From positions 62,001 through 126,000 of the forward strand of contig JAXLNO010004385.1 of the NCBI GenBank assembly GCA_038087875.1: a stretch of 64,000 bases of DNA, in the 5' to 3' direction. Below, piece after piece: positions 1 through 64,000 of the stretch. Within the stretch, counting starts at the first letter, position 1; each line of letters opens with the position of its first letter. The notes beneath the pieces are model-generated. The model was not told the DNA's origin and did not search any database. It saw only the letters and a list, made by a program, of their open reading frames with translations. A program made the position numbers and the translations under genes. This DNA is from Malacoraja senta. Taxonomy: Eukaryota.

Positions 1-1005
1 CCTCAGGTTCAAGTGCAACCCATCCTTTTTGTACAGGTCGAACCTTCCACAAAAGAGGTCCCAATGATCCAGAAATTTGAATCCCTGCCTTCTGCACCAG
101 TCCTTCAGCCACGCATTTATCCTCCACCTCGCTCCATTCCTACTCTCACTGTCGCGTGGTACAGGCAGTAATCCCGAGATTGTTACCTTTGCTGTCCTTC
201 TCTTTAACTCCCCTCCTAACTCCCTAAATTCTCCTTTCAGGACCTCTTCTCTTTTTTTACCTATGTCATTGGTACCTATATGTATCACGACCTCGGGCTC
301 CTCTCCCTGCCCTTTCAGGGTGTCTTGGACACGTTGAGACACATCACAGACCCTGGCACCAGGGAGGCAAACTACCATCCGGGTCTCCCGACTGCGTCCA
401 CAGAATCGCCTGTCTGACCCCCTAACTATAGAGTCCCCTATTAATATTGCCCTCCTCTTCTTTTCCTTGCCCTTCTGAGCAACAGGACCGGTCTCTATAC
501 CGGAGGCCCGGCCGCTGTCGCTACCCCCAGGTAGGCTGTCCACCCCAACAGTGCTCAAACAGGAGTACTTATTGTCAAGGTGTACAGCCACCGGGGTACT
601 CTCTAGTCCCTGCCTGTGCCCCTTGCCTCTCCCAACCGTGATCCACTTGCCTGCCTCCTGTGGTGTTGGAGTGACCACATCCCTGTAACTCCTCTCAATG
701 ACTTCCTCGCTCTCCCTGACCAGACGGAGGTCATCGAGCTGCTGCTCCAGGTTCCTAATACGGTCCACTAGGAGCCCCATCTCGATACACCTGGCGCAGA
801 TGTGGACGTCTGGAGGGCTATCAGACTCCATGACTTCCCACATCTGACATCCAGAACAGTAAACTGCCCTGGCCCTCATAATCCCCTTACCCTGGATACA
901 ATACATCTGACATCCAGAACAACAAACTGCCCTGGCCCTCATACTCCCCTTACCCTGGATACAATACATCTGACATCCTAAACAGTAAACTGCCCTGGCC
1001 CTCAT
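1..1005 (-). CDS. CR1 ORF1 protein (Cys-rich N-terminus, coiled coil, SGNH esterase domain); open to window edge
   Basis: Manual translation from ATG at 1005 gives 335 codons with no stop to position 1: MRARAVYCLGCQM...CSGCQMWEV...CARC...LEQQLDDL...ILIGDSIVRG...LPGARV...VIHIGTNDI...DGLHLN (GDS, GxND and DxxH blocks). It is absent from the ORF track, presumably because its stop lies outside the window. Confidence 0.9.
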   Translation of the reverse strand, partial: MRARAVYCLGCQMYCIQGKGSMRARAVCCSGCQMYCIQGKGIMRARAVYCSGCQMWEVMESDSPPDVHICARCIEMGLLVDRIRNLEQQLDDLRLVRESEEVIERSYRDVVTPTPQEAGKWITVGRGKGHRQGLESTPVAVHLDNKYSCLSTVGVDSLPGGSDSGRASGIETGPVAQKGKEKKRRAILIGDSIVRGSDRRFCGRSRETRMVVCLPGARVCDVSQRVQDTLKGQGEEPEVVIHIGTNDIGKKREEVLKGEFRELGGELKRRTAKVTISGLLPVPRDSESRNGARWRINAWLKDWCRRQGFKFLDHWDLFCGRFDLYKKDGLHLNLR

Positions 1006-1029
1006 ACTCCCCTTACCCTGGATAGAATA
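841..1029. repeat. 63-bp tandem repeat x3 spanning the CR1 ORF1 start
   Basis: CATCTGACATCC starts at 841, 904 and 967 (period 63 = 21 codons). Confidence 0.95.
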
Positions 1030-1172
1030 TAAAACAAACTGCTACAATACAGTGCAATCAGCAGGGATCTGACTCCCAATCAGCTGCTCCCTCTTGTCTG
1101 CGTCCACCAATCAGCGGCTTCCTCAAACCCACTTGTTTTTGAAGTGGAACTTGGAACGTTACAGATTTCGGT

Positions 1173-1770
1173 TCCTTTTTAACTCCTACCGGTCGGGTGT
1201 AGCTCCTCCCTCTGCGATCTCTCCAACGGCTCTTTGGGCCTCTGTAAGGAACAAGCCCCGCGCTCCTTTTTATCTCCTACCGGTCGTGTGTAGCTCCTCC
1301 CTCTGCGACCTCTCCAACGGCTCTTTGGGCCTCTGTAAGGAACAAGCCCCGCGCTCCTTTTTAAGTCCTACCGGTCGTGTGTAGCTCCTCCCTCTGCGAT
1401 CTCTCCAACGGCTCTTTGGGCCTCTGTAAGGAACAAGCCCCGCGCTCCTTTTTAAGTCCTACCGGTCGTGTGTAGCTCCTCCCTCTGCGACCTCTCCAAC
1501 GGCTCTTTGGGCCTCTGTAAGGAACAAGCCCCGCGCTCCTTTTTAAGTCCTACCGCTCGGGTGTAGCTCCTCCCTCTGCGACCTCTCCAACGGCTCTCGG
1601 GCCTCTGTAAGCAACAAGCCCCGCGCTCCTTTTTAAGTCCTACCGCTCGGGTGTAGCTCCTCCCTCTGCGACCTCTCCAACGGCTCTCGGGCCTCTGTAA
1701 GCAACAAGCCCCGCGCTCCTTTTTAAGTCCTACCGCTCGGGTGTAGCTCCTCCCTCTGCGACCTCTCCAA
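1173..1770. repeat. 90-91-bp tandem array (about 6.5 units) at the CR1 5' end
   Basis: GTAGCTCC starts at 1199, 1290, 1381, 1472, 1563, 1653 and 1743; units are nearly identical. Confidence 0.95.
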
Positions 1771-2372
1771 TTGCTATCTTCTCCAAAATACTTAACATTA
1801 AATTGGAACCAGATATAAAACGGATCACTTTAGGTATGTCAGATGCCTGCTCTAAATTAACGATATTCCAAAGACGTTTCCTCAACTATGGCCTCATAAC
1901 GGGGAAAAAATTAATACTCAAATTCTGGAAACAGATAACAGTCCCTACAGTGAAGATGTGGATTACTGATGAGTCCGATACACTACATTTGGAAAATATT
2001 GGGCTTGTCTTGGCGGGAAAAGCAGATCAATTTCTTAAGACATGGTTCCCTTTTACTGAATTTCTGCAACAACAGAATGGTTAAACACAAATTTAAACCT
2101 GATGCCAGGGATAGGTGAAGGGGGAAGGTATATTTCCATCTTTTTTTTTCTTATTTCTTTTCTTTTCTCTTGCACTTCTTTGGAACCTTAGGGTCTATTT
2201 TCTAGCTTGTTCTTATTTTACTTCTCTTTCGTCATTCTTTTCTTTTTTCTCTCTTTTTTTTCGATTTAGGTTCTAACGTTAAAAATGAAGCTGTACAATA
2301 ATTGTATAAGTGTTATGTCGATTGCCTTATCCTTGTACAATCGCTTCTAATAAAAGAAATTCAAAAATAAAA
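1771..2372 (+). mobile_element. 5'-truncated L1/Tx1-clade LINE 3' end
   Basis: ORF 1803-2084 (...LITGKKLILKFWK...MWI...TLHLE) is homologous to the C-terminus of the L1 ORF2 at 5595-7268. It has a pyrimidine-rich 3'UTR, AATAAA and an A-rich tail. Confidence 0.8.
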
Positions 2373-2445
2373 ACCCCCACTAAAGCTGCCTTTGGTTTCA
2401 AACCGCTAAAGCTGCCTTTGGTTTCAAAACGCTAAAGCTGCCTTT

Positions 2446-3375
2446 AGACAATAGACAATAGACAAGAGACAATAGGCCATTTGGCCCTTCGAGCCAGCAC
2501 CGCCATTCAATGTGATCATGGCTGATCATCCCCAATCAGTACCCCGTTCCTGCCTTCTCCCCATATCCCTTGACGCCGCTATTTTTAAGAGCCCTATCTA
2601 GCTCTCTCTTGAAAGCATCCAGAGAAACTGCCTCCACCGCCCTCTGAGTCAGAGAATTCCACAGGCTCACCACTCTGTGAGAAATAGTGTTTCCTCGTCT
2701 CCGTTCAAATGGCTAACTCCTTATTCTTAAACTGTGGCTTCTGGACTCCCCCAACATCGGGAACATGTTTCCTGCCTCTAGCATGTCCAAGCCCTTAACA
2801 ATCTTATATGTTTCAATGAGATCCCCTCTCATCCTTCTAAACTCTAGAGTGTACAAGCCCAGCTGCTCCATTCTCTCAGCATATGACAGTCCCGCCATCC
2901 CGGGAATTAACCTTGTAAACCAACGCTGCACTCCCTCAATAGCAAGAATGTCCTTCCTCAAATTAGGGAACCAAAACTGCACACAATACTCCAGGTGTGG
3001 TCTCACTAGGGCTGTGTACAACTGCAGAAGGACCTCTTTGCTCCTATATTCGATTCCTCTTGTTATAAAGGCCAACATGCCATTCGCTTTCTTCACTGCC
3101 TGCTGTACCTGCATACATACTTTCATAGACTGATGTACAAGGACCCCCAGATCCCGTTGTACTTCCTTTTCCCAACTTGACGCCATTTAGATAGTAATCT
3201 GCATTCCTGTTTTTGCTACCAAAGTGGGTAACCTCACATTTATCCACATTAAACTTCATCTGCCATGCATCTGCCCACTCCCCCAACCTGTCCAAGTCAC
3301 CCTGCATTCTCATAGCATCCTATCACAGTTCACACTGCCACCCATCTTTGTGTCATCTGCAAATTTGCTAATGTT
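2446..3375 (-). mobile_element. CR1 LINE 3' fragment (RT C-terminus + 3'UTR + short-repeat tail)
   Basis: ORFs with LGEWADAWQMKFNVDKC and LYTALVRPHLEYCVQFW; (GACAATA)n tail on the + strand. Confidence 0.9.
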
Positions 3376-5605
3376 AGAAACATAGAAACATAGAAAATAG
3401 GTACAGGAGGAGGCCATTCGGCCCTTCGAGCCAGCACCGCCATTCATTGTGATCATGTCCCCTATCAATAACCCATGCCTGCCTTCTCCCCATATCCCTT
3501 GACTCCACTAGCCCCTAGAGCTCTATCTAACTCTCTCTTAAATCCATCTAGTGACTTGGCCTCCACTGCCCTCTGTGGCAGGGAATTACATAAATTCACA
3601 ACTCTCTGGGTGAAAACTTTTTTCTCACCTCAGTCTTAAATGACCTCCCCTTTATTCTAAGACTGTGGCCCCTGTTTCTGGACTCGCCCAACATTGGGAA
3701 TATTTTTCCTGCATCTTGCTTGTCCAGTCTTTTTATAATTTTATATGTTTCTATAAGATTCCCCCTCATCCTTCTAAACTCTAGTGAATACAAGCCTAGT
3801 CTTTTCAATCTTTCCTCATATGACAATCCCACCATCCCAAGGATCAATCTCTTGAACCTACGCTGTACTGCCTCAATCACAAGGATGTCCTTCCTCAAAT
3901 TAGGAGACCAAAACAGTACACAATACTCCAGATGTGGTCTCACCAGACCCCTATACAACTGCAGAAGAACCTCTCTACTCCTATACTGAAATCCTCTTGT
4001 TATGAAGGCCAACATTCCATTAGTTTTCTTCACTGCCTGCTGTACCTGCACGCCAACTTTCAGTGACCGGTGTACAAGGACGCCCAGGTCTCGCTGCACC
4101 TCCCCCTTACCTAACCCAACCCCATTGAGATAATAATCTGCCCCCTTGTTTTTGCTGCCAAAGTGGATAACCTCACATTTATCTATATTATACTGCATCT
4201 GCCACGCATCTGCCCACTCACTCAACCTGTCCAGGTCACCCTGCAACCTCCTAACATCCTCTTCACAGTTCACACTGCCACCCAGCTATGTGTCATCCGC
4301 AAACCTGCTAGTGTTGCTCCTAATTCCCTCTTCCAAATCATTAATATATATGGTAAACAATTGCGGCCCCAACACCGAGCCTTGCGGCCAGTGGCGGACT
4401 GGCCAGGGTATCAGCTTGCCCGATGGCAAGTGGGCCCCTGATGAAGTGCCCCCCCCCCCCTATATCAAATAAAAATGCAATAAACAAACAAACACAGATA
4501 ACTGTTTTAGTAATAAAAAGGAATAAGATGTATCTGGCAGCTAGAATTACACTGAAAGTTTAATTAAAAAAAATATCCACAGTATCAACAGGGATGAACT
4601 ACTTTTGAGTTAAAATTAGTCACAAAAATTTACATTCATTCAATCTCACAGGACTTATCTTATAATAATTACTTACAATATTCTCTGATTTTACCACTCC
4701 AGTGTGATTTTTAATTCTTTGAAAAGGTTCTCCCAATACTTAAATGACACCAAATAATAATATACTCCCAAAAAATTTCGGTTGGCAAGTGAGAAAATTT
4801 TGTATCAAAGATTTGTCCGTATTTTTGTCACACACACTTGAAAAGCCTCAGCCTGCCCCCCCCCCCCCCCCCCTTATTGAAGAGATGTTTTTAATTTTTA
4901 GTTTTTGTATATGTATAAAAGATCATTGTTGCATATAACTTCTTGTTGCATCATTCACCAGGCGGCCAGACGTGGCGTGGCTCCTTTACCATTCTTTTTA
5001 TATAGTTTTTCAAGGATCGTAAAAAAAAATTATCGGTAAACAATATCCAAATTCAGCTACATGTGAGTTCAAATTTAGATATTAGAAAAACGTAATTGTT
5101 ACACCAGGGTAGGCTCCAGTTATCCATAGTAATTATCTGGTTATCAGTGACTGCATTGAAAATATTATATGAAAAGTTAATGAAGCCTGTTCTTCAGCAT
5201 ATGTGCTTAAACATAAGTTATTGTTAAAGCTATGTGAGAGGTATTATCAATATTCAGGATTTTTTCATGTATATATTCTTGTGAATCATTGTTCTCAGTG
5301 ATGAACATTAAGTATCGTAAAAGTAATAGCCTTACAGATGAAACTAGTAGTGCTTGCATATCTCTCAAGGTTAACAAATATAAACCGGATATAAAATATG
5401 TGTCATCAGCGATGCAGCAGCAGGACTCATTGATGCTAAATGTATAAAACGTCCACAATTATTATTCGGTATGTGCTTAAAGGTATTATCTGTGAGCGAC
5501 TACTTTCAGTTGAGCCAAGTAATGATGGTACAGGACAGGGACTTTTTGATCTATTGATTGAAACATTACAGCATCTTAAAATTGACCCCCAAAAATGTTT
5601 ATCTG

Positions 5606-7614
5606 TATTATGTTTAACTATATTACAAAGTTAGAAACTAGTATTCCAAATCTATTAAATCTAATAGCACAATTTGGTCAGTTCTCAGGATATAGGATTA
5701 ATTGGAATAAAAGTGAAATTATGCCAATAACAAAATTCAACTTAAATACAATACAACAATCCCCTTTTAAAATAGTTAAAGATAAACTTAAATATTTAGG
5801 AATCTATGTAACTAAGACATATACCTCTTTATTTAAACAAAATTTTCCATCCTTACTTAATAAATTACACAAACATATTCAGTACTGGAAAACACTTCCT
5901 ATTTCAATGCTTGGTAGAATTAATGCTATAAAAATGATTTTCTTACCGCAACTACTATATTTATTTCAATTAATTCCGATATATATTCCAAAAAACGTTT
6001 TCAAAAAAGTCGACTCCATTGTTTCAAGCTTTATTTGGGATTATAAGAATCATAGAATAAGTAAAAAACATTTATGGAAGTCAAAGAGCAACGGAGGTTT
6101 GGCCTTGCCAAATTTATTATTTTATTTTTGGGCAGTCCATATTAAAAACATGAATTTCTGGCTGGAAGAAATGGACCAACAACCAGAATGGTTAAGGATG
6201 GAAAAGGAAGACTGTTTACCTTTTGAAATAGGTTCGATTATATTTGCTACCACAAAATTGCATAAAAAAACCTATAAGGAAAACCCCATAATACATAGTG
6301 GAATACGAATTTGGAAACAATTAAAAAAGGCTTTAAAACTGAATAATATACCACTATGCCTTCCCATTGTAAATAATCCTCTATTCAAGCCATCCATATT
6401 GGATAGAGGTTTTATACAATGGAAAAATCAGGGAATTAAAAGGATTGGACATCTTTATAGGGAAGGCATCTTTCTGTCATTTCAAGAGTTACAACAGAAT
6501 CATGGACTACACTCAAATAACTTTTTCAGATATTTACAAATTAGAGATTATGTTAAATCCAATACACAAGTTTATAGGACTAGGGAACCAGAAATTCTTG
6601 ATGAATGTTTGAATACGCATCCTAACACTGAAAAATTAATAGCTTATATTTATAACATTCTCCTAAATAATGAGGAACCACCGATGGAACTATATATACA
6701 TAAATGGGAAAATGAGTTAGGTTATCCTATTACGAAAGATATTTGGGACGAAAGTTTACAACATATACATCAATGTTCGTTAAATGCCAGACATGCTTTA
6801 ATACAATTTAAAGTCTTACACAGATTACATTATTCCAAAATAAAACTAAATAGAATTTTCCCACATATTTCTCCTATATGTGATAAATGCCTGCACCTAG
6901 AGGCCAATTTAACACATACCTTTGCAAATTGTATAAAAATTAAAAATTACTGGACTGATATTTTTCAAATAATCTCTGAAGTTGTTAATACCAAATTGGC
7001 TCCAGACTCAAAATTAATAATACTTGGGATATCAGAACAAAGTTTAACACTCACAACAAGCCAAAGAAACTTCCTTGACTACAGTATAATAACTGGGAAA
7101 AAATTAATATTAAAATTCTGGAAAGGCCCTACAACCCCCACAATTAAAATGTGGATTGTGGAAATGTCGGAGACCCTACATCTAGAAAGAATTAGACTTG
7201 TCTTAATGGACAAGCAAGAACTTTTTGTTAAAATATGGGCTCCATTCATTGCCTATTTGAAGGGATAGAGTGGCCCAGCGCGAAAGCCCGACTGAAGCTT
7301 GAACTCAGGATTAGATGTAATTATATTTCATAACCTACGAACTTATCTCCTATGACGTATTATAAGTTATTCATTCCACCTCTTTTTCTTTTTTGATATT
7401 GTAATTCTTCTTTCTCTCTTTTCTTTCTTCTTTCTCTCTATTTTTCTTTTTCTATCTATATAAAAAAAAAACACTAGAAGCAGAAATAACTGACAATTGA
7501 CAAATTTAATAATGTATGAGTGATTGATGTATATGAAAAGTTTTTTCTTCTATTATAATATGTTACTCTACATTGTAATATGTTTGCTTCTAATAAAAAT
7601 TTATATCACAAAAA
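5606..7614 (+). mobile_element. 5'-truncated L1/Tx1-clade LINE inserted in the hAT transposase
   Basis: The 557-aa frame 5595-7268 is the ORF2 C-terminal half (GYRINWNKS, KYLGI, CDKC...HTFANC knuckle). It has AATAAA plus a poly(A) tail, and a 15-bp TSD AAAAATGTTTATCTG at 5591-5605 and 7615-7629. Confidence 0.93.
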
Positions 7615-7718
7615 AAAAATGTTTATCTGATAGCACAGATGGCGCTGCAAGCTACTATGGCCAGTATAATGGTTTACAAAGTAAAATTGCTGATGTGGCT
7701 GATCAACATGTTCATATA

Positions 7719-7773
7719 CAATACAATACAATACGGTTTTATTCGTCACATTGCACATAAAGTGCAAGTGAAA
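7719..7773 (-). mobile_element. 55-nt retroposed LINE 3' tail inside the hAT transposase
   Basis: The reverse strand reads TTTCACTTGCAC...GTGACGAATAAAACC(GTATT)n, like other LINE tails in the window. Removing it joins HVHI to WCYAH. Confidence 0.65.
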
Positions 7774-10559
7774 TGGTGCTATGCCCATGTCTTGAATTTG
7801 GTGATAACTGAAACAACAAATGTTGTGAGCCTGCAGTTTCTTTTTTCAATTTGCTCCAGAATAGAGCAACTTTTGTGAAAGCATCATACAAGAGAATGGC
7901 TGTATGGATAGAAGTTGTTGGAAAACATCTAGGATAAGAAAAAAATGAAACGATTAAAGCTAATTGGTGAGACCAGATGGTCAGGAAAATCCAATGCAGC
8001 AACAACTATATTTGGAAGTTTTGATGATGCCGCTGCCAGTACTTTCGTAAATCTATTGACATGATTATCAATGATACAAGATTCAGAAAAGTTTGATGCA
8101 AAAACAAAACATGAAGCAAATGTTTTACTTCAAAGTCTTCTAAAGTTTGAAACCATATTGACAGCATTTCTTTACTTGTATATATTTGAAACTACAACCC
8201 CATTATCAAGTTATCTACAGACAAGTGGGTTAGATGTGTTTACTGCATGGAGTTTGGTAGATTCAGCTACAACAAAGTTGAAGGAACAGACAAGAACATT
8301 TAATAACGTTCACAGCAAGGCTTTGGAATTTGTAAAGAAATGTAATGACAGGATTTCACAGATGAATATGGATGAAAATCAAACATTGGAAATTATTGCG
8401 TTGGAAACAGCATTGCCAGTTAAGAGGCAGAGGAAGAAGAAAATAATGGCAGATGAGCTTATTGATGATAAAAGAAATTCCTCAGATTCTCTAGCTGATT
8501 TTTGAGTAAATGTGTTTAACCCAATAATGGATCGCATTGTCCAGTCACTAGAATCACGCTTTGTACAACACAAACAGTTGTATAAAGATTTGTCCTGCTT
8601 GGACCCAGCAAAGTTTAAAACTATTGCAGAGAAGGGCCTTGAAGATGAAGCATTGGAAGGTATTATTAAGCTGTTTCCACAAATCAGCAAAGATCAAGTA
8701 ATATTGGAATTGTTTTCTTTTGCTTCAAACTTTGATGTATTAAAGTTGCTTAATGATCGTGAGAATATGGATTCCAGTTGCAACAATTGTAAAATGTGCA
8801 GCACTTGCCCATCGAGTGTACTAAACATTCTGGCATCCAACAGACTTCATGACAAGGCATATGATAACCTTTATCAACTTTATAAAGTCATCTGCACACT
8901 ATCAGTTACTCAAGTCCAATGTGAGAGGACATTTTCAAAGCTAAAGATCATAAAGACAAGGTTAAGAAATTCGCTGTCTGAGGAGAATTTGGAATCATAC
9001 ATGTTGCTAACCATTGAAAAGGAATTGTTAGATGAATTGGATGCAGAAGCAATTATTGGCAGATTCGCACAATCATCTAGCGAACACAAACGATTGCTCT
9101 TAATATAGTGGACTGCATGCAATGCTCTATTGTGCTTTTCAACTATCTGTTAATGTGTAAATTGTGCAGTAAATTATTTTAAAATATCAACCAATTACTT
9201 AAAATTAAAAAAAAAAAAAATTATAACATTCTGTATTTACATTCGGTATCTACTGCCAGTAATATGTACAGTACATGTACACTGTAATTACTAAGAACCA
9301 TTTTTTTCACAAAAATTTTAAATTGTACCCTTTTTTCCATATGTATTTTTTGAAAATATTATTTATTCGTTATGAAAATTAAATGATAGCATTGTAGTTG
9401 TGGGTGGGCCCCCTTTGTCTCCTGGCAACCAATATTTTTAGACCCAGTCCGCCACTGCTTGCGGCACTCCACTCGCCACTTACTGCCATTCTGAAAAGGA
9501 CCCGTTCACTCCTACTCTTTGCTTCCGGTCTGCCAACCAATTTTCTATCCATGTCAACACCTTACCCCCAATACCATGAGCTCTAATTTTAGTCACCAGT
9601 GTCCCGTGCGGGACCTTATCAAATGCTTTCTGAAAGTCCAGGTACACTACATCCACTGGCACCCCTTCATCCATTTTACTTGTCACATCCTCAAAAAATT
9701 CCAGAAGATTAGTCAAGCATGATTTCCCTTTCATAAATCCATGTTAACGGACTAATCCTTTTACTGCTATCCAAATGCCCCATTATTACCTCTTTAATAA
9801 TTGACTCCAGCATCTTTCCCACCACCGAAGTCAGGCTAACTGGTCTGTAATTCCCTGTTTTCTCTCTCGCTCCTTTCTTGAAAAGTGGGATAACATTAGC
9901 TATCCTCCAATCCACAGGAACTGATCCTGAATCTATTGAACATTGGAAAATGATCACCAATGCATCCACTATTTCTAGAGCCACCTCCCTGAGGACCCTG
10001 GGATGCAGACCATCAGGTCCAGGGGATTTATCATCCTTCAGTCCCATTAGCCTACCCAATACTATTTCTCGCCTAATGAAAATTTCTTTCAGTTCCTCTA
10101 CCCCCTTAGATCCTCTGTCCTCCAGTACAGCTGGGAGATTGTTTGTGTCTTCCTTAGTGAAGACAGATCCGAAGTACCTATTCAACTCTTCTGCCATTTC
10201 CTTGTTGCCCATAATAATTTCACCCGTGTCTGCCTTCAAGGGACCCACATTTGACTTTGCTACTCTTTTTCCCTTAACATCTTTAAGCTTCTTTACTCAA
10301 TACTCTGACTGATGAAGGACAAAGTGCCAAAATATTTTTTGACCACCTAATATACCAGCGACTCAACCTGCAAGGAACCATGCAACCATCAACCATTCCT
10401 CTGCCCACCTGGCTAATTGATCGAGATCCTGCTGCAATCTTTCACAACCATTTTCACTATTTGCAAATCCACTCACTTCTGTATCATCAGCAAACTTGCT
10501 AATCTTGCCCTGTTCTGTGACGTTTCACAGAGTGCTGGAGTAACTGAGTGCTGGAGTAA

Positions 10560-11430
10560 TATTGCGAGGTCAGGCTGAGTACAGAAGTTGGGAGGTCATG
10601 TTGCAGTTGTATAAGAAGTTGATGAGGCCGCATTTAGAGTATTGTATTCAGTTCTGGGCACCATGTAATAGGAAAGATGTCATTAAACTGGAAAGGGTAC
10701 AGTGAAGATTTACGAGGATGTTGCCTCAGGACTAGAGGGCCAAGCTATAGGGAGAGGTTGAGTAGGCTGGTACTCTATTTCATGGAGCACAGGAGGATGA
10801 GGGATGATCTAATAGAGGTGTATAAAATCATGATTTGAATAGATATGGTTGAGTCTTTTGCGCAGAGTAGGTGAATCGGGGAGCAGAGGACATAAGTTCA
10901 AGGTGAAGGGCTAAAGCTTTAATAGGAATCTGACAGGTATATTTTTCACACAAAGGGTGGTAGGTGTATGGAACAAGCTGCCAGAGGAGGTACAGACAGG
11001 GACTATCGCAAAATTTAAGAAACACTTAAACAGGTATATGGATAGGACATGTTCGGAGAGATATGGATCAAATGTGGACAGGAGGGACTAGTGTAGATGG
11101 GACATGCTGGGCCGAAGGGCCTGTTTCCACACTGTATCTCTCTATGACTATCTATCTTTCCCTCTCAAACCCATTCTCCTGCCTTCTCCCCATTACCTCT
11201 GACACCTGTATCAATCAAGAATCTATCAATCTCCTCCTTAAAAGTGTCCATTGACTTGACCTCCACAGCTGTCTGTGGCAATGAATTCGACAGTTCACCA
11301 CCTTCTGACTTAAGAAATTCCTGCTCATCTTCTTCCTAAAGGAATGTATTTTAATTCTGAGGCTGTGGCCACTGGTCCTAGACTCTCCCACTAGTGGAAA
11401 CATCCTCTCCACATCCACTCCATCCAGGTT
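10560..11430. mobile_element. Two opposed CR1 3' fragments (+ about 10560-11145; - about 11150-11430)
   Basis: Degenerate RPHLEYCIQFWAP coding and CR1 3'UTR sequence in both orientations. Confidence 0.75.
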
Positions 11431-11639
11431 TTTACCAGGCTGGGACAGACGGCAACAGCTTCACACCGTGTCCCAAAGCTTGTGTCCTGTCCTGCTTCAC
11501 CCAGGCAGCAGAGACGTTATAGGAGAGGGCAAGCACCGTCACAAAGTAGCTCACGATGGTTTGGGTAACATTCAGGAATGTCTATGCATGTCACATCATG
11601 AATATAACTGAAGAAGGGTCTTGACCCGAAATATAATCT

Positions 11640-11895
11640 ATACCTTTTCTCCAGAGATGCTGCCTGACCCAGTGATTTGCTCCAGCACTCTGTGAAATGT
11701 CACCTATCCATGTTCTCCGCAGATGCTGCCTGACTCACTGAGTTACTCCAGCGCTCTGTGACATGTCACCTATCCATGTTCTCCAGAGATGCTGCCTGAC
11801 CCACTGAGTTACTCCAGCACTCTGTGACATGTCACCTATCCATGTTCTCCACAGTTGCTGCCTGACCCGCTGAGTTACTCCAGCACTTTGTGTCT
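11640..11895 (+). repeat. 66-bp tandem repeat x~4 of a Penelope-terminus segment
   Basis: GATGCTGCCTGAC-type motif at 11656, 11722, 11788 and 11854. It is preceded by a degenerate CTGAAGAAGGGTCTTGACCCGAAA core near 11607. Confidence 0.85.
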
Positions 11896-12859
11896 ATTTT
11901 CCCTTCAGCCATGTGCCCAAGCCCACTCTCCCCTCTCCTTTCCTATGTTCCTTTCCAACCATAAACCTATCTCTACCTTTACATTTCACTCCTCTTTCAA
12001 ATCTGCTCTACTTATCTACATGCATTTTTCTTCTTAACTTTTTAGTCATAGAATGATGCAGTGTGGAAACAGGCCCTTCAGCCCAACTTGCCCACACCGA
12101 CCAACATGTCCCATCTAAACTAGTCCCACTCACACGCGTCTGGCCCATATCCATGTAAACCTCTCCTATCCATGTACGTGTCCAAATGTCTCTTAAACAT
12201 TAGGATAGTCCCAGCCTTAACTACCTCCTCTGGCAGCTTGTTCCATATACCCACCACCCTTTGTGTGAAAAAGCTACCTCTCAGATTCCTGTTAATTTCT
12301 GAAATATTGGTCATGAATTTGATGCAAAAATGCTCCAAAATAAGGCTCAGAATGCATCAGAGAGCATCTAAAACCCCTGGACCCTGGCATCGAGGGACTT
12401 CACACTTCACGCTCGTGATGTGCACAGCGCGCACATTATTTCACATTACAATCATGCACAGCGCGCACATTATTTCACATTACAATCTTTTTGTGATCCT
12501 GTCATGCCACCCCCCTTTTTGAAAAGCTTCGTACGGGACTGAGTTAGGAAGGCATGTTGGTGCTTTACAGGTCATCAGCCACTGTGTAGCACTGGGAGAT
12601 GGTACTGATGAGTACAGTTTAGTCCTGGCACAGCAGTGTGTACTGATAGGGACAGATCTATCACTGCATAACAGAGAATGCTGGAGAAACTCAAGAGGTC
12701 AGGCAGCATCTGTGGAGGGAATGGACAGACAACATTTTTAGTTGGGACTATTCTTCACACTGATTGTAGTATGGGGGAAGAAAGCTGGAAAAGAAAGCTG
12801 CCGTCCAAAAACGAAAACTTGAATAAGCCCTTGATATAAGCCTGGCCGATTGTTTCACT

Positions 12860-13350
12860 GAACACCTTCACTCATTCCGCCTGGACCTACCTGATCTCCC
12901 GGTTCCCAAACACTTTACTTCCCCTTCCCATTCCCACACTGACCTTTCAGTCCTGGGCCTCCTCTTTTGTCAGAGTGAGGCCAAATGCAAATTAGAGGAA
13001 CAGCATCTCATATTTCACTTGGGCAGCTTACAACCAGTGGTATGAATATTGAGTTCTCTGACTTCGTAATCCCTGCATTCCCTCTCTCTCCATCCCTCCC
13101 CCACCCAAGTCGTACCAGCTTCAAAGTCCCTTCTCACCTAACAAACAGCTAACAATGGCCTGTTTTCTTTATCATCATTACTTTTGTGCAAATCTTTCAT
13201 TGATTTGATCTATAGCTCTCTACATCACCGTCTATATCTCCCTTCCCTTTCCGCAGTCTGAAGAAGGGTCTCAAACCGAAATGTCACCTTTTCTCCAGAG
13301 ATGCTATCTGACCAGGTGAGTTACTCCAGCTTTTTGTGTCTATCTTCAGT
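12860..13350 (+). mobile_element. Penelope-like element 3' fragment (GIY-YIG tail + terminus)
   Basis: Degenerate DLSVLGLL...EEQHLIFHLG coding followed by CTGAAGAAGGGTCTC...GAAATGTCACC. Confidence 0.7.
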
Positions 13351-13520
13351 GTAAGCTATAGCTTGCAAAAGGGTGGTTAATAAATATTATGTGAATGCTG
13401 CAGTGGGATTAAACAATGTCGACAATTGATGCGTAACTGACAGGAAGCAAAACATTTTGTAAAATATCTCCTTTGTTCTGGAGGTGCATAACAATGTTGT
13501 CACTGCCCCTGTAGCATCTG

Positions 13521-13536
13521 GTGCCCTCTTGTGGTC
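13521..13536 (-). promoter_or_regulatory. Candidate CTCF site
   Basis: The reverse strand GACCACAAGAGGGCAC resembles the CTCF core (GGCCACCAGAGGGCGC-like). It lies in non-repetitive sequence about 3.9 kb upstream of the MHC leader. Confidence 0.4.
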
Positions 13537-14104
13537 AAAGTTACAGTAATCTGGCGGTTGCTGTCCACAGATATTTTATTACAAATTTGGAACAACAAAA
13601 TTGATGCTGAGTCTCATCCCGGAATGTCAATAATTTCCTCCCTCCCCACAGATGCTGCTCGACCGCTGAGTTCCCCTAGGCTCCAGCAGTTTGTTTGTTG
13701 CTCCAGATTATGAGAGGCGTAGACAGTCAGAACCATTTCACCAGTTTGGAAATGCTCAACTTTAGAGGCCAGAGCTAGAAAGTGAAAAGGGGAAGGTTTA
13801 ATGGAGAAGTAGAGGGCATGTTTCTTTATACAGTGGGCGGGCGGGGGGGGGGTGGAACGCACTGTATGGGTGGTGGTAGTGCAGATATGATAGTAGGATT
13901 TAAGAGACTTTCAGATAGGCACATGGAAGTGCGGGGAATAATAATGAATTTTATTTATGGGCGCCTTATACCGAGGTCTCAAGGACACCTTACAGAGATT
14001 TATGGTTAACATATAATCAGAATTAAAAAAATAAGTTATAAAGGCCAATACACAAATCAGGGACAGAATTCCTTCCAAAAACACAAAAAAGAAAATCAGA
14101 CCAT

Positions 14105-14412
14105 TTTGTTTAGTTTTAGAGATACAGCGCTGAAATAGTCCCTTCATCCTACTGAGTCCGCGCCGACCAGCGATCCCCATAAACCAGCACCATCCGACAC
14201 AGGTGAGACAATTTACCATTGTTTTTACCGAAGGACAATAACTTACAAACCTGTATGTCTTTGGAGTGTGGGAGGAAATCAGAGCTCCCGGAGAAATCCC
14301 ATGTGATCACGGGGAGAACGTACAAACACCTTACTGACAGCACCCGTTGTCAGGATCGAACCCGGGTCTCTGGCGCTGTAAGACAGCAGCTCCACCGCTG
14401 CGCCATTGTGCC
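14105..14412 (-). mobile_element. tRNA-derived V-SINE (HE1-like)
   Basis: tRNA-like A/B-box head, V-domain (GGTTT..TCCGGG.GCTC.G.TTTCCTCCCAC..TCCAAAGAC), CR1-like tail ending (TAAAC)n. Confidence 0.8.
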
Positions 14413-15229
14413 ACCCCTAAATATGTTCACTATTCTATTGCAGAATCTCCAATCTCTCCCTCAATGTCAGCAAGGTGAATTTGAAGGAGCTAGTTATCGA
14501 CTGCTGGAAGGAAGATGGTGTTCTAGCCATAAGCTTCTGGGATGCACCGCAGCGGCAGAAGCAAATGACCACGGATCGCCCCACGGAACCCAACACGAAT
14601 CGACCAGGCGGCCGCCGAGAACGAAGATGGACTCGGCCGGTCGCCTGCAGCCATATGTGGCGGCAGGTTTGGTTCGCCGGTGTGAAGAGCAACCCGGTGG
14701 AAGCTGCTGAGCTTGGCCCCGAAACCCGGAGAGTCGTGGAGGAGGGAGCCGCTGCCGCCGACGGACGCAAGGAATGGGCCGCTAAGAGAGGGACTGAGGT
14801 ATTACCTCCAGGAGAGGAGTTGCCTCCCGGGACACAGAGCCAGTTGGGCGAGGAGAGGGACGTCTGTTGGCTGGCCGAGCTGGTCGAGGGTGACGGAGGA
14901 GGCCCCCCTGGCAATAGCCTGGGGTTTAACTGAGCTTACGTGGATCGGGGGCGCTCTAGTAAATCCAACATACGGACCGGACATTGGACTTTTTCTTTTT
15001 CTTTTGTAAATACTGCCAAATTACGGCGACGGGAGCAAGAATTTCACTGTGCAGTGCATAAGTGACAATAAAGAATCATTGAAACATTGAAGTCAGAATC
15101 AATACTGTAGAAGTGCGAGTGCTGAAGTGGGAATGGTGAAGAACTTCAAATTCCTCGGCATGAACAACCTGTTGCATTTTAGTCACTGGGGCAGAACTTT
15201 TAAAAGAATGGACGTTTAACAATCCATCT

Positions 15230-15700
15230 GCAGCAATATAGAAACAGAGAAAGCAGGTGCAGGAGTAGAAAATTATGGCCTTCAAGCCAGCACCGTCATT
15301 CAATATGATCATGGCTGAGCATCCAGAATCAATACCCTGTTCCTGCTTTCTCCCCATATCCCTTGATTCTGTAGCCCTAAGATCTAACTCTCTCTTGAAG
15401 ACATCGAGTGAATTGGCCTCCACTGCCTTCTGTGGCAGAGAATTCCACAGATTCACAACTATCTGGGTGAAAGCGTTTTTCTTCATCTCATTCCTAAATG
15501 GCCTACCCTTTACTCGTAAACTGTGACTCCTGGTTCTGGACTCCCCCCAATATCGGGAACATTTTTCCTGCATCTAACTGTCCAATCCCTTAAGAATTTT
15601 ATATGCGTCTATAAGATCCCATCTCATCCTAAATTCCAGTGAATATAAGCCCAGTCAGTCCATTCTTTCAACATATGTTAGTCCCGCCATACCGGGAAAA
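15230..15700 (-). mobile_element. CR1 3' fragment
   Basis: SRTRSHSLRVKG...VVNLWNSLP coding plus 3'UTR. Confidence 0.8.
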
Positions 15701-17243
15701 GAAATATTTTACTTTTTTATTGAACAATATCCTTGATTTTTTTGCTTTAAAAAAAAACATTCTGTTCCAGTCCCACCACAGAGATTTTTTGCTATATAAT
15801 TCTTTGGCTCCTTTCCGCCTTCAATCAATTGAAAGCCAGAGTGGTAAAGACACTATTCATAGCATTGAGTATAAGAGTCAGGAAGTCATATGCTGCTTTA
15901 TGGAACTTCAAAGATAGACACAAAATGCTGGAGTAACTCAGTGGGACAGGCAGCATCTCTGGATAGAAGGAATGGCTGACATTTCTGGTTGAGTCCCTTC
16001 AGGCTGAAGAGGAAAGGGAGACATGGAGATAAGGAAGTGTAAGGTATGAATGAATGACATCAAATGAGATGTAGTTCAAGGAAAATGTAGAATAGATCAT
16101 TATTAGCCAGGAGTAGGTGTGAACGAAGCATACATAGATAATTTTTAATCAGGGGGACAGTCAGACTGGTCGGAGAATAGAACTTCAGATAGGCCACTTT
16201 TAGAATATTATCGGCATTTCTGGTTGCCCCAATGCAGGATGAATTTGGAAGCATGGAATTTGTGCAGAGGTGGTTTGCCAGAATGATGCACAGATTAGAT
16301 ATTAGCTGGAAGGAGAGGTTGGACAGACTTAGATAGTAATCGCTAGAATGCTGGAGGTTGATAAAAGTATATAAAACTATGAGAGGCATAGATGGGATAG
16401 AGAGTCCGAATCTTTTCCACAGGGTGTAAATATAAAGTAATGGAGAGCATAGTTTTCAGGTGAGTGGGACATGGTGTAAAGGGCCATGTATTAACAGAAG
16501 GCTCAATGAGAGATTTCTGCACTGATGTTGAGACTGAGCTGCACATTTACACCTAGACACAACTTTAAACTGAGCTCATGTCTCTCCTCCCAGCTGAAAA
16601 AAAAGACGCATGGTATTACCTCAAATAAGGGCTGGGAAATTATTACACATGCATTGTCCAATTTTTATTACTTAAGCAATAACAGTAAAGTGGACTAAAG
16701 ACAGACACAAAAATGTTAGATAGAGCTCTAGAGCCTGGTGGAATCAAGGGATACGGGGAGAAGGCAGGCATTGATTGGGGACGATCAGCCATGATCACCA
16801 TGAATGGCAGTGCTGGCTCGAAGGGCCGAAGGGCCTCCTCATGCACCTATTTTCTATGCTTATAAAAAGATGGAGTAACTCAGCAGGTCAGGCAGCACTT
16901 CTGGGAAAAAGGAAAAGGTGACGATTTGTGTTGAGACCCTTCCCGAAATGTCACCTATTCCTTTCCCCCAGAAATGCTGCCTGACCCGCTGAGTTACTCC
17001 AGCTTTTTGCATCTGCCTACAGTAAAACAAGCATCTGCAGTTCCTTCCTACACAGTAAAGTAGACTATCTGGTTTATCTAACACTGCAGTTTGTGGAATT
17101 GACTGCATTCTGAATTGTAAAATCATTATACTTTGAGAAACATCTATTCGGCTGTAAGATGCTATGTGAAATATGATTTTGTAATTGTTGTCCTTAAAAC
17201 ACCAATATAATCCCTACCATAAAACCCAATCCGTAAACTGTAT

Positions 17244-17323
17244 TCACTGGTAATTAGTGACGAGAACAAGTGGTCTCATTCCCATTGGATCTGGTTATCA
17301 GGTTTGTGTATACATGGACCAAT
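17244..17323 (+). promoter_or_regulatory. MHC-type X1-X2-Y promoter module plus downstream CCAAT
   Basis: X1-like CTGGTAATTAG, X2 TGACG (17258-17262), 21-nt spacer, Y-box ATTGG (17284-17288) and CCAAT (17319-17323), about 140 nt upstream of the leader ATG. Confidence 0.6.
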
Positions 17324-17367
17324 AATTACCTTCACACCAGAGTTCTGTTAAAAACGTACAAGAGATT

Positions 17368-17424
17368 ATGTTACTGTTGCTGCATTTACTCTGCTGGTTA
17401 AATAGTGCTGTGGGCGGCTGTTAA
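17368..17424 (+). other. Upstream ORF (MLLLLHLLCWLNSAVGGC*) ending 2 nt before the leader ATG
   Basis: ATG at 17368, TAA at 17422-17424, main ATG at 17427. Confidence 0.6.
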
Positions 17425-17426
17425 AC

Positions 17427-17478
17427 ATGCTTCTTTTTACCTTACTGAACACTTACGGTGTGGCCACTGTCTCCTCTG
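17427..17478 (+). CDS. MHC class I-like exon 1 (signal peptide MLLFTLLNTYGVATVSS)
   Basis: ATG, hydrophobic core, small-residue cleavage site; phase-1 donor G|GTAAGC in frame with the alpha1 exon. Confidence 0.8.
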
Positions 17479-17781
17479 GTAAGCAATACTGCTTCAACCT
17501 GTGAACTTTGAGGAAACAACAAAACTGATTATATTTACTGTTGCACAGTGCCTGTGTTTGCCCTGGGTTCATTGTCTTGGATGTATTAATTGAATGATTG
17601 AATTGAATGTATTAATAATTTTGGGTAACGGTCTTTCCTTAGTTGTAAAGGCTCCTGTGGGAAGTTATATATACTATGGTTACCTTGGCAATCCATTGAA
17701 CAGAAGAACTGAATACATGTAAATAATGAACATAGAACATAGTACAATACAGCACAGGAGCAGGTCCTTCAGTCCTTCAGT

Positions 17782-17809
17782 CTGAAGAAGGGTCTCGACC
17801 CGAAACGTC
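17782..17809 (+). ncRNA. Minimal hammerhead ribozyme core of Penelope terminus type (best-preserved copy)
   Basis: CUGAAGA + A + stem II GGGUC-UC-GACCC + GAAA + CGUC (palindromic ACGU stem III, GUC cleavage triplet). Local stem I is only 2 bp. Confidence 0.6.
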
Positions 17810-19758
17810 ACCCGTTCCTTTTCTCCAGAGATGCTGCCTGACCCGCTGTTACCTCAGCATTTTGTCTACCTTCGGCCCACAATGTCTGTGCCGAACAAAC
17901 TAAACTAATCTCCTCTACCTGTATGTGATCTGTATCCGGCCATTCCCTGCCTATCTATGTACCTATCTAAAAGCCTCTGAAATGTAACTGTTATATCTGC
18001 CACCATCACCACAACCACCACTGGCAGCGCGTTACAGATGTCCACCACCCTCCACATAAAACAACTTGCTCCGCTCATCTCCTTTGAACATTGCTTCTCC
18101 AACCTTAAAGTGATGTTCTCTGGTCTTCAACATTTCCACCCTGGGAAAAAGGTTCTGGCTGTCCACTCTGTCTGTGCCTCTCACCATGTTGTGCACTTTC
18201 ATCAGGTCTCCCTTCAACCTCCAGTATACAAGAGAAAACAATCCATGTTTGTCCAATCTGCCCTTGCACTAATGCCTCAGACAGAATTCAGGTGATGTGC
18301 ACTTTCAATAAAGAAGTGACTTCTGCATTAGTAGGTGTTCCACCTCTCCAAGATTTCCTCAGCTGGTGTTAGACACCCACATGATGGTAAAATTCAGCCT
18401 GCATTAAATGACCAATCAATGTTGTGTTAATGTTGTTGCCATCTTGTTGTTTGTTGCATGCTTCCTGTCCTGCAGACCCTATCCATTACCCCATCACCAC
18501 TTCCCCAGAAGACGATAATGAGATTTAAGAAGCTTGAGGATAGGCACGTGGATATGCAGGGAATTGAGGGATATGAATCATCTACAAGCATGAAGAGTTT
18601 AGTTGAACTTGACATCATGTTCGGCACAGACATTGTGGCTGAACTCCAGCCCATTACACCCTTAATGAACAAAAATCTATCAATCTCAATCTGCAAATTT
18701 TCAAGTGGGCAACATATTCAACAGATTACAGAATCGAGAACCAGAGGACATAGGTTTAAATTGAGGGGGGAAAGATTGAATGGGAATCTGATGAGCAATT
18801 TCTTCCCACACAATGGTACCTTTCTAACTATTCTGACATTCATCAAGGCTTGGAGATTACAAACCTACTCGTCCTGAAAGTTTAATCCCATTGTTATCAA
18901 ATGAAAGTAAATATAATGGTGTTAAAGAAGGAACTGCAGATGCTGGAAAATCGAAGGTACACAAAAATGCTGGAGAAACTCAGCGGGTGCAGCAGCATCT
19001 ATGGAGCGAAGGAAATAGGCAACGTTTCGGGCCGAAACCATATAATGGTGATGGCCATGTTGAAATAATAACATATAAAACAAAAATCCTCGGCTGTGGA
19101 GTGTTTTGGGAAGCCACATGGATTTTATCGTTACTGTATTCCACTCTTAGCCGTCTTATGTTTCTCCTGGTAACACTGAAACAGACACTTCTAACTCTGC
19201 CCTCGGGGCCCCTTCTCACTTCACTTAAACACATGAACTTTGACACTGTCTGGTGTGCTGCATGTAATCTTTATCACAGAACAAATACTGCTTATGCATG
19301 TGGAAACAAGAAACTGCACATGCTGGTTAATACACATAAAATACTGGAGTAATTCAGCAGGTCAGGCAGTATGTCTGGAGAACATGGTTAGGTGATGTTT
19401 CAGTTGACACAAGTGTAGGAAGGAAGTGCAGATGTGTAAGAAGGAACTGCAGAAGCTGATTTAAACCGAAGATAGACAATAAAGCTGGAGTAACTCAGCG
19501 GCACAGGCAGCATCCCTAGAGAGAAGGTATGGGTGACGTTTCGGGTCGAGACCCTTCTTCTGACTGCTGATGCAGATGCTGGTTTACACCGAAGATAGAT
19601 ACAAAAGGCTGGAGTAACTCAGCAAGTCAGGCAGCATCGCTGGAGAAAAGGAATAGGTGGAGTTTCAGGTCAAGACACTGCATCAGACAGAGTCGGGGGT
19701 GCATATATTTCATTGTACTTTGTCATATCTCTCGGTTCTCTGTCCCCTGACTCTCATT

Positions 19759-19786
19759 CTGAAGAAGGGTCTCGACACGAAACGTC
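19759..19786 (+). ncRNA. Second minimal hammerhead core in MHC intron 1
   Basis: CUGAAGAAGGGUCUCGACACGAAACGUC: core intact, one stem II mismatch, very weak local stem I. Confidence 0.45.
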
Positions 19787-20917
19787 ACCTTTTCCTTTTC
19801 TCCGGAGATGCTGCCTGACCCACTGAGTTACTCCAGTATTTTGTGTCGAGTTTCAATTTAGGCCCTGTTTATCTCAGTCTCCACCACCCCCCCCCCCCCC
19901 CCCATCTCTATGAGCTGTGTTGCAGCTGCCTATGAGGACCTGGACTCAATCCTGATCTCTTACAACCTGGCTTTTTTTTCCCCCCTGCAAACGTGTGTTT
20001 GCTATGGTTATTCCAGTTTCCCCGCACGTCCCCAAAATGCCAGGCTGAAAGGTAAATTGGCCAGTGTGAATTGGTCATGCATATGTATTAGAATTGGTGG
20101 AGGGGATGAGGGAGGTGTTAATGGGAGATTGGCAAATATTAAAAGGGTTAGCGTACCACAGGTATAAATAGGTGTTTGATGGTCACCACGAACTTGGTGG
20201 GCTAAAGGGCCTTTTATGTGCTGTACCCAGTGGACATAAGTTTAAGATGAGGGGGGAATGATTTAATAGGAACCTGAGGCATAGCATTGTTACACAAAGG
20301 GTGGTGGGTGTACTGAATGAACTGCCGGAGAAGGTAGTTCAGGCGCGTACTATCACGACATTTAAGAATCATTTAAACGGGTACATGGATAGGATAGGCT
20401 TATAAGGATATGGGCCTCAGTCAGCTGTAGAGCCCACATCAATGGATATTTCTCAGGTGGAGATTAACAGATTCTTGATCAGTATGGGTTTCAAGGGTTA
20501 TGGGGTGCAGGCAGGAGAATGTGGTTGATAGGGAGAGATAGCTCAGCCATGATTGAATGGCCGATGGGCTGAATGGCCTAATTATTCTCCTAGAACTTAT
20601 GTACTGATGAAATACAGGCAGTGTAGATGAGGCATGTTGGTTGGTGTGGCAAGTTGAGCCATAGGCCCTGATTCCCTGCTGTATGACTCTTTGACTTTAC
20701 CTCTCTATGATTCTATAAAGTCTCCTTGACATTGTCCAGTTTCTAAATATAATAAAATATTCTTCAAATTTTGGAATATTGTAACTAGTAGAACCTATCG
20801 ACATGATAGACAATAATAGATCTTTGAAGATGGGAAACAATCCAGTAGGATCATTCAATACCTCGACCATAATTGGTGGAGTAGGTATCAGAGCCCATCA
20901 TGCCAACTCTTGAAGAA

Positions 20918-21225
20918 GGCTCAGTGGTGCAGCGGTAGACTTACTCGATTACAGCACCATAGACCCAGGTTGGATCCTGATTACGGATGCTGTCTGTACG
21001 GAGTTTGTCCATTCTCCCCATTACCGTGTGGGTTTTTCCCGAGATGTTCGGATTCTTCCCACATTCCAAAGACGTATAGGTTTGTAGGTTAATTGGCTTG
21101 GTCTAGAATGTAAATTGTCCCTAGTGTGTGTAGGATAGTGTTATTGTGTGGGGGTTGCTGGTCAGTGTGGACTCGCATGAAGGGCCTGTTTCCATGCTGT
21201 ATCTCTAAGCTAAAAACTAAACTAA
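20918..21225 (+). mobile_element. V-SINE (HE1-like)
   Basis: tRNA-like head GGCTCAGTGGTGCAGCGGTAGA, V-domain, (TAAAC)n tail. Confidence 0.8.
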
Positions 21226-21416
21226 AGGCTCCTGACCCAAATTGTCACCTGATCATTGATGCTGCCTGCCCCACTGAGTTCATCCAGCACTTGCATCTGC
21301 AGGTCCTTGTGACTCCCTTATTCAAAGTTATTGTATTGTTATCAGTTTTAGCATTAATAACTTAGTTATTTTCAGTGAATGATACAATCATACTTATTTT
21401 TGTTTATGCATTGCAG

Positions 21417-21677
21417 ATTTACACCATCTTGCATTTTACTACCTGTTGAACCATGGATTGAATGAGCTGCCTGAGTACAGTATGGTAGCAATGCTGGATG
21501 ACGTTCAGATAGCATATTTTGACAGCACACTAGAGCGGGCTGTTCCCAGACAGCGATGGATGGCCCAGTCTTTCCCGCAGGATCACTGGGATTCAATGGC
21601 CATCACAGTTGCAGGTTTTCATGGGATTGTCAGAGGAAATGCTGAGATAGTCTACCAACAGCAACATGGTATCTCGA
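21417..21677 (+). CDS. MHC class I-like exon 2 (alpha1 domain, 261 nt)
   Basis: Acceptor TTGCAG and donor A|GTAAGT. Translation: DLHHLAFYYLLNHGLNELPEYSMVAMLDDVQIAYFDSTLERAVPRQRWMAQSFPQDHWDSMAITVAGFHGIVRGNAEIVYQQQHGIS, with class I motifs LDDVQI.YFDS, PRQRWM and HW. Confidence 0.93.
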
Positions 21678-23421
21678 GTAAGTGTCGTGAGCGGACCTGG
21701 GGTAGACACTCAGTGATGACACAGATGGATTTTGTTTTAGTTTTATTGTTGACACATGATTCTCTGATACACTTTTTTTGCGTTAGTCAATCACATCAAA
21801 GAAAACTATTCATAAATACAATCAAACCAAACTCATACAATAGGTAGAGCAAAGAGTGCAGAATGTAGTTCTCAGCATTGTAATGTACCAGTGCCAGAGA
21901 CAAAGTCCAGTGTCTACAATGGGGTTGAGGTGAACCCTAGCATAAGGGAGGACTGTTCAGAAACCTGATAACATAGGGGAGGAAACAGTTACTGAGTCTG
22001 GTGGTGCACGCTTTAATGCTTACGTACCTTCTGCAGGAAGAAGGAGTGACCAGAACGGGACAAATCTTTGATTATGTTGTCTGCTTTCCTGAACCAGTTG
22101 AAATACAGATGGATTCACTGGTGGGGAATCATGTTTGTGTGATCGACTGTGCTACATCTCCACCTCTCTGCAATTTCCAGCGGTCTTGGGCAGAACTCTT
22201 TCCAAACTAAGTTGTGATGCAACCTGTCAGTATGCTTTCTATGGCACATTTGTAGAAGTTTGTAAGAGTCATTGGAGATGCCGCATTTCCTTAGTCTCCT
22301 GAGGCAGTAGGGGAACCAGAAACTCTCAACCTTTTTCACTTCAGCACCATTGATGCTGTTTCAGACATTTACTCCATAACATTTTGATAGAGACACGGCC
22401 CATCGTCTATATTTAATGTGTCCTAACTGCTGAACACACAGTCATAACAGTTGGCTGGTGATAGTCTCTTTATGGGTTAAGCATTTGATATTCAACACCA
22501 GTAATAAGTGGATGGATTGGATCATCTGTTTTGTTGGGCTGGAATGAGGGAGAAACCATTAGTTTATTTATAGCCTGATCATCTAGAGATGGGATCTTGA
22601 TTTAAGCTGGTTGATGGTGACTATGAGGTATTCCCTCAGTAATAATATTGTGTTAATCCAGCATCCCCTCAATATTGGCAACAATCCTCAGAGGGTGTAG
22701 CAATCCCACACAGTGCAACAGCCTTGATGTACTTCCCATCTGCATTGCCTTAACCTTCAGACTGACCTGTTGGCTCTGTAGCATTGCCCATCTGACAATG
22801 CACTTCTTCCTCTGTTCTTTATGTACGACAGTGCAGAATCTGAGTTCCACCCTTCTGACACAGCAGAACTCCTTTAGTGTTACATCCGCAACAGTAAAGC
22901 TTCCCCCCTCAACACTTGAGGTTAGTCCATGCCCTCAGTATATAGACCATGGGTCATTGAGTCACACATCATGGAAACCGGCCCTTCTGCTCACTGAATC
23001 CACATTGATCATCCATTGTGCTAAGATGGAGTCACAGCAAACTGCAGATGCTGCCAATCTGAATTTAAAACAAACAGGAGGAACTCAACGAGTCAGGCAG
23101 CATGCTGTGGAAAAATGGACAGAAAACATATGAGACCAGGACCATTTAGAGTGATGGGGTAGAGTGGAGAAAGCTGGAAAAGAAAAGTAGTCTGTGTAGG
23201 ATAGTGTTAATATGCGGGGACCATTGGTCGGTGCGGACTCGGTGGGCCGAAGGGCCTGTTTCCGCGCTGTATCTCTGAGCTAAACCTGCTCCTGTGCTGT
23301 ACAGCTCCATGTTGTGTTCTGTTATGCCTGTTTGTACCATGCTGAGAACTGATTTGTAAATTGCCTCTCCCTTCCATCCACTCTCCCCAACACAAATCCT
23401 CCACCCCTACCTCAGCCCCAG

Positions 23422-23697
23422 CTGTTTGCTTTGTGCAGGGTTTCTGCGGCTGTGAAGTGGACAGTGACAATTCCACTGATGGGTTTGTCAGACTGGGTTA
23501 TGATGGGGAGGATGCCTGTGCTTTTGACAAGGACAGAATGCGCTGGATTGCACTACGTCCAGATTTCCAGATGCTAGCAGATCGGTGGAACGTCAACACC
23601 TTCATGAACAAGTATTTTAAAGATCTCCTGGAGAAGGACTGTGTGAAGTGGCTGCGGATATATCTGGAGTGTGGACAAGAAGCACTACAGAGGAGAG
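23422..23697 (+). CDS. MHC class I-like exon 3 (alpha2 domain, 276 nt)
   Basis: Acceptor CCCAG, donor G|GTACAC, canonical 276-nt size. Translation: TVCFVQGFCGCEVDSDNSTDGFVRLGYDGEDACAFDKDRMRWIALRPDFQMLADRWNVNTFMNKYFKDLLEKDCVKWLRIYLECGQEALQRR (GCE, YDGED, C...WL..YL). Confidence 0.93.
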
Positions 23698-23794
23698 GTA
23701 CACGACGTAGGCACTCTGACTGATGGGCCAGAGGATATCCTCTGGATAGATCAGGTGGGAAATATCATGCACGTCAGGCTGTCACTTGAGTAAT

Positions 23795-24086
23795 TATTTA
23801 GTTTAGTTTAGAGATACAGCGCGGAAACCCACCGAGACCGCACCGAGCAGCCATGCCCGCACACTAACACTATCCTACACACACTAGGGACAATTTGCAT
23901 TTATACCAATCCAATTAACCTACAAATTTGTACGTCTTTCGAGTGTGAGGGGAAACCGAAGATCTCGGATAAAACCCACGCAGGTCACAGGGAGAACGTA
24001 CAAACTCTGTAAAGACAAGCACCCGTAGTTAGTAACAAACCCAGGTCTCTGGCGCTGTAAGGCAGTAGCTCGACCGCTTCGCCACC
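23795..24086 (-). mobile_element. V-SINE (HE1-like)
   Basis: Same tail, V-domain and head as the other copies. Confidence 0.78.
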
Positions 24087-24901
24087 CTGTTCTACAACGT
24101 GGGTATCAGTAAATTGTCTGGCAACGTGCCTCTTAGATGGAACCAGTGGGTAGGAAGTGCAAGTGAAAGATAAATATTGTACCAGTGTCCTTTATCCACA
24201 GTCATATAGATATTCAGGAAATGGAGGAATATGTATCTTGGTCTTATGTTTAGCACCGACCTTGTGGCCTGAAGGGTCTGTTGCTGAACTGATCAGAAAC
24301 CCAATCAGATTCTCTATTTGCCTCTATTACTCCTTGGGATGGTGACATTCAATTTCCAACAGTTCTCTATTTGAAGAACTTCTTCCTCCCATTCCCTCTT
24401 GGAATATTTAGTGTTATTATTCAGCAGAGATTCATGAACAGGTAGAAGCAATCATGTCTACAGTATCAATCCCAATGGTGAGTTATACTCCTCCATTGGG
24501 CCTGCATTCCCCTTTCATCTGTGCTGTCAGTTAAAGTCTGGAGCTAAGATAAGGAGCATGTCAGTGATATTAAAGCTAAATGTTTTGTTGTTTTGCCAGA
24601 AATGCAAAATGAAAAGAGAAAAGGCTGTAAACTTTGTGCAAGATAGAACTGCAGATGCTGGTTTACACTGAAGATAGAAGATGTTGGTGTAACTCAGTGG
24701 GTCAGATAGCATCTCTGGGCATTCCTTCTCTCCAGAATGCTGCCTGACCTGCTGAGTTATTCCAGCATTTTGGGTCTAGGCTGAAAACTTAGTTCAGCCA
24801 GAGAAAAAACTCTGATTGGGAAAGTGGTGAGTTGCAGTGATCTTACAATTGAAGGCTTTTGTTCATGTCTTCACTGATTCTGACTCTTCTTACACTTGCA
24901 G

Positions 24902-25174
24902 AAACCCCTGAGGTGTTTATTGGGATTAAACGTGATGGGTCGCAATCACTGAGACTCTCCTGCCTTGTCACAGGCTTCTAGCCACGGGCCATCGATGTAA
25001 CGTGGCTGAGAGATGGTGAGGGGGTCCATGAGTCTGAATCCAGTGATCTGTTGCCCAATTGGGATGGGACTTACCAGCTGAAGAATACAATTCAACTGAA
25101 TAGAGAAGATGTGGCAAAATTCTCCTGTTACATCGAACATGCAACTCTGCTGCAGGGAGTCAATGTTCCACAGG
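24902..25174 (+). CDS. MHC class I-like exon 4 (alpha3 C1-set Ig domain, 273 nt) with in-frame TAG
   Basis: Acceptor TTGCAG and donor G|GTAAGT. Translation: ETPEVFIGIKRDGSQSLRLSCLVTGF*PRAIDVTWLRDGEGVHESESSDLLPNWDGTYQLKNTIQLNREDVAKFSCYIEHATLLQGVNVPQ. Confidence 0.93.
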
Positions 25175-25267
25175 GTAAGTGGCAAGTCAATGAGGCTGAT
25201 CACTTGAGACCATAAACCTCCTGGACTGAGATAACAGTCTCAACTCACACTCTTAACTAAGCTGTGG

Positions 25268-25900
25268 ATTTAGACTTTAGGCTTTAGAGATATGCTGCAG
25301 ATACAGGCCCCTCAGCTCACTGAGTCCTCGCTGAATAGTGATCAACCCATACATTTACACTAACCTACACAGTACGGACAATTTACAATTTTACCTAAGC
25401 CAAGTAACCTACAAACCTGTATGTCTTTGTAGTGTGGGAGGAAACCCACGCAGTCACAGGGAGAACATACAATGTCCTTGCAGACAGCACCTGTAGTCAG
25501 GATCAAACCCAGGTCTCTGGTGCAGTAAGGCAGCAGCTCTACCGCTACGCCACTGTGCCACCCATTATTAATTTGTGGTTATCTAATTGCTCATAATTAT
25601 TGATAGTCAATGGAATGTGGTTTTAGTTTAAGAGATACAGCACAGAAACCGGCCCTTCAGCCCACCGAGTCTGCGTCAACCAGCGATCCCTGCACACTTA
25701 CATTATCTTACTTATTAGGGGACAATTTACAATTATACCAAGCCAATTAACCTACAAACCTGTATGTCTTTGGACTGAGTGAGGAAACCGGAGATCCAGG
25801 CAAAACCCACGCAAGTCCCGGGGAGAAGGTACAAAACTCTGTACAGACGGGACCCGTAGTCAGAATTGAACCGGGTCTCTGGCGCTGTAAGGCAGCAGTT
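25268..25900 (-). mobile_element. Two adjacent V-SINE copies (about 25268-25560 and 25621-25900)
   Basis: Tail/V-domain/head order occurs twice on the minus strand. Confidence 0.78.
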
Positions 25901-26368
25901 CCACCTAGTGGGCAAAGCAGAGCCAAATGGAATACAGTGTAGCAAGTGTCTGGTTTTACATTTTGGCAGTCGGAATAAAGACATAGACTATTTTCTAAAT
26001 GGGGAGAGAATTGAGAAACCTGAGCTACAAAGTGGGAGTACTAGTGCAGGATTCCCAAATAGTTCATTTGCAGATTGAGTCAGTGGTAAGTAAGGCAAAT
26101 GCAATGCCAGCATTCATTTCGGGGGGCGTAGAATATAAAAACAATGATATAATGCTGAGGATTTATCGGGCACTGGTGAAGACACATTTGGAATATTGTG
26201 AGCAGTTTTGGGCTCCATATTAGAAAGGATGTGCTGGCTTTGGAGAGGGTCGAGAGGATGTATGTCCTGGGGATGATTGATTTAACGTATGAGGAGTGTT
26301 TGAAGTCTCTGTGCCTGTGCTCATGGGATTTAGAAGGATGAGGTGGGAATCTCATTGAAACCTACCAG

Positions 26369-28065
26369 CAGGGCCGGATTTAGATGAAGAGAGGCCCTAA
26401 GCTGTTCCACTTGTGAGGCCCCCCCCCAATCCCCCACCCCCACGACCAGAGGAAGATGGTCCACCAGATTGACACCGATTTGCAGCCGAGCGTGGCCAAT
26501 GAGATAAGGGGCTGGAAAGCTGGGCTTTATTTATTTATTTATTGCCACTGCTAGTGTCGAGTTATTGGCTTAAAACACTATTATTCTGAAATGGAGGGCA
26601 AGGAAAATTACTGAAGTGTTGTTTAGAGACTACAGTGCATTGTGACAGCATATGTAAGAAAGGCCTATGACAGTGTCAAAAATATTATACACCTTGCAGG
26701 GCTCTCACTTAATTTTTTTTCTCTGTTGTCAGCCGGGCAACCTTGGTAGCTTTTTAAGTTGCCAAATGACAGTTTAGGTGGTTATTTAAGATGGCTTGCA
26801 TGACACGTGCGATAATGTGCTCGGACGACCAGTCAGAATTATGCTCAATGAAGCATTCACATATTATTTCTGCTTCAAATAAAGCCACAAACTAAACATA
26901 TTCACCAATCAGGACATGATATATACCACAATGACATGCAGCACAATTATAATACTGTATCTTAACTCTTTTTACACGTTGCAATGAATGCAATTTCTAT
27001 TATTTCTTTCCACTTCCAAAAAAAAATGTGGTTGGATTATTCAGCGTATGATCAACCTCGGTGAGACCAAGTGCAGGCTTGGCGATTGCTTCGCACAACA
27101 CCTCCACTCAGTTCGCAATAACCAACCTGATCTCCCGGTGGCTCAGCACTTCAACTCCCCCTCCCATTCCGAATCTGACCTTTCTGTCCTGGGCCTCCTC
27201 CATGGCCAGAGTGAGGCCCACCGCATATTGGAGGGGCAGCACCTCATATTTGCTTGGGTAGTTTACACCCCAGCGCTATGCACATAGGCTTCTCTAATTT
27301 CAGGTAGTCCTTGCTTTCTCCCTCCTTCCCCTCCCATTCCCAGCTCTCCCACAGCCTACTGTCTCCGTCTCTTCCTTTATTTTTCATGTCATTCCCCCCC
27401 CCCCCCCGACATCAATCTGAAGAAGGGTCTCGACCCGAAACATCGTCTATTCCTTCGCTCCACAGGTGCTGCCTCACCCGCTGATTTTCTACAGCTTTTT
27501 TGTCTACCAATGGGATCCCACAACTGGCCACATCTTCCCATCTCCTCCCCTGTTGGCTTTCCATAGAGACCGCTCCCTCCATAACTCCCTGGTCAATTCA
27601 TCCCTTCCCACCCAAACCACCCCCTCTCCTGGCACTTTCCATTGCAACTGCAGGAAATGCTACACTTGGCGTTTTAATTAAGTTCAAGACAATGGGGCTG
27701 TACATTGGCCATAAGGTTGCTGCCTAAAAGTGCCAGAGACCTGGAATTGATCCTGAATATGGGTGTTGTCTGTTTGGAGTTTGCTCCTTTTCACTTTGAT
27801 CGCATGGGTTTTCTTCGGGTGCTCTTGTTTCCTTCCACATTCCAAAGGTGTGCAGGAACCTATTTCAGAACCAACCCTAAACGTAATATTTCCCTTTTGT
27901 CCAGAGATTCTGTCTGACCTGTTGAGTTACTCCAGCTTTGTGTGTCTATCTTCAATTTAAACCAGCATTTGCAGTTCCTTCCTACACACACGATACTATA
28001 CGATAGAACTTTATTAATCCCAGGAGGGAAATTGTGTGTGTGTGCGTGTGGGTATATATACTATG

Positions 28066-28097
<32 letters not shown>

Positions 28098-29889
28098 CAA
28101 TACAATTACAATACAATTTTATTTGTCTTTTGGACAAATTTGTCATTTGGACCCCGTTGAGGTCCAAACGAAATGTCGTTTCTGCAGCCATACATTACAA
28201 AACGAAGAAGACCCGAGACACAACACAATTTACACATACATCCATCACAGCGCTGTGATGGAAGGCAAAAAAACGTATCTCTCCACTGCACTCCCCCCCC
28301 CCACCCCCCCGATGTCAGAGTCAAAGTCAAAGCCCCCGGCGGGCGATGGTGATTATCCCGCGGCCATTAAAGCCACGCCGGTTAATGCAGGGTCGCGCAC
28401 CGCGTCTTGGTGTTAGAGCCCCGGCGCGCGCTCGCAAAGTCCGGCGGCCATTCCAAGCCGCGCGGGGCGGTGATGTAAAGCTCCCCTCCAGGTGCTCTTC
28501 AACCCCGCAACTCGGGCGGGAGAAGTCGCCGCTGCGGATGCCCCGAAAAGCGGTGTCCCACCAGGGGACCCACGGGCTTCCGGTGTTGCCGTCCGCCAGA
28601 CCCGCGGTTGTAGCCTCCGAATCTCCGGGGGTCGGGTAGCAGCAGCGATTGTCTCCACCACAGCTATAAATATACACCGTTTTGTTTTCTCGTTTATAAC
28701 ATTGTTTACAGAGTACTATGTTTACATATTCTGTTGTGCTGCTGCAAGTAAGGATTTCATTGTTCTAACTGGGACATGAGAGAATAAACTCTTGACTCTT
28801 GACTTACTTCGCTAATGTGTGGGAAAGAACTAGTGTACGGGTGATCAATAGTCGGCGTGGACTCGGAGGGCTGAAGGGCCTGTTTCCACGCTGTATCTTC
28901 AAATTAAGCTAAAGACACTAAAACCAGAGGGAGTCTAAAGAAGTGTATCTACCCGAAACGTCACCCAATTTCTTCTATCCTGAGTTGCTGGCTGCTCCAT
29001 GGAGTTCCCCCGCACAATTAAAGCATGGAATAGTCTTCACCCTACCATAGTTACCCAACCAGACGCAACTAAATTTAAGGTACCTCTTTTTTCCCCAAGA
29101 ACCCTTTTTTGCTTAAGTCCAAGTCAAGAGTCAAGAGAGTTTTATTGTCATGTGTCCCAGATAGGACAATGAAATTCTTGCTTGCTGCAGCACAACATAA
29201 TATGTGAACATAATACAGAACAGGAGATAAAAGTTCAGTGTGTTTATATACCATAGACCATATATATACACAATAAATAAACAGATAAAATGCAATAGGC
29301 TGTTATTGTTCAGCCCTCTACCACCTCCAGTTTAAATTCCTTTTAGAATATTTATGGAGGATCAGGAAACCAGAAGCGAGAGTTACTCCAGGGAGATACT
29401 CCTGATCCAGGGTCAGGGAGTGATTCTGTGTTAGTTTTCAGCGGTTGCGGCGAGGCAGCAATGGCGGCCAAATCTCCCACAATTCAAAGCGAGGGAGAAA
29501 GTGCCCAGCCCCGACCAGTTGCCGTGGCAGTGCGCATGCGCAGGGCGGCCGATGACGTGCGGGCTGTGGTTGTGCGCATGTGCAGGGGAGGACGTGCTGG
29601 CCGTAGCAGTGTGCATGTGCAAGGCGGCCGGCCGTGCCGGCGGATGAGGAGCGAGCGGAGAACGGAGACCCGGACACGGAGAGTGACAGACGGAGATAGA
29701 GATAGAGAGGGGGGCCACCCCGCCCAGAGTTGAACGGCTGGTGTCCTGCCTTGGCCGGAGGCCCCCTATATTTCAGGGCCCCAGGCTTCACCCTATGAAG
29801 CCTAGTGGTAAATCCGGCTCTGCGAGCCCCTCCTAGATCTCCAGGCCCTAAACTGAAGCTTGTCCATCTTATATGTAAATCCGGCCCTG
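26369..29889. mobile_element. Non-autonomous hAT element (3.5 kb) with nested retroelements, inserted into a CR1 fragment
   Basis: TIR CAGGGCCGGATTTA (26369-26382) / TAAATCCGGCCCTG (29876-29889); 8-bp TSD CCTACCAG at 26361-26368 and 29890-29897. The CR1 frame NLIETYQ|IMK is restored on excision. Confidence 0.92.
27050..27690 (+). mobile_element. Penelope-like element fragment nested in the hAT
   Basis: GETKCRLGDCFAQHL...DLSVLGLLH (GIY-YIG C-terminus) and a hammerhead-like terminus at 27417. Confidence 0.8.
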
Positions 29890-31250
29890 CCTACCAGATA
29901 ATGAAATGCCTGGTTAGTTGATGGGAAAGGAAGTTTTCAGTAATGGGAGAGTCTAGCACAGCCTCACAATAAAAATACCTACCTTCCAATATGGAGATGA
30001 GGAGGAATCTCTTTAGTCACAGGGTGGTGAATCTGTGGAATTCATTGATACAAACAGCTGTGTGGGTCAAGTCATTGCATATTTTTCAAGCAGAGATTGA
30101 TAGGTTCTTGATGAGTACGGGTGACAAAGGTTACAGGGAGAAGGCTAGAGAATGGGATTTAGCGGTAAAAAATAGATCTGCTATGACTGAATGGTGGAGT
30201 AGACTCAATGGACTTGAAAGGCATAATTCCGCTCCAATATCTTATGGTCAAAATAATTCTTATGTCACCCTTAACTCACCCATCCAAATGTAGGAACAGT
30301 GGAAGCAAGATAGGCTGATCCTGGACAAGGTCTCTTATCTTCTTCCTTGGGCATCTAGCTAATTTTCTGATAGTAGCTAGTTACACAAAAGACCAATAGT
30401 GGTGCCATATTATCAGGCTGAAGTAGCAGCACCTGTTCTGTAGCTGACTTATTTGTTCCAGACAAGACCTCTGCAAAGATCTTCACACCAGGGCCAAGCT
30501 GACATGGTTAAGATTGCTGGTCAGTACAAATAGACAGTAGTGTTAATGTCTGTGTGTGCCTATGTGTGTGTGTGTGGGCTCATGTGTGTGAGACAGTGAG
30601 GGGGAGAGAGAGAGAAAGAGAGAGCATGTGTATGTGAGAAAATTAAACTCAGATATCATTGAAATATCAGCAAAGATTAAAACCTTTGAAGTTTTATCAA
30701 CTATAAATGGGTTCACTTTTATTTGCTATAATAACAATCAACATAAGAAAATGGCCTTGTTGACCTCTACACTGTAAATAGTCATATATTTCTGACGTAC
30801 TTGATTCTTTAAATTCTTAATTAAATGCTGCAGATAAAATCTCAATACCTCAATGCTAATATGAACTTAATGATTTTTCATTGATCATTTTAAGCACATC
30901 CATCCTCTGTATAAATACTTAAATCTAAAACTTTATTACTTTTTAATTAGATATGAACAGTGCTACTTTAATTTAGATAATAAAATCATTACAATGTTGT
31001 TATTGATCACTAAATGTTTAAAATGCACTATACAGTGGCTTGCAAAAGTTTTCATACCCCTTGAACTTTTCCACATTTTGTCACGTTACAACCACAAACG
31101 TAAATGTATTTTATTGGGATTTTATGTGATAGACCAACACAAAGTGGTGCATAATTGTGAAGTGGAAGGAAAATGATACATGGTTTTCAAATTTTGTTAC
31201 AAATAAAAAACTGAAAAGTGTCGCGTGCAAAAGTATTCAGCCCCCCTGAG

Positions 31251-32272
31251 TCAATACTTTGTAGAACCACCTTTCGCTGCAATTACAGCTGCAAGTCTTT
31301 TGGGGTATATCTCTACCAGCTTTGCACATCTAGAGACTGAAATTTTTGCCCATTCTTCTTTGCAAAATAGCTCAAGCTCAGTCAGATTGGATGGAGAGCA
31401 TCTGTGAACAGCAATTTTCAAGTCTTGCCAGAGATTCTCAATTGGATTTAGGTCTGGACTTTGACTGGGCCATTCTAACACATGAATACGCTTTGATCTA
31501 AACCATTCCATTGTAGCTCTGGCTGTATGTTTAGGGTCGTTGTCCTGCTGGAAGGTGAACTTCCGCCCCGGTCTCAAGTCTTTTGCAGACTCTAACAGGT
31601 TTTCTTCCAAGATTGCCCTGTATTTGGCTCCATCCATCTTCCCCCATCAACTCTGACCAGCTTCCCTGACCCTGCTGAAGAAAAGCATCCCCACAGCATA
31701 ATGCTGCCACCACCATGTTTCACAGTGGGGATGGTGTGTTCAGGGTGATGTGTAGTGTTAGGTTTCCGCCACACATAGCGTTTTGCATTTAGGCCAAAAA
31801 CTTCAATTTTGGTCTCATCTGACCAGAGCACCTTCCTCCACATGTTTGCTGTGTCCCCCACATGGCTTGTGGCAAACTGCAAACGGGACTTCTTATGGGC
31901 TTTTTTCAACAATGGCTTTCTTCTTGCCACTCTTCCATAAAGGCCCGATTTGTGGAGTGCACGACTAATAGTTTTCCTGTGGACAGATTCTCCCACCTGA
32001 GCTGTGGATCTCTGCAGCTCCTGCAGAGTTACCATGGGCCTCTTGGCTGCTTCTCTGATCAATGCTCTCCTTGCCCGGCCTGTCAGTTTAGGTGGACGGC
32101 CATGTCTTGGTAGGTTTGCAGTTGTGCCATACTCTTTCCATTTTCGGATGATGGATTGAACAGTGCTCCGTGAGATGTTCAAAGCTTGGGATATTTATTT
32201 ATAACCTAACCCTGTTTTAAACTTCTCCACAACTTTATCCCTGACCTGTCTGGTGTGTTCCTTTGGCTTCAT
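31251..32272 (-). pseudogene. Tc1 transposase, nearly intact
   Basis: MKPKEHTRQVRDKVV...GRPPKL...WSDETK...QQDNDPKH...SPDLNPIE (34 residues between D and E)...GGSTKY*. There is one premature TAA (codon 26) and one frameshift in a G5 run near 31641-31645. Confidence 0.93.
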
Positions 32273-32348
32273 GATGTTGTTTGTTCACTAATGTTCTCTA
32301 ACAAACCTCTGAGGCCTTCACAGAACAGCTGTATTTATACTGAGATTA

Positions 32349-32705
32349 GATTAATAATAATAATAATAATAATGGATGGGATTTATATAGCGCCTTTCTA
32401 ATACTCGGCGCTTTACATCGCATTATTCATTCACTCCTCAGTCACACTCGGTGGTGGTGAGCTACTTCTGTAGCCACAGCTGCCCTGGGGCAGACTGACA
32501 GAAGCGTGGCTGCTAATCTGCACCTACGGCCCCTCCGACCACCACCAATCACTCACACACATTCACACACATTCACACGCAGGCAAAGGTGGGTGAAGTG
32601 TCTTGCCCAAGGACACAACGACAGTATGCACTCCAAGCGGGATTCGAACCGGCTACCTTCCGGTTGCCAGCCGAACACTTAGCCCATTGCGCCATCTGTC
32701 GTCCC
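32349..32705 (-). mobile_element. tRNA-derived CORE-like SINE with (ATT)n tail nested in the Tc1 5' region
   Basis: tRNA-like head (GGTTCGAATCCC B-box), CORE-like GTGTCCTTGGGCAAGACACTT, L2-like tail TGTAAAGCGCC...GGCGCTATATAAAT, 7-bp TSD GAGATTA (32342-32348; 32706-32712). Confidence 0.85.
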
Positions 32706-33023
32706 GAGATTACACACAAGTGGACTCTATTTACTAATAAGGTGACTTCTGAAGGCAATTGGTTGCACTGGATTTTATTTAGGGGTATCAGAGTAAAGGG
32801 GGCTGAATATTTTCGCACGCGACACTTTTCAGTTTTTTATTTGTAAAAAAATTTGAAAACCATGTATAATTTTCCTTCCACTTCACAATTATGTGCCACT
32901 TTATGTTGGTCTATCACATAAAATCCCAATAAAATACATTTACGCTTGTGGTTGTAACGTGACAAAATGTGGAAAAGTTCAAGGGGTATGAATACTTTTG
33001 CAAGCCACTGTATATGCCAACAG

Positions 33024-33244
33024 AGAGGGCAGTGAAAGAAGATATGAAGATTAGGATCGTGACTGGAGCTGTAATTGTTCCTCTCATTCTCCTGGGGATC
33101 ATCCTTGGAATTGGTTGCTGGAAGAAGAGGAAAAAGAGAAAACCTTTCAATGAACAGGTACCAGCTGACAACAGCAGAGACCAGGAGAGGACCATGAAGC
33201 ACAATCAGCTTCCTTTGGGATGCAGAGGAGGTCTACCGGAATGA
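33024..33244 (+). CDS. MHC class I-like exon 5 (connecting peptide, TM, cytoplasmic tail)
   Basis: Acceptor CAACAG, phase 1. Translation: ERAVKEDMKIRIVTGAVIVPLILLGIILGIGCWKKRKKRK... (hydrophobic TM plus basic stop-transfer). The 3' end is uncertain: read-through to TGA 33242-33244, or a donor after 33157. Confidence 0.8.
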
Positions 33245-33814
33245 TGCCTGGATTAGTGGGGTATTAGCCACAGGGAGAAGTTGGACAGACTGGACAGTTG
33301 GATTGTTTTCTCTGGAATGTCGGGGATTGAGGGGAGACCTGACAGTAATATATCAAACTGGGAGGAGTAGAGATAGGGTAGACCATCAGACTTTTTACCC
33401 AGGAAGGAAATATCAAATAAGAGCAGGTATTGCTTTACAATGAGTGGCAAAGTTAAAAAAAGATGTGCAGGACAAGTGTTTTACGCCAAGGGTGGTGAGT
33501 GACTGGAATGTGCTGCTGGAGGTGGTGGTGGAAGCAGATATGATAGTGGCATTTAAGAGACTTTTAGATAGGCACATGTATATGCAGGGAATGGATGGAT
33601 ATGGATTATGTGCAAACAGATAACAATTGGTCTTGGCATCATGTTCGGCACAAACATTGTGGGTCAAAGGGCCTGTTCTTGTGCTGTACTGTTCTATGCT
33701 CTTTATTGTATCAATGCTGACTGATGACTTTACATTCAGCCATTAATTTTTCAAATGCTGTCTTCACTGCAGTTACCCTGTGATTCCAAAGTCATACATT
33801 GCGCCACATTTTGG

Positions 33815-33820
33815 AATAAA
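33815..33820 (+). terminator. Candidate polyadenylation signal of the MHC gene
   Basis: AATAAA followed by T/G-rich sequence about 570 nt after the TGA. Confidence 0.35.
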
Positions 33821-36800
33821 AGGTCGCCTATTTGATTGATTGATACTTTATTATCACATGTGACATGTCACAGTGAAATTCTTTGCTTTGCATAACATAC
33901 ACAAGGTATACATACACAAGTCACCATGTATAGGGTGTCGACACAGTTACAAAGTAATCATTACAGTCCCCAATGGTCCCTCTTTGTTCTCGGCAGCCCC
34001 TCCATGTTGGGTTCACCTGTGTTATCCGCGCCCCCTCCCCCCCCAACCCCGGGACCCTCTTTGTTATCTTTGTTCTCGGCAGTCCTCCCATGTTGGGTCC
34101 CTCTTTAAAATAGTTACGAAGAAGATTTATTTTCCAGGAGGTGTATGATTTGCCTGAACTTTCTATTCCAGCTGTGAAGACAAGGTGAATGAATATTTTC
34201 TAGGTTGAGATATAGAGAATTTTAGATCAGAAATGAATCAAAAATTGCAGGAATTATGCAGTAAACTGATCAAAATCAGATTGGACATAATGTTATTGAA
34301 TGATGCAGTCTGTTCAAGGGGGCTTACAGCTGATTACTAATCTTATTTTATATAAAACATAAAAATGTTCATCTCAGGAAGAGGCCCTTTGGCCCACAAT
34401 GTCTGTGGTGAACATGATGAGATGCTAAACTGATCCCATCCAACTGCAACATGATCCATATCCCTCTATTTCCTGCAGATCAGTTTGTCGATCTAAAAGC
34501 CTCTCAAACATCATATACATATCTTGCCAGAGATAGACACAAAAAGTTGGAGAAACTCACCGGGTCAGTCAGCATCTCTGGATACAAGGCATAGGTGACA
34601 TTTCGGGATGAGACCCTTGTTCAGACTCCAGAAATGCTGTTTGACCCGCTGAGTCACTCCAGCTTTTTGAGCCTATCTTCGGGTTAAACCTGCATCTGCA
34701 GTTCGTTCCTAGTTATTTTGCCACTTCTCTTTGTCACATACTGTAACCTGCATTCCTTGTTCACATACCTGATGGTGTAGTGGAGAAGTAATTGCCTTTG
34801 CATTTAATGCTTCACTCAGTGCTTCAAGTATTTGATGGGCCAGTCAACAAGGATCTTTGTTTTCAATACGAACCACGCTCTACACCACAGCTTAGATAAT
34901 ATTGCTTAGTTTAGTTGAGTGATACAGCATGGATGCAGAGCCTTCAGCTCATCGAGTTGATACCAACCATCCAACACACCAGTTCTGTTATCCCTCTTTC
35001 ACATCCTCTTTCCATACACTAGGGCAATTTTACAAAAGCCAACTCACCTACAAACCTGTACATCACTGAGATGTGCGAGGAAACCGGAGCACCGGGAGAA
35101 ATCCCACGTGGTCACAGGGAGAACATGCAAACTCCACATAGACAACATCCCAGTACCATGTCATGTGAATATTTATGGAACATGGTAACGTATGGGGGCT
35201 GTGTTTTGTTGACCTGACAGATCACTGGGAACAATACTCATTATCAAAGCTGTGGTGTAATAGCTGTGGAAGTGTTTTATGTGCAACAGACTGAGAATGT
35301 CATTGTATATCCACCAGTGTCATTTCTGAATTATGAGCATTTAATAAAATACTTTTGAATGAGTTTTACCAAGACGTTAGCATGCTACACTGACCTATAT
35401 ACTTGTTTTGTCATTGTTAATACTACAGACAGCTATTTACTCAATCATAAGTTCATAAGATCATAAGTGATAGGAACAGAATTAGGCCATTCGTCCCATC
35501 AATCATGGCTGATCTATCCTATCCTCCAAACCACATTTTCCTACCTTCTCCCCATAACCCCCGACACCCGTTCTATTCAAGAATCTATCTATCTCTGCCA
35601 TAAAAAAATATCCATTGACGGCCTCCACAGCCTTCTGTGGCAGAATTCCACAGATTCACCACCCTCTGAATAAAGAAATTCCTCCTCATCTCCTTCCTAA
35701 AGGAGTGTACTTTAATTGTGAGGCTTTGCCCTCTGGTGAGATGCTGACACTAGTGGAAACATCCTCTCAACATCCACTCTATCCAGGCCTTTCACTATCA
35801 GGTAAGTTTCAATGAGGTTTCCCTCATCCTTCTAAACTCCAGCGAGTAGAGGCCTAGTGCCGTCAAATGCTCATTTGAACAGAATAACAACAACTTTACT
35901 CTTCATATAACCAATTGTCAAAACTCACACCTCCACATTCAGGGACAGTCTCTTCCCAATTGTTATCAGGTAACTGAAACCATCCTACCAACAACCAGGG
36001 TGCAGTCTTGAACTACTGTCTCCTGCATTGGAGATCCTTGGACAATCTTTGATCGGACTTTACTGCCTTTATCTTGCACCAAACGTTATTGACGTTATTC
36101 CCTTTATCATATATCTGTACACTATGGATGGCTCGATTGTAATCATGTATTGTCTTTCCACTGACTGGTTAGCACATTTAGTTTAGTTTAGTTTAGAGAT
36201 ACAGGGCAGAAACAGGGTCCGCACCAATTCCCGCACACTAACACTATCCTACACACACTTGGAACAGGTTTACATTTATACCAACCCAATTAACCTACAT
36301 ACCCATAGTCAAGATCAAACCCGGCTGTGTGGCACATAAGGCAGCAACTCCAGTGTTGCATCACCATGTTGCCCTTATTGTTGTAGGATGTGCAGGGAAT
36401 GGAGGTATATTATGTGCCGGCAGATAGGAGTTGGTCTTGGCATCATGTTCAACACAGACATTGTGGGCCAAAGGGCCTGTTCCTGTGTTGTACTGATCTA
36501 TTGTGGTGATTGTGAAAAACACATAATAATTACTTGATTGCTGATATCTTAAGTGTATTTACTAGGTACATTAAATATTCAGACAAAACTAAATTCCATT
36601 CCCGAGTCATCTAATTCCCACACCCTAGTCAGCATGAAACATCAACTTTCTTGATGTACTGATATTTATTTTCTGTTAATATTTAACTGTGAGTTTAATG
36701 TTACACCAAATGATAATTGGCTTGTTTCCATCAGTGTTTGCAATCTGGATGACCCTGAATTTATTGCTTAGGTGTGAGATTCATCGCAAGGACTGAGATG

Positions 36801-37022
36801 AGGCAGAAACCTGACTGTTACAGACTTTTTGGAGGGGTTTGCAAGATTTTGACCCAACACCTCTGAAGGCAAGACAATATATTTACAAGCAGCCTCAACC
36901 GCACCTCAGACAGTGCCATCCAGGCACTCGTCACTGTCTGTGAAAAAACATGCCCTGCACATTTCCTTTAAACATTCATCTTAAAACTATGCCCTCTTGT
37001 ATTTAATGTTTCCATCCATGTT

Positions 37023-37345
37023 GAGTTTAGTTTATTTTAGTTTAGAGATACAGCGTGGAAACAGGCCCTTCGGCCCACCGAGTCCGCACCGACTAGTGAT
37101 CCCTGGGCATTAGCACTATCCTACACACACTCGGGACGATTTACACATACACCAAGCCAATTAATCTACATACCTGTACATCTTTGGAGTGTGGGAGGAA
37201 ACCGAAGATCTCGGAGAAAACCCATGCTGTCATGGAGAGAACGTACAAACTCCACACGTACAGCACCCGTGGTCGGGATCGAACCTGGGTCTCCCACGCT
37301 GCAAGCGCTGTAAAGCAGCAACTCTACCGCTGCGCTACAGTGACT
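37023..37345 (-). mobile_element. V-SINE (HE1-like), well conserved
   Basis: Full tail, V-domain and tRNA head. Confidence 0.82.
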
Positions 37346-38060
37346 GCCCCTGTTCTGACTATCTATCCTATCTATACCTCTCACAGTTTTATGTACTTCT
37401 ATCCGGTGTCCCATCAAACTCCGGCATTGTAGCGGAAGCAATCCATGTCTGTACATATGTTTCATGTAGCCAACACACCCTAGTTGAGGCATCATTCTTG
37501 TAAACCTCTGCACCCTTTCCAATGCCTCTACATCCTTTATGTAATGGGTCAACAAAAACTACACATAATACTCCAAATGTGGACTACCCAGCCCTATAAA
37601 ACTGTATTATGACTTCCTGTCTCTAGAAACCCAAGATTCAACCCCAAGATCTCTCTGTAGATTAATGCTGTTAAGGGTCTTGCCAATAACTGTATACTTT
37701 TCCTTTACATTCGACCACTCAAAGTGTAACATACTTGCTCAAAATGAACTCCATTTTCAATTTTCTGCCCATTTCTGTATCTGATGTATTTCCCATTGTA
37801 CACTTGGGCAGCCTTCTTCACTGTTCGTAACTCCATCAATGTTGGTGGCGCCTGCAAACTAACTAACCAACCCAACCACTGGGTGGCGCCAGCAATGGCT
37901 GTCTCGCCAACAGTCTGTCTGTCCCTTCCTTCTTTGTGTTTTAACAGTTTGTGTTAAATCAGGGGTTGGCAACCTACGGCCCAGATCCGGTCTGTAACTC
38001 GAAATCATCCGGCACGCAGGCGTAACACAAAACACACACAACACTTATCCGAGAGCAGTT

Positions 38061-38062
<2 letters not shown>

Positions 38063-38094
<32 letters not shown>
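38063..38094. repeat. (CA)16 microsatellite
   Basis: Direct reading. Confidence 0.98.
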
Positions 38095-38095
<1 letters not shown>

Positions 38096-38126
38096 CCAAT
38101 TCCATATCACAATACCTGTCGACTCA

Positions 38127-38395
38127 AGGGCCTGTCCCACTGTACGAGCTAATTCAAGAGTTCTCCCGAATTTCCCATGATTCGAACTCGGAGAATTACA
38201 GTAGTTTAAAAATCTTCACGAGTCTTCACGAGCTTACCGCGTTTCCTGAGTACATGCCGTTAGCATTACGAGCCACTAAGAGACGTCCCGAGCTCCGACG
38301 TACCCGCTACGTACATTCTACGTACTTACCACGAGTTTGGTTTTTTTTAAACTCGGGAGAGCTCTTGAATTACCTCGTACAGTGGGACAGGCCCT
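38127..38395. mobile_element. PIF/Harbinger-type MITE nested in the hAT
   Basis: Long TIR AGGGCCTGTCCCACTGTACGAG / CTCGTACAGTGGGACAGGCCCT; flanks TCA/TAA resemble a 3-bp TWA target. Confidence 0.75.
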
Positions 38396-41189
38396 TAAAT
38401 CTTTCTCCCCGTCCCTACCCTTCCACCCCCTCTTCCATCCTCCCGACCACCCGAAGTGAAAGCGCCCCCCCCCCCCCACCCCCACCTCGGTGCTGCGGCT
38501 TGTGTGAAACTGCAGCGGGATGAGAGCGACTTCGACAACGCTGTGCTGGAGCGGTTTCTTCGGGAGCCCAGCGGTGGACGGGCTGGAGGAAAACAAAGCA
38601 TCAGCGAGGTCGGTGAGCAATTCCGCTCCGGCCACAGTGTTGCACTTTAGTCGTATTTGTCCCGGGGGTAATTGTCTTTTTGTTACGATTTTTTAAAACT
38701 ATAATGAATTAATTATTAACTATGGTGACAGATGTGGCCCTCCATCCACTCACAGACATGGGTCCTGGCTCCTATGCAGAACAAGGATGCTGACCCATGT
38801 GTTAAATGTATGTTTTTAGTGTTCTTTAGCTTGTTTTACGTGGGGTGGGGTGTGGGGTTGGGGGAAACCTTTTCTAATATCTTACCTCGATGGAGATGCG
38901 ATTTTTTTCTGTATCGTATCTCGGTCCGCACTGCAGCCTAACATCCAGGAGTTGCCGTCCTTTGGTGGAGGCCGACTTTTGACAGCTCCACCACGGGAGC
39001 CTGCGGAGTTACCATCACGCAGCTCACAATCTCTTTGCCAGGGATCGACCTCGGAGCTCCAACTGTGGGTGCTTGCGGACTTAACATCACGGAGCTCGCG
39101 GTCTCTGGTCAGAGACCGACCTCGGGAGCTCCAAGCCGCAGGTGCTTTGACCACCCCAACACAGGAGCTTCTATCGCCCTGACACAGGTGCTTCAACTGC
39201 CCCGACCGCGGGAGAATAAAAAGAAAGAAGATTGGACTTTTTTGCCTTCCATCACAGTGAGTAATGTGGGAATCTGCCGTGGTGGATGTTTATGTTAACT
39301 TTTATGTCATTGTGTCTTGTTGCTTGTCTTGGGCCAGGGGTGGGATCCAGTACAGGCAACGCCAACAACTTTAATGACAATCAAAATAAGAATGCAAGGA
39401 AACAACAAGAGATCCAATCAGAACATAGACACAAAATGCTGGAGTAACTCGTCGGGACAGGCAGCATCTCTGAAGAGAAGGAATGGGTGACATTTTGGGT
39501 CGAGACCCTTCTTCAGGCTGATGTCAGGGGAATGGGAGGTCGATAGATAAGGAAGTGTATAGATAAGGACGTGTAAGATGTGAAAACAGGACAAAGGGAA
39601 TGGAGATCAAGGAAAATGTAGCAGCAAAGGAAAGAGATAAAGAAGGGAGACTCTCGGAAAAGATTGACAAGGGGGGAGGTCTGCTACATAGTGAGAAGCT
39701 GTGGTAAATATATCACCTTTATTTAACAGCAAGCTGCTTCGATAAACAAATAAGTAACAAGCCAACAGATGGTTACACTGATAAAGTTATACCAACAAGG
39801 GTGTTTGCAGGTTCAAGTGCAACATAAACTCTGGCCTTGAAGTATGATACTGTTTGGTTGGTTTCTGTGTGCGTACACAATGAGATTCTTTACAATGTAA
39901 ATCAGAATATGAAAAACGGAGAAAAAAGTAAAATATATAGATTCATTCTTGTAAAACCTTTCACAACATTTTAAAAACATTTAGAACCACTGAGTATTTC
40001 TTGAAATGTAAACACTATTGAATGAATAAACAGAGAACATTGAGCAGGATCACACAGGGATAAGCCCTAGCATCACAACGTCTGTGCTGGCTATGTTGCC
40101 TTTACAAACTAATCCCATCTTCCTGCACATTGTCTATCCAGACTGAAGAAGGGCATCGATCCAAAACATCACCCAGTCCTTCTCTCCTGAGATGCTGCCT
40201 TTCCCGCTGAGTTACTCAAGATTTTTGTGTCTACCTTTGGTTTAAACCGGCATCTGCTGTTCCTTTCCACACACCCCTTCATTTCCTCTCTGTTCACATG
40301 TCACGACCCAAGAGAGACAAGAGAAAGCTTCTTTAATGAAATGTCTAATTAAATGTTCCAACAACAGAACAATTACATTATTACATGCAGCAGCCTAACA
40401 GGCCCATAAACAGAGTATAAATAGATAAACAAGATAATAATAAAAATAAAAAATAAAAGAGCCACTGTGTGGCGCGACAGTCAAAATCAATTTATTAGTT
40501 AACATAAAACATAGAGCAGTACCACATACATGCCTGTTTAAATGCCTTTAAACATTGCTATCATATCTGTTTCCACTACTTCCTCTGACAGCATGCTCCA
40601 AGCACCCACCACTCTCTGTGTAAAAAATCATTTAAGATTTACTCCTCTCTACTCTGTGTCTCTCATAATTATATATACTTCCATCAGGTGTCCCCCACCC
40701 CCCTCATATTCCAACTCCACAAGAGCAAATGATCTAAGTTTGTCCAACCTGTCCTCACCGCTGACACTCTCAAACACTGCTTTCAATTTTCATTCAAAGG
40801 GAAATGTGATGAGCGACAGATGATCTGTGTTCTTCGGTGGTATCAACTGCAAGATAAATATCAATGAGGATTCTGGGATTAACCTGTATTCCTTAAATAA
40901 CGTTTTGGGATTATTTTTTAGAGGGCTGAAATATATATCAGTCCATTCAGCCCAGCGAATCCACACCAGTCATTGACCATCCGTTCACACCAGTTCAGAG
41001 TTATCACATTTATGCATCACATTTTGACTTCACGGAGGCCAATTAAGCAACAAGCCAGCATGTGGTGTACGAGGAAGCTGGACCACCTGGAGGTAGCCAG
41101 CGCAGTCACAGGGGGAAGGTGCAAACTCCACACGGACAGTACTTGAGGGCAGGATCAAGGCCAGGTCATAAGGAATGGGTGTAGAATTA

Positions 41190-41710
41190 GGCCATTCGGC
41201 CCATCTAGTTCACTCCACCATTCAATCATTACTGATCTATCTCTCCCTCCTCACCCCAATTCTCCTGCCTTCTCCCCATAACCTCGGACACTTGTACCAA
41301 TCAAGAATCTATCTATCTTCGACTTAAAAATATCCAGACGGCCTCCACAGCCTTCTGTGGCAACAAATTCCATGGATTTGCCACCCTCTGCCTTAAGAAA
41401 TTTCTCCTCATCTTCCTAAAAGAACGTCCTTTAAATCTGAGGCTATGGCCTCCAGTCCTAGACTCTCTCACTAGTGGATACATCCTCTCCACATCCACTC
41501 TATCCAAACCATTCACTATTCTGTAGGTTTTAATGAGGTCCCCCCTCATTCTTCTAAACTCCAGAGAGTACAGACCCAGTGCTAACAAATGTTCATGATA
41601 GGTTAATCTACTCATTTCTGGGATCACTGTTGTAAGCCTCCTCTGGACACTCTCCAGAGCCAGGACATCCTTTCTCAGATATAGTGCCCAAAATTGCTCA
41701 CAATATTCTC
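41190..41710 (-). mobile_element. CR1 3' fragment
   Basis: EYCEQFWALYLRKDVLALESVQRR...GDLIKTY in ORF 41313-41798. Confidence 0.82.
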
Positions 41711-43861
41711 TAGCACTGAGGGAGCAGCTCTGCCAGTTGTGCCATTGTGCCGGCCTGGTAGTATTTTGTTTTAACATGTGGTTGTAAAATTGCATCACAA
41801 ACTCTGCAGAACGTCCCGTATAGCACTAGATTCCACTGGTGTTTCTTTGGTGGGATATTGACCCGTGGCTCTCTGACTGAGAATGGAGATATGCTATGGC
41901 TGACACCGCATGAAAAAAATGTTTTGCACACAACTCACAGTTACTTCTTGCCTGGGTGGATGGAGCCCGCAGCGGGGGCTTGGGTCAGTGCCACAAAGGT
42001 GTCCGGAGAGGACCCGGCAGCGTTAATGAAAAGGCCAGTGTGGCGGTCGATGATGGCGCCGACCAATGGACGAGAACGGACTCGTGGAATTGAGGACGCC
42101 GCTGCTGAGGGAAGGAGCAAAGGAGGACCCGGCGTGGGGGACGGAGATTTGTAACTTTGTAAACGCCCTTTATGAGCAAATATTTCCATACCTTGTGTGT
42201 GCAAGCAAAGAATGTCACTGAGACTTGTCACATGTGACAATAAAGTATTCAATTCAATTCAATCAACAGCCACCTCTCATAATCTATTGATAACAGGCCT
42301 TTTGTTACAAGATGGCATTCTCTGGAAAGGCGTAGGTTATTTAAAAATGTTTTAATCAATTTCTCTGATACAAGTGCACTGACCTCTTGTTCTGCTTTAG
42401 CTGTAAGTAGACACACTCTCTACAATACCTTTCTCACATGACCGAACTTTGAGGATCAGTTTGCACATGGTATGTTTGAGAGCTATTTCCATTTACTGGG
42501 AGACATCACAGCCTAGCCTGAACTAGACTGCATGCTACTCTATAGTTAATGGTGAGAACAAGGCTTTTTGTCTGTCAGTCTGATATTGATTACAGTTGAA
42601 TTCAGGAAACCCAATACCAAACACAGCCTTTCACAAGGAAAAGCAAACAAATTGTGGCATTTACTTCAAGAAATACTCACACTCCCTATTGGACAATGTT
42701 AATGAATTCTGCTTTCAAACAATGAGTTCAAACCATGCTAAACAAGTCCAAGGAATTCTTAATGTAAACAAAGGAACTGCAGATGCTGGTTTAAGCTGAA
42801 GATAGACACAAAATGTTGTAGTAACTCAGAGGCACAGGCAGCAGCTCTGGATAGAAGGAATGGGTGATGTTTTGGGTTGAGATCCTTTGGGGAAAAAATC
42901 ATCCTGGCCTATGTGTAAATCGCATGTCAATGAGAATGGAGATGTTGACTGAAATGTGAGTCAGTGGGATTTGGATGGAAATGTGAATGCACAGAATTTA
43001 AAAGTAGTCTATTGGATCTGAACACATCTTGGTCTGAAGTAGGGTCTCGACCCACAATGTCACCCATTCCTTCTCTCCAGAGATGCTGCCTGTGAGTTAC
43101 TCCAGCATTTTGTGTCTCTCTCCCGTGTAAACTGGCATCTGCAGTTCCTTCCTACACATTTGGTATGTGAATCAGTATTGTGTGAATGGATAATTTTTTG
43201 AATGGGTATAAGCTTCAGAATGGTGTTGGTGGGGGCATTTTTGAATGGGGTATGTGATTCAGAATGGTGTGAATGGAGGAATTTTGGAACGGGGCATGTG
43301 ATTCAAAATGGTGTGAACAGATCAAATTTATCAATGACAGATACATTTATGCAATTAATCTATATTTATCATATCTAATTTTATAACATAAATATGAACC
43401 AAATTGAATTAATTACGTTCCACCCTGTTACTTGATCTTTTAGATAGTTGAGAAGGTATTGAAAGAGTGCCTTGTTCACTCAAGAACCCAGGCAATAGTG
43501 GACAGTTTATCAGCAAACACTTGGCCCAGTGCCCGAGGTGCTCCAGTCACTAAGTGATGGAAATGTATTTGTCATTCCACAAATCTCACATTGTGTAAGA
43601 GGTTGGGGTTGGAGTCTCAGCCCAACAGATCAGTCAGAAGAGGTACAGGAACAGAGGCAGGGTGAATGTGTGATTTGTAGACTATCAGATACAGAATATT
43701 ACAGGTCAGGAACTCACCCTTTGGCCCACAATGTATATGCCGAATGTAATGCCAAGATAAACTGACCTAGTCGAATGCAAACAGAAATTTTACATTCGAT
43801 GAACACTTTCACATCATACAACCCATCTCCAATGAAAATTATCTCCTTCCTTCCATGACTT

Positions 43862-45080
43862 TTAGTTATGGAGTCATAGAGTGATACAGTTTGGGAACAG
43901 GCCCTTCAGCCCAACTTGTCCACACTGGGCAACATGTCCCAGCTACACTAGTCCCACCTGCCTGCCTTTGGTCCATATCCCTCCAAACCTGTCATATCCA
44001 TGTACATGTCTAACTGTTTCTTAAACGAGGGGATTGTCCCAGCCTCAATTACCTCCTCTGGGAGCTTGTTCCATACACCCACCACACTTTGTGTGAAAAC
44101 GTTACCCTTCGGATTCCTATTAAATCTTATCCCATTGACCTTGAAACTATGTCATCTGGTCCTTGATTCCCCTACTCTGGGCAAAAGACTCTGTGCATCT
44201 ACCCGAACTATTCCTCTGATGGTATTGTATACCTCTTACAAGATCACCCCTCATCCTCCTGCGCTCCAAGGAATAGAGACCCAGCCTACTCAACCTCTCC
44301 CTATAACTCACACCCTCTAGTCCTGGCAACATCCTTGTAAATCTTTTCTGACCAGTTTCAAGCTTGACAATATCTTTCCTATAACATGGTGCCCAGAACT
44401 GAACACAATATTCTAAATGCGGTCTCACCAACATCTTATACAACTGCAACATGACCTCCCAACTTCTGTACTCATTATTCTGACTGATGAAGGCCAATGT
44501 GCCAAAAGCCTTTTTGACCACCTTATCTACCTATGACTCGACCTTTAAGGAACCTTGCACTTGTACTCCTAGATCCCTCTCCTCTCAACACTCCCCAGAG
44601 ACCGACCATTTACTGTGTTAGACGTCCCAAAAAGCAACACCTCACACTTCTCTGTATTCAATTCCATCAACCATTCCTCGGCCCACTGGCCAATCGATCC
44701 AGATCCTGCTGCAATCGTTCACAACCATTGTCTACCTGCAACCGTTCACAACCATCTTCACTATCTGCAAAACCACTCCCTTTTGTATCATCAGCAACCT
44801 TGCTAATCTTGCCCCGTATTATATCATCCAAATCAATTATGTAGATGACAAACAGTAACGGGCCCAGCACCGAACCCTGAGTCACACCACTAGTCACACG
44901 CCTCCAATCAGTGAAGCAACCTTCCACCATCACCCTCTGCTTCCTTCCATGGAGCCATTTGCTATCCATTCAGCTATCTCTCCTTGGATCTCATGTGATC
45001 AAATCTTCCAGAGCAGCCTACCATGCGGAGCCTTTTCGAATACCTTTCTGAAATCCATGTACACAACATCTACAGCTCTG
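43862..45080 (-). mobile_element. CR1 ORF2 3' fragment
   Basis: GVTQGSVLGPLLFVIYI, VADDTK and LVRPHLEYCVQFWAP, plus 3'UTR. Confidence 0.88.
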
Positions 45081-46959
45081 TAGAGCTTCCACAGCTTGAG
45101 TTGTGCAAAGTCATGGAGAACACATCTCCGGTCAGTCAGCTAATTTCCATTGTGTTCAGTGTGTTGGACTGAGGGAAAAAATGGGATTAAAGGATGAGGT
45201 TCTTTCTCCAGTTGCTGTGATACATTGTAAATGGATCGATTGTAATGTGTACGAAGGAACTGCAGATACTGGTTTAAACAGAAGATAGTCATAAAAAAGC
45301 TGGAGTAACTCAGCGGGGCAGGCAGCATCTCTGGAGAGAAGAATTGAAGAAAGTCTCAACCTGAAACGTCACCCATTCCTTCTCTCCAGAGATGCTGCCT
45401 GTCCTGCTGAGTTACTCCAGCTTTATGTGTCTATCTTCAGATCGATTACAATCATGTATTGACTTTCTGCTGACTGGTTAGCACACAACAAAAGCTTTTC
45501 ACTGTAAACAGCTTTCACTATTTCACAATAAACTAAACTGAACTGAGACTATTAATACTTCATACCTGTGCATAAACCTGGGCAAATGAATTTTAAAATA
45601 ATTCTTGTCTATAACCTGCTTATGTATTCAAGTGACAGTGGGTGCATTGATTCAATGGTTCAATGATACTTTATTGTCACATATACCTGGGTTCAGTGAA
45701 ATTACTTTTTGCCTACAGTTCTGTCAAACATTTACAATACACAAGGACAATCATACTTTAGTACAAGACTACAGGAAATATAGATTACATTGAGACAATA
45801 CACAATTTGTATTGATTTCCACTAACATTTTGCATAAATCAAAACTCCAAAGTTATAAACAATGTAGAGATTTAACTTGACCTGATAACCTATTGCTTTG
45901 GTGGCAGCACCGGTTTGGAGCTGCAGGGTTTAGCCCACAATGTTTGGTATTAGTGTAAAGTTCATAATATCAGGATTATTCTTGCATGGAACAGACACTG
46001 GTCCACAACCCCAACTTGAATCTGATTTCATGAATTAATTGGCCATTGTACACTTGGCCAGACATTCCTTATCAAGATTACCATAAGGGACAACCTGCCC
46101 TGCCAATGTTACCTCAAAGTGACTATGAGTGTGGTGAACATGGATTGACTTGGAAAGTTTCCTGAAAGATCAGCACACATTGAAATGATAACGCAATCAA
46201 CTGTTATTCGATGCACAGAGACTTTGCCCAGAGTAGGGGAATCGAGGACCAGAGGACATAGGTTCAAGGTGAAGGGGAAAAAGATTTAATAGGAATCCGA
46301 GGGTCAACATTTTCACACAAAGGCTGGTGGGTGTATGGAACAAGCTGCCAGAGGAGGTAGTTGAGGCTGGGACTATCCTATCCTTTAAGAAACAGTTAGA
46401 CAATCGCAGGCAAGTGGGACCAGTGTAGCTGGGACATTGTTGGCCGGTGTGGGCGAGTTGGGCCGAAGGACCTGTTTCCAAACTGTATCACTCTATGACT
46501 CTATGATATTATTAATAAAATTAATTAACAACAATCAAGTAGATTGTTTGAAGCTGTTCCCATTCCTTATGCAGATCCAAGTAACCCAATCAAGGTAAAT
46601 CAATGTTAGGTGCCTGGAAGATGTGGAGTACTCAATAATCAAGATCTGGTACTTTAGTGACCTTCCTTCCATTATAAAGTCAAAAGTGATTGTCTGTTGT
46701 TGATTGCACAATGCTCAATTTCATTTCCTCATTTATTCACTGCACCACAAGCTTCAACCAGTGACAAAACACACTGCAGATACGTGTCATCTAGTCCATC
46801 AGAACATTCCAAACTCAACATCTCAAGCACAAGAACAACAAGGTCAGCAGATGTGTGGGAACCTGACCTGGGATCCATCCTGACTTAGAAATGAATCACC
46901 ATTTGTTCATAATTGAGTTTGGTTTAGAGATATGTCATGCCAGCAGTTCGAAATAAACA

Positions 46960-47470
46960 GGTCGGGGGAGGGTAGAAGGCTGGCACAGGGGGTCAAAGAG
47001 GATGTGGTTTGTAGGATAAGGAGGACTGTGTTTTCACCGGGAGGTGAGGACTCCTTCCCGTAGAAAAAGGCTTGGAGGCGGAGGCAACTGAAGAATATCT
47101 CTACATCATGGTGAGCCCTGAATTTGTTGAGGTGGGGGCGTAGGGATACAAAGATAAGGCCTCAGTTGAAGACTGACTGTTCTGTATCAGAAGGAAGTCG
47201 GGGGGGAAGGACCCCGGAGAGCTTTACTGTATATTGTCGGGGCCAGCAGCGTAGAGGCCCAAGGCCGGAAAAGGGGCTTGCAAACCATGTGTTGATGTCT
47301 TTGGCCGACTGGTGGCCGGTGAAGAGGCGAGGATCGGCGGAGTCAATGGGCCCACGAGTGGCTAGAGTACAGGTAAAGGTTGGCGGCAAACATGGCCTGG
47401 AAGCTTTGTGGGCCGATGGTGGCATGATCAACAGTGTCAGTAGGTCAGGCCTGGAAGCTCCATTAACCAT
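46960..47470 (-). mobile_element. Penelope-like element, N-terminal ORF fragment
   Basis: The minus strand reads LPSDTEQSVFN*GLIFVSLRPHLNKFRAHHDVEIFFSCLRLQAFFYGKESSPP, matching the PLE N-terminal pattern (LS.GL.F.P...FFRRLRL.AFF). Confidence 0.7.
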
Positions 47471-48884
47471 TCTTCAGCCCACTTGTCTCACTGATCACGA
47501 TCCAGCTGTAATTTTTGATAACTATGTTCACTGTTTATGATACCAACTAGGTCAATGTCATCTGCAAAGTTTCTAATCATGCCGCACATTTTCATCTAAG
47601 TTGCTTATATAAACCACAATCAGCAATGGGCCCAGCACTGATCCCTGAGGGACACCTTTAGTCACAGGCCTCCAGTGTGAAAAGCACTTCCACTATCACC
47701 CTATGCTTCCATGAATGTAATTCTTTGTTTAGGCAGCTAGTTCTCCCTGAATTCCATGAGCTCTAATCATCCAGAGCAGCCTACCATGCAGAAACTTATC
47801 AAAGGCCTTGCTAAAGACCATATGTACAATGTCTATGACCTTATCATCATCAACCTTCTTGGTTACTTTTTCCAAAAACTACCAGATTGGCGATGCATGA
47901 TCTCCCACGTACAAAACCACACTGACCAGCCCCTGTCTCTACAAATGCATATTTACCCTATCTCTCAGAATCCTGTCCAGTAACTTACCTACTGCAGATT
48001 GTAGGCCCACTGATTTATAGTTTCTAGGCTATGCCCTGTAGTCCTTCTAACAATGATTCATATCTCTCAGTCAGGGCACTTGCAATTTTTTCTCTAGCTC
48101 CCCACAGTGTCCTCTGATATATCTGATCAGGTCTGGGTGAATTATCTACTTTCATATGTCTTAGGATGTCCAGCACATCATCGGCCAAAACACGGACTGT
48201 CCTCCAGACATCTCCATTTCCTGTTGCAAGCTCCCTCATCTTCAAATCTTTCTCCACAGTAAAAACAGGGGAGAAATACTCATTGAAAATCTTGCTCATC
48301 TCATGCAGCTACTCACAGAGATGACAGCTTTTATTTTCTGAGTGGATTTATTCTTTATCAAGTTACCCTCATTCATTTAATATAGGAGCGAAGAAGACTG
48401 TAAAAACTTGTGAACACTGCCCAGTCCATCACGGGTTCTGACCTCCCCACCATCGAAGGAAGCTCAAAAAGGCAGCAAGGATCATCAGAGACCCACACCA
48501 CCCTGGCCACACACTTATTTCACCCCTGCCATAGGGTAGAAGGTACAGGAGCCTGAAAATTGTAACGTCAGGTTCAGCAATAACTTCTACCCTACAGCCT
48601 TTAGGCTATTAAACACTACAGCCTTAAACAAGCTCTTAACTACATAGACTATTATTGTTATTGTTGCACCATTATTGTTTGTTTTTTGTGTGTACATATG
48701 AGTGTGTGTGTGTGTGTATATATATATACGAATATGGTCTCTATATATGTGTATTTGTGAGTATGTGTATACATACACACCCAGATATTTTTATTTCATG
48801 TTTCTTATATTGTTTACAGTGTACTATGTTTACATATTCTGTTGTGCTGCTGCAAGTAAGAATGTCATTGTTCTATCTAGGACA

Positions 48885-49413
48885 TCTCTATATAACTAAA
48901 AGTCTTTGGCTTGTTTGTGCCCACGATGTGTCTGTGTGTGTGTCAATCTGGTAAATTCCTGTCTTCTTCCTAATGCTAGGCCACAGCCTTCCTATTTTCA
49001 CACATCTTACTCACATTTTTCCCGTGGTGGCAATAAACATCTTCCCATCACATTTCCACCTATATTTCCGAAGTTATTAATCGTTAAATTTTAAAAACAG
49101 TTTGATTTCTTCAAACTCTTCCATTTTGGAAACAAAATCCGAGTGACTTCACAATGCACTCGCGAGGCAGGACAGGGCCACTCCAGGAGGGACGGACACT
49201 CCAGTGCTCCAACCCTCCTTCCCCCCTCCCCACCCCCCTCCAGTGCACCAATCACGATGGGCTCTCAAGCTGCCGAGTGCCACACCCCCTGCCCCCTCCC
49301 CCTCATCATGATTAAAGTGTTTTTTTAAGCCAAACGGGTTGCGTTGGGGGGACGGGTGAGTGCTGGAATATTGCGTTGGGGGAGCAGACCCAACGGGTCT
49401 GCACTTGGTCTGG
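48885..49413 (+). mobile_element. Non-autonomous Helitron (529 bp)
   Basis: 5' TC end (TCTCTATATAACTAAAAG) follows A48884. The 3' hairpin GCAGACCC-AAC-GGGTCTGC (49384-49402) is followed by a CTGG end before T49414. There is no TSD, and excision restores the LINE tail GGACA|TATGACAATAAAAC. Confidence 0.85.
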
Positions 49414-50664
49414 TATGACAATAAAACAATATTGATTCTTGAATGTACATAAAGTATCTTTGGATTCTTCTTTGCCAGAGTTGACAACAAAATTGATAAG
49501 TATATTAGGTAATGATAATTGTTATCTAAGATTACAAAATAATGTTGATCAACCGGAAAGGTATGGAGGTGAGGGGATGGGAGGTGAGGGGGGGGGGGAA
49601 GGAATGCCAGTTGAAATCTAACTCAAACAAGTGTGATTTGATGCATTTTGGGAATTCAAATCATGACTGGCCAAATCTATTGCAGGATTGTAAATGGAGC
49701 TGTACCTTGGTGTACAATTACATAGTTCCCTGAAAATGGCATCATAGTTTGATAGGGTAGTGAAGGGAATATATGTCTGAAGAATCGCCTCAATCCAAAA
49801 CGTCACCCATTCCTTCTCTCCATAAATATTGCCGCTGAGTCTCTCTAGCTTTTTGTGTCTATCTTCGGTTTACATTAGCATCTGCTGTTCATTCCTACAC
49901 AGAGTATATGTTGTGCCTTGTTTCCTCAGCCATGGTACTGAGGACTAGGGTTGGGGTGTCATGTTACAGTTGTACAGAATGTTGAACAGGCAACCATTAA
50001 TCTGTCCAGGGGCTCAGCTGATTTGTTGCACAATAGACTCTAATCCAAGTTCTGAACTCCGAAAAGAAAATCAAGAAATTCAAGTTGCCACTCATCCAGG
50101 GACTGAATAACAAAACACATCTTAGTGTTGCTTATCTGGCTTGAGAACTCTTAACATTGATCTATTTTGCTTCATACTGTAGTCCATTTAATAAACTGGT
50201 CATCCCCAGACATCCTGTGTCCACACTTTCCCAAGGGCACCTCACCTATTTTCAGCTCTGCTCTCAACAAGTATCAATCACATTATCCCTCTCTCTATCT
50301 ATCATCTCTCTCCATCTCACTATATATCTCTCTCTCTCTATCTCCCTATTTCCCTCCATCTATTTATCCCTCCATCTCTCATCCCTCAGCTCTATCTCTC
50401 TTTCCTTCATCTCTTTCATTTCTGCAAATTGAAATCATTAATCAGTCTGAGAGCACTGTGTGTGATTGAATGACACCAGAGCATCAGTCCCTGAGGCATA
50501 CCACTGGTCACAGGCTTCCTATGTAAAAAAAACAACCCTCCACTACCACTCTCTGACTCCTACCACCAAGCCAACTTTGTGTCCAATTGACTAGCTCACC
50601 CTGGATCCCATGTTTTCCAACCTAATGGACCAGCCACCCATGTGGGGCCTTGCTGAAGGATGGC

Positions 50665-50970
50665 ATGGTGGCATAGTCGTAAGGCTACTGCATTACAGTG
50701 CCAGAGATCTGGGTTCAATCCTGACTACAAGTGCTTTTCTATATGGAGTTTGTACGTTCTCTCCGTGACCTGCGTAGGTTTTCTCCAAGATCTTCGGTTT
50801 CCTCCCACACTCCAAAGACGTACAGGTTTGTACGTTAATTGGCTTGGTATAAAAGGTAAAATTACCCCTAGTGTGTGTAGGGTAGTGTTAAAATGTGGGG
50901 ATCGCTGGTCGGTGCAGGCCCGGTGGGCTGTAGGGTCTGTTTCCTCACTGTATCTCTAAACTAAACTAAA
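50665..50970 (+). mobile_element. V-SINE (HE1-like)
   Basis: tRNA head, V-domain, (TAAAC)n tail. Confidence 0.8.
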
Positions 50971-51213
50971 CATAGACAACATCTGTCATCCAATCACACA
51001 CTGGGCAATTTACAAAATTCAATTAACCAACCAACTCGCATGTCTTTGAGATATAGGAGGAACGGAGCATTTGGTGGAGATCCACGTGTCATAGGGAGAA
51101 CAAGAAAATGATACACGTTGCACCCGAGATCAGGATTGAATCCAAGTTGCTGTAGCAGAGGGGCACCAATTCTGCCAGTTGCCTCAATGTACTGCCTTTT
51201 AAAAAGAAAATTC

Positions 51214-51531
51214 AAAGCCTGTCCCAATGTACGAGGTAATTCAAGAGCTCTCCCGAGTTTAAAAAAAAATCAAACTCGTGGTAAGCACGTAGATGGTACG
51301 TAGCGGGTACGTCGGAGCTCGGGACATCTCCTAGCGGCTCGTAACGCTAACGGCAGGTACTCGGGAAACGCGGTAAGCTCGTGAAGACTCGTGAAGATTT
51401 TTCAACATGTTGAAAAAAGTCCACGAGAGCCCCAAGTACCTACGAGCGGCTATTACCGTAATTCTCCGAGTTCGAATCAGGGGAAACTCGGGAGAACTCT
51501 TGAATTAGCTCGTACAGTGGGACAGGGCCTT
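51214..51531. mobile_element. PIF/Harbinger-type MITE, second copy, inverted relative to 38127-38395
   Basis: TIR ..GCCTGTCCCAATGTACGAG / CTCGTACAGTGGGACAGGGCC; internal sequence is the reverse complement of the first copy plus an extra segment of roughly 50 bp. Confidence 0.75.
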
Positions 51532-51576
51532 TAAGCTGTGTCTGCGTTGTCCATGCACACACTCTCAGGGCAGAAT

Positions 51577-51880
51577 TAGTTTAGTTTAGTTTAGAGATAC
51601 AGCATGGAAACAGGCCGTTCGGCCTACCAAATTTGCGAAGACCAATGATCCCTTTACATTGGCACTTTCCTACACACACTAGGTACAAATTACAATTTGC
51701 AAACCAATTAACCTACAAACCTGTACGTCTTTGGAGTGTGGGAGGAAACTGGAGCACCCGGAGAAAACCCATGCGTTCACCCAACATACAAACTCCGTGT
51801 GGACCGCACCCATAGTCAGGATCGAACCCTGGTGTCTGGTGCTATAAGGCAGCAACTCTACCGCTGCGCCACCCTGCCGC
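51577..51880 (-). mobile_element. V-SINE (HE1-like)
   Basis: Tail, V-domain and head. Confidence 0.78.
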
Positions 51881-52269
51881 CCCTAAGTATAGATATAGGG
51901 AAAGATACAGCAGCCTGAAAACCGTGACAACCAGATTCAAGAATAGTCTCTTCTCAGCAATCATCAGGCTCTTCAACACCACACAAAACTAACTTCAGCA
52001 TCTATGATCATCTACGGACTGTCTTTGAATGTAATATGAATTTAGTTTTTTGCACTATTATGATAGTCCAGTATTACAGTTATTAATTTATTGTTTTATT
52101 GGTTGTTTTATATTATCTCTGTGTTATTGCAGTTACATGCAGGTGAAGCTGCAGCAAGTCAGAATTTTGTTGTTCTATTGTTGATACATATGACAATTAA
52201 ACAACTCTTACCTCGCATTTGATTTTGGGTAAAGCTCACTCCATATTACCCCCACCATACACTCAGGAA

Positions 52270-53330
52270 AAGTACAAGGAACAAGTACATGTTTAAGAAA
52301 GAACTGCAGATGCTGGAAAAAACCAAGGTAGACAAAAATGCTGGAGAAACTCAGCAGTGAGGCAGCATCTATGGAGCAAAGGAATAGGTGACGTTTTGGG
52401 TCGAGACTCTTCTTCAGACTGATATGGGGGTGTGGGGCGGGAAGAAGAAAGGAAGAGGTGGAAATAGTAGGCTGTGGGAGAGCTTCGAAGGGGAGGGGAA
52501 GGAGGGAGAAAGCAAAGACTACCTGAAAATGGAGGTCAATGTTCATACCGCTGGGGTGTAAACTACCCAAGCGAAAAATGATATGCTGCTCCTCCAATTT
52601 GCGGAGGGTCTTACTCTGGCCGTGGAGGAGACCCAGGACAGAAAGGTCGGATTCTGAATGGGAGGGGGAGTTGAAGTGCTGAGCCACTGGGAGATCAGGT
52701 TGGTTAATGCGGACTGAGCGGAGGTGTTGGGCGAAGCGATCGCCAATCCTGCGCTTGGTCTCACCGATGTAGAGCAGTTGACACCTAGAGCAGCGGATGC
52801 AATAGATGAGGTTGGAGGAGGGGCAGGTGAACTTCTGCCTCACTTGGAAAGACTGCTTAGGCCCTTGGATGGAGTCAAGGGGGGAGATAAAGCGACAAGT
52901 GTAGCATTTCCTGCGGTTGCAAGTGAAAGTGCCAGGGGAGGGGAAGGTTAAGGAACGGGGCTTCTTCTCTTCGACTGTAGATGAGGCTCTCAGCAGGGTC
53001 TCTTCTATATCTCGTTGCTCCGCTCTCACTCCCCATCCCCCCACTCGTGACAAGTCCCCCTTGTCCTCACATTACACCCTACCAGCCGTCACATACAACA
53101 GATAATCCTCCGACATATTCGCCACCTCCAACGGGATCCCATCACTGGCCACATCTTCTCATCTTCTCCCCTTTCAGCTTTCTGAAGAGACTGCACCCTC
53201 TGTAACTCCCTGGTCAATTTGTCCCTTCCCACCCAAACCACTCCCTCCCCTGGTACTTTCCCTTGCAACTGCAGGAAATGCTACACTTGTCGCTTTACCT
53301 CCCCCCTTAACTCCATCCAAGGACCTAGGC
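52270..53330 (-). mobile_element. Penelope-like element 3' part (GIY-YIG endonuclease) with an inverted partial duplication
   Basis: ORF 52208-53053: CNRRKCYTC...SNLIYCIRCSRCQLLYIGETKRR...QHLRSV. Terminus with hammerhead-like core near 52390-52420. The + strand 52990-53330 repeats upstream PLE sequence in the opposite orientation. Confidence 0.88.
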
Positions 53331-54129
53331 ATGCCATGCTATCCAAACAGATTGGATATACCATACACAGATATAATCAATTAAAAGGGGAATAATATCA
53401 TGCAGCATAACAATCTCAGCATTGTAGCGCATCAGTTCCAGTGAGAAACACCAATGATCTCGGTGGATAGAGGTAAATCATACTTACCATAAGCTACAGA
53501 AAAACTGTTCAGTAGCCAGATAACAGAGGGGAAGAAGCTGTCGCTGAGGCTGGTGGTACGTGCCTTCAATCTTCTGCACCTTCTGCCAAACGGGAGCCAA
53601 ACTTATCCATGCCTTTCATAATTTTACATACTTCTATCAGGGCTCCCCTCAACTAATTGGAGCAGGGAACCAATGTAAGGACAGTTTTGGCAATGATACA
53701 AAAATAGATGAAATGGCACGGTTTAATGAGGAAAGTATGATTTTACAACAGGATATAGATAGCTTGAGTGATTAGTCAAAACCTGGCTAATGTGTTTAAT
53801 GTGGGAAACTGTGAGGTCATGCTGAAGATAGACACAAAATGCTGGAATAACTCAGCGGGACAGGCAGCATCTCTAGATAGAAGGAATGGGTGACGTTTCA
53901 GGTCGAGACCCATTTTCGGACTGTAGAACTCTCGTTGGAGAGAGGAGAACTTCTTCAAAGTAGGCATACCTTGAGGAGATTTCTCAGTGGAGCAGCCAAA
54001 TTGTGTAGGAAGGAACTGCAAATGCTGCTTCACACTGAAGGTAGACACAAAATGCTGGAGTAACTTAGCAGGACAAGCAGCATCTCTAGGTAGAATTGGT
54101 GATGTTTCGAGTCATGCTCTTTGGCATAA

Positions 54130-54890
54130 GGAATCAAGTCAACTTGCCCCAATCAGTATCAATGGTGCCAAAGTAGAAATGATTGAGAGCTTCAAATTCT
54201 TTGGTGTAAATATTACCAACGAACCTTGATGGACCAACCACATTGAAGGGACAGCCAAGAAGGCACACCAATGCCTCCATTTCCTCAGACGACTGAGGAA
54301 ATTTGGTATGTGTCCAATGACTCTTACCAACTTCCATAGATGCACCATAGAAAGCATACTATCAGGTTACATCACAGCTTGTTTTCAGAATAGCTTTGCC
54401 CAAGACCACAAGATATTGCAGAGAGGTGTAGATGTAGCACAGTCCATCACACAGACCAGACTGCCCATCATTGTCTCCATTTACACTTCCTGCCTCTTCA
54501 GGAAGACAGCCAACATAGTCAAAGACCTTTCTCACACTAGTGATTCCTTTTTTCTCCACTTCCATCAGGCAGAAGATGCAGAGCTTAAAGGTGTAGAGCA
54601 CCAGACACAGGAACAGCTTCTTCTCCTCTGTTATCAGGCTTTTGAATGTTCCATGTGCTAGGACCCATTCCCAATTCTCCTTTACCTCAATATGGCCATT
54701 GGATTTTGTCTCTGGAACTGTTGTACAATAATGTTGAGAGCTATATTCTTCACTCTGTATCTTATCCTTCAGTCTGCCTATTGTACTTGCGTTTGGCTTG
54801 ATAGTATTTATGTATACAACAGCAAACACAATGCTTTTCACCGTACCTTGGTACACATCACAATAACAAACCTCAAGCTAAACCTTAAAT
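54130..54890 (+). mobile_element. Rex1/Babar-type LINE 3' fragment
   Basis: IESFKFFGVNIT...LHFLRRLRKFG...LTNFHRCTIESILSGYITA; tail TTTCACCGTACCTTGGTACACATCACAATAA. Confidence 0.72.
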
Positions 54891-55619
54891 GGTGGATTCT
54901 TGTCTAAATGGAGAGAGACTGTAACTGAGTGAAGTTCAGATGGGATCTTGGTATTCAAGTGCATGCATCAAATTAAGTTAGTAGCAGGCCCAGTAACCAA
55001 TGGAAAAAATGCAGTCTTTACTGCAAAGGGGATGGAATTTAAGAACAGGGAAGTTATATTGGAATTATGCAGGATGATAGTGAGTCAATAACTGGAAAAC
55101 CGCACACAGTTTAACATTAAATAGGGTATAGGAGCATTGGATGCAGACCAGGTGAAATTCACCAAACTAAGTCAAGAGATGAAAAGGTTGTCCCATCAAG
55201 AGCGGTAAACACTTTAGGTCTGCATTCCTTGGAGTGTAGAAAGTGATGAGTGACCTTATTCACACATGCAATATCTTAAGGGGCTTTTCATGATAGATGT
55301 TGAGATGTTTCACTGGTGGGAAAGTCTAAAAACAATGGGAAACAACTACAGAATAAGGGACCAGTTGTTTAAAAGTGAGGTACATAAAAATTACTTCTTT
55401 CAGAATGGTGTGAATCGCTGGAATTCTGTGCCCAGAGGTGGTGGTGGCTAAGGCATTAGATATGCTTATGAACAGATAGAGAAATCTTTGAAAGATTCAG
55501 GCAATTGACGGTTTTGGGGTAAAGGAACAGAGGAGTAGTCCACTTCTGCTATTTTTACTTGTGTTGTGGACGATTACCCTCATGAATAAAGTTAGAACTT
55601 GCAACCAACATTTCAATCA

Positions 55620-56140
55620 GAGGGGCACAGCAGTGGAGTTACTTCCTTGCAGTACCTGTGACTCCGGTTTGATCCTGACTAAGGGTGCTGTCTGTACCAA
55701 CTTTGTATGTTCTCTCTGTGACTGCATGGGTTTTCCCTGGTGCTTTTGTTTCCTCCCAGTTCCAAAGACCTGCAGGTTTATAGGTTAATTGGCATCTGTA
55801 AATTGTCCTATGTGTATAGGATAGAACTGTGTAGGCAGCATGGTGACGCAAAGGGGTGGCACGGAGTAGCAGCGGTAGAGTTGCTACAGTGGCAGAGACC
55901 CAGGTTTGATCTTGACCATGGGTGCTGTATGTATGGATTTTTTACGTTCTCCCTGTGACCTGTGTGGGTTTTCTCTGGGGCTTCCAGCTTCCTCCCACAC
56001 TCCAAAGACATGCAGGTTTGCAGGTTAATTGCTCCAGGTGTGTGTAGGATAGTGTTAGTGTGGGGGGATCACTGGTCAGCACAGACTCAGTGGGCCTAAG
56101 GGCCTGTTTCAAGGCTGTACCTCTAAACCAAACTAATCTA
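55620..56140 (+). mobile_element. Two tandem V-SINE copies (about 55620-55830 partial; 55856-56140)
   Basis: Two tRNA heads and two V-domains in series. Confidence 0.75.
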
Positions 56141-57684
56141 AGGAGCTGAGGCCAACTGAACAGTGATCATTTTATTGAATGGTGGGACAAGTTTGGTGAC
56201 TATTCTCAGGGGCTGATAGCCTACTACTGTTCTATTTCCTCCTGTTCTTGATAGTTCCCCTCATGGAGGAAACTAGACCTTGGAGGCCAAGGTTTCAAAC
56301 TGAGGAGAAAATTGTTTTATTTTTCTCCCAGATGATAACGAATCATGGGAATTTTCAACTGCAGAGTGTAGATTCATTACGTTACTGAGAAGGATGGATT
56401 TGTTTCTTTGGGAAGTTGTTGGTTACTGGCTACAGACTCTTCTGGTCATGAGTAGATCAGTCATGACCTAATTGAGCTGCAGAACAGACTTTACTCATGG
56501 CCAACAAGTACTTCATTTTTCTTGTGATCTCTACAATTACCCACTACAATCATTGCACTCTTACTTGTTTATGATTGCACTCACGTATGGTGTATTATGA
56601 CTGGATAGCATGCAAAACATGGTATTTCACCGTATTTTTGTACACATTACAATAATAAACTCAACTTTAGGGAGAAGGGAGCAGAATAATGTGGCCTCTA
56701 TCAGTGGTTGAGTAATATGGACTAAAACATTGGTTTGGACTAATTCTGCCAGTGGCTTGTGGGCCTATTCCTGCTTCTCCTTTCTTGTGTTCATGTATTT
56801 GATGTCTCTTGCTTACTGTGGTCACTGCTGTGAGTTATAACTCCAGTAACATAAGCAAATTAGTTCAGCACTATCCGAGCAAAATTAAAAGCATTTTTAA
56901 AAATGCAGACTTAAATCTGATGTAGTGAGGGAGAAACACAGACATCTTTGGGTTGATTGAAATGATTTTGGTTAAGAGCTGAAAATTAAAATGAATAGAA
57001 ATTAACATTTTGACATTAGGCTTCAGAGGTACATCACGGAAGCAGGCCCTTCGGCCCACCGAGTCCTCGCTAACTCCCCGTACAATAGTACTATACCACG
57101 ACAGGTGACAATTTACAATTTTACCAAAGCAAATTAACCTAAAAACCTGTACTTCTTTGAGATGTGGGAGGAAACTGGAGCACCCAGAGAAAAACAATGC
57201 AGTCACGCATGGAGATGCAGGGAGAATGTACAAACACCGTACAGACAGCACCGTTAGTCAGAATCAACCTGAGTCTCTGCTGCTATAGGCAGCAACTCTA
57301 CCGTTGCAACACTGAGGATATCTTGAATTACAAAAGCAATATTTTGGGCTCATCACCAACCATACCAGCACCTGCATTCTTTATATGGTACATTGATATG
57401 GAGTTTATTGCATTGAAACAGGCCCACAAGCCTGCCCTGTTGTTCAATACAATCCCTCAGTCATTCCTGATCTGGTTTGATTAGGATGCAAATAAAAGCT
57501 TTTCACTATATCACAATACAAGTGACAATAATAAACCAATACCAATGCTATTGTGTAAGTTCTCCCCATATCGGATATAGATCCTTGATAAATTTGTAGA
57601 CACCATCGCCGTCTATATCCACCACCATTTGCTCCACAGTTTCAATGTCCAAACTAGCTTCCAATATAACTGTTTTACAGAATT

Positions 57685-58215
57685 CCATTTTGAGTTGAAA
57701 GATACAACATGGAAACAGGCCCTTCAGCCCACCATGCTGACCACCGATCACCCCTTCACACTAGTTCAATGTCATCCCACTTTTTGGTCCAATCCCCACA
57801 CACACTAGGGGAAATTTACAGATGTCAATTAACTGACAAACCCACACACCTGTGGAATGTGGGAGAAAACCAGAGCACCCGGGAAGAACCCAGATGGTCA
57901 CAGGAAGAAGGAACAAAATCTATACAGTAGCTAGACAAAAATGCTGGAGAAACCCAGGGGGTGAGGCAGCATCTATGGAGCGAAGGAATAGTTTTGGGTC
58001 AAGACCCTTCTTGGAGGGTTTCGACCAGAAACGTCGCCTATTCCTTTGCTCCATAGATGCTGCCTCACCCGCTGAGTTTCTCCAGCATTTTTGTCTACCT
58101 TCGATTTTTCCAGCATCTGCAGTTCTTTCTTAAAGAAAATCTACACAGACAATACCAGAGGTCAGGATCTAACGCTGGTCTCTGGTGCTGTGAGGCAGCA
58201 GCTCTACCTGCTGTG
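57685..58215 (-). mobile_element. V-SINE interrupted by Penelope-terminus sequence (about 57925-58135)
   Basis: The SINE tail/V-domain (57685-57920) and head (58140-58215) flank two opposed Penelope terminal fragments. Confidence 0.65.
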
Positions 58216-58718
58216 TACAGTGTTTGGTTTCCTCCTTTTTGTTCTGCATTGTAATGATTCAAGTCAGGATAGGCATTGGATTTATGGGTCTCCTGAATCA
58301 TAACATAAGGAGCAGTTAGCAGCATAAGAATGGAGTTATCTGAAACGTAATTACAGTTCCAGGCAACTACGCCCTGCCTTTCCATTCCATTTGCTATAGA
58401 GTGCGATAAAACCAAAGTGCTGGAGTAACTCAGCAGGTCGGGCAACATCTCTGGAGGACATTGACAGGCGCTGTTTCAGATTGGGACCCTACTTCAGACT
58501 GACAATAGTCACCTATCCTTTTTCTCCAAAGATGCTGCTCGACCCGTTGAGTTACTCCAGCGCTTTGTGTCTATCGTCACCTATCTATGCCCTCCGGAGT
58601 TGCCACCTGACCTGCTGAGTTACACCAGCACTTTGGGTCTTTTGTTGTTGTAAATCAGCATCAGCACCTCCTCGTGTCTCCATTGCAGTCAATTGTTTCC
58701 TGCTGGTTCAATGACATC

Positions 58719-58762
58719 GCTCAACAACTGGTGACGACCCGTGGTATTTTTATTCTGATTGC
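58719..58762 (+). promoter_or_regulatory. Second X1-X2-Y-like promoter module
   Basis: X1-like CTCAACAACTGG, X2 TGACG (58732-58736), 21-nt spacer, Y-like CTGATTGC (ATTGC 58758-58762; one mismatch to CTGATTGG). Confidence 0.5.
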
Positions 58763-58836
58763 ATGATGAGATCCTGCTTTGATGTTGGTGAATTTTGGCT
58801 CAGTTGCTGCTGTTGATGCGAGACGTTGTGCGTGAA

Positions 58837-58888
58837 ATGATTCTGTTCATCTTGTTGAGTTTCTTCCGCGTACAAGGGGCTCAAGCAG
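58837..58888 (+). CDS. Signal-peptide exon of a second gene, probably an MHC class I-like paralog (MILFILLSFFRVQGAQA)
   Basis: 52-nt exon (same size as exon 1 of the first gene), AQA cleavage motif, strong phase-1 donor G|GTAAGT. There is an in-frame upstream ATG at 58816. No downstream exons were recognised in the window. Confidence 0.65.
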
Positions 58889-59184
58889 GTAAGTTAATGA
58901 TTCTCATTTTATTCACTACTGGCTAAAAGCGTCTTGGCTTTATCTCAATCTTGACCGGAGGCGACTGAGTTTAAACAAGCGCGCAATACACATTCAGTCT
59001 GATTCATGGTTCATGCGGACGGACGTTAAAAGGGTTTAATCTCCACTGTTTCAGTACAATCCAGACTGGAATTTCTGCTTTGATTTGCACAATGCCCCAT
59101 TTCCTTTGTGGAAGAAGGAACTACAGATATTGGTTTAAACTGATTTTAACTCGTGTAAAACAAACAGGAGCGAGGCATTCACTA

Positions 59185-60095
59185 GGGTTTCCTCGCTGCT
59201 CCGCTCTTGCTCTCCCTTCCCCCCACATTCGTAACAAGGACAGAGTCCCCCTTGTCCTCACCTTCCACCCCATCAGCCGTCGCACAGCATATGATCCTCC
59301 ATCATTTTTTGCCACCTCCAACAGGATCCCAATACTGGCCACATCTTCCCATCTCCACCTCTTTCTGCTTTCCGTGGAGACCATTCCCTCCGAAATTCCC
59401 TGGTCAACTCGTCCTTTTCCACCCAAACCACCCCCTCCCCAGGTACTTTCCCCTGCAACCGCAGGAGATGCAACACGTGTCCCTTTCCCTCCCTTCTCGA
59501 CTCCATCCAAGGACCCAAACAGTCTTTCCAGGTGAGGCAGAGGTTCACTTGCACCTCCTCCAACCTCATCTACTGTATCCGCAGTTGCAGGTGTCAACTT
59601 CTCTACATCAGTGAGGCCAAGCACAGGCTCGGCAATCATTTCACTGAACTACTCCGCTCTGTCCATCTTAACCTACCTGATCTCCTGGTTGCTCAGCACT
59701 TCAACTTCCCCTCCCATTCACAATCTGACCTTTCTGTCCTGGGCCTCCTCCATTGTCAGGGTGAGGCCCAGTGCAAATTGGAGGAATAGCACCTCATATT
59801 TCACTTGGGTAGTTTACACCCCAGCGGTATGAACATTGACTTCTCTAACTTTAAATTGCCCTTGCTTTCCCTCTCTATCCCCTCCCCCTTCCCAGTTCTT
59901 CCACTAGTCTTAGTGTCTTCAACTACATTCTATCTTTGTCCCGTCAACTCCCCTGACATCAGTCTGAAGAAGGGTCTCGACCCGATAGGTCGCCCATTCC
60001 TTCTCTCCAGAGATGCTGCTGGCCTGCTGAGTTACTCCAGCATTTTGTGTCTACCTTCGAGTTAAACCAGCATCTGCAGTTCTATCCTACACAAA
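59185..60095 (+). mobile_element. Penelope-like element 3' part
   Basis: RNKDRVPLVLTFHP...CNRRRCNTC...SNLIYCIRSCRCQLLYISEAK...DLSVLGLLH; degenerate hammerhead core at 59964. Confidence 0.88.
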
Positions 60096-60329
60096 GTGCA
60101 TTGTTTGACAGGTTCAAGTTTATGGCCAAATTCCTCGTATGTTGCAAAACATACTTGGCGAATAAAGTGTGATTCTGATTCTGATTGATCTGATTCTGAA
60201 ATGTGGGAAGAGAGCGAGGCACTAGTACAATGCAAAATCATTAAAAGATTAGCACACACTGTGGATTTTGCTATTGACTGAGTGACAACTCTTAGCTCCA
60301 AACGTGCGGTCGTCACGTTTATGTTGTTT

Positions 60330-60790
60330 AGTAGTGATGTGGCCAAGTTTGCAGATGATGCTAAAATAGGTGGAGGGGCAGGCAGTGTAGAGGATGCAAG
60401 GACTTTGCAGAAGGACTTGTTCGGGTTAGGAGAGTGGGCAGAGAAGTGGCAGATGAAATCCAGTATAGCAAAGTGTGGAGACATGCATCTTGGTAATAAG
60501 AATAAAGGCGTAGATTATTTTACAAATGGAGAGAGAATCCAGAAATTGGAGGCACACAGTGACATGGGAGTGTTGGTGCAGGACTCCTAAAAGGTTAATT
60601 TGCAAATTGAATCGGTAGTCAGGAAGGTGATTTATATCAAGAGGACTGGAATACAAAAACAGAAAATGCCGCCCGATTTGTAAGAGTGTCAAAGGTCACA
60701 GGGAGATGACAGGAGAACGGCACTGAGAGGGAACGATAGGTCAGCCATGATTAAATTGTGGAGTAAACTCGATGGGCTGAACAACCAAAT
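60330..60790 (+). mobile_element. CR1 RT fragment
   Basis: VAKFADDAKIGG...LGEWAEKWQM. Confidence 0.8.
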
Positions 60791-63700
60791 TCTGCACCTT
60801 TGACTTATGAAGTGAGTCAAAGTTCAGAACATGAGGGATGATCTTTTTATTTCTCCCCAGACTGGTGTGTCTGGAACCAAAATTCACAGTTTAAAAATAA
60901 GGCTTCAGACATTCTTATGGCACCAAAACATGGTGACACTTGTGTATTGCCTAGGTTAGGTCTGCTATATGATTTTACCGTTGTATGCGAAACAAAGTAT
61001 TTCACTGTACCTAGGTGCATGTGACAATAAAATATCATTGAATCGTTGAATTCAGTGCAGTAATGAGATGAAATCTTTTCACCCAGAGGGTAATTAGTCT
61101 TTCAAATTCTCTGTCCAAGAAGGCTGTGGGCATTCAGTCAATCAGATGCTTGAGGCAGGGATAGGAAGATGCTTGGATACAAAAGGAATCCAGAATTCGG
61201 AAAAATGGTGGTCTGCTAGAGGAACGGTTATGATCTTATAGAATATCAGAGATTGGGAACAAAGGATGAATGGCAACATTTTGCTGATGTTAGGTTTGAT
61301 CCCACTCCACAAGAGAATCCAGAAGGAAAGAGAGTATAGAGTGTTCAATTGTCATATGTGCTGACTACAAAACAATGAAATTCTTGTAGCAGCTTAGCAG
61401 ACCTGTAAGACAATACAAATAGATAACATACTAAAAATCCAGTTAATTGATAATCCCAATACATGTGCAAAAACACCTCGAATGCTTAGTTTAACCAAAG
61501 ACAGTCCATAGGTCTACAGGGTCCGACTCGACACATTACCTATCCATGCTGCCTGATCTGCTGAGTTACTCCAACACTTTATTTTGTTCATTAATCATAG
61601 CTGAGTGTAGTGTCGTTCAGGGTTCAATATACGGGAAGATTTTAATGATCACATTCCAACACGCATCTCTAGAGCCAAACAAAACAATGACATTCTCCTT
61701 TGATGCTAATAATCTAATTTGGTGAAAGGGGAAACAGGCTTAGATATAAAGAATAACATTTATAGCAGTTCCAATGTAGGAAAATGCTTCAATGAGATTC
61801 GTAAGAATATTATTCTGTAACATTTTACTTCGAGCAGTATAATGGCATGACATGACAATTAGCAAAATAAACATTTAAGGTGCATCTTAAAGGAAGGGAT
61901 ATTTAGAGAGCAATTCTATTACTTAGGCCTGCTCTTCAGATGAAATACTTAAATTTGTGAATAATCAGGAAGTTATACTGCCCGGTTCATCGTGGGTTCT
62001 GACCTCACCACCATCTAAGGGATCCACACGAGATGCTGCCTCAAAAAGGAAGGCAACATCATCCCCCTGGCCACGCTTTCATTACCTCCCACCATGGGGA
62101 AGAAAGTATAGGTGTCTGAAAACCATGACAACCAGGTTCAAGAATAGCTTCTTCCCAACAACTATCACGCACTTGAACAATACACAACGCTAACCTCAAC
62201 TGTGAAATTGTATGGACTGTATGCATGCCGAGGGAGGAGCTGCGTAGGAAGGAACTGCAGATGCTGGTTTAAACCGAAGATAGACACAAAATGCTGGAGT
62301 AACTCAGCGGGTCCGACAGCGACTCTGGAGAAAAGGAATAGGTAGCGTTTCAGGTCGAGACCATTCTTCAGACTGATAGTCAGGGGAAAGGGAAACGAGA
62401 GATACAGGCGGTGATATAGAGATATATAAGAACAAATGATTGAAAGATATGCTTTGAATGAAAGAGCTGTTGGTCTTAGATATTTAAATACAATGATCAG
62501 AGTTTAAAATCTGAATATTTTTCAATCAGAAAGATGATGGGTGAATGGGATGGAGCAAGTTAGCACAATGATGACAAAGTTTGAAGAAGGGCCTCAATCT
62601 GATACATCACCCATTCCTATTCTCCAGAGATGCTGCCTGACCCACTGAGTTATTCCAGCATTTTGTGTCTATCGCTAAGTGCTGGAGTAACTCAGCTGGT
62701 CAGGCAGCATCTCCGGAGAACGTGGCTAGATGACGTTTAGGGTAAACACCCTTCCCCAGAGTGAAGAAGGGGTCTTGACCCGAAACATCTATCCATCATC
62801 ACATATCCATGATCTCCAGGGATGCTGCCGGACCCACTAAGGTGCTCCAGCACTTTGTGTCTCTTTGTGAACCAACATTTGTAGTTCCTTGTTTCTTCAA
62901 TGTAAATTGACTGTCATTTGTAGGTAAGTGATAGAATCTGGAGAGAGATGATGGGAACTTGCAGAGAATAAGAATGAGTTGATCAAGAGCAAGAGTTTAA
63001 TTGTCATCTGTACTGGCAATGGAACAATGACATTCTTATACACATATTAAATATACAACAATCAATGGTAAAATAAATTACTATTAGTTATACTAGGTAA
63101 CCAGACCATAACAGTGGAAAAACAAACGTCCTTACTGCAACCAAAATAAAGTCCATCACAGATCAGAGTTGTTGAGGTAAGGTTGTGGTTAGTGTTGTGC
63201 AGTGTTTAAATGTCTGCTGCTCATGAGAAAAAAGCTGCTCTTAAACCTGGAGCTAACAGTTCTCAGGCTCTCTAACCTCAGAGGCAGTTGATTGGTTCAA
63301 TGGTATTTTATATGTGGCAAGTACCGAGGTACAGTGAAATTCATTATTGTATACAGTTTAGTACAAGTATCACTATATATAAGTCCTTAGATACATCTTA
63401 GATAAGCATCTCGGATACAGTATAAGTGTATAGCAGTAGTATGCTGAGACAGTATACAGTGTCGCCAGTTTATGGTGCCATATCCAAGTCCCTCAAGTTG
63501 TAAGTGAGGGTTCTTGGCCTGACCATGAGGCCCATTGTCCTGGTGTTGTTGCAGGGTTGACCTGTCCAATCGAAGCTGTGGTGTCCTCTACTGCTGCAGG
63601 GCGCAACTGGTCCATGTGCCCGGCCTCTTGGAGCAGCACCTGGAACAGCCAAGCCCCAGGCTGCTGCAGGGTCTCCAGCACCTACTCCACTGTTGAGGCA

Positions 63701-64000
63701 GTCCATTCCCTCCCGCAGCCTGTCTGCCTATAAGCCATCCATCTGACTCCTTCCACTCTGGGTGGGCGAGCTGGGCCTTCCAGGTGGGTCCTCCATCCAC
63801 GGTCCACAGCGAGCAAGAACTCAGTCCGTGATGGATAGGCCAGATCTTCCGGGCGAATTCCTGGTCCAGGGTGGCCGGCCCTGAGAGTATGGCCAGGGTG
63901 GTGTGGGTCTCTGATGATATTAGCTGTCTTTCTGAGGCAGCACCTCCTGTAGATTTATTCAATGGTGGGATGGAATGGTATGGAATGAGTGCTTCATGGT

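Follow-up and report, generated by a model that had tools for sequence, protein, structure and literature searches.

The window, that is, the whole stretch of 64,000 nucleotides analysed here (Malacoraja senta, contig JAXLNO010004385.1, positions 62,001 to 126,000), contains at 17427-33244 on the forward strand a five-exon MHC class I gene, whose introns are all GT-AG and phase 1 and whose start and end match exactly the boundaries proposed in the initial annotation. A UGA-type leader exon on the same strand, 25 kb downstream of this gene, is the only other host-gene piece in the window. A tblastn search of the window for other class I exons, with the gene as query, matched that gene alone, and an Rfam scan of the whole window gave no family at gathering score. 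The features are as follows:

17427-17478, forward strand: exon 1, leader peptide MLLFTLLNTYGVATVSS plus 1 nt (phase 1); donor GTAAGC
21417-21677, forward strand: exon 2, alpha1 domain; F7 and H59 in place of Tyr, helix motif ITVAGFHGIVRG, N86 sequon absent
23422-23697, forward strand: exon 3, alpha2 domain, 276 nt; C101-C164 pair retained, NST sequon, helix MNKYFKDLLEKDCVKW
24902-25174, forward strand: exon 4, alpha3 C1-set Ig domain, with one stop codon inside
24979-24981, forward strand: stop codon TAG, in frame, in place of the Tyr codon of the conserved GFYP motif (GF*P); TAC in the paralog
31029-33014, reverse strand: Tc1/mariner element in the last intron; 224-nt inverted ends, TA target duplication
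33024-33244, forward strand: exon 5, connecting piece, transmembrane helix and basic cytoplasmic tail without a tyrosine sorting motif; TGA at 33242-33244
58816-58887, forward strand: leader exon of a UGA-lineage class I gene, MRDVVREMILFILLSFFRVQGAQA; donor GTAAGT, remainder beyond the window

The gene is real and not a chance open reading frame, since it shares 86% full-length identity with a RefSeq skate protein, the intact paralog XP_055486430.1 from Leucoraja erinacea (92% over alpha1-alpha3). It belongs to the MHC class I superfamily, with an MHC_I alpha1-alpha2 platform, a C1-set Ig domain and a transmembrane segment that are encoded by one exon per domain and separated by phase-1 introns. 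Pfam recovers MHC_I in alpha2 (2e-16), C1-set in alpha3 (6.9e-9) and MHC_I in alpha1 (1.4e-5), and an AF2 model of the intact paralog displays the expected class I strands and helices. The leader peptide is identical to that encoded by the paralog (L001:100-151), and a leader of the same type (MLLVTLLNVYCVP.VSS) also opens the sawshark and sevengill orthologs. The alpha2 domain contains extra cysteines, namely C99 and, in the window copy only, C93.

The window copy itself looks disabled, with a TAG and a Tc1 insertion that are both missing from the intact paralog, and it is most likely a young pseudogene that was duplicated and then inactivated. With TAG in place of TAC, translation would end prematurely within alpha3; the initial annotation alludes to this stop only by mentioning an 'intact paralog'. 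The Tc1 element, whose transposase reading frame is broken into two (HTH_Tnp_Tc3_2, 5e-26), ends 11 nt before the acceptor of the transmembrane exon, and the same site is empty in the paralog. The TAG may reflect a mistake in the assembly or a polymorphism. That the copy is functional, its TAG being due to faulty sequencing or assembly or to a segregating null allele and its Tc1 insertion being tolerated in the intron, is nevertheless quite unlikely. All splice sites are canonical, no further stop or frameshift occurs across 360 codons, and alpha1/alpha2 diverge from the paralog by 3% (dN/dS 0.31-0.38) as opposed to 7-14% for the introns. Against function stand two independent lesions that the paralog lacks, the position of the Tc1 end, which displaces the likely branch point, and derived changes at conserved sites (F>L at mature position 2, F93>C and L169>R). 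Between window copy and paralog, dN/dS amounts to 0.41 (0.78 in alpha3) from just 35 differences, so that signs of decay other than the two lesions are thin. The idea that the scaffold of XP_055486430.1 represents the same locus as the window copy was rejected, as intron identity is just 86-93% and the Tc1 insertion site is unoccupied there.

The gene groups, with full support, in a conserved shark-and-ray MHC-Ib lineage, labelled 'MR1-like' in RefSeq, to which it shows 55-75% identity and which comprises relatives from at least 12 sharks and rays, one per species; identity to all other lineages is just 33-39%. In a careful IQ-TREE run, this window lineage was recovered with 100/100 support and a species-tree-like shape, the UGA clade likewise with 100/100, and the two were united with 100/96. 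The window gene is thus sister to UGA and lies outside the 9CH4-like clade. The initial annotation had called the gene non-classical and proposed a phylogeny as a check, which supports the call: the gene does not cluster with UAA-like sequences, and the 100/96 branch lies between it and P0168, P0206 and P0212, of which the UAA-like P0206 has 6LUP as its best PDB match. Across the same branch falls a shark-only multicopy clade, probably UEA (a name assigned by inference), that is devoid of C101 and C164, both of which are kept in the window gene. Sawshark, sawfish and skate each possess both the window lineage and UGA. The two are neighbours on the same strand of the MHC-Ib cluster, the window lineage directly upstream, and each is represented in sharks as well as rays, UGA being named 'F10 alpha chain-like' in RefSeq. 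In the window, the downstream leader is identical at 21 of 24 residues to the N-terminus of the UGA-type P0031 from L. erinacea. The same order is found in the sawfish MHC-Ib cluster, where the ortholog lies at 13.956 Mb and a UGA-type gene comes next, at 14.020 Mb, the pair being flanked by B2M/BRD2 and COL11A2/RXRB. Both sawfish genes were flagged as MHC-Ib by Verissimo et al., and the label of the ortholog in the supplements is just 'MHC-Ib' (PMC10751288).

The residue pattern of the groove was read in HLA numbering and checked against the classical-type shark sequence P0168, which keeps all anchors, and against 6LUP. Of the classical MHC-Ia anchors (Y7, Y59, R/Y84, T143, K146, W147, Y159 and Y171), P0168 has 8/8. 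The window gene fails this pattern; as the initial annotation had claimed, F7, H59, Q84, A123, L143, R146 and L159 replace the residues that hold peptide termini, and just W147 and Y171 are retained. The same holds for its description of an apolar groove, as M63, V67, F70, I73, V74, I80 and V81 are all present on the alpha1 helix, V95, V114 and L116 on the floor, and M152, Y155, F156, L159 and L160 on the alpha2 helix. Its remaining observations were likewise borne out: the translation contains NST in an alpha2 loop as the sole ectodomain N-X-S/T sequon, with none at N86, and the beta2m contacts Q96, D119, G120, D122 and alpha3 LPNWDG are in place. Over 41 groove positions, the window lineage has the most apolar groove of all cartilaginous-fish lineages compared, with a mean Kyte-Doolittle value of +1.2 to +1.5 and 2-3 charged residues of 41, as against means of +0.3 to +1.05 in UGA and +0.07 to +0.43 in UAA-like sequences. 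This groove is nearly invariant from skates to sharks, i.e. conserved rather than polymorphic, with a pairwise identity within the lineage of 0.80 at groove positions versus 0.72 in the rest of alpha1-alpha2. Its residues are F7, M63, V/M67, F70, I/L73, V74, I80, V/F81, V95, G97, C99, I/V114, L116, A123, L143, M152, Y155, F156, L159 and L160. Among these, Cys99, which would be unpaired, lies on the groove floor and occurs in 10/10 window-lineage sequences examined.

The best structure match by both sequence (207 bits) and fold (Z 23.7, 39% identity) is 9CH4, titled shark UGA, which is also the top PDB match for alpha1 (82 bits) and alpha3 (58 bits) taken separately. The fold search fails to separate CD1, MR1, ZAG, HFE and classical folds, all of which score Z 21-23.7. 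With UGA, the window lineage shares the alpha1 helix AGFHG(I/L)(V/I)(K/R)G, the alpha2 helix MNxYFKxLLEKDCV and the groove residues G97, A123, Y155, F156, L159 and L160. Overall identity to UGA is, however, just 36-45%, and identity to 9CH4 is 39%, where P0028, a genuine UGA sequence, reaches 78%. UGA also keeps Y7, Y59 and the N86 sequon, is polar or charged at positions 67 and 80 and has F99, whereas the window lineage lacks these, is more apolar and carries C99. A second shark molecule, UFA (8GM8, titled shark UFA), is like the window lineage an MHC-linked, low-copy elasmobranch Ib, and is described as CD1-like (PMC10751288). Its alpha1 shows some similarity to the window gene (50 bits), yet it is distant: against the intact paralog, 8GM8 scores 115 bits with 30% identity, less than MR1 and classical class I do. 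Both UFA and UGA were reported to bind CD1d-type lipids in a review that cites a personal communication and describes UGA as CD1-like (PMC12562908).

Because the groove is both the most apolar and nearly invariant, a non-peptide, lipid-like ligand is what its sequence best suggests. We consider it reasonably probable that the locus arose by duplication of a conserved, UGA-sister elasmobranch MHC-Ib gene, that this copy has probably been inactivated and that intact members of the lineage most likely hold a lipid-like ligand. Such members, which have lost the Tyr, Thr and Lys clamps for the peptide ends, would be beta2m-associated type I membrane proteins with an open groove for one conserved, hydrophobic, non-peptide ligand, and this complex could be recognised by an innate-like lymphocyte receptor. 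The window copy, with its nonsense codon and Tc1 insertion, probably makes no such molecule. CD1 resembles the window lineage in the class I fold (chicken CD1-1, Z 21.6), the C1-set alpha3 and the loss of peptide anchors, and its hydrophobic groove has a possible counterpart in the strongly apolar groove positions of the window lineage. Specific sequence kinship was not detectable, however, with 21-26% identity and Pfam MHC_I_3 below cut-off. The tails of CD1b, c and d harbor a tyrosine-based endosomal sorting motif, YXXphi. In the window lineage, the cytoplasmic tails contain no Tyr and hence no such motif, while several UGA members carry one (AYNAV, AYENI); the tail of the window lineage thus differs from those of CD1b-d and of these UGA members, which speaks against the lipid reading. 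Another observation against it concerns the glycine-rich alpha1 helix, in which G69, G72 and G76 could permit a closed groove. The CD1-, MR1- or ZAG-like ligand binding proposed in the initial annotation is partly supported, by the apolar, conserved groove and the sister position to UGA; MR1 chemistry fails (K43, R9 and R94 not conserved), and the CD1-type YXXphi motif is absent.

More tentatively, and with some doubt on our part, the window lineage may be a third, unnamed CD1-like elasmobranch lineage that was born together with UGA before the split of sharks and rays and has the most hydrophobic and invariant groove, a ligand-related role of Cys99, and an expansion in skate with the window copy decaying. 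Cys99 might tether or sense the ligand, much as K43 of MR1 captures its ligand covalently. While the lineage is represented by one gene per species in most elasmobranchs, it is multicopy in skate and Heptranchias, and skate, unlike most species, may have expanded it to several copies of which the window copy is decaying.

It seems unlikely that the groove is instead closed or empty, with the apolar residues serving the packing of helices onto the sheet and the protein acting as an invariant ligand or as a chaperone for another receptor, comparable to MIC/ULBP, HFE or FcRn. The near invariance of the groove positions would suit such a role, as would the G-x-x-G-x-x-x-G pattern of the alpha1 helix, which could allow tight helix packing, and HFE, FcRn and ZAG nearly equal CD1 in the fold search (Z 21.2-21.6). 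Yet the same glycine pattern occurs in UGA, which is reported to be lipid-loaded (PMC12562908, personal communication), and the small floor residues G97, A123, C99 and V95 should widen a cavity instead of filling it. Moreover, MIC/ULBP, HFE and FcRn usually also lose beta2m or the conservation of the groove floor, and the window lineage shows no sign of this.

Presentation of a narrow range of very hydrophobic peptides, or of lipopeptides, as by HLA-E/Qa-1, chicken YF1*7.1 or the macaque binders of N-myristoylated peptides, would accord with the retained W147 and Y171, the conservative K146R exchange and the intact alpha2 disulfide and beta2m-contact residues. Lipopeptide-binding class I molecules are reported to exist (PMC12212280, PMC12804144). 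This option is nonetheless improbable, as 7/9 terminus anchors are gone, including Y7 and Y59 of the A pocket as well as Y159, and no polar residue is left to grip a peptide N-terminus.

Among tetrapod molecules, MR1 matches the alpha2 sequence best, and the RefSeq name derives from it. Its ligand site consists of the Schiff-base lysine K43 and a polar and aromatic cradle of R9, R94, W69 and W156. That the lineage presents small polar metabolites in the manner of MR1, as this name would imply, is highly improbable even though MR1 chains are the best PDB matches of the alpha2 exon (64 bits) and MR1 structures rank close behind 9CH4 in structural re-ranking, since MR1-type chemistry fails with K43 replaced by A in the window gene (A/T/I/C across the lineage), R9 by Y and R94 by G, the groove has just 2-3 charged residues, and the lineage groups with UGA in trees that were built without MR1 sequences, the case against kinship being one of residues and identity.

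Non-peptide antigen presentation by CD1 and MR1 was long held to be a tetrapod invention, until shark UFA and UGA placed lipid presentation at the root of the jawed vertebrates. If the lipid-like reading of the window lineage is true, a second ancient, UGA-paired lineage with a greasier and highly conserved groove would imply that early vertebrates had a small family of lipid-type presenters. The intact skate paralog offers a defined target for ligand and T-cell studies, and the window copy itself is just a datable case of birth-and-death turnover among the MHC-Ib genes clustered in the skate.

As to nomenclature, the relatives that cluster with the window gene bear automatic RefSeq names only, and a Protein Atlas search with alpha1 yielded nothing but generic 'MHC class I antigen' clusters. 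The UDA lineage of Almeida et al. 2020 is said to be single-copy in elasmobranchs. This agrees with the one gene per species of the window lineage in most elasmobranchs, but not with its multiple copies in skate and Heptranchias; UDA as the published name is a guess. The cluster to which the window lineage maps is stated to hold UDA, UEA and UFA (PMC10751288). The clade of the window lineage and Callorhinchus without UGA was marginally rejected (AU p = 0.039). The only chimaera relative found is a Callorhinchus-specific multicopy family with 32-36% identity to the window lineage, which provides, by a narrow margin, its best elasmobranch matches.

Six-frame reading combined with splice-site inspection resolves the class I gene of the window into five exons, whose outer ends coincide exactly with the gene boundaries proposed in the initial annotation (17427 and 33244).

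Exons of the class I gene
17427-17478, plus strand: leader exon (splice-site model)
21417-21677, plus strand: alpha1 exon (Pfam MHC_I, 1.4e-5, a weak match)
23422-23697, plus strand: alpha2 exon, 276 nt (Pfam MHC_I, 2e-16)
24902-25174, plus strand: alpha3 exon (Pfam C1-set, 6.9e-9)
33024-33244, plus strand: exon for connecting piece, transmembrane segment (TM) and tail (TGA stop at 33242-33244)

Every intron is GT-AG and of phase 1, and 276 nt is the canonical length of a class I alpha2 exon. The window contains no N runs, and tblastn with the product of this gene found no second class I gene body in it.

The gene belongs to a compact set of elasmobranch proteins labelled "MR1-like" in RefSeq. 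With its intact paralog from Leucoraja erinacea (XP_055486430.1) as query, the best match in this set is from sawfish (72% identity), followed by manta and stingray (66-67%) and by sawshark, sevengill, catsharks, zebra, epaulette, bamboo, smooth-hound and basking shark (54-60%), while all proteins outside it reach at most 33-36%. The closest solved structure is 9CH4 (82 bits for alpha1, 58 bits for alpha3, 207 bits for the whole paralog), listed in the fold search as "Crystal structure of shark nonclassical MHC class I, UGA"; 8GM8 is the corresponding "UFA" entry. Since true UGA members, such as P0028 with 78% identity to 9CH4, coexist with the window lineage in the same species, the two are paralogous lineages. 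In an IQ-TREE analysis of 45 sequences under LG+C20, the window lineage (100/100, with a ray/shark split as in the species tree) and the UGA clade (100/100) are joined with support of 100/96, apart from UAA-like sequences, the Callorhinchus family and a shark-only multicopy clade; a quick tree with more sequences agrees. Hence, the duplication that separated the window lineage from UGA predates the shark-ray split. The initial description as a divergent non-classical class I molecule is thereby borne out, and the phylogeny it called for places the gene as sister to UGA rather than with classical UAA.

Gene order provides further context. A UGA-lineage leader exon (58816-58887, plus strand; MRDVVREMILFILLSFFRVQGAQA, phase-1 GTAAGT donor), identical at 21/24 residues to the N-terminus of the L. 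erinacea UGA-type protein P0031, lies 25 kb downstream of the window gene on the same strand. The same order is found in sawfish, where the ortholog (chr34 13,956,125-13,977,896, plus strand) is followed by a UGA-type gene at 14.020 Mb (plus strand) and, further downstream, by two more genes flagged as MHC-Ib, the cluster being bounded by B2M/BRD2 and COL11A2/RXRB/HSD17B8. Verissimo et al. 2023 describe this sawfish MHC-Ib cluster, and their supplement flags the ortholog as "MHC-Ib" (PMC10751288). The window gene is non-classical, falls in the lineage sister to UGA and occupies the place expected among the MHC-Ib genes.

As names for this lineage, UAA, UFA and UGA were rejected, and it is also distinct from the clade that is probably UEA. 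It may correspond to UDA, a lineage reported as single-copy in elasmobranchs and mapped to this MHC-Ib cluster (for the cluster, see PMC10751288); the window lineage has one gene in most species. The family is already catalogued as MHC-Ib. The multicopy family of Callorhinchus finds its best matches in the window lineage by a narrow margin, and an AU test marginally rejects a grouping of the two that leaves out UGA (p = 0.039). The shark-only multicopy clade (P0164-P0225, "F10 alpha chain-like") lacks both alpha2 disulfide cysteines, C101 and C164, and is probably the published UEA lineage.

In the window lineage the peptide anchors are lost, and the groove is apolar and invariant. Alignment with P0168 (a classical-type sawshark protein that keeps every anchor), with sequences close to the nurse-shark structure 6LUP and with other lineages reproduced the residues read initially in the window gene: F7, H59, Q84, A123, L143, R146, W147, L159 and Y171 at the anchor positions, the apolar residues of helices and floor, the loss of the N86 sequon with an NST in an alpha2 loop as the sole ectodomain sequon, and the beta2m contacts Q96, D119, G120, D122 and LPNWDG.

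Groove composition at 41 pocket-lining positions
Window lineage: mean Kyte-Doolittle +1.2 to +1.5; charged 2-3/41; apolar 26-27/41
UGA: mean Kyte-Doolittle +0.3 to +1.05; charged 3-7/41; apolar 20-25/41
UAA-like: mean Kyte-Doolittle +0.07 to +0.43; charged 6-11/41; apolar 18-23/41

Window copy and paralog agree at 40/41 of these positions, the exception being T150 in the former and I150 in the latter. Across the window lineage, the groove is no less conserved than the rest of alpha1-alpha2 (0.80 vs 0.72; permutation p about 0.05). The shark-only multicopy clade varies more in the groove than elsewhere in these domains (0.50 vs 0.62). All 10 sequences of the lineage, from sharks and rays alike, have an unpaired cysteine at position 99 (HLA numbering) on the floor of the groove, within the motif CGC (C99 and C101). 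Further extra cysteines are C124 in its rays and C93 in the window copy alone.

To judge by kinship with UGA and by residue chemistry, intact members would associate with beta2m and carry a single hydrophobic ligand of a lipid-like kind. Lipid binding by UFA/UGA is mentioned in a review citing personal communication (PMC12562908) and in an "unpublished data" remark (PMC10751288). The helix motifs AGFHG..KG (alpha1) and MNxYFKxLLEKDC (alpha2) are common to UGA and the window lineage. UGA retains Y7 and Y59, is polar at positions 67 and 80, and carries Phe instead of Cys at position 99. Several UGA cytoplasmic tails also contain YXXphi (AYNAV, AYENI; UGA proteins P0251 and P0259), whereas tyrosine is missing from those of the window lineage; CD1b-d use a YXXphi-type motif for endosomal sorting. 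An AF2 model of the paralog ectodomain (pLDDT 80.8; 85-95 over most of alpha1-alpha2) adopts standard class I topology and matches 9CH4 best (Z 23.7). With Z 21-23, the next matches are MR1, classical class I, chicken CD1-1, ZAG, HFE and FcRn, so that fold comparison does not tell these functions apart. Competing with a lipid-like ligand are a closed, ligand-free groove and the binding of a lipopeptide or hydrophobic peptide. Least likely is an MR1-like metabolite binder: in place of MR1 K43, R9 and R94 the lineage has A/T/I/C, Y and G, respectively. Of the initial reading, the apolar groove residues are confirmed, and MR1-like chemistry is not supported.

An alpha2-exon phmmer search of 1.84 billion proteins returned one protein at 96% identity as well as a further, fragmentary skate protein, XP_055486496.1. 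The scaffold encoding XP_055486430.1 (L001; GCA_028641065.1, JAMYXN010000384.1) is colinear with window 17330-40090. Identity of the two loci was rejected: introns and flanks are merely 86-93% identical, and the L001 copy is therefore a paralogous duplicate. Under the exon model of the window gene (L001 100-151, 10001-10261, 12708-12983 and 18999-19271, leader to alpha3), it has an intact frame through alpha3 and a leader peptide identical to that of the window copy. The RefSeq model lacks the leader and has 12 extra residues (GTRPRHSDWWNG) beyond the alpha2 donor; given the canonical donor present in L001 and the intact frame, these reflect donor-site choice.

The window copy itself carries two disabling lesions, an in-frame stop and a Tc1 insertion.

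Lesions of the window copy
24979-24981, plus strand: TAG, the sole in-frame stop, at the Tyr position of the conserved GFYP motif
31029-33014, minus strand (transposase ORFs): Tc1/mariner element with 224-nt inverted ends (95% complementary) and TA duplication

The codon matching the TAG is TAC in the paralog. The Tc1 transposase is split into two overlapping minus-strand ORFs (31251-31637 and 31592-32182), and the element ends 11 nt upstream of the TM-exon acceptor; L001 keeps the empty site (...GCTCTATATTTGCCTACAG followed by AGAGGG). Derived substitutions in the window copy (F93>C, L169>R) also affect positions that are conserved elsewhere. From the paralog it diverges by ~3% each in alpha1 and alpha2, 5.5% in alpha3 and 12% in the TM exon, with dS 0.078, dN 0.032 and dN/dS 0.41 (alpha1 0.38, alpha2 0.31, alpha3 0.78), based on only 35 differences in all. 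The preferred reading of the window copy is a young pseudogene. A rival reading is that it is still functional, and the TAG could possibly be an assembly error.

The skate L. erinacea would have at least three copies of the window lineage if the window came from that species. Many near-identical entries on different contigs are found in the sevengill shark Heptranchias perlo, with 11 proteins (P0155, P0234-P0243) of >90% mutual identity on several contigs of 76-530 kb, which suggests lineage expansion or uncollapsed haplotigs.

Apart from the UGA-type leader exon, window 1-16000 and 40000-64000 contain only repeats; Rfam returned no family at gathering score on either strand of the whole window, including intron 1.

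Repeats outside the gene
3596-4273, 5595-7268 and 9709-10248, for example: retrotransposon-like ORFs, probably LINE-type, without Pfam match
8512-9108: hAT transposase remnant (Dimer_Tnp_hAT, 1.7e-9)
52211-53053: weak GIY-YIG match, just under the Pfam cut-off

The last of these may derive from a Penelope-like element.
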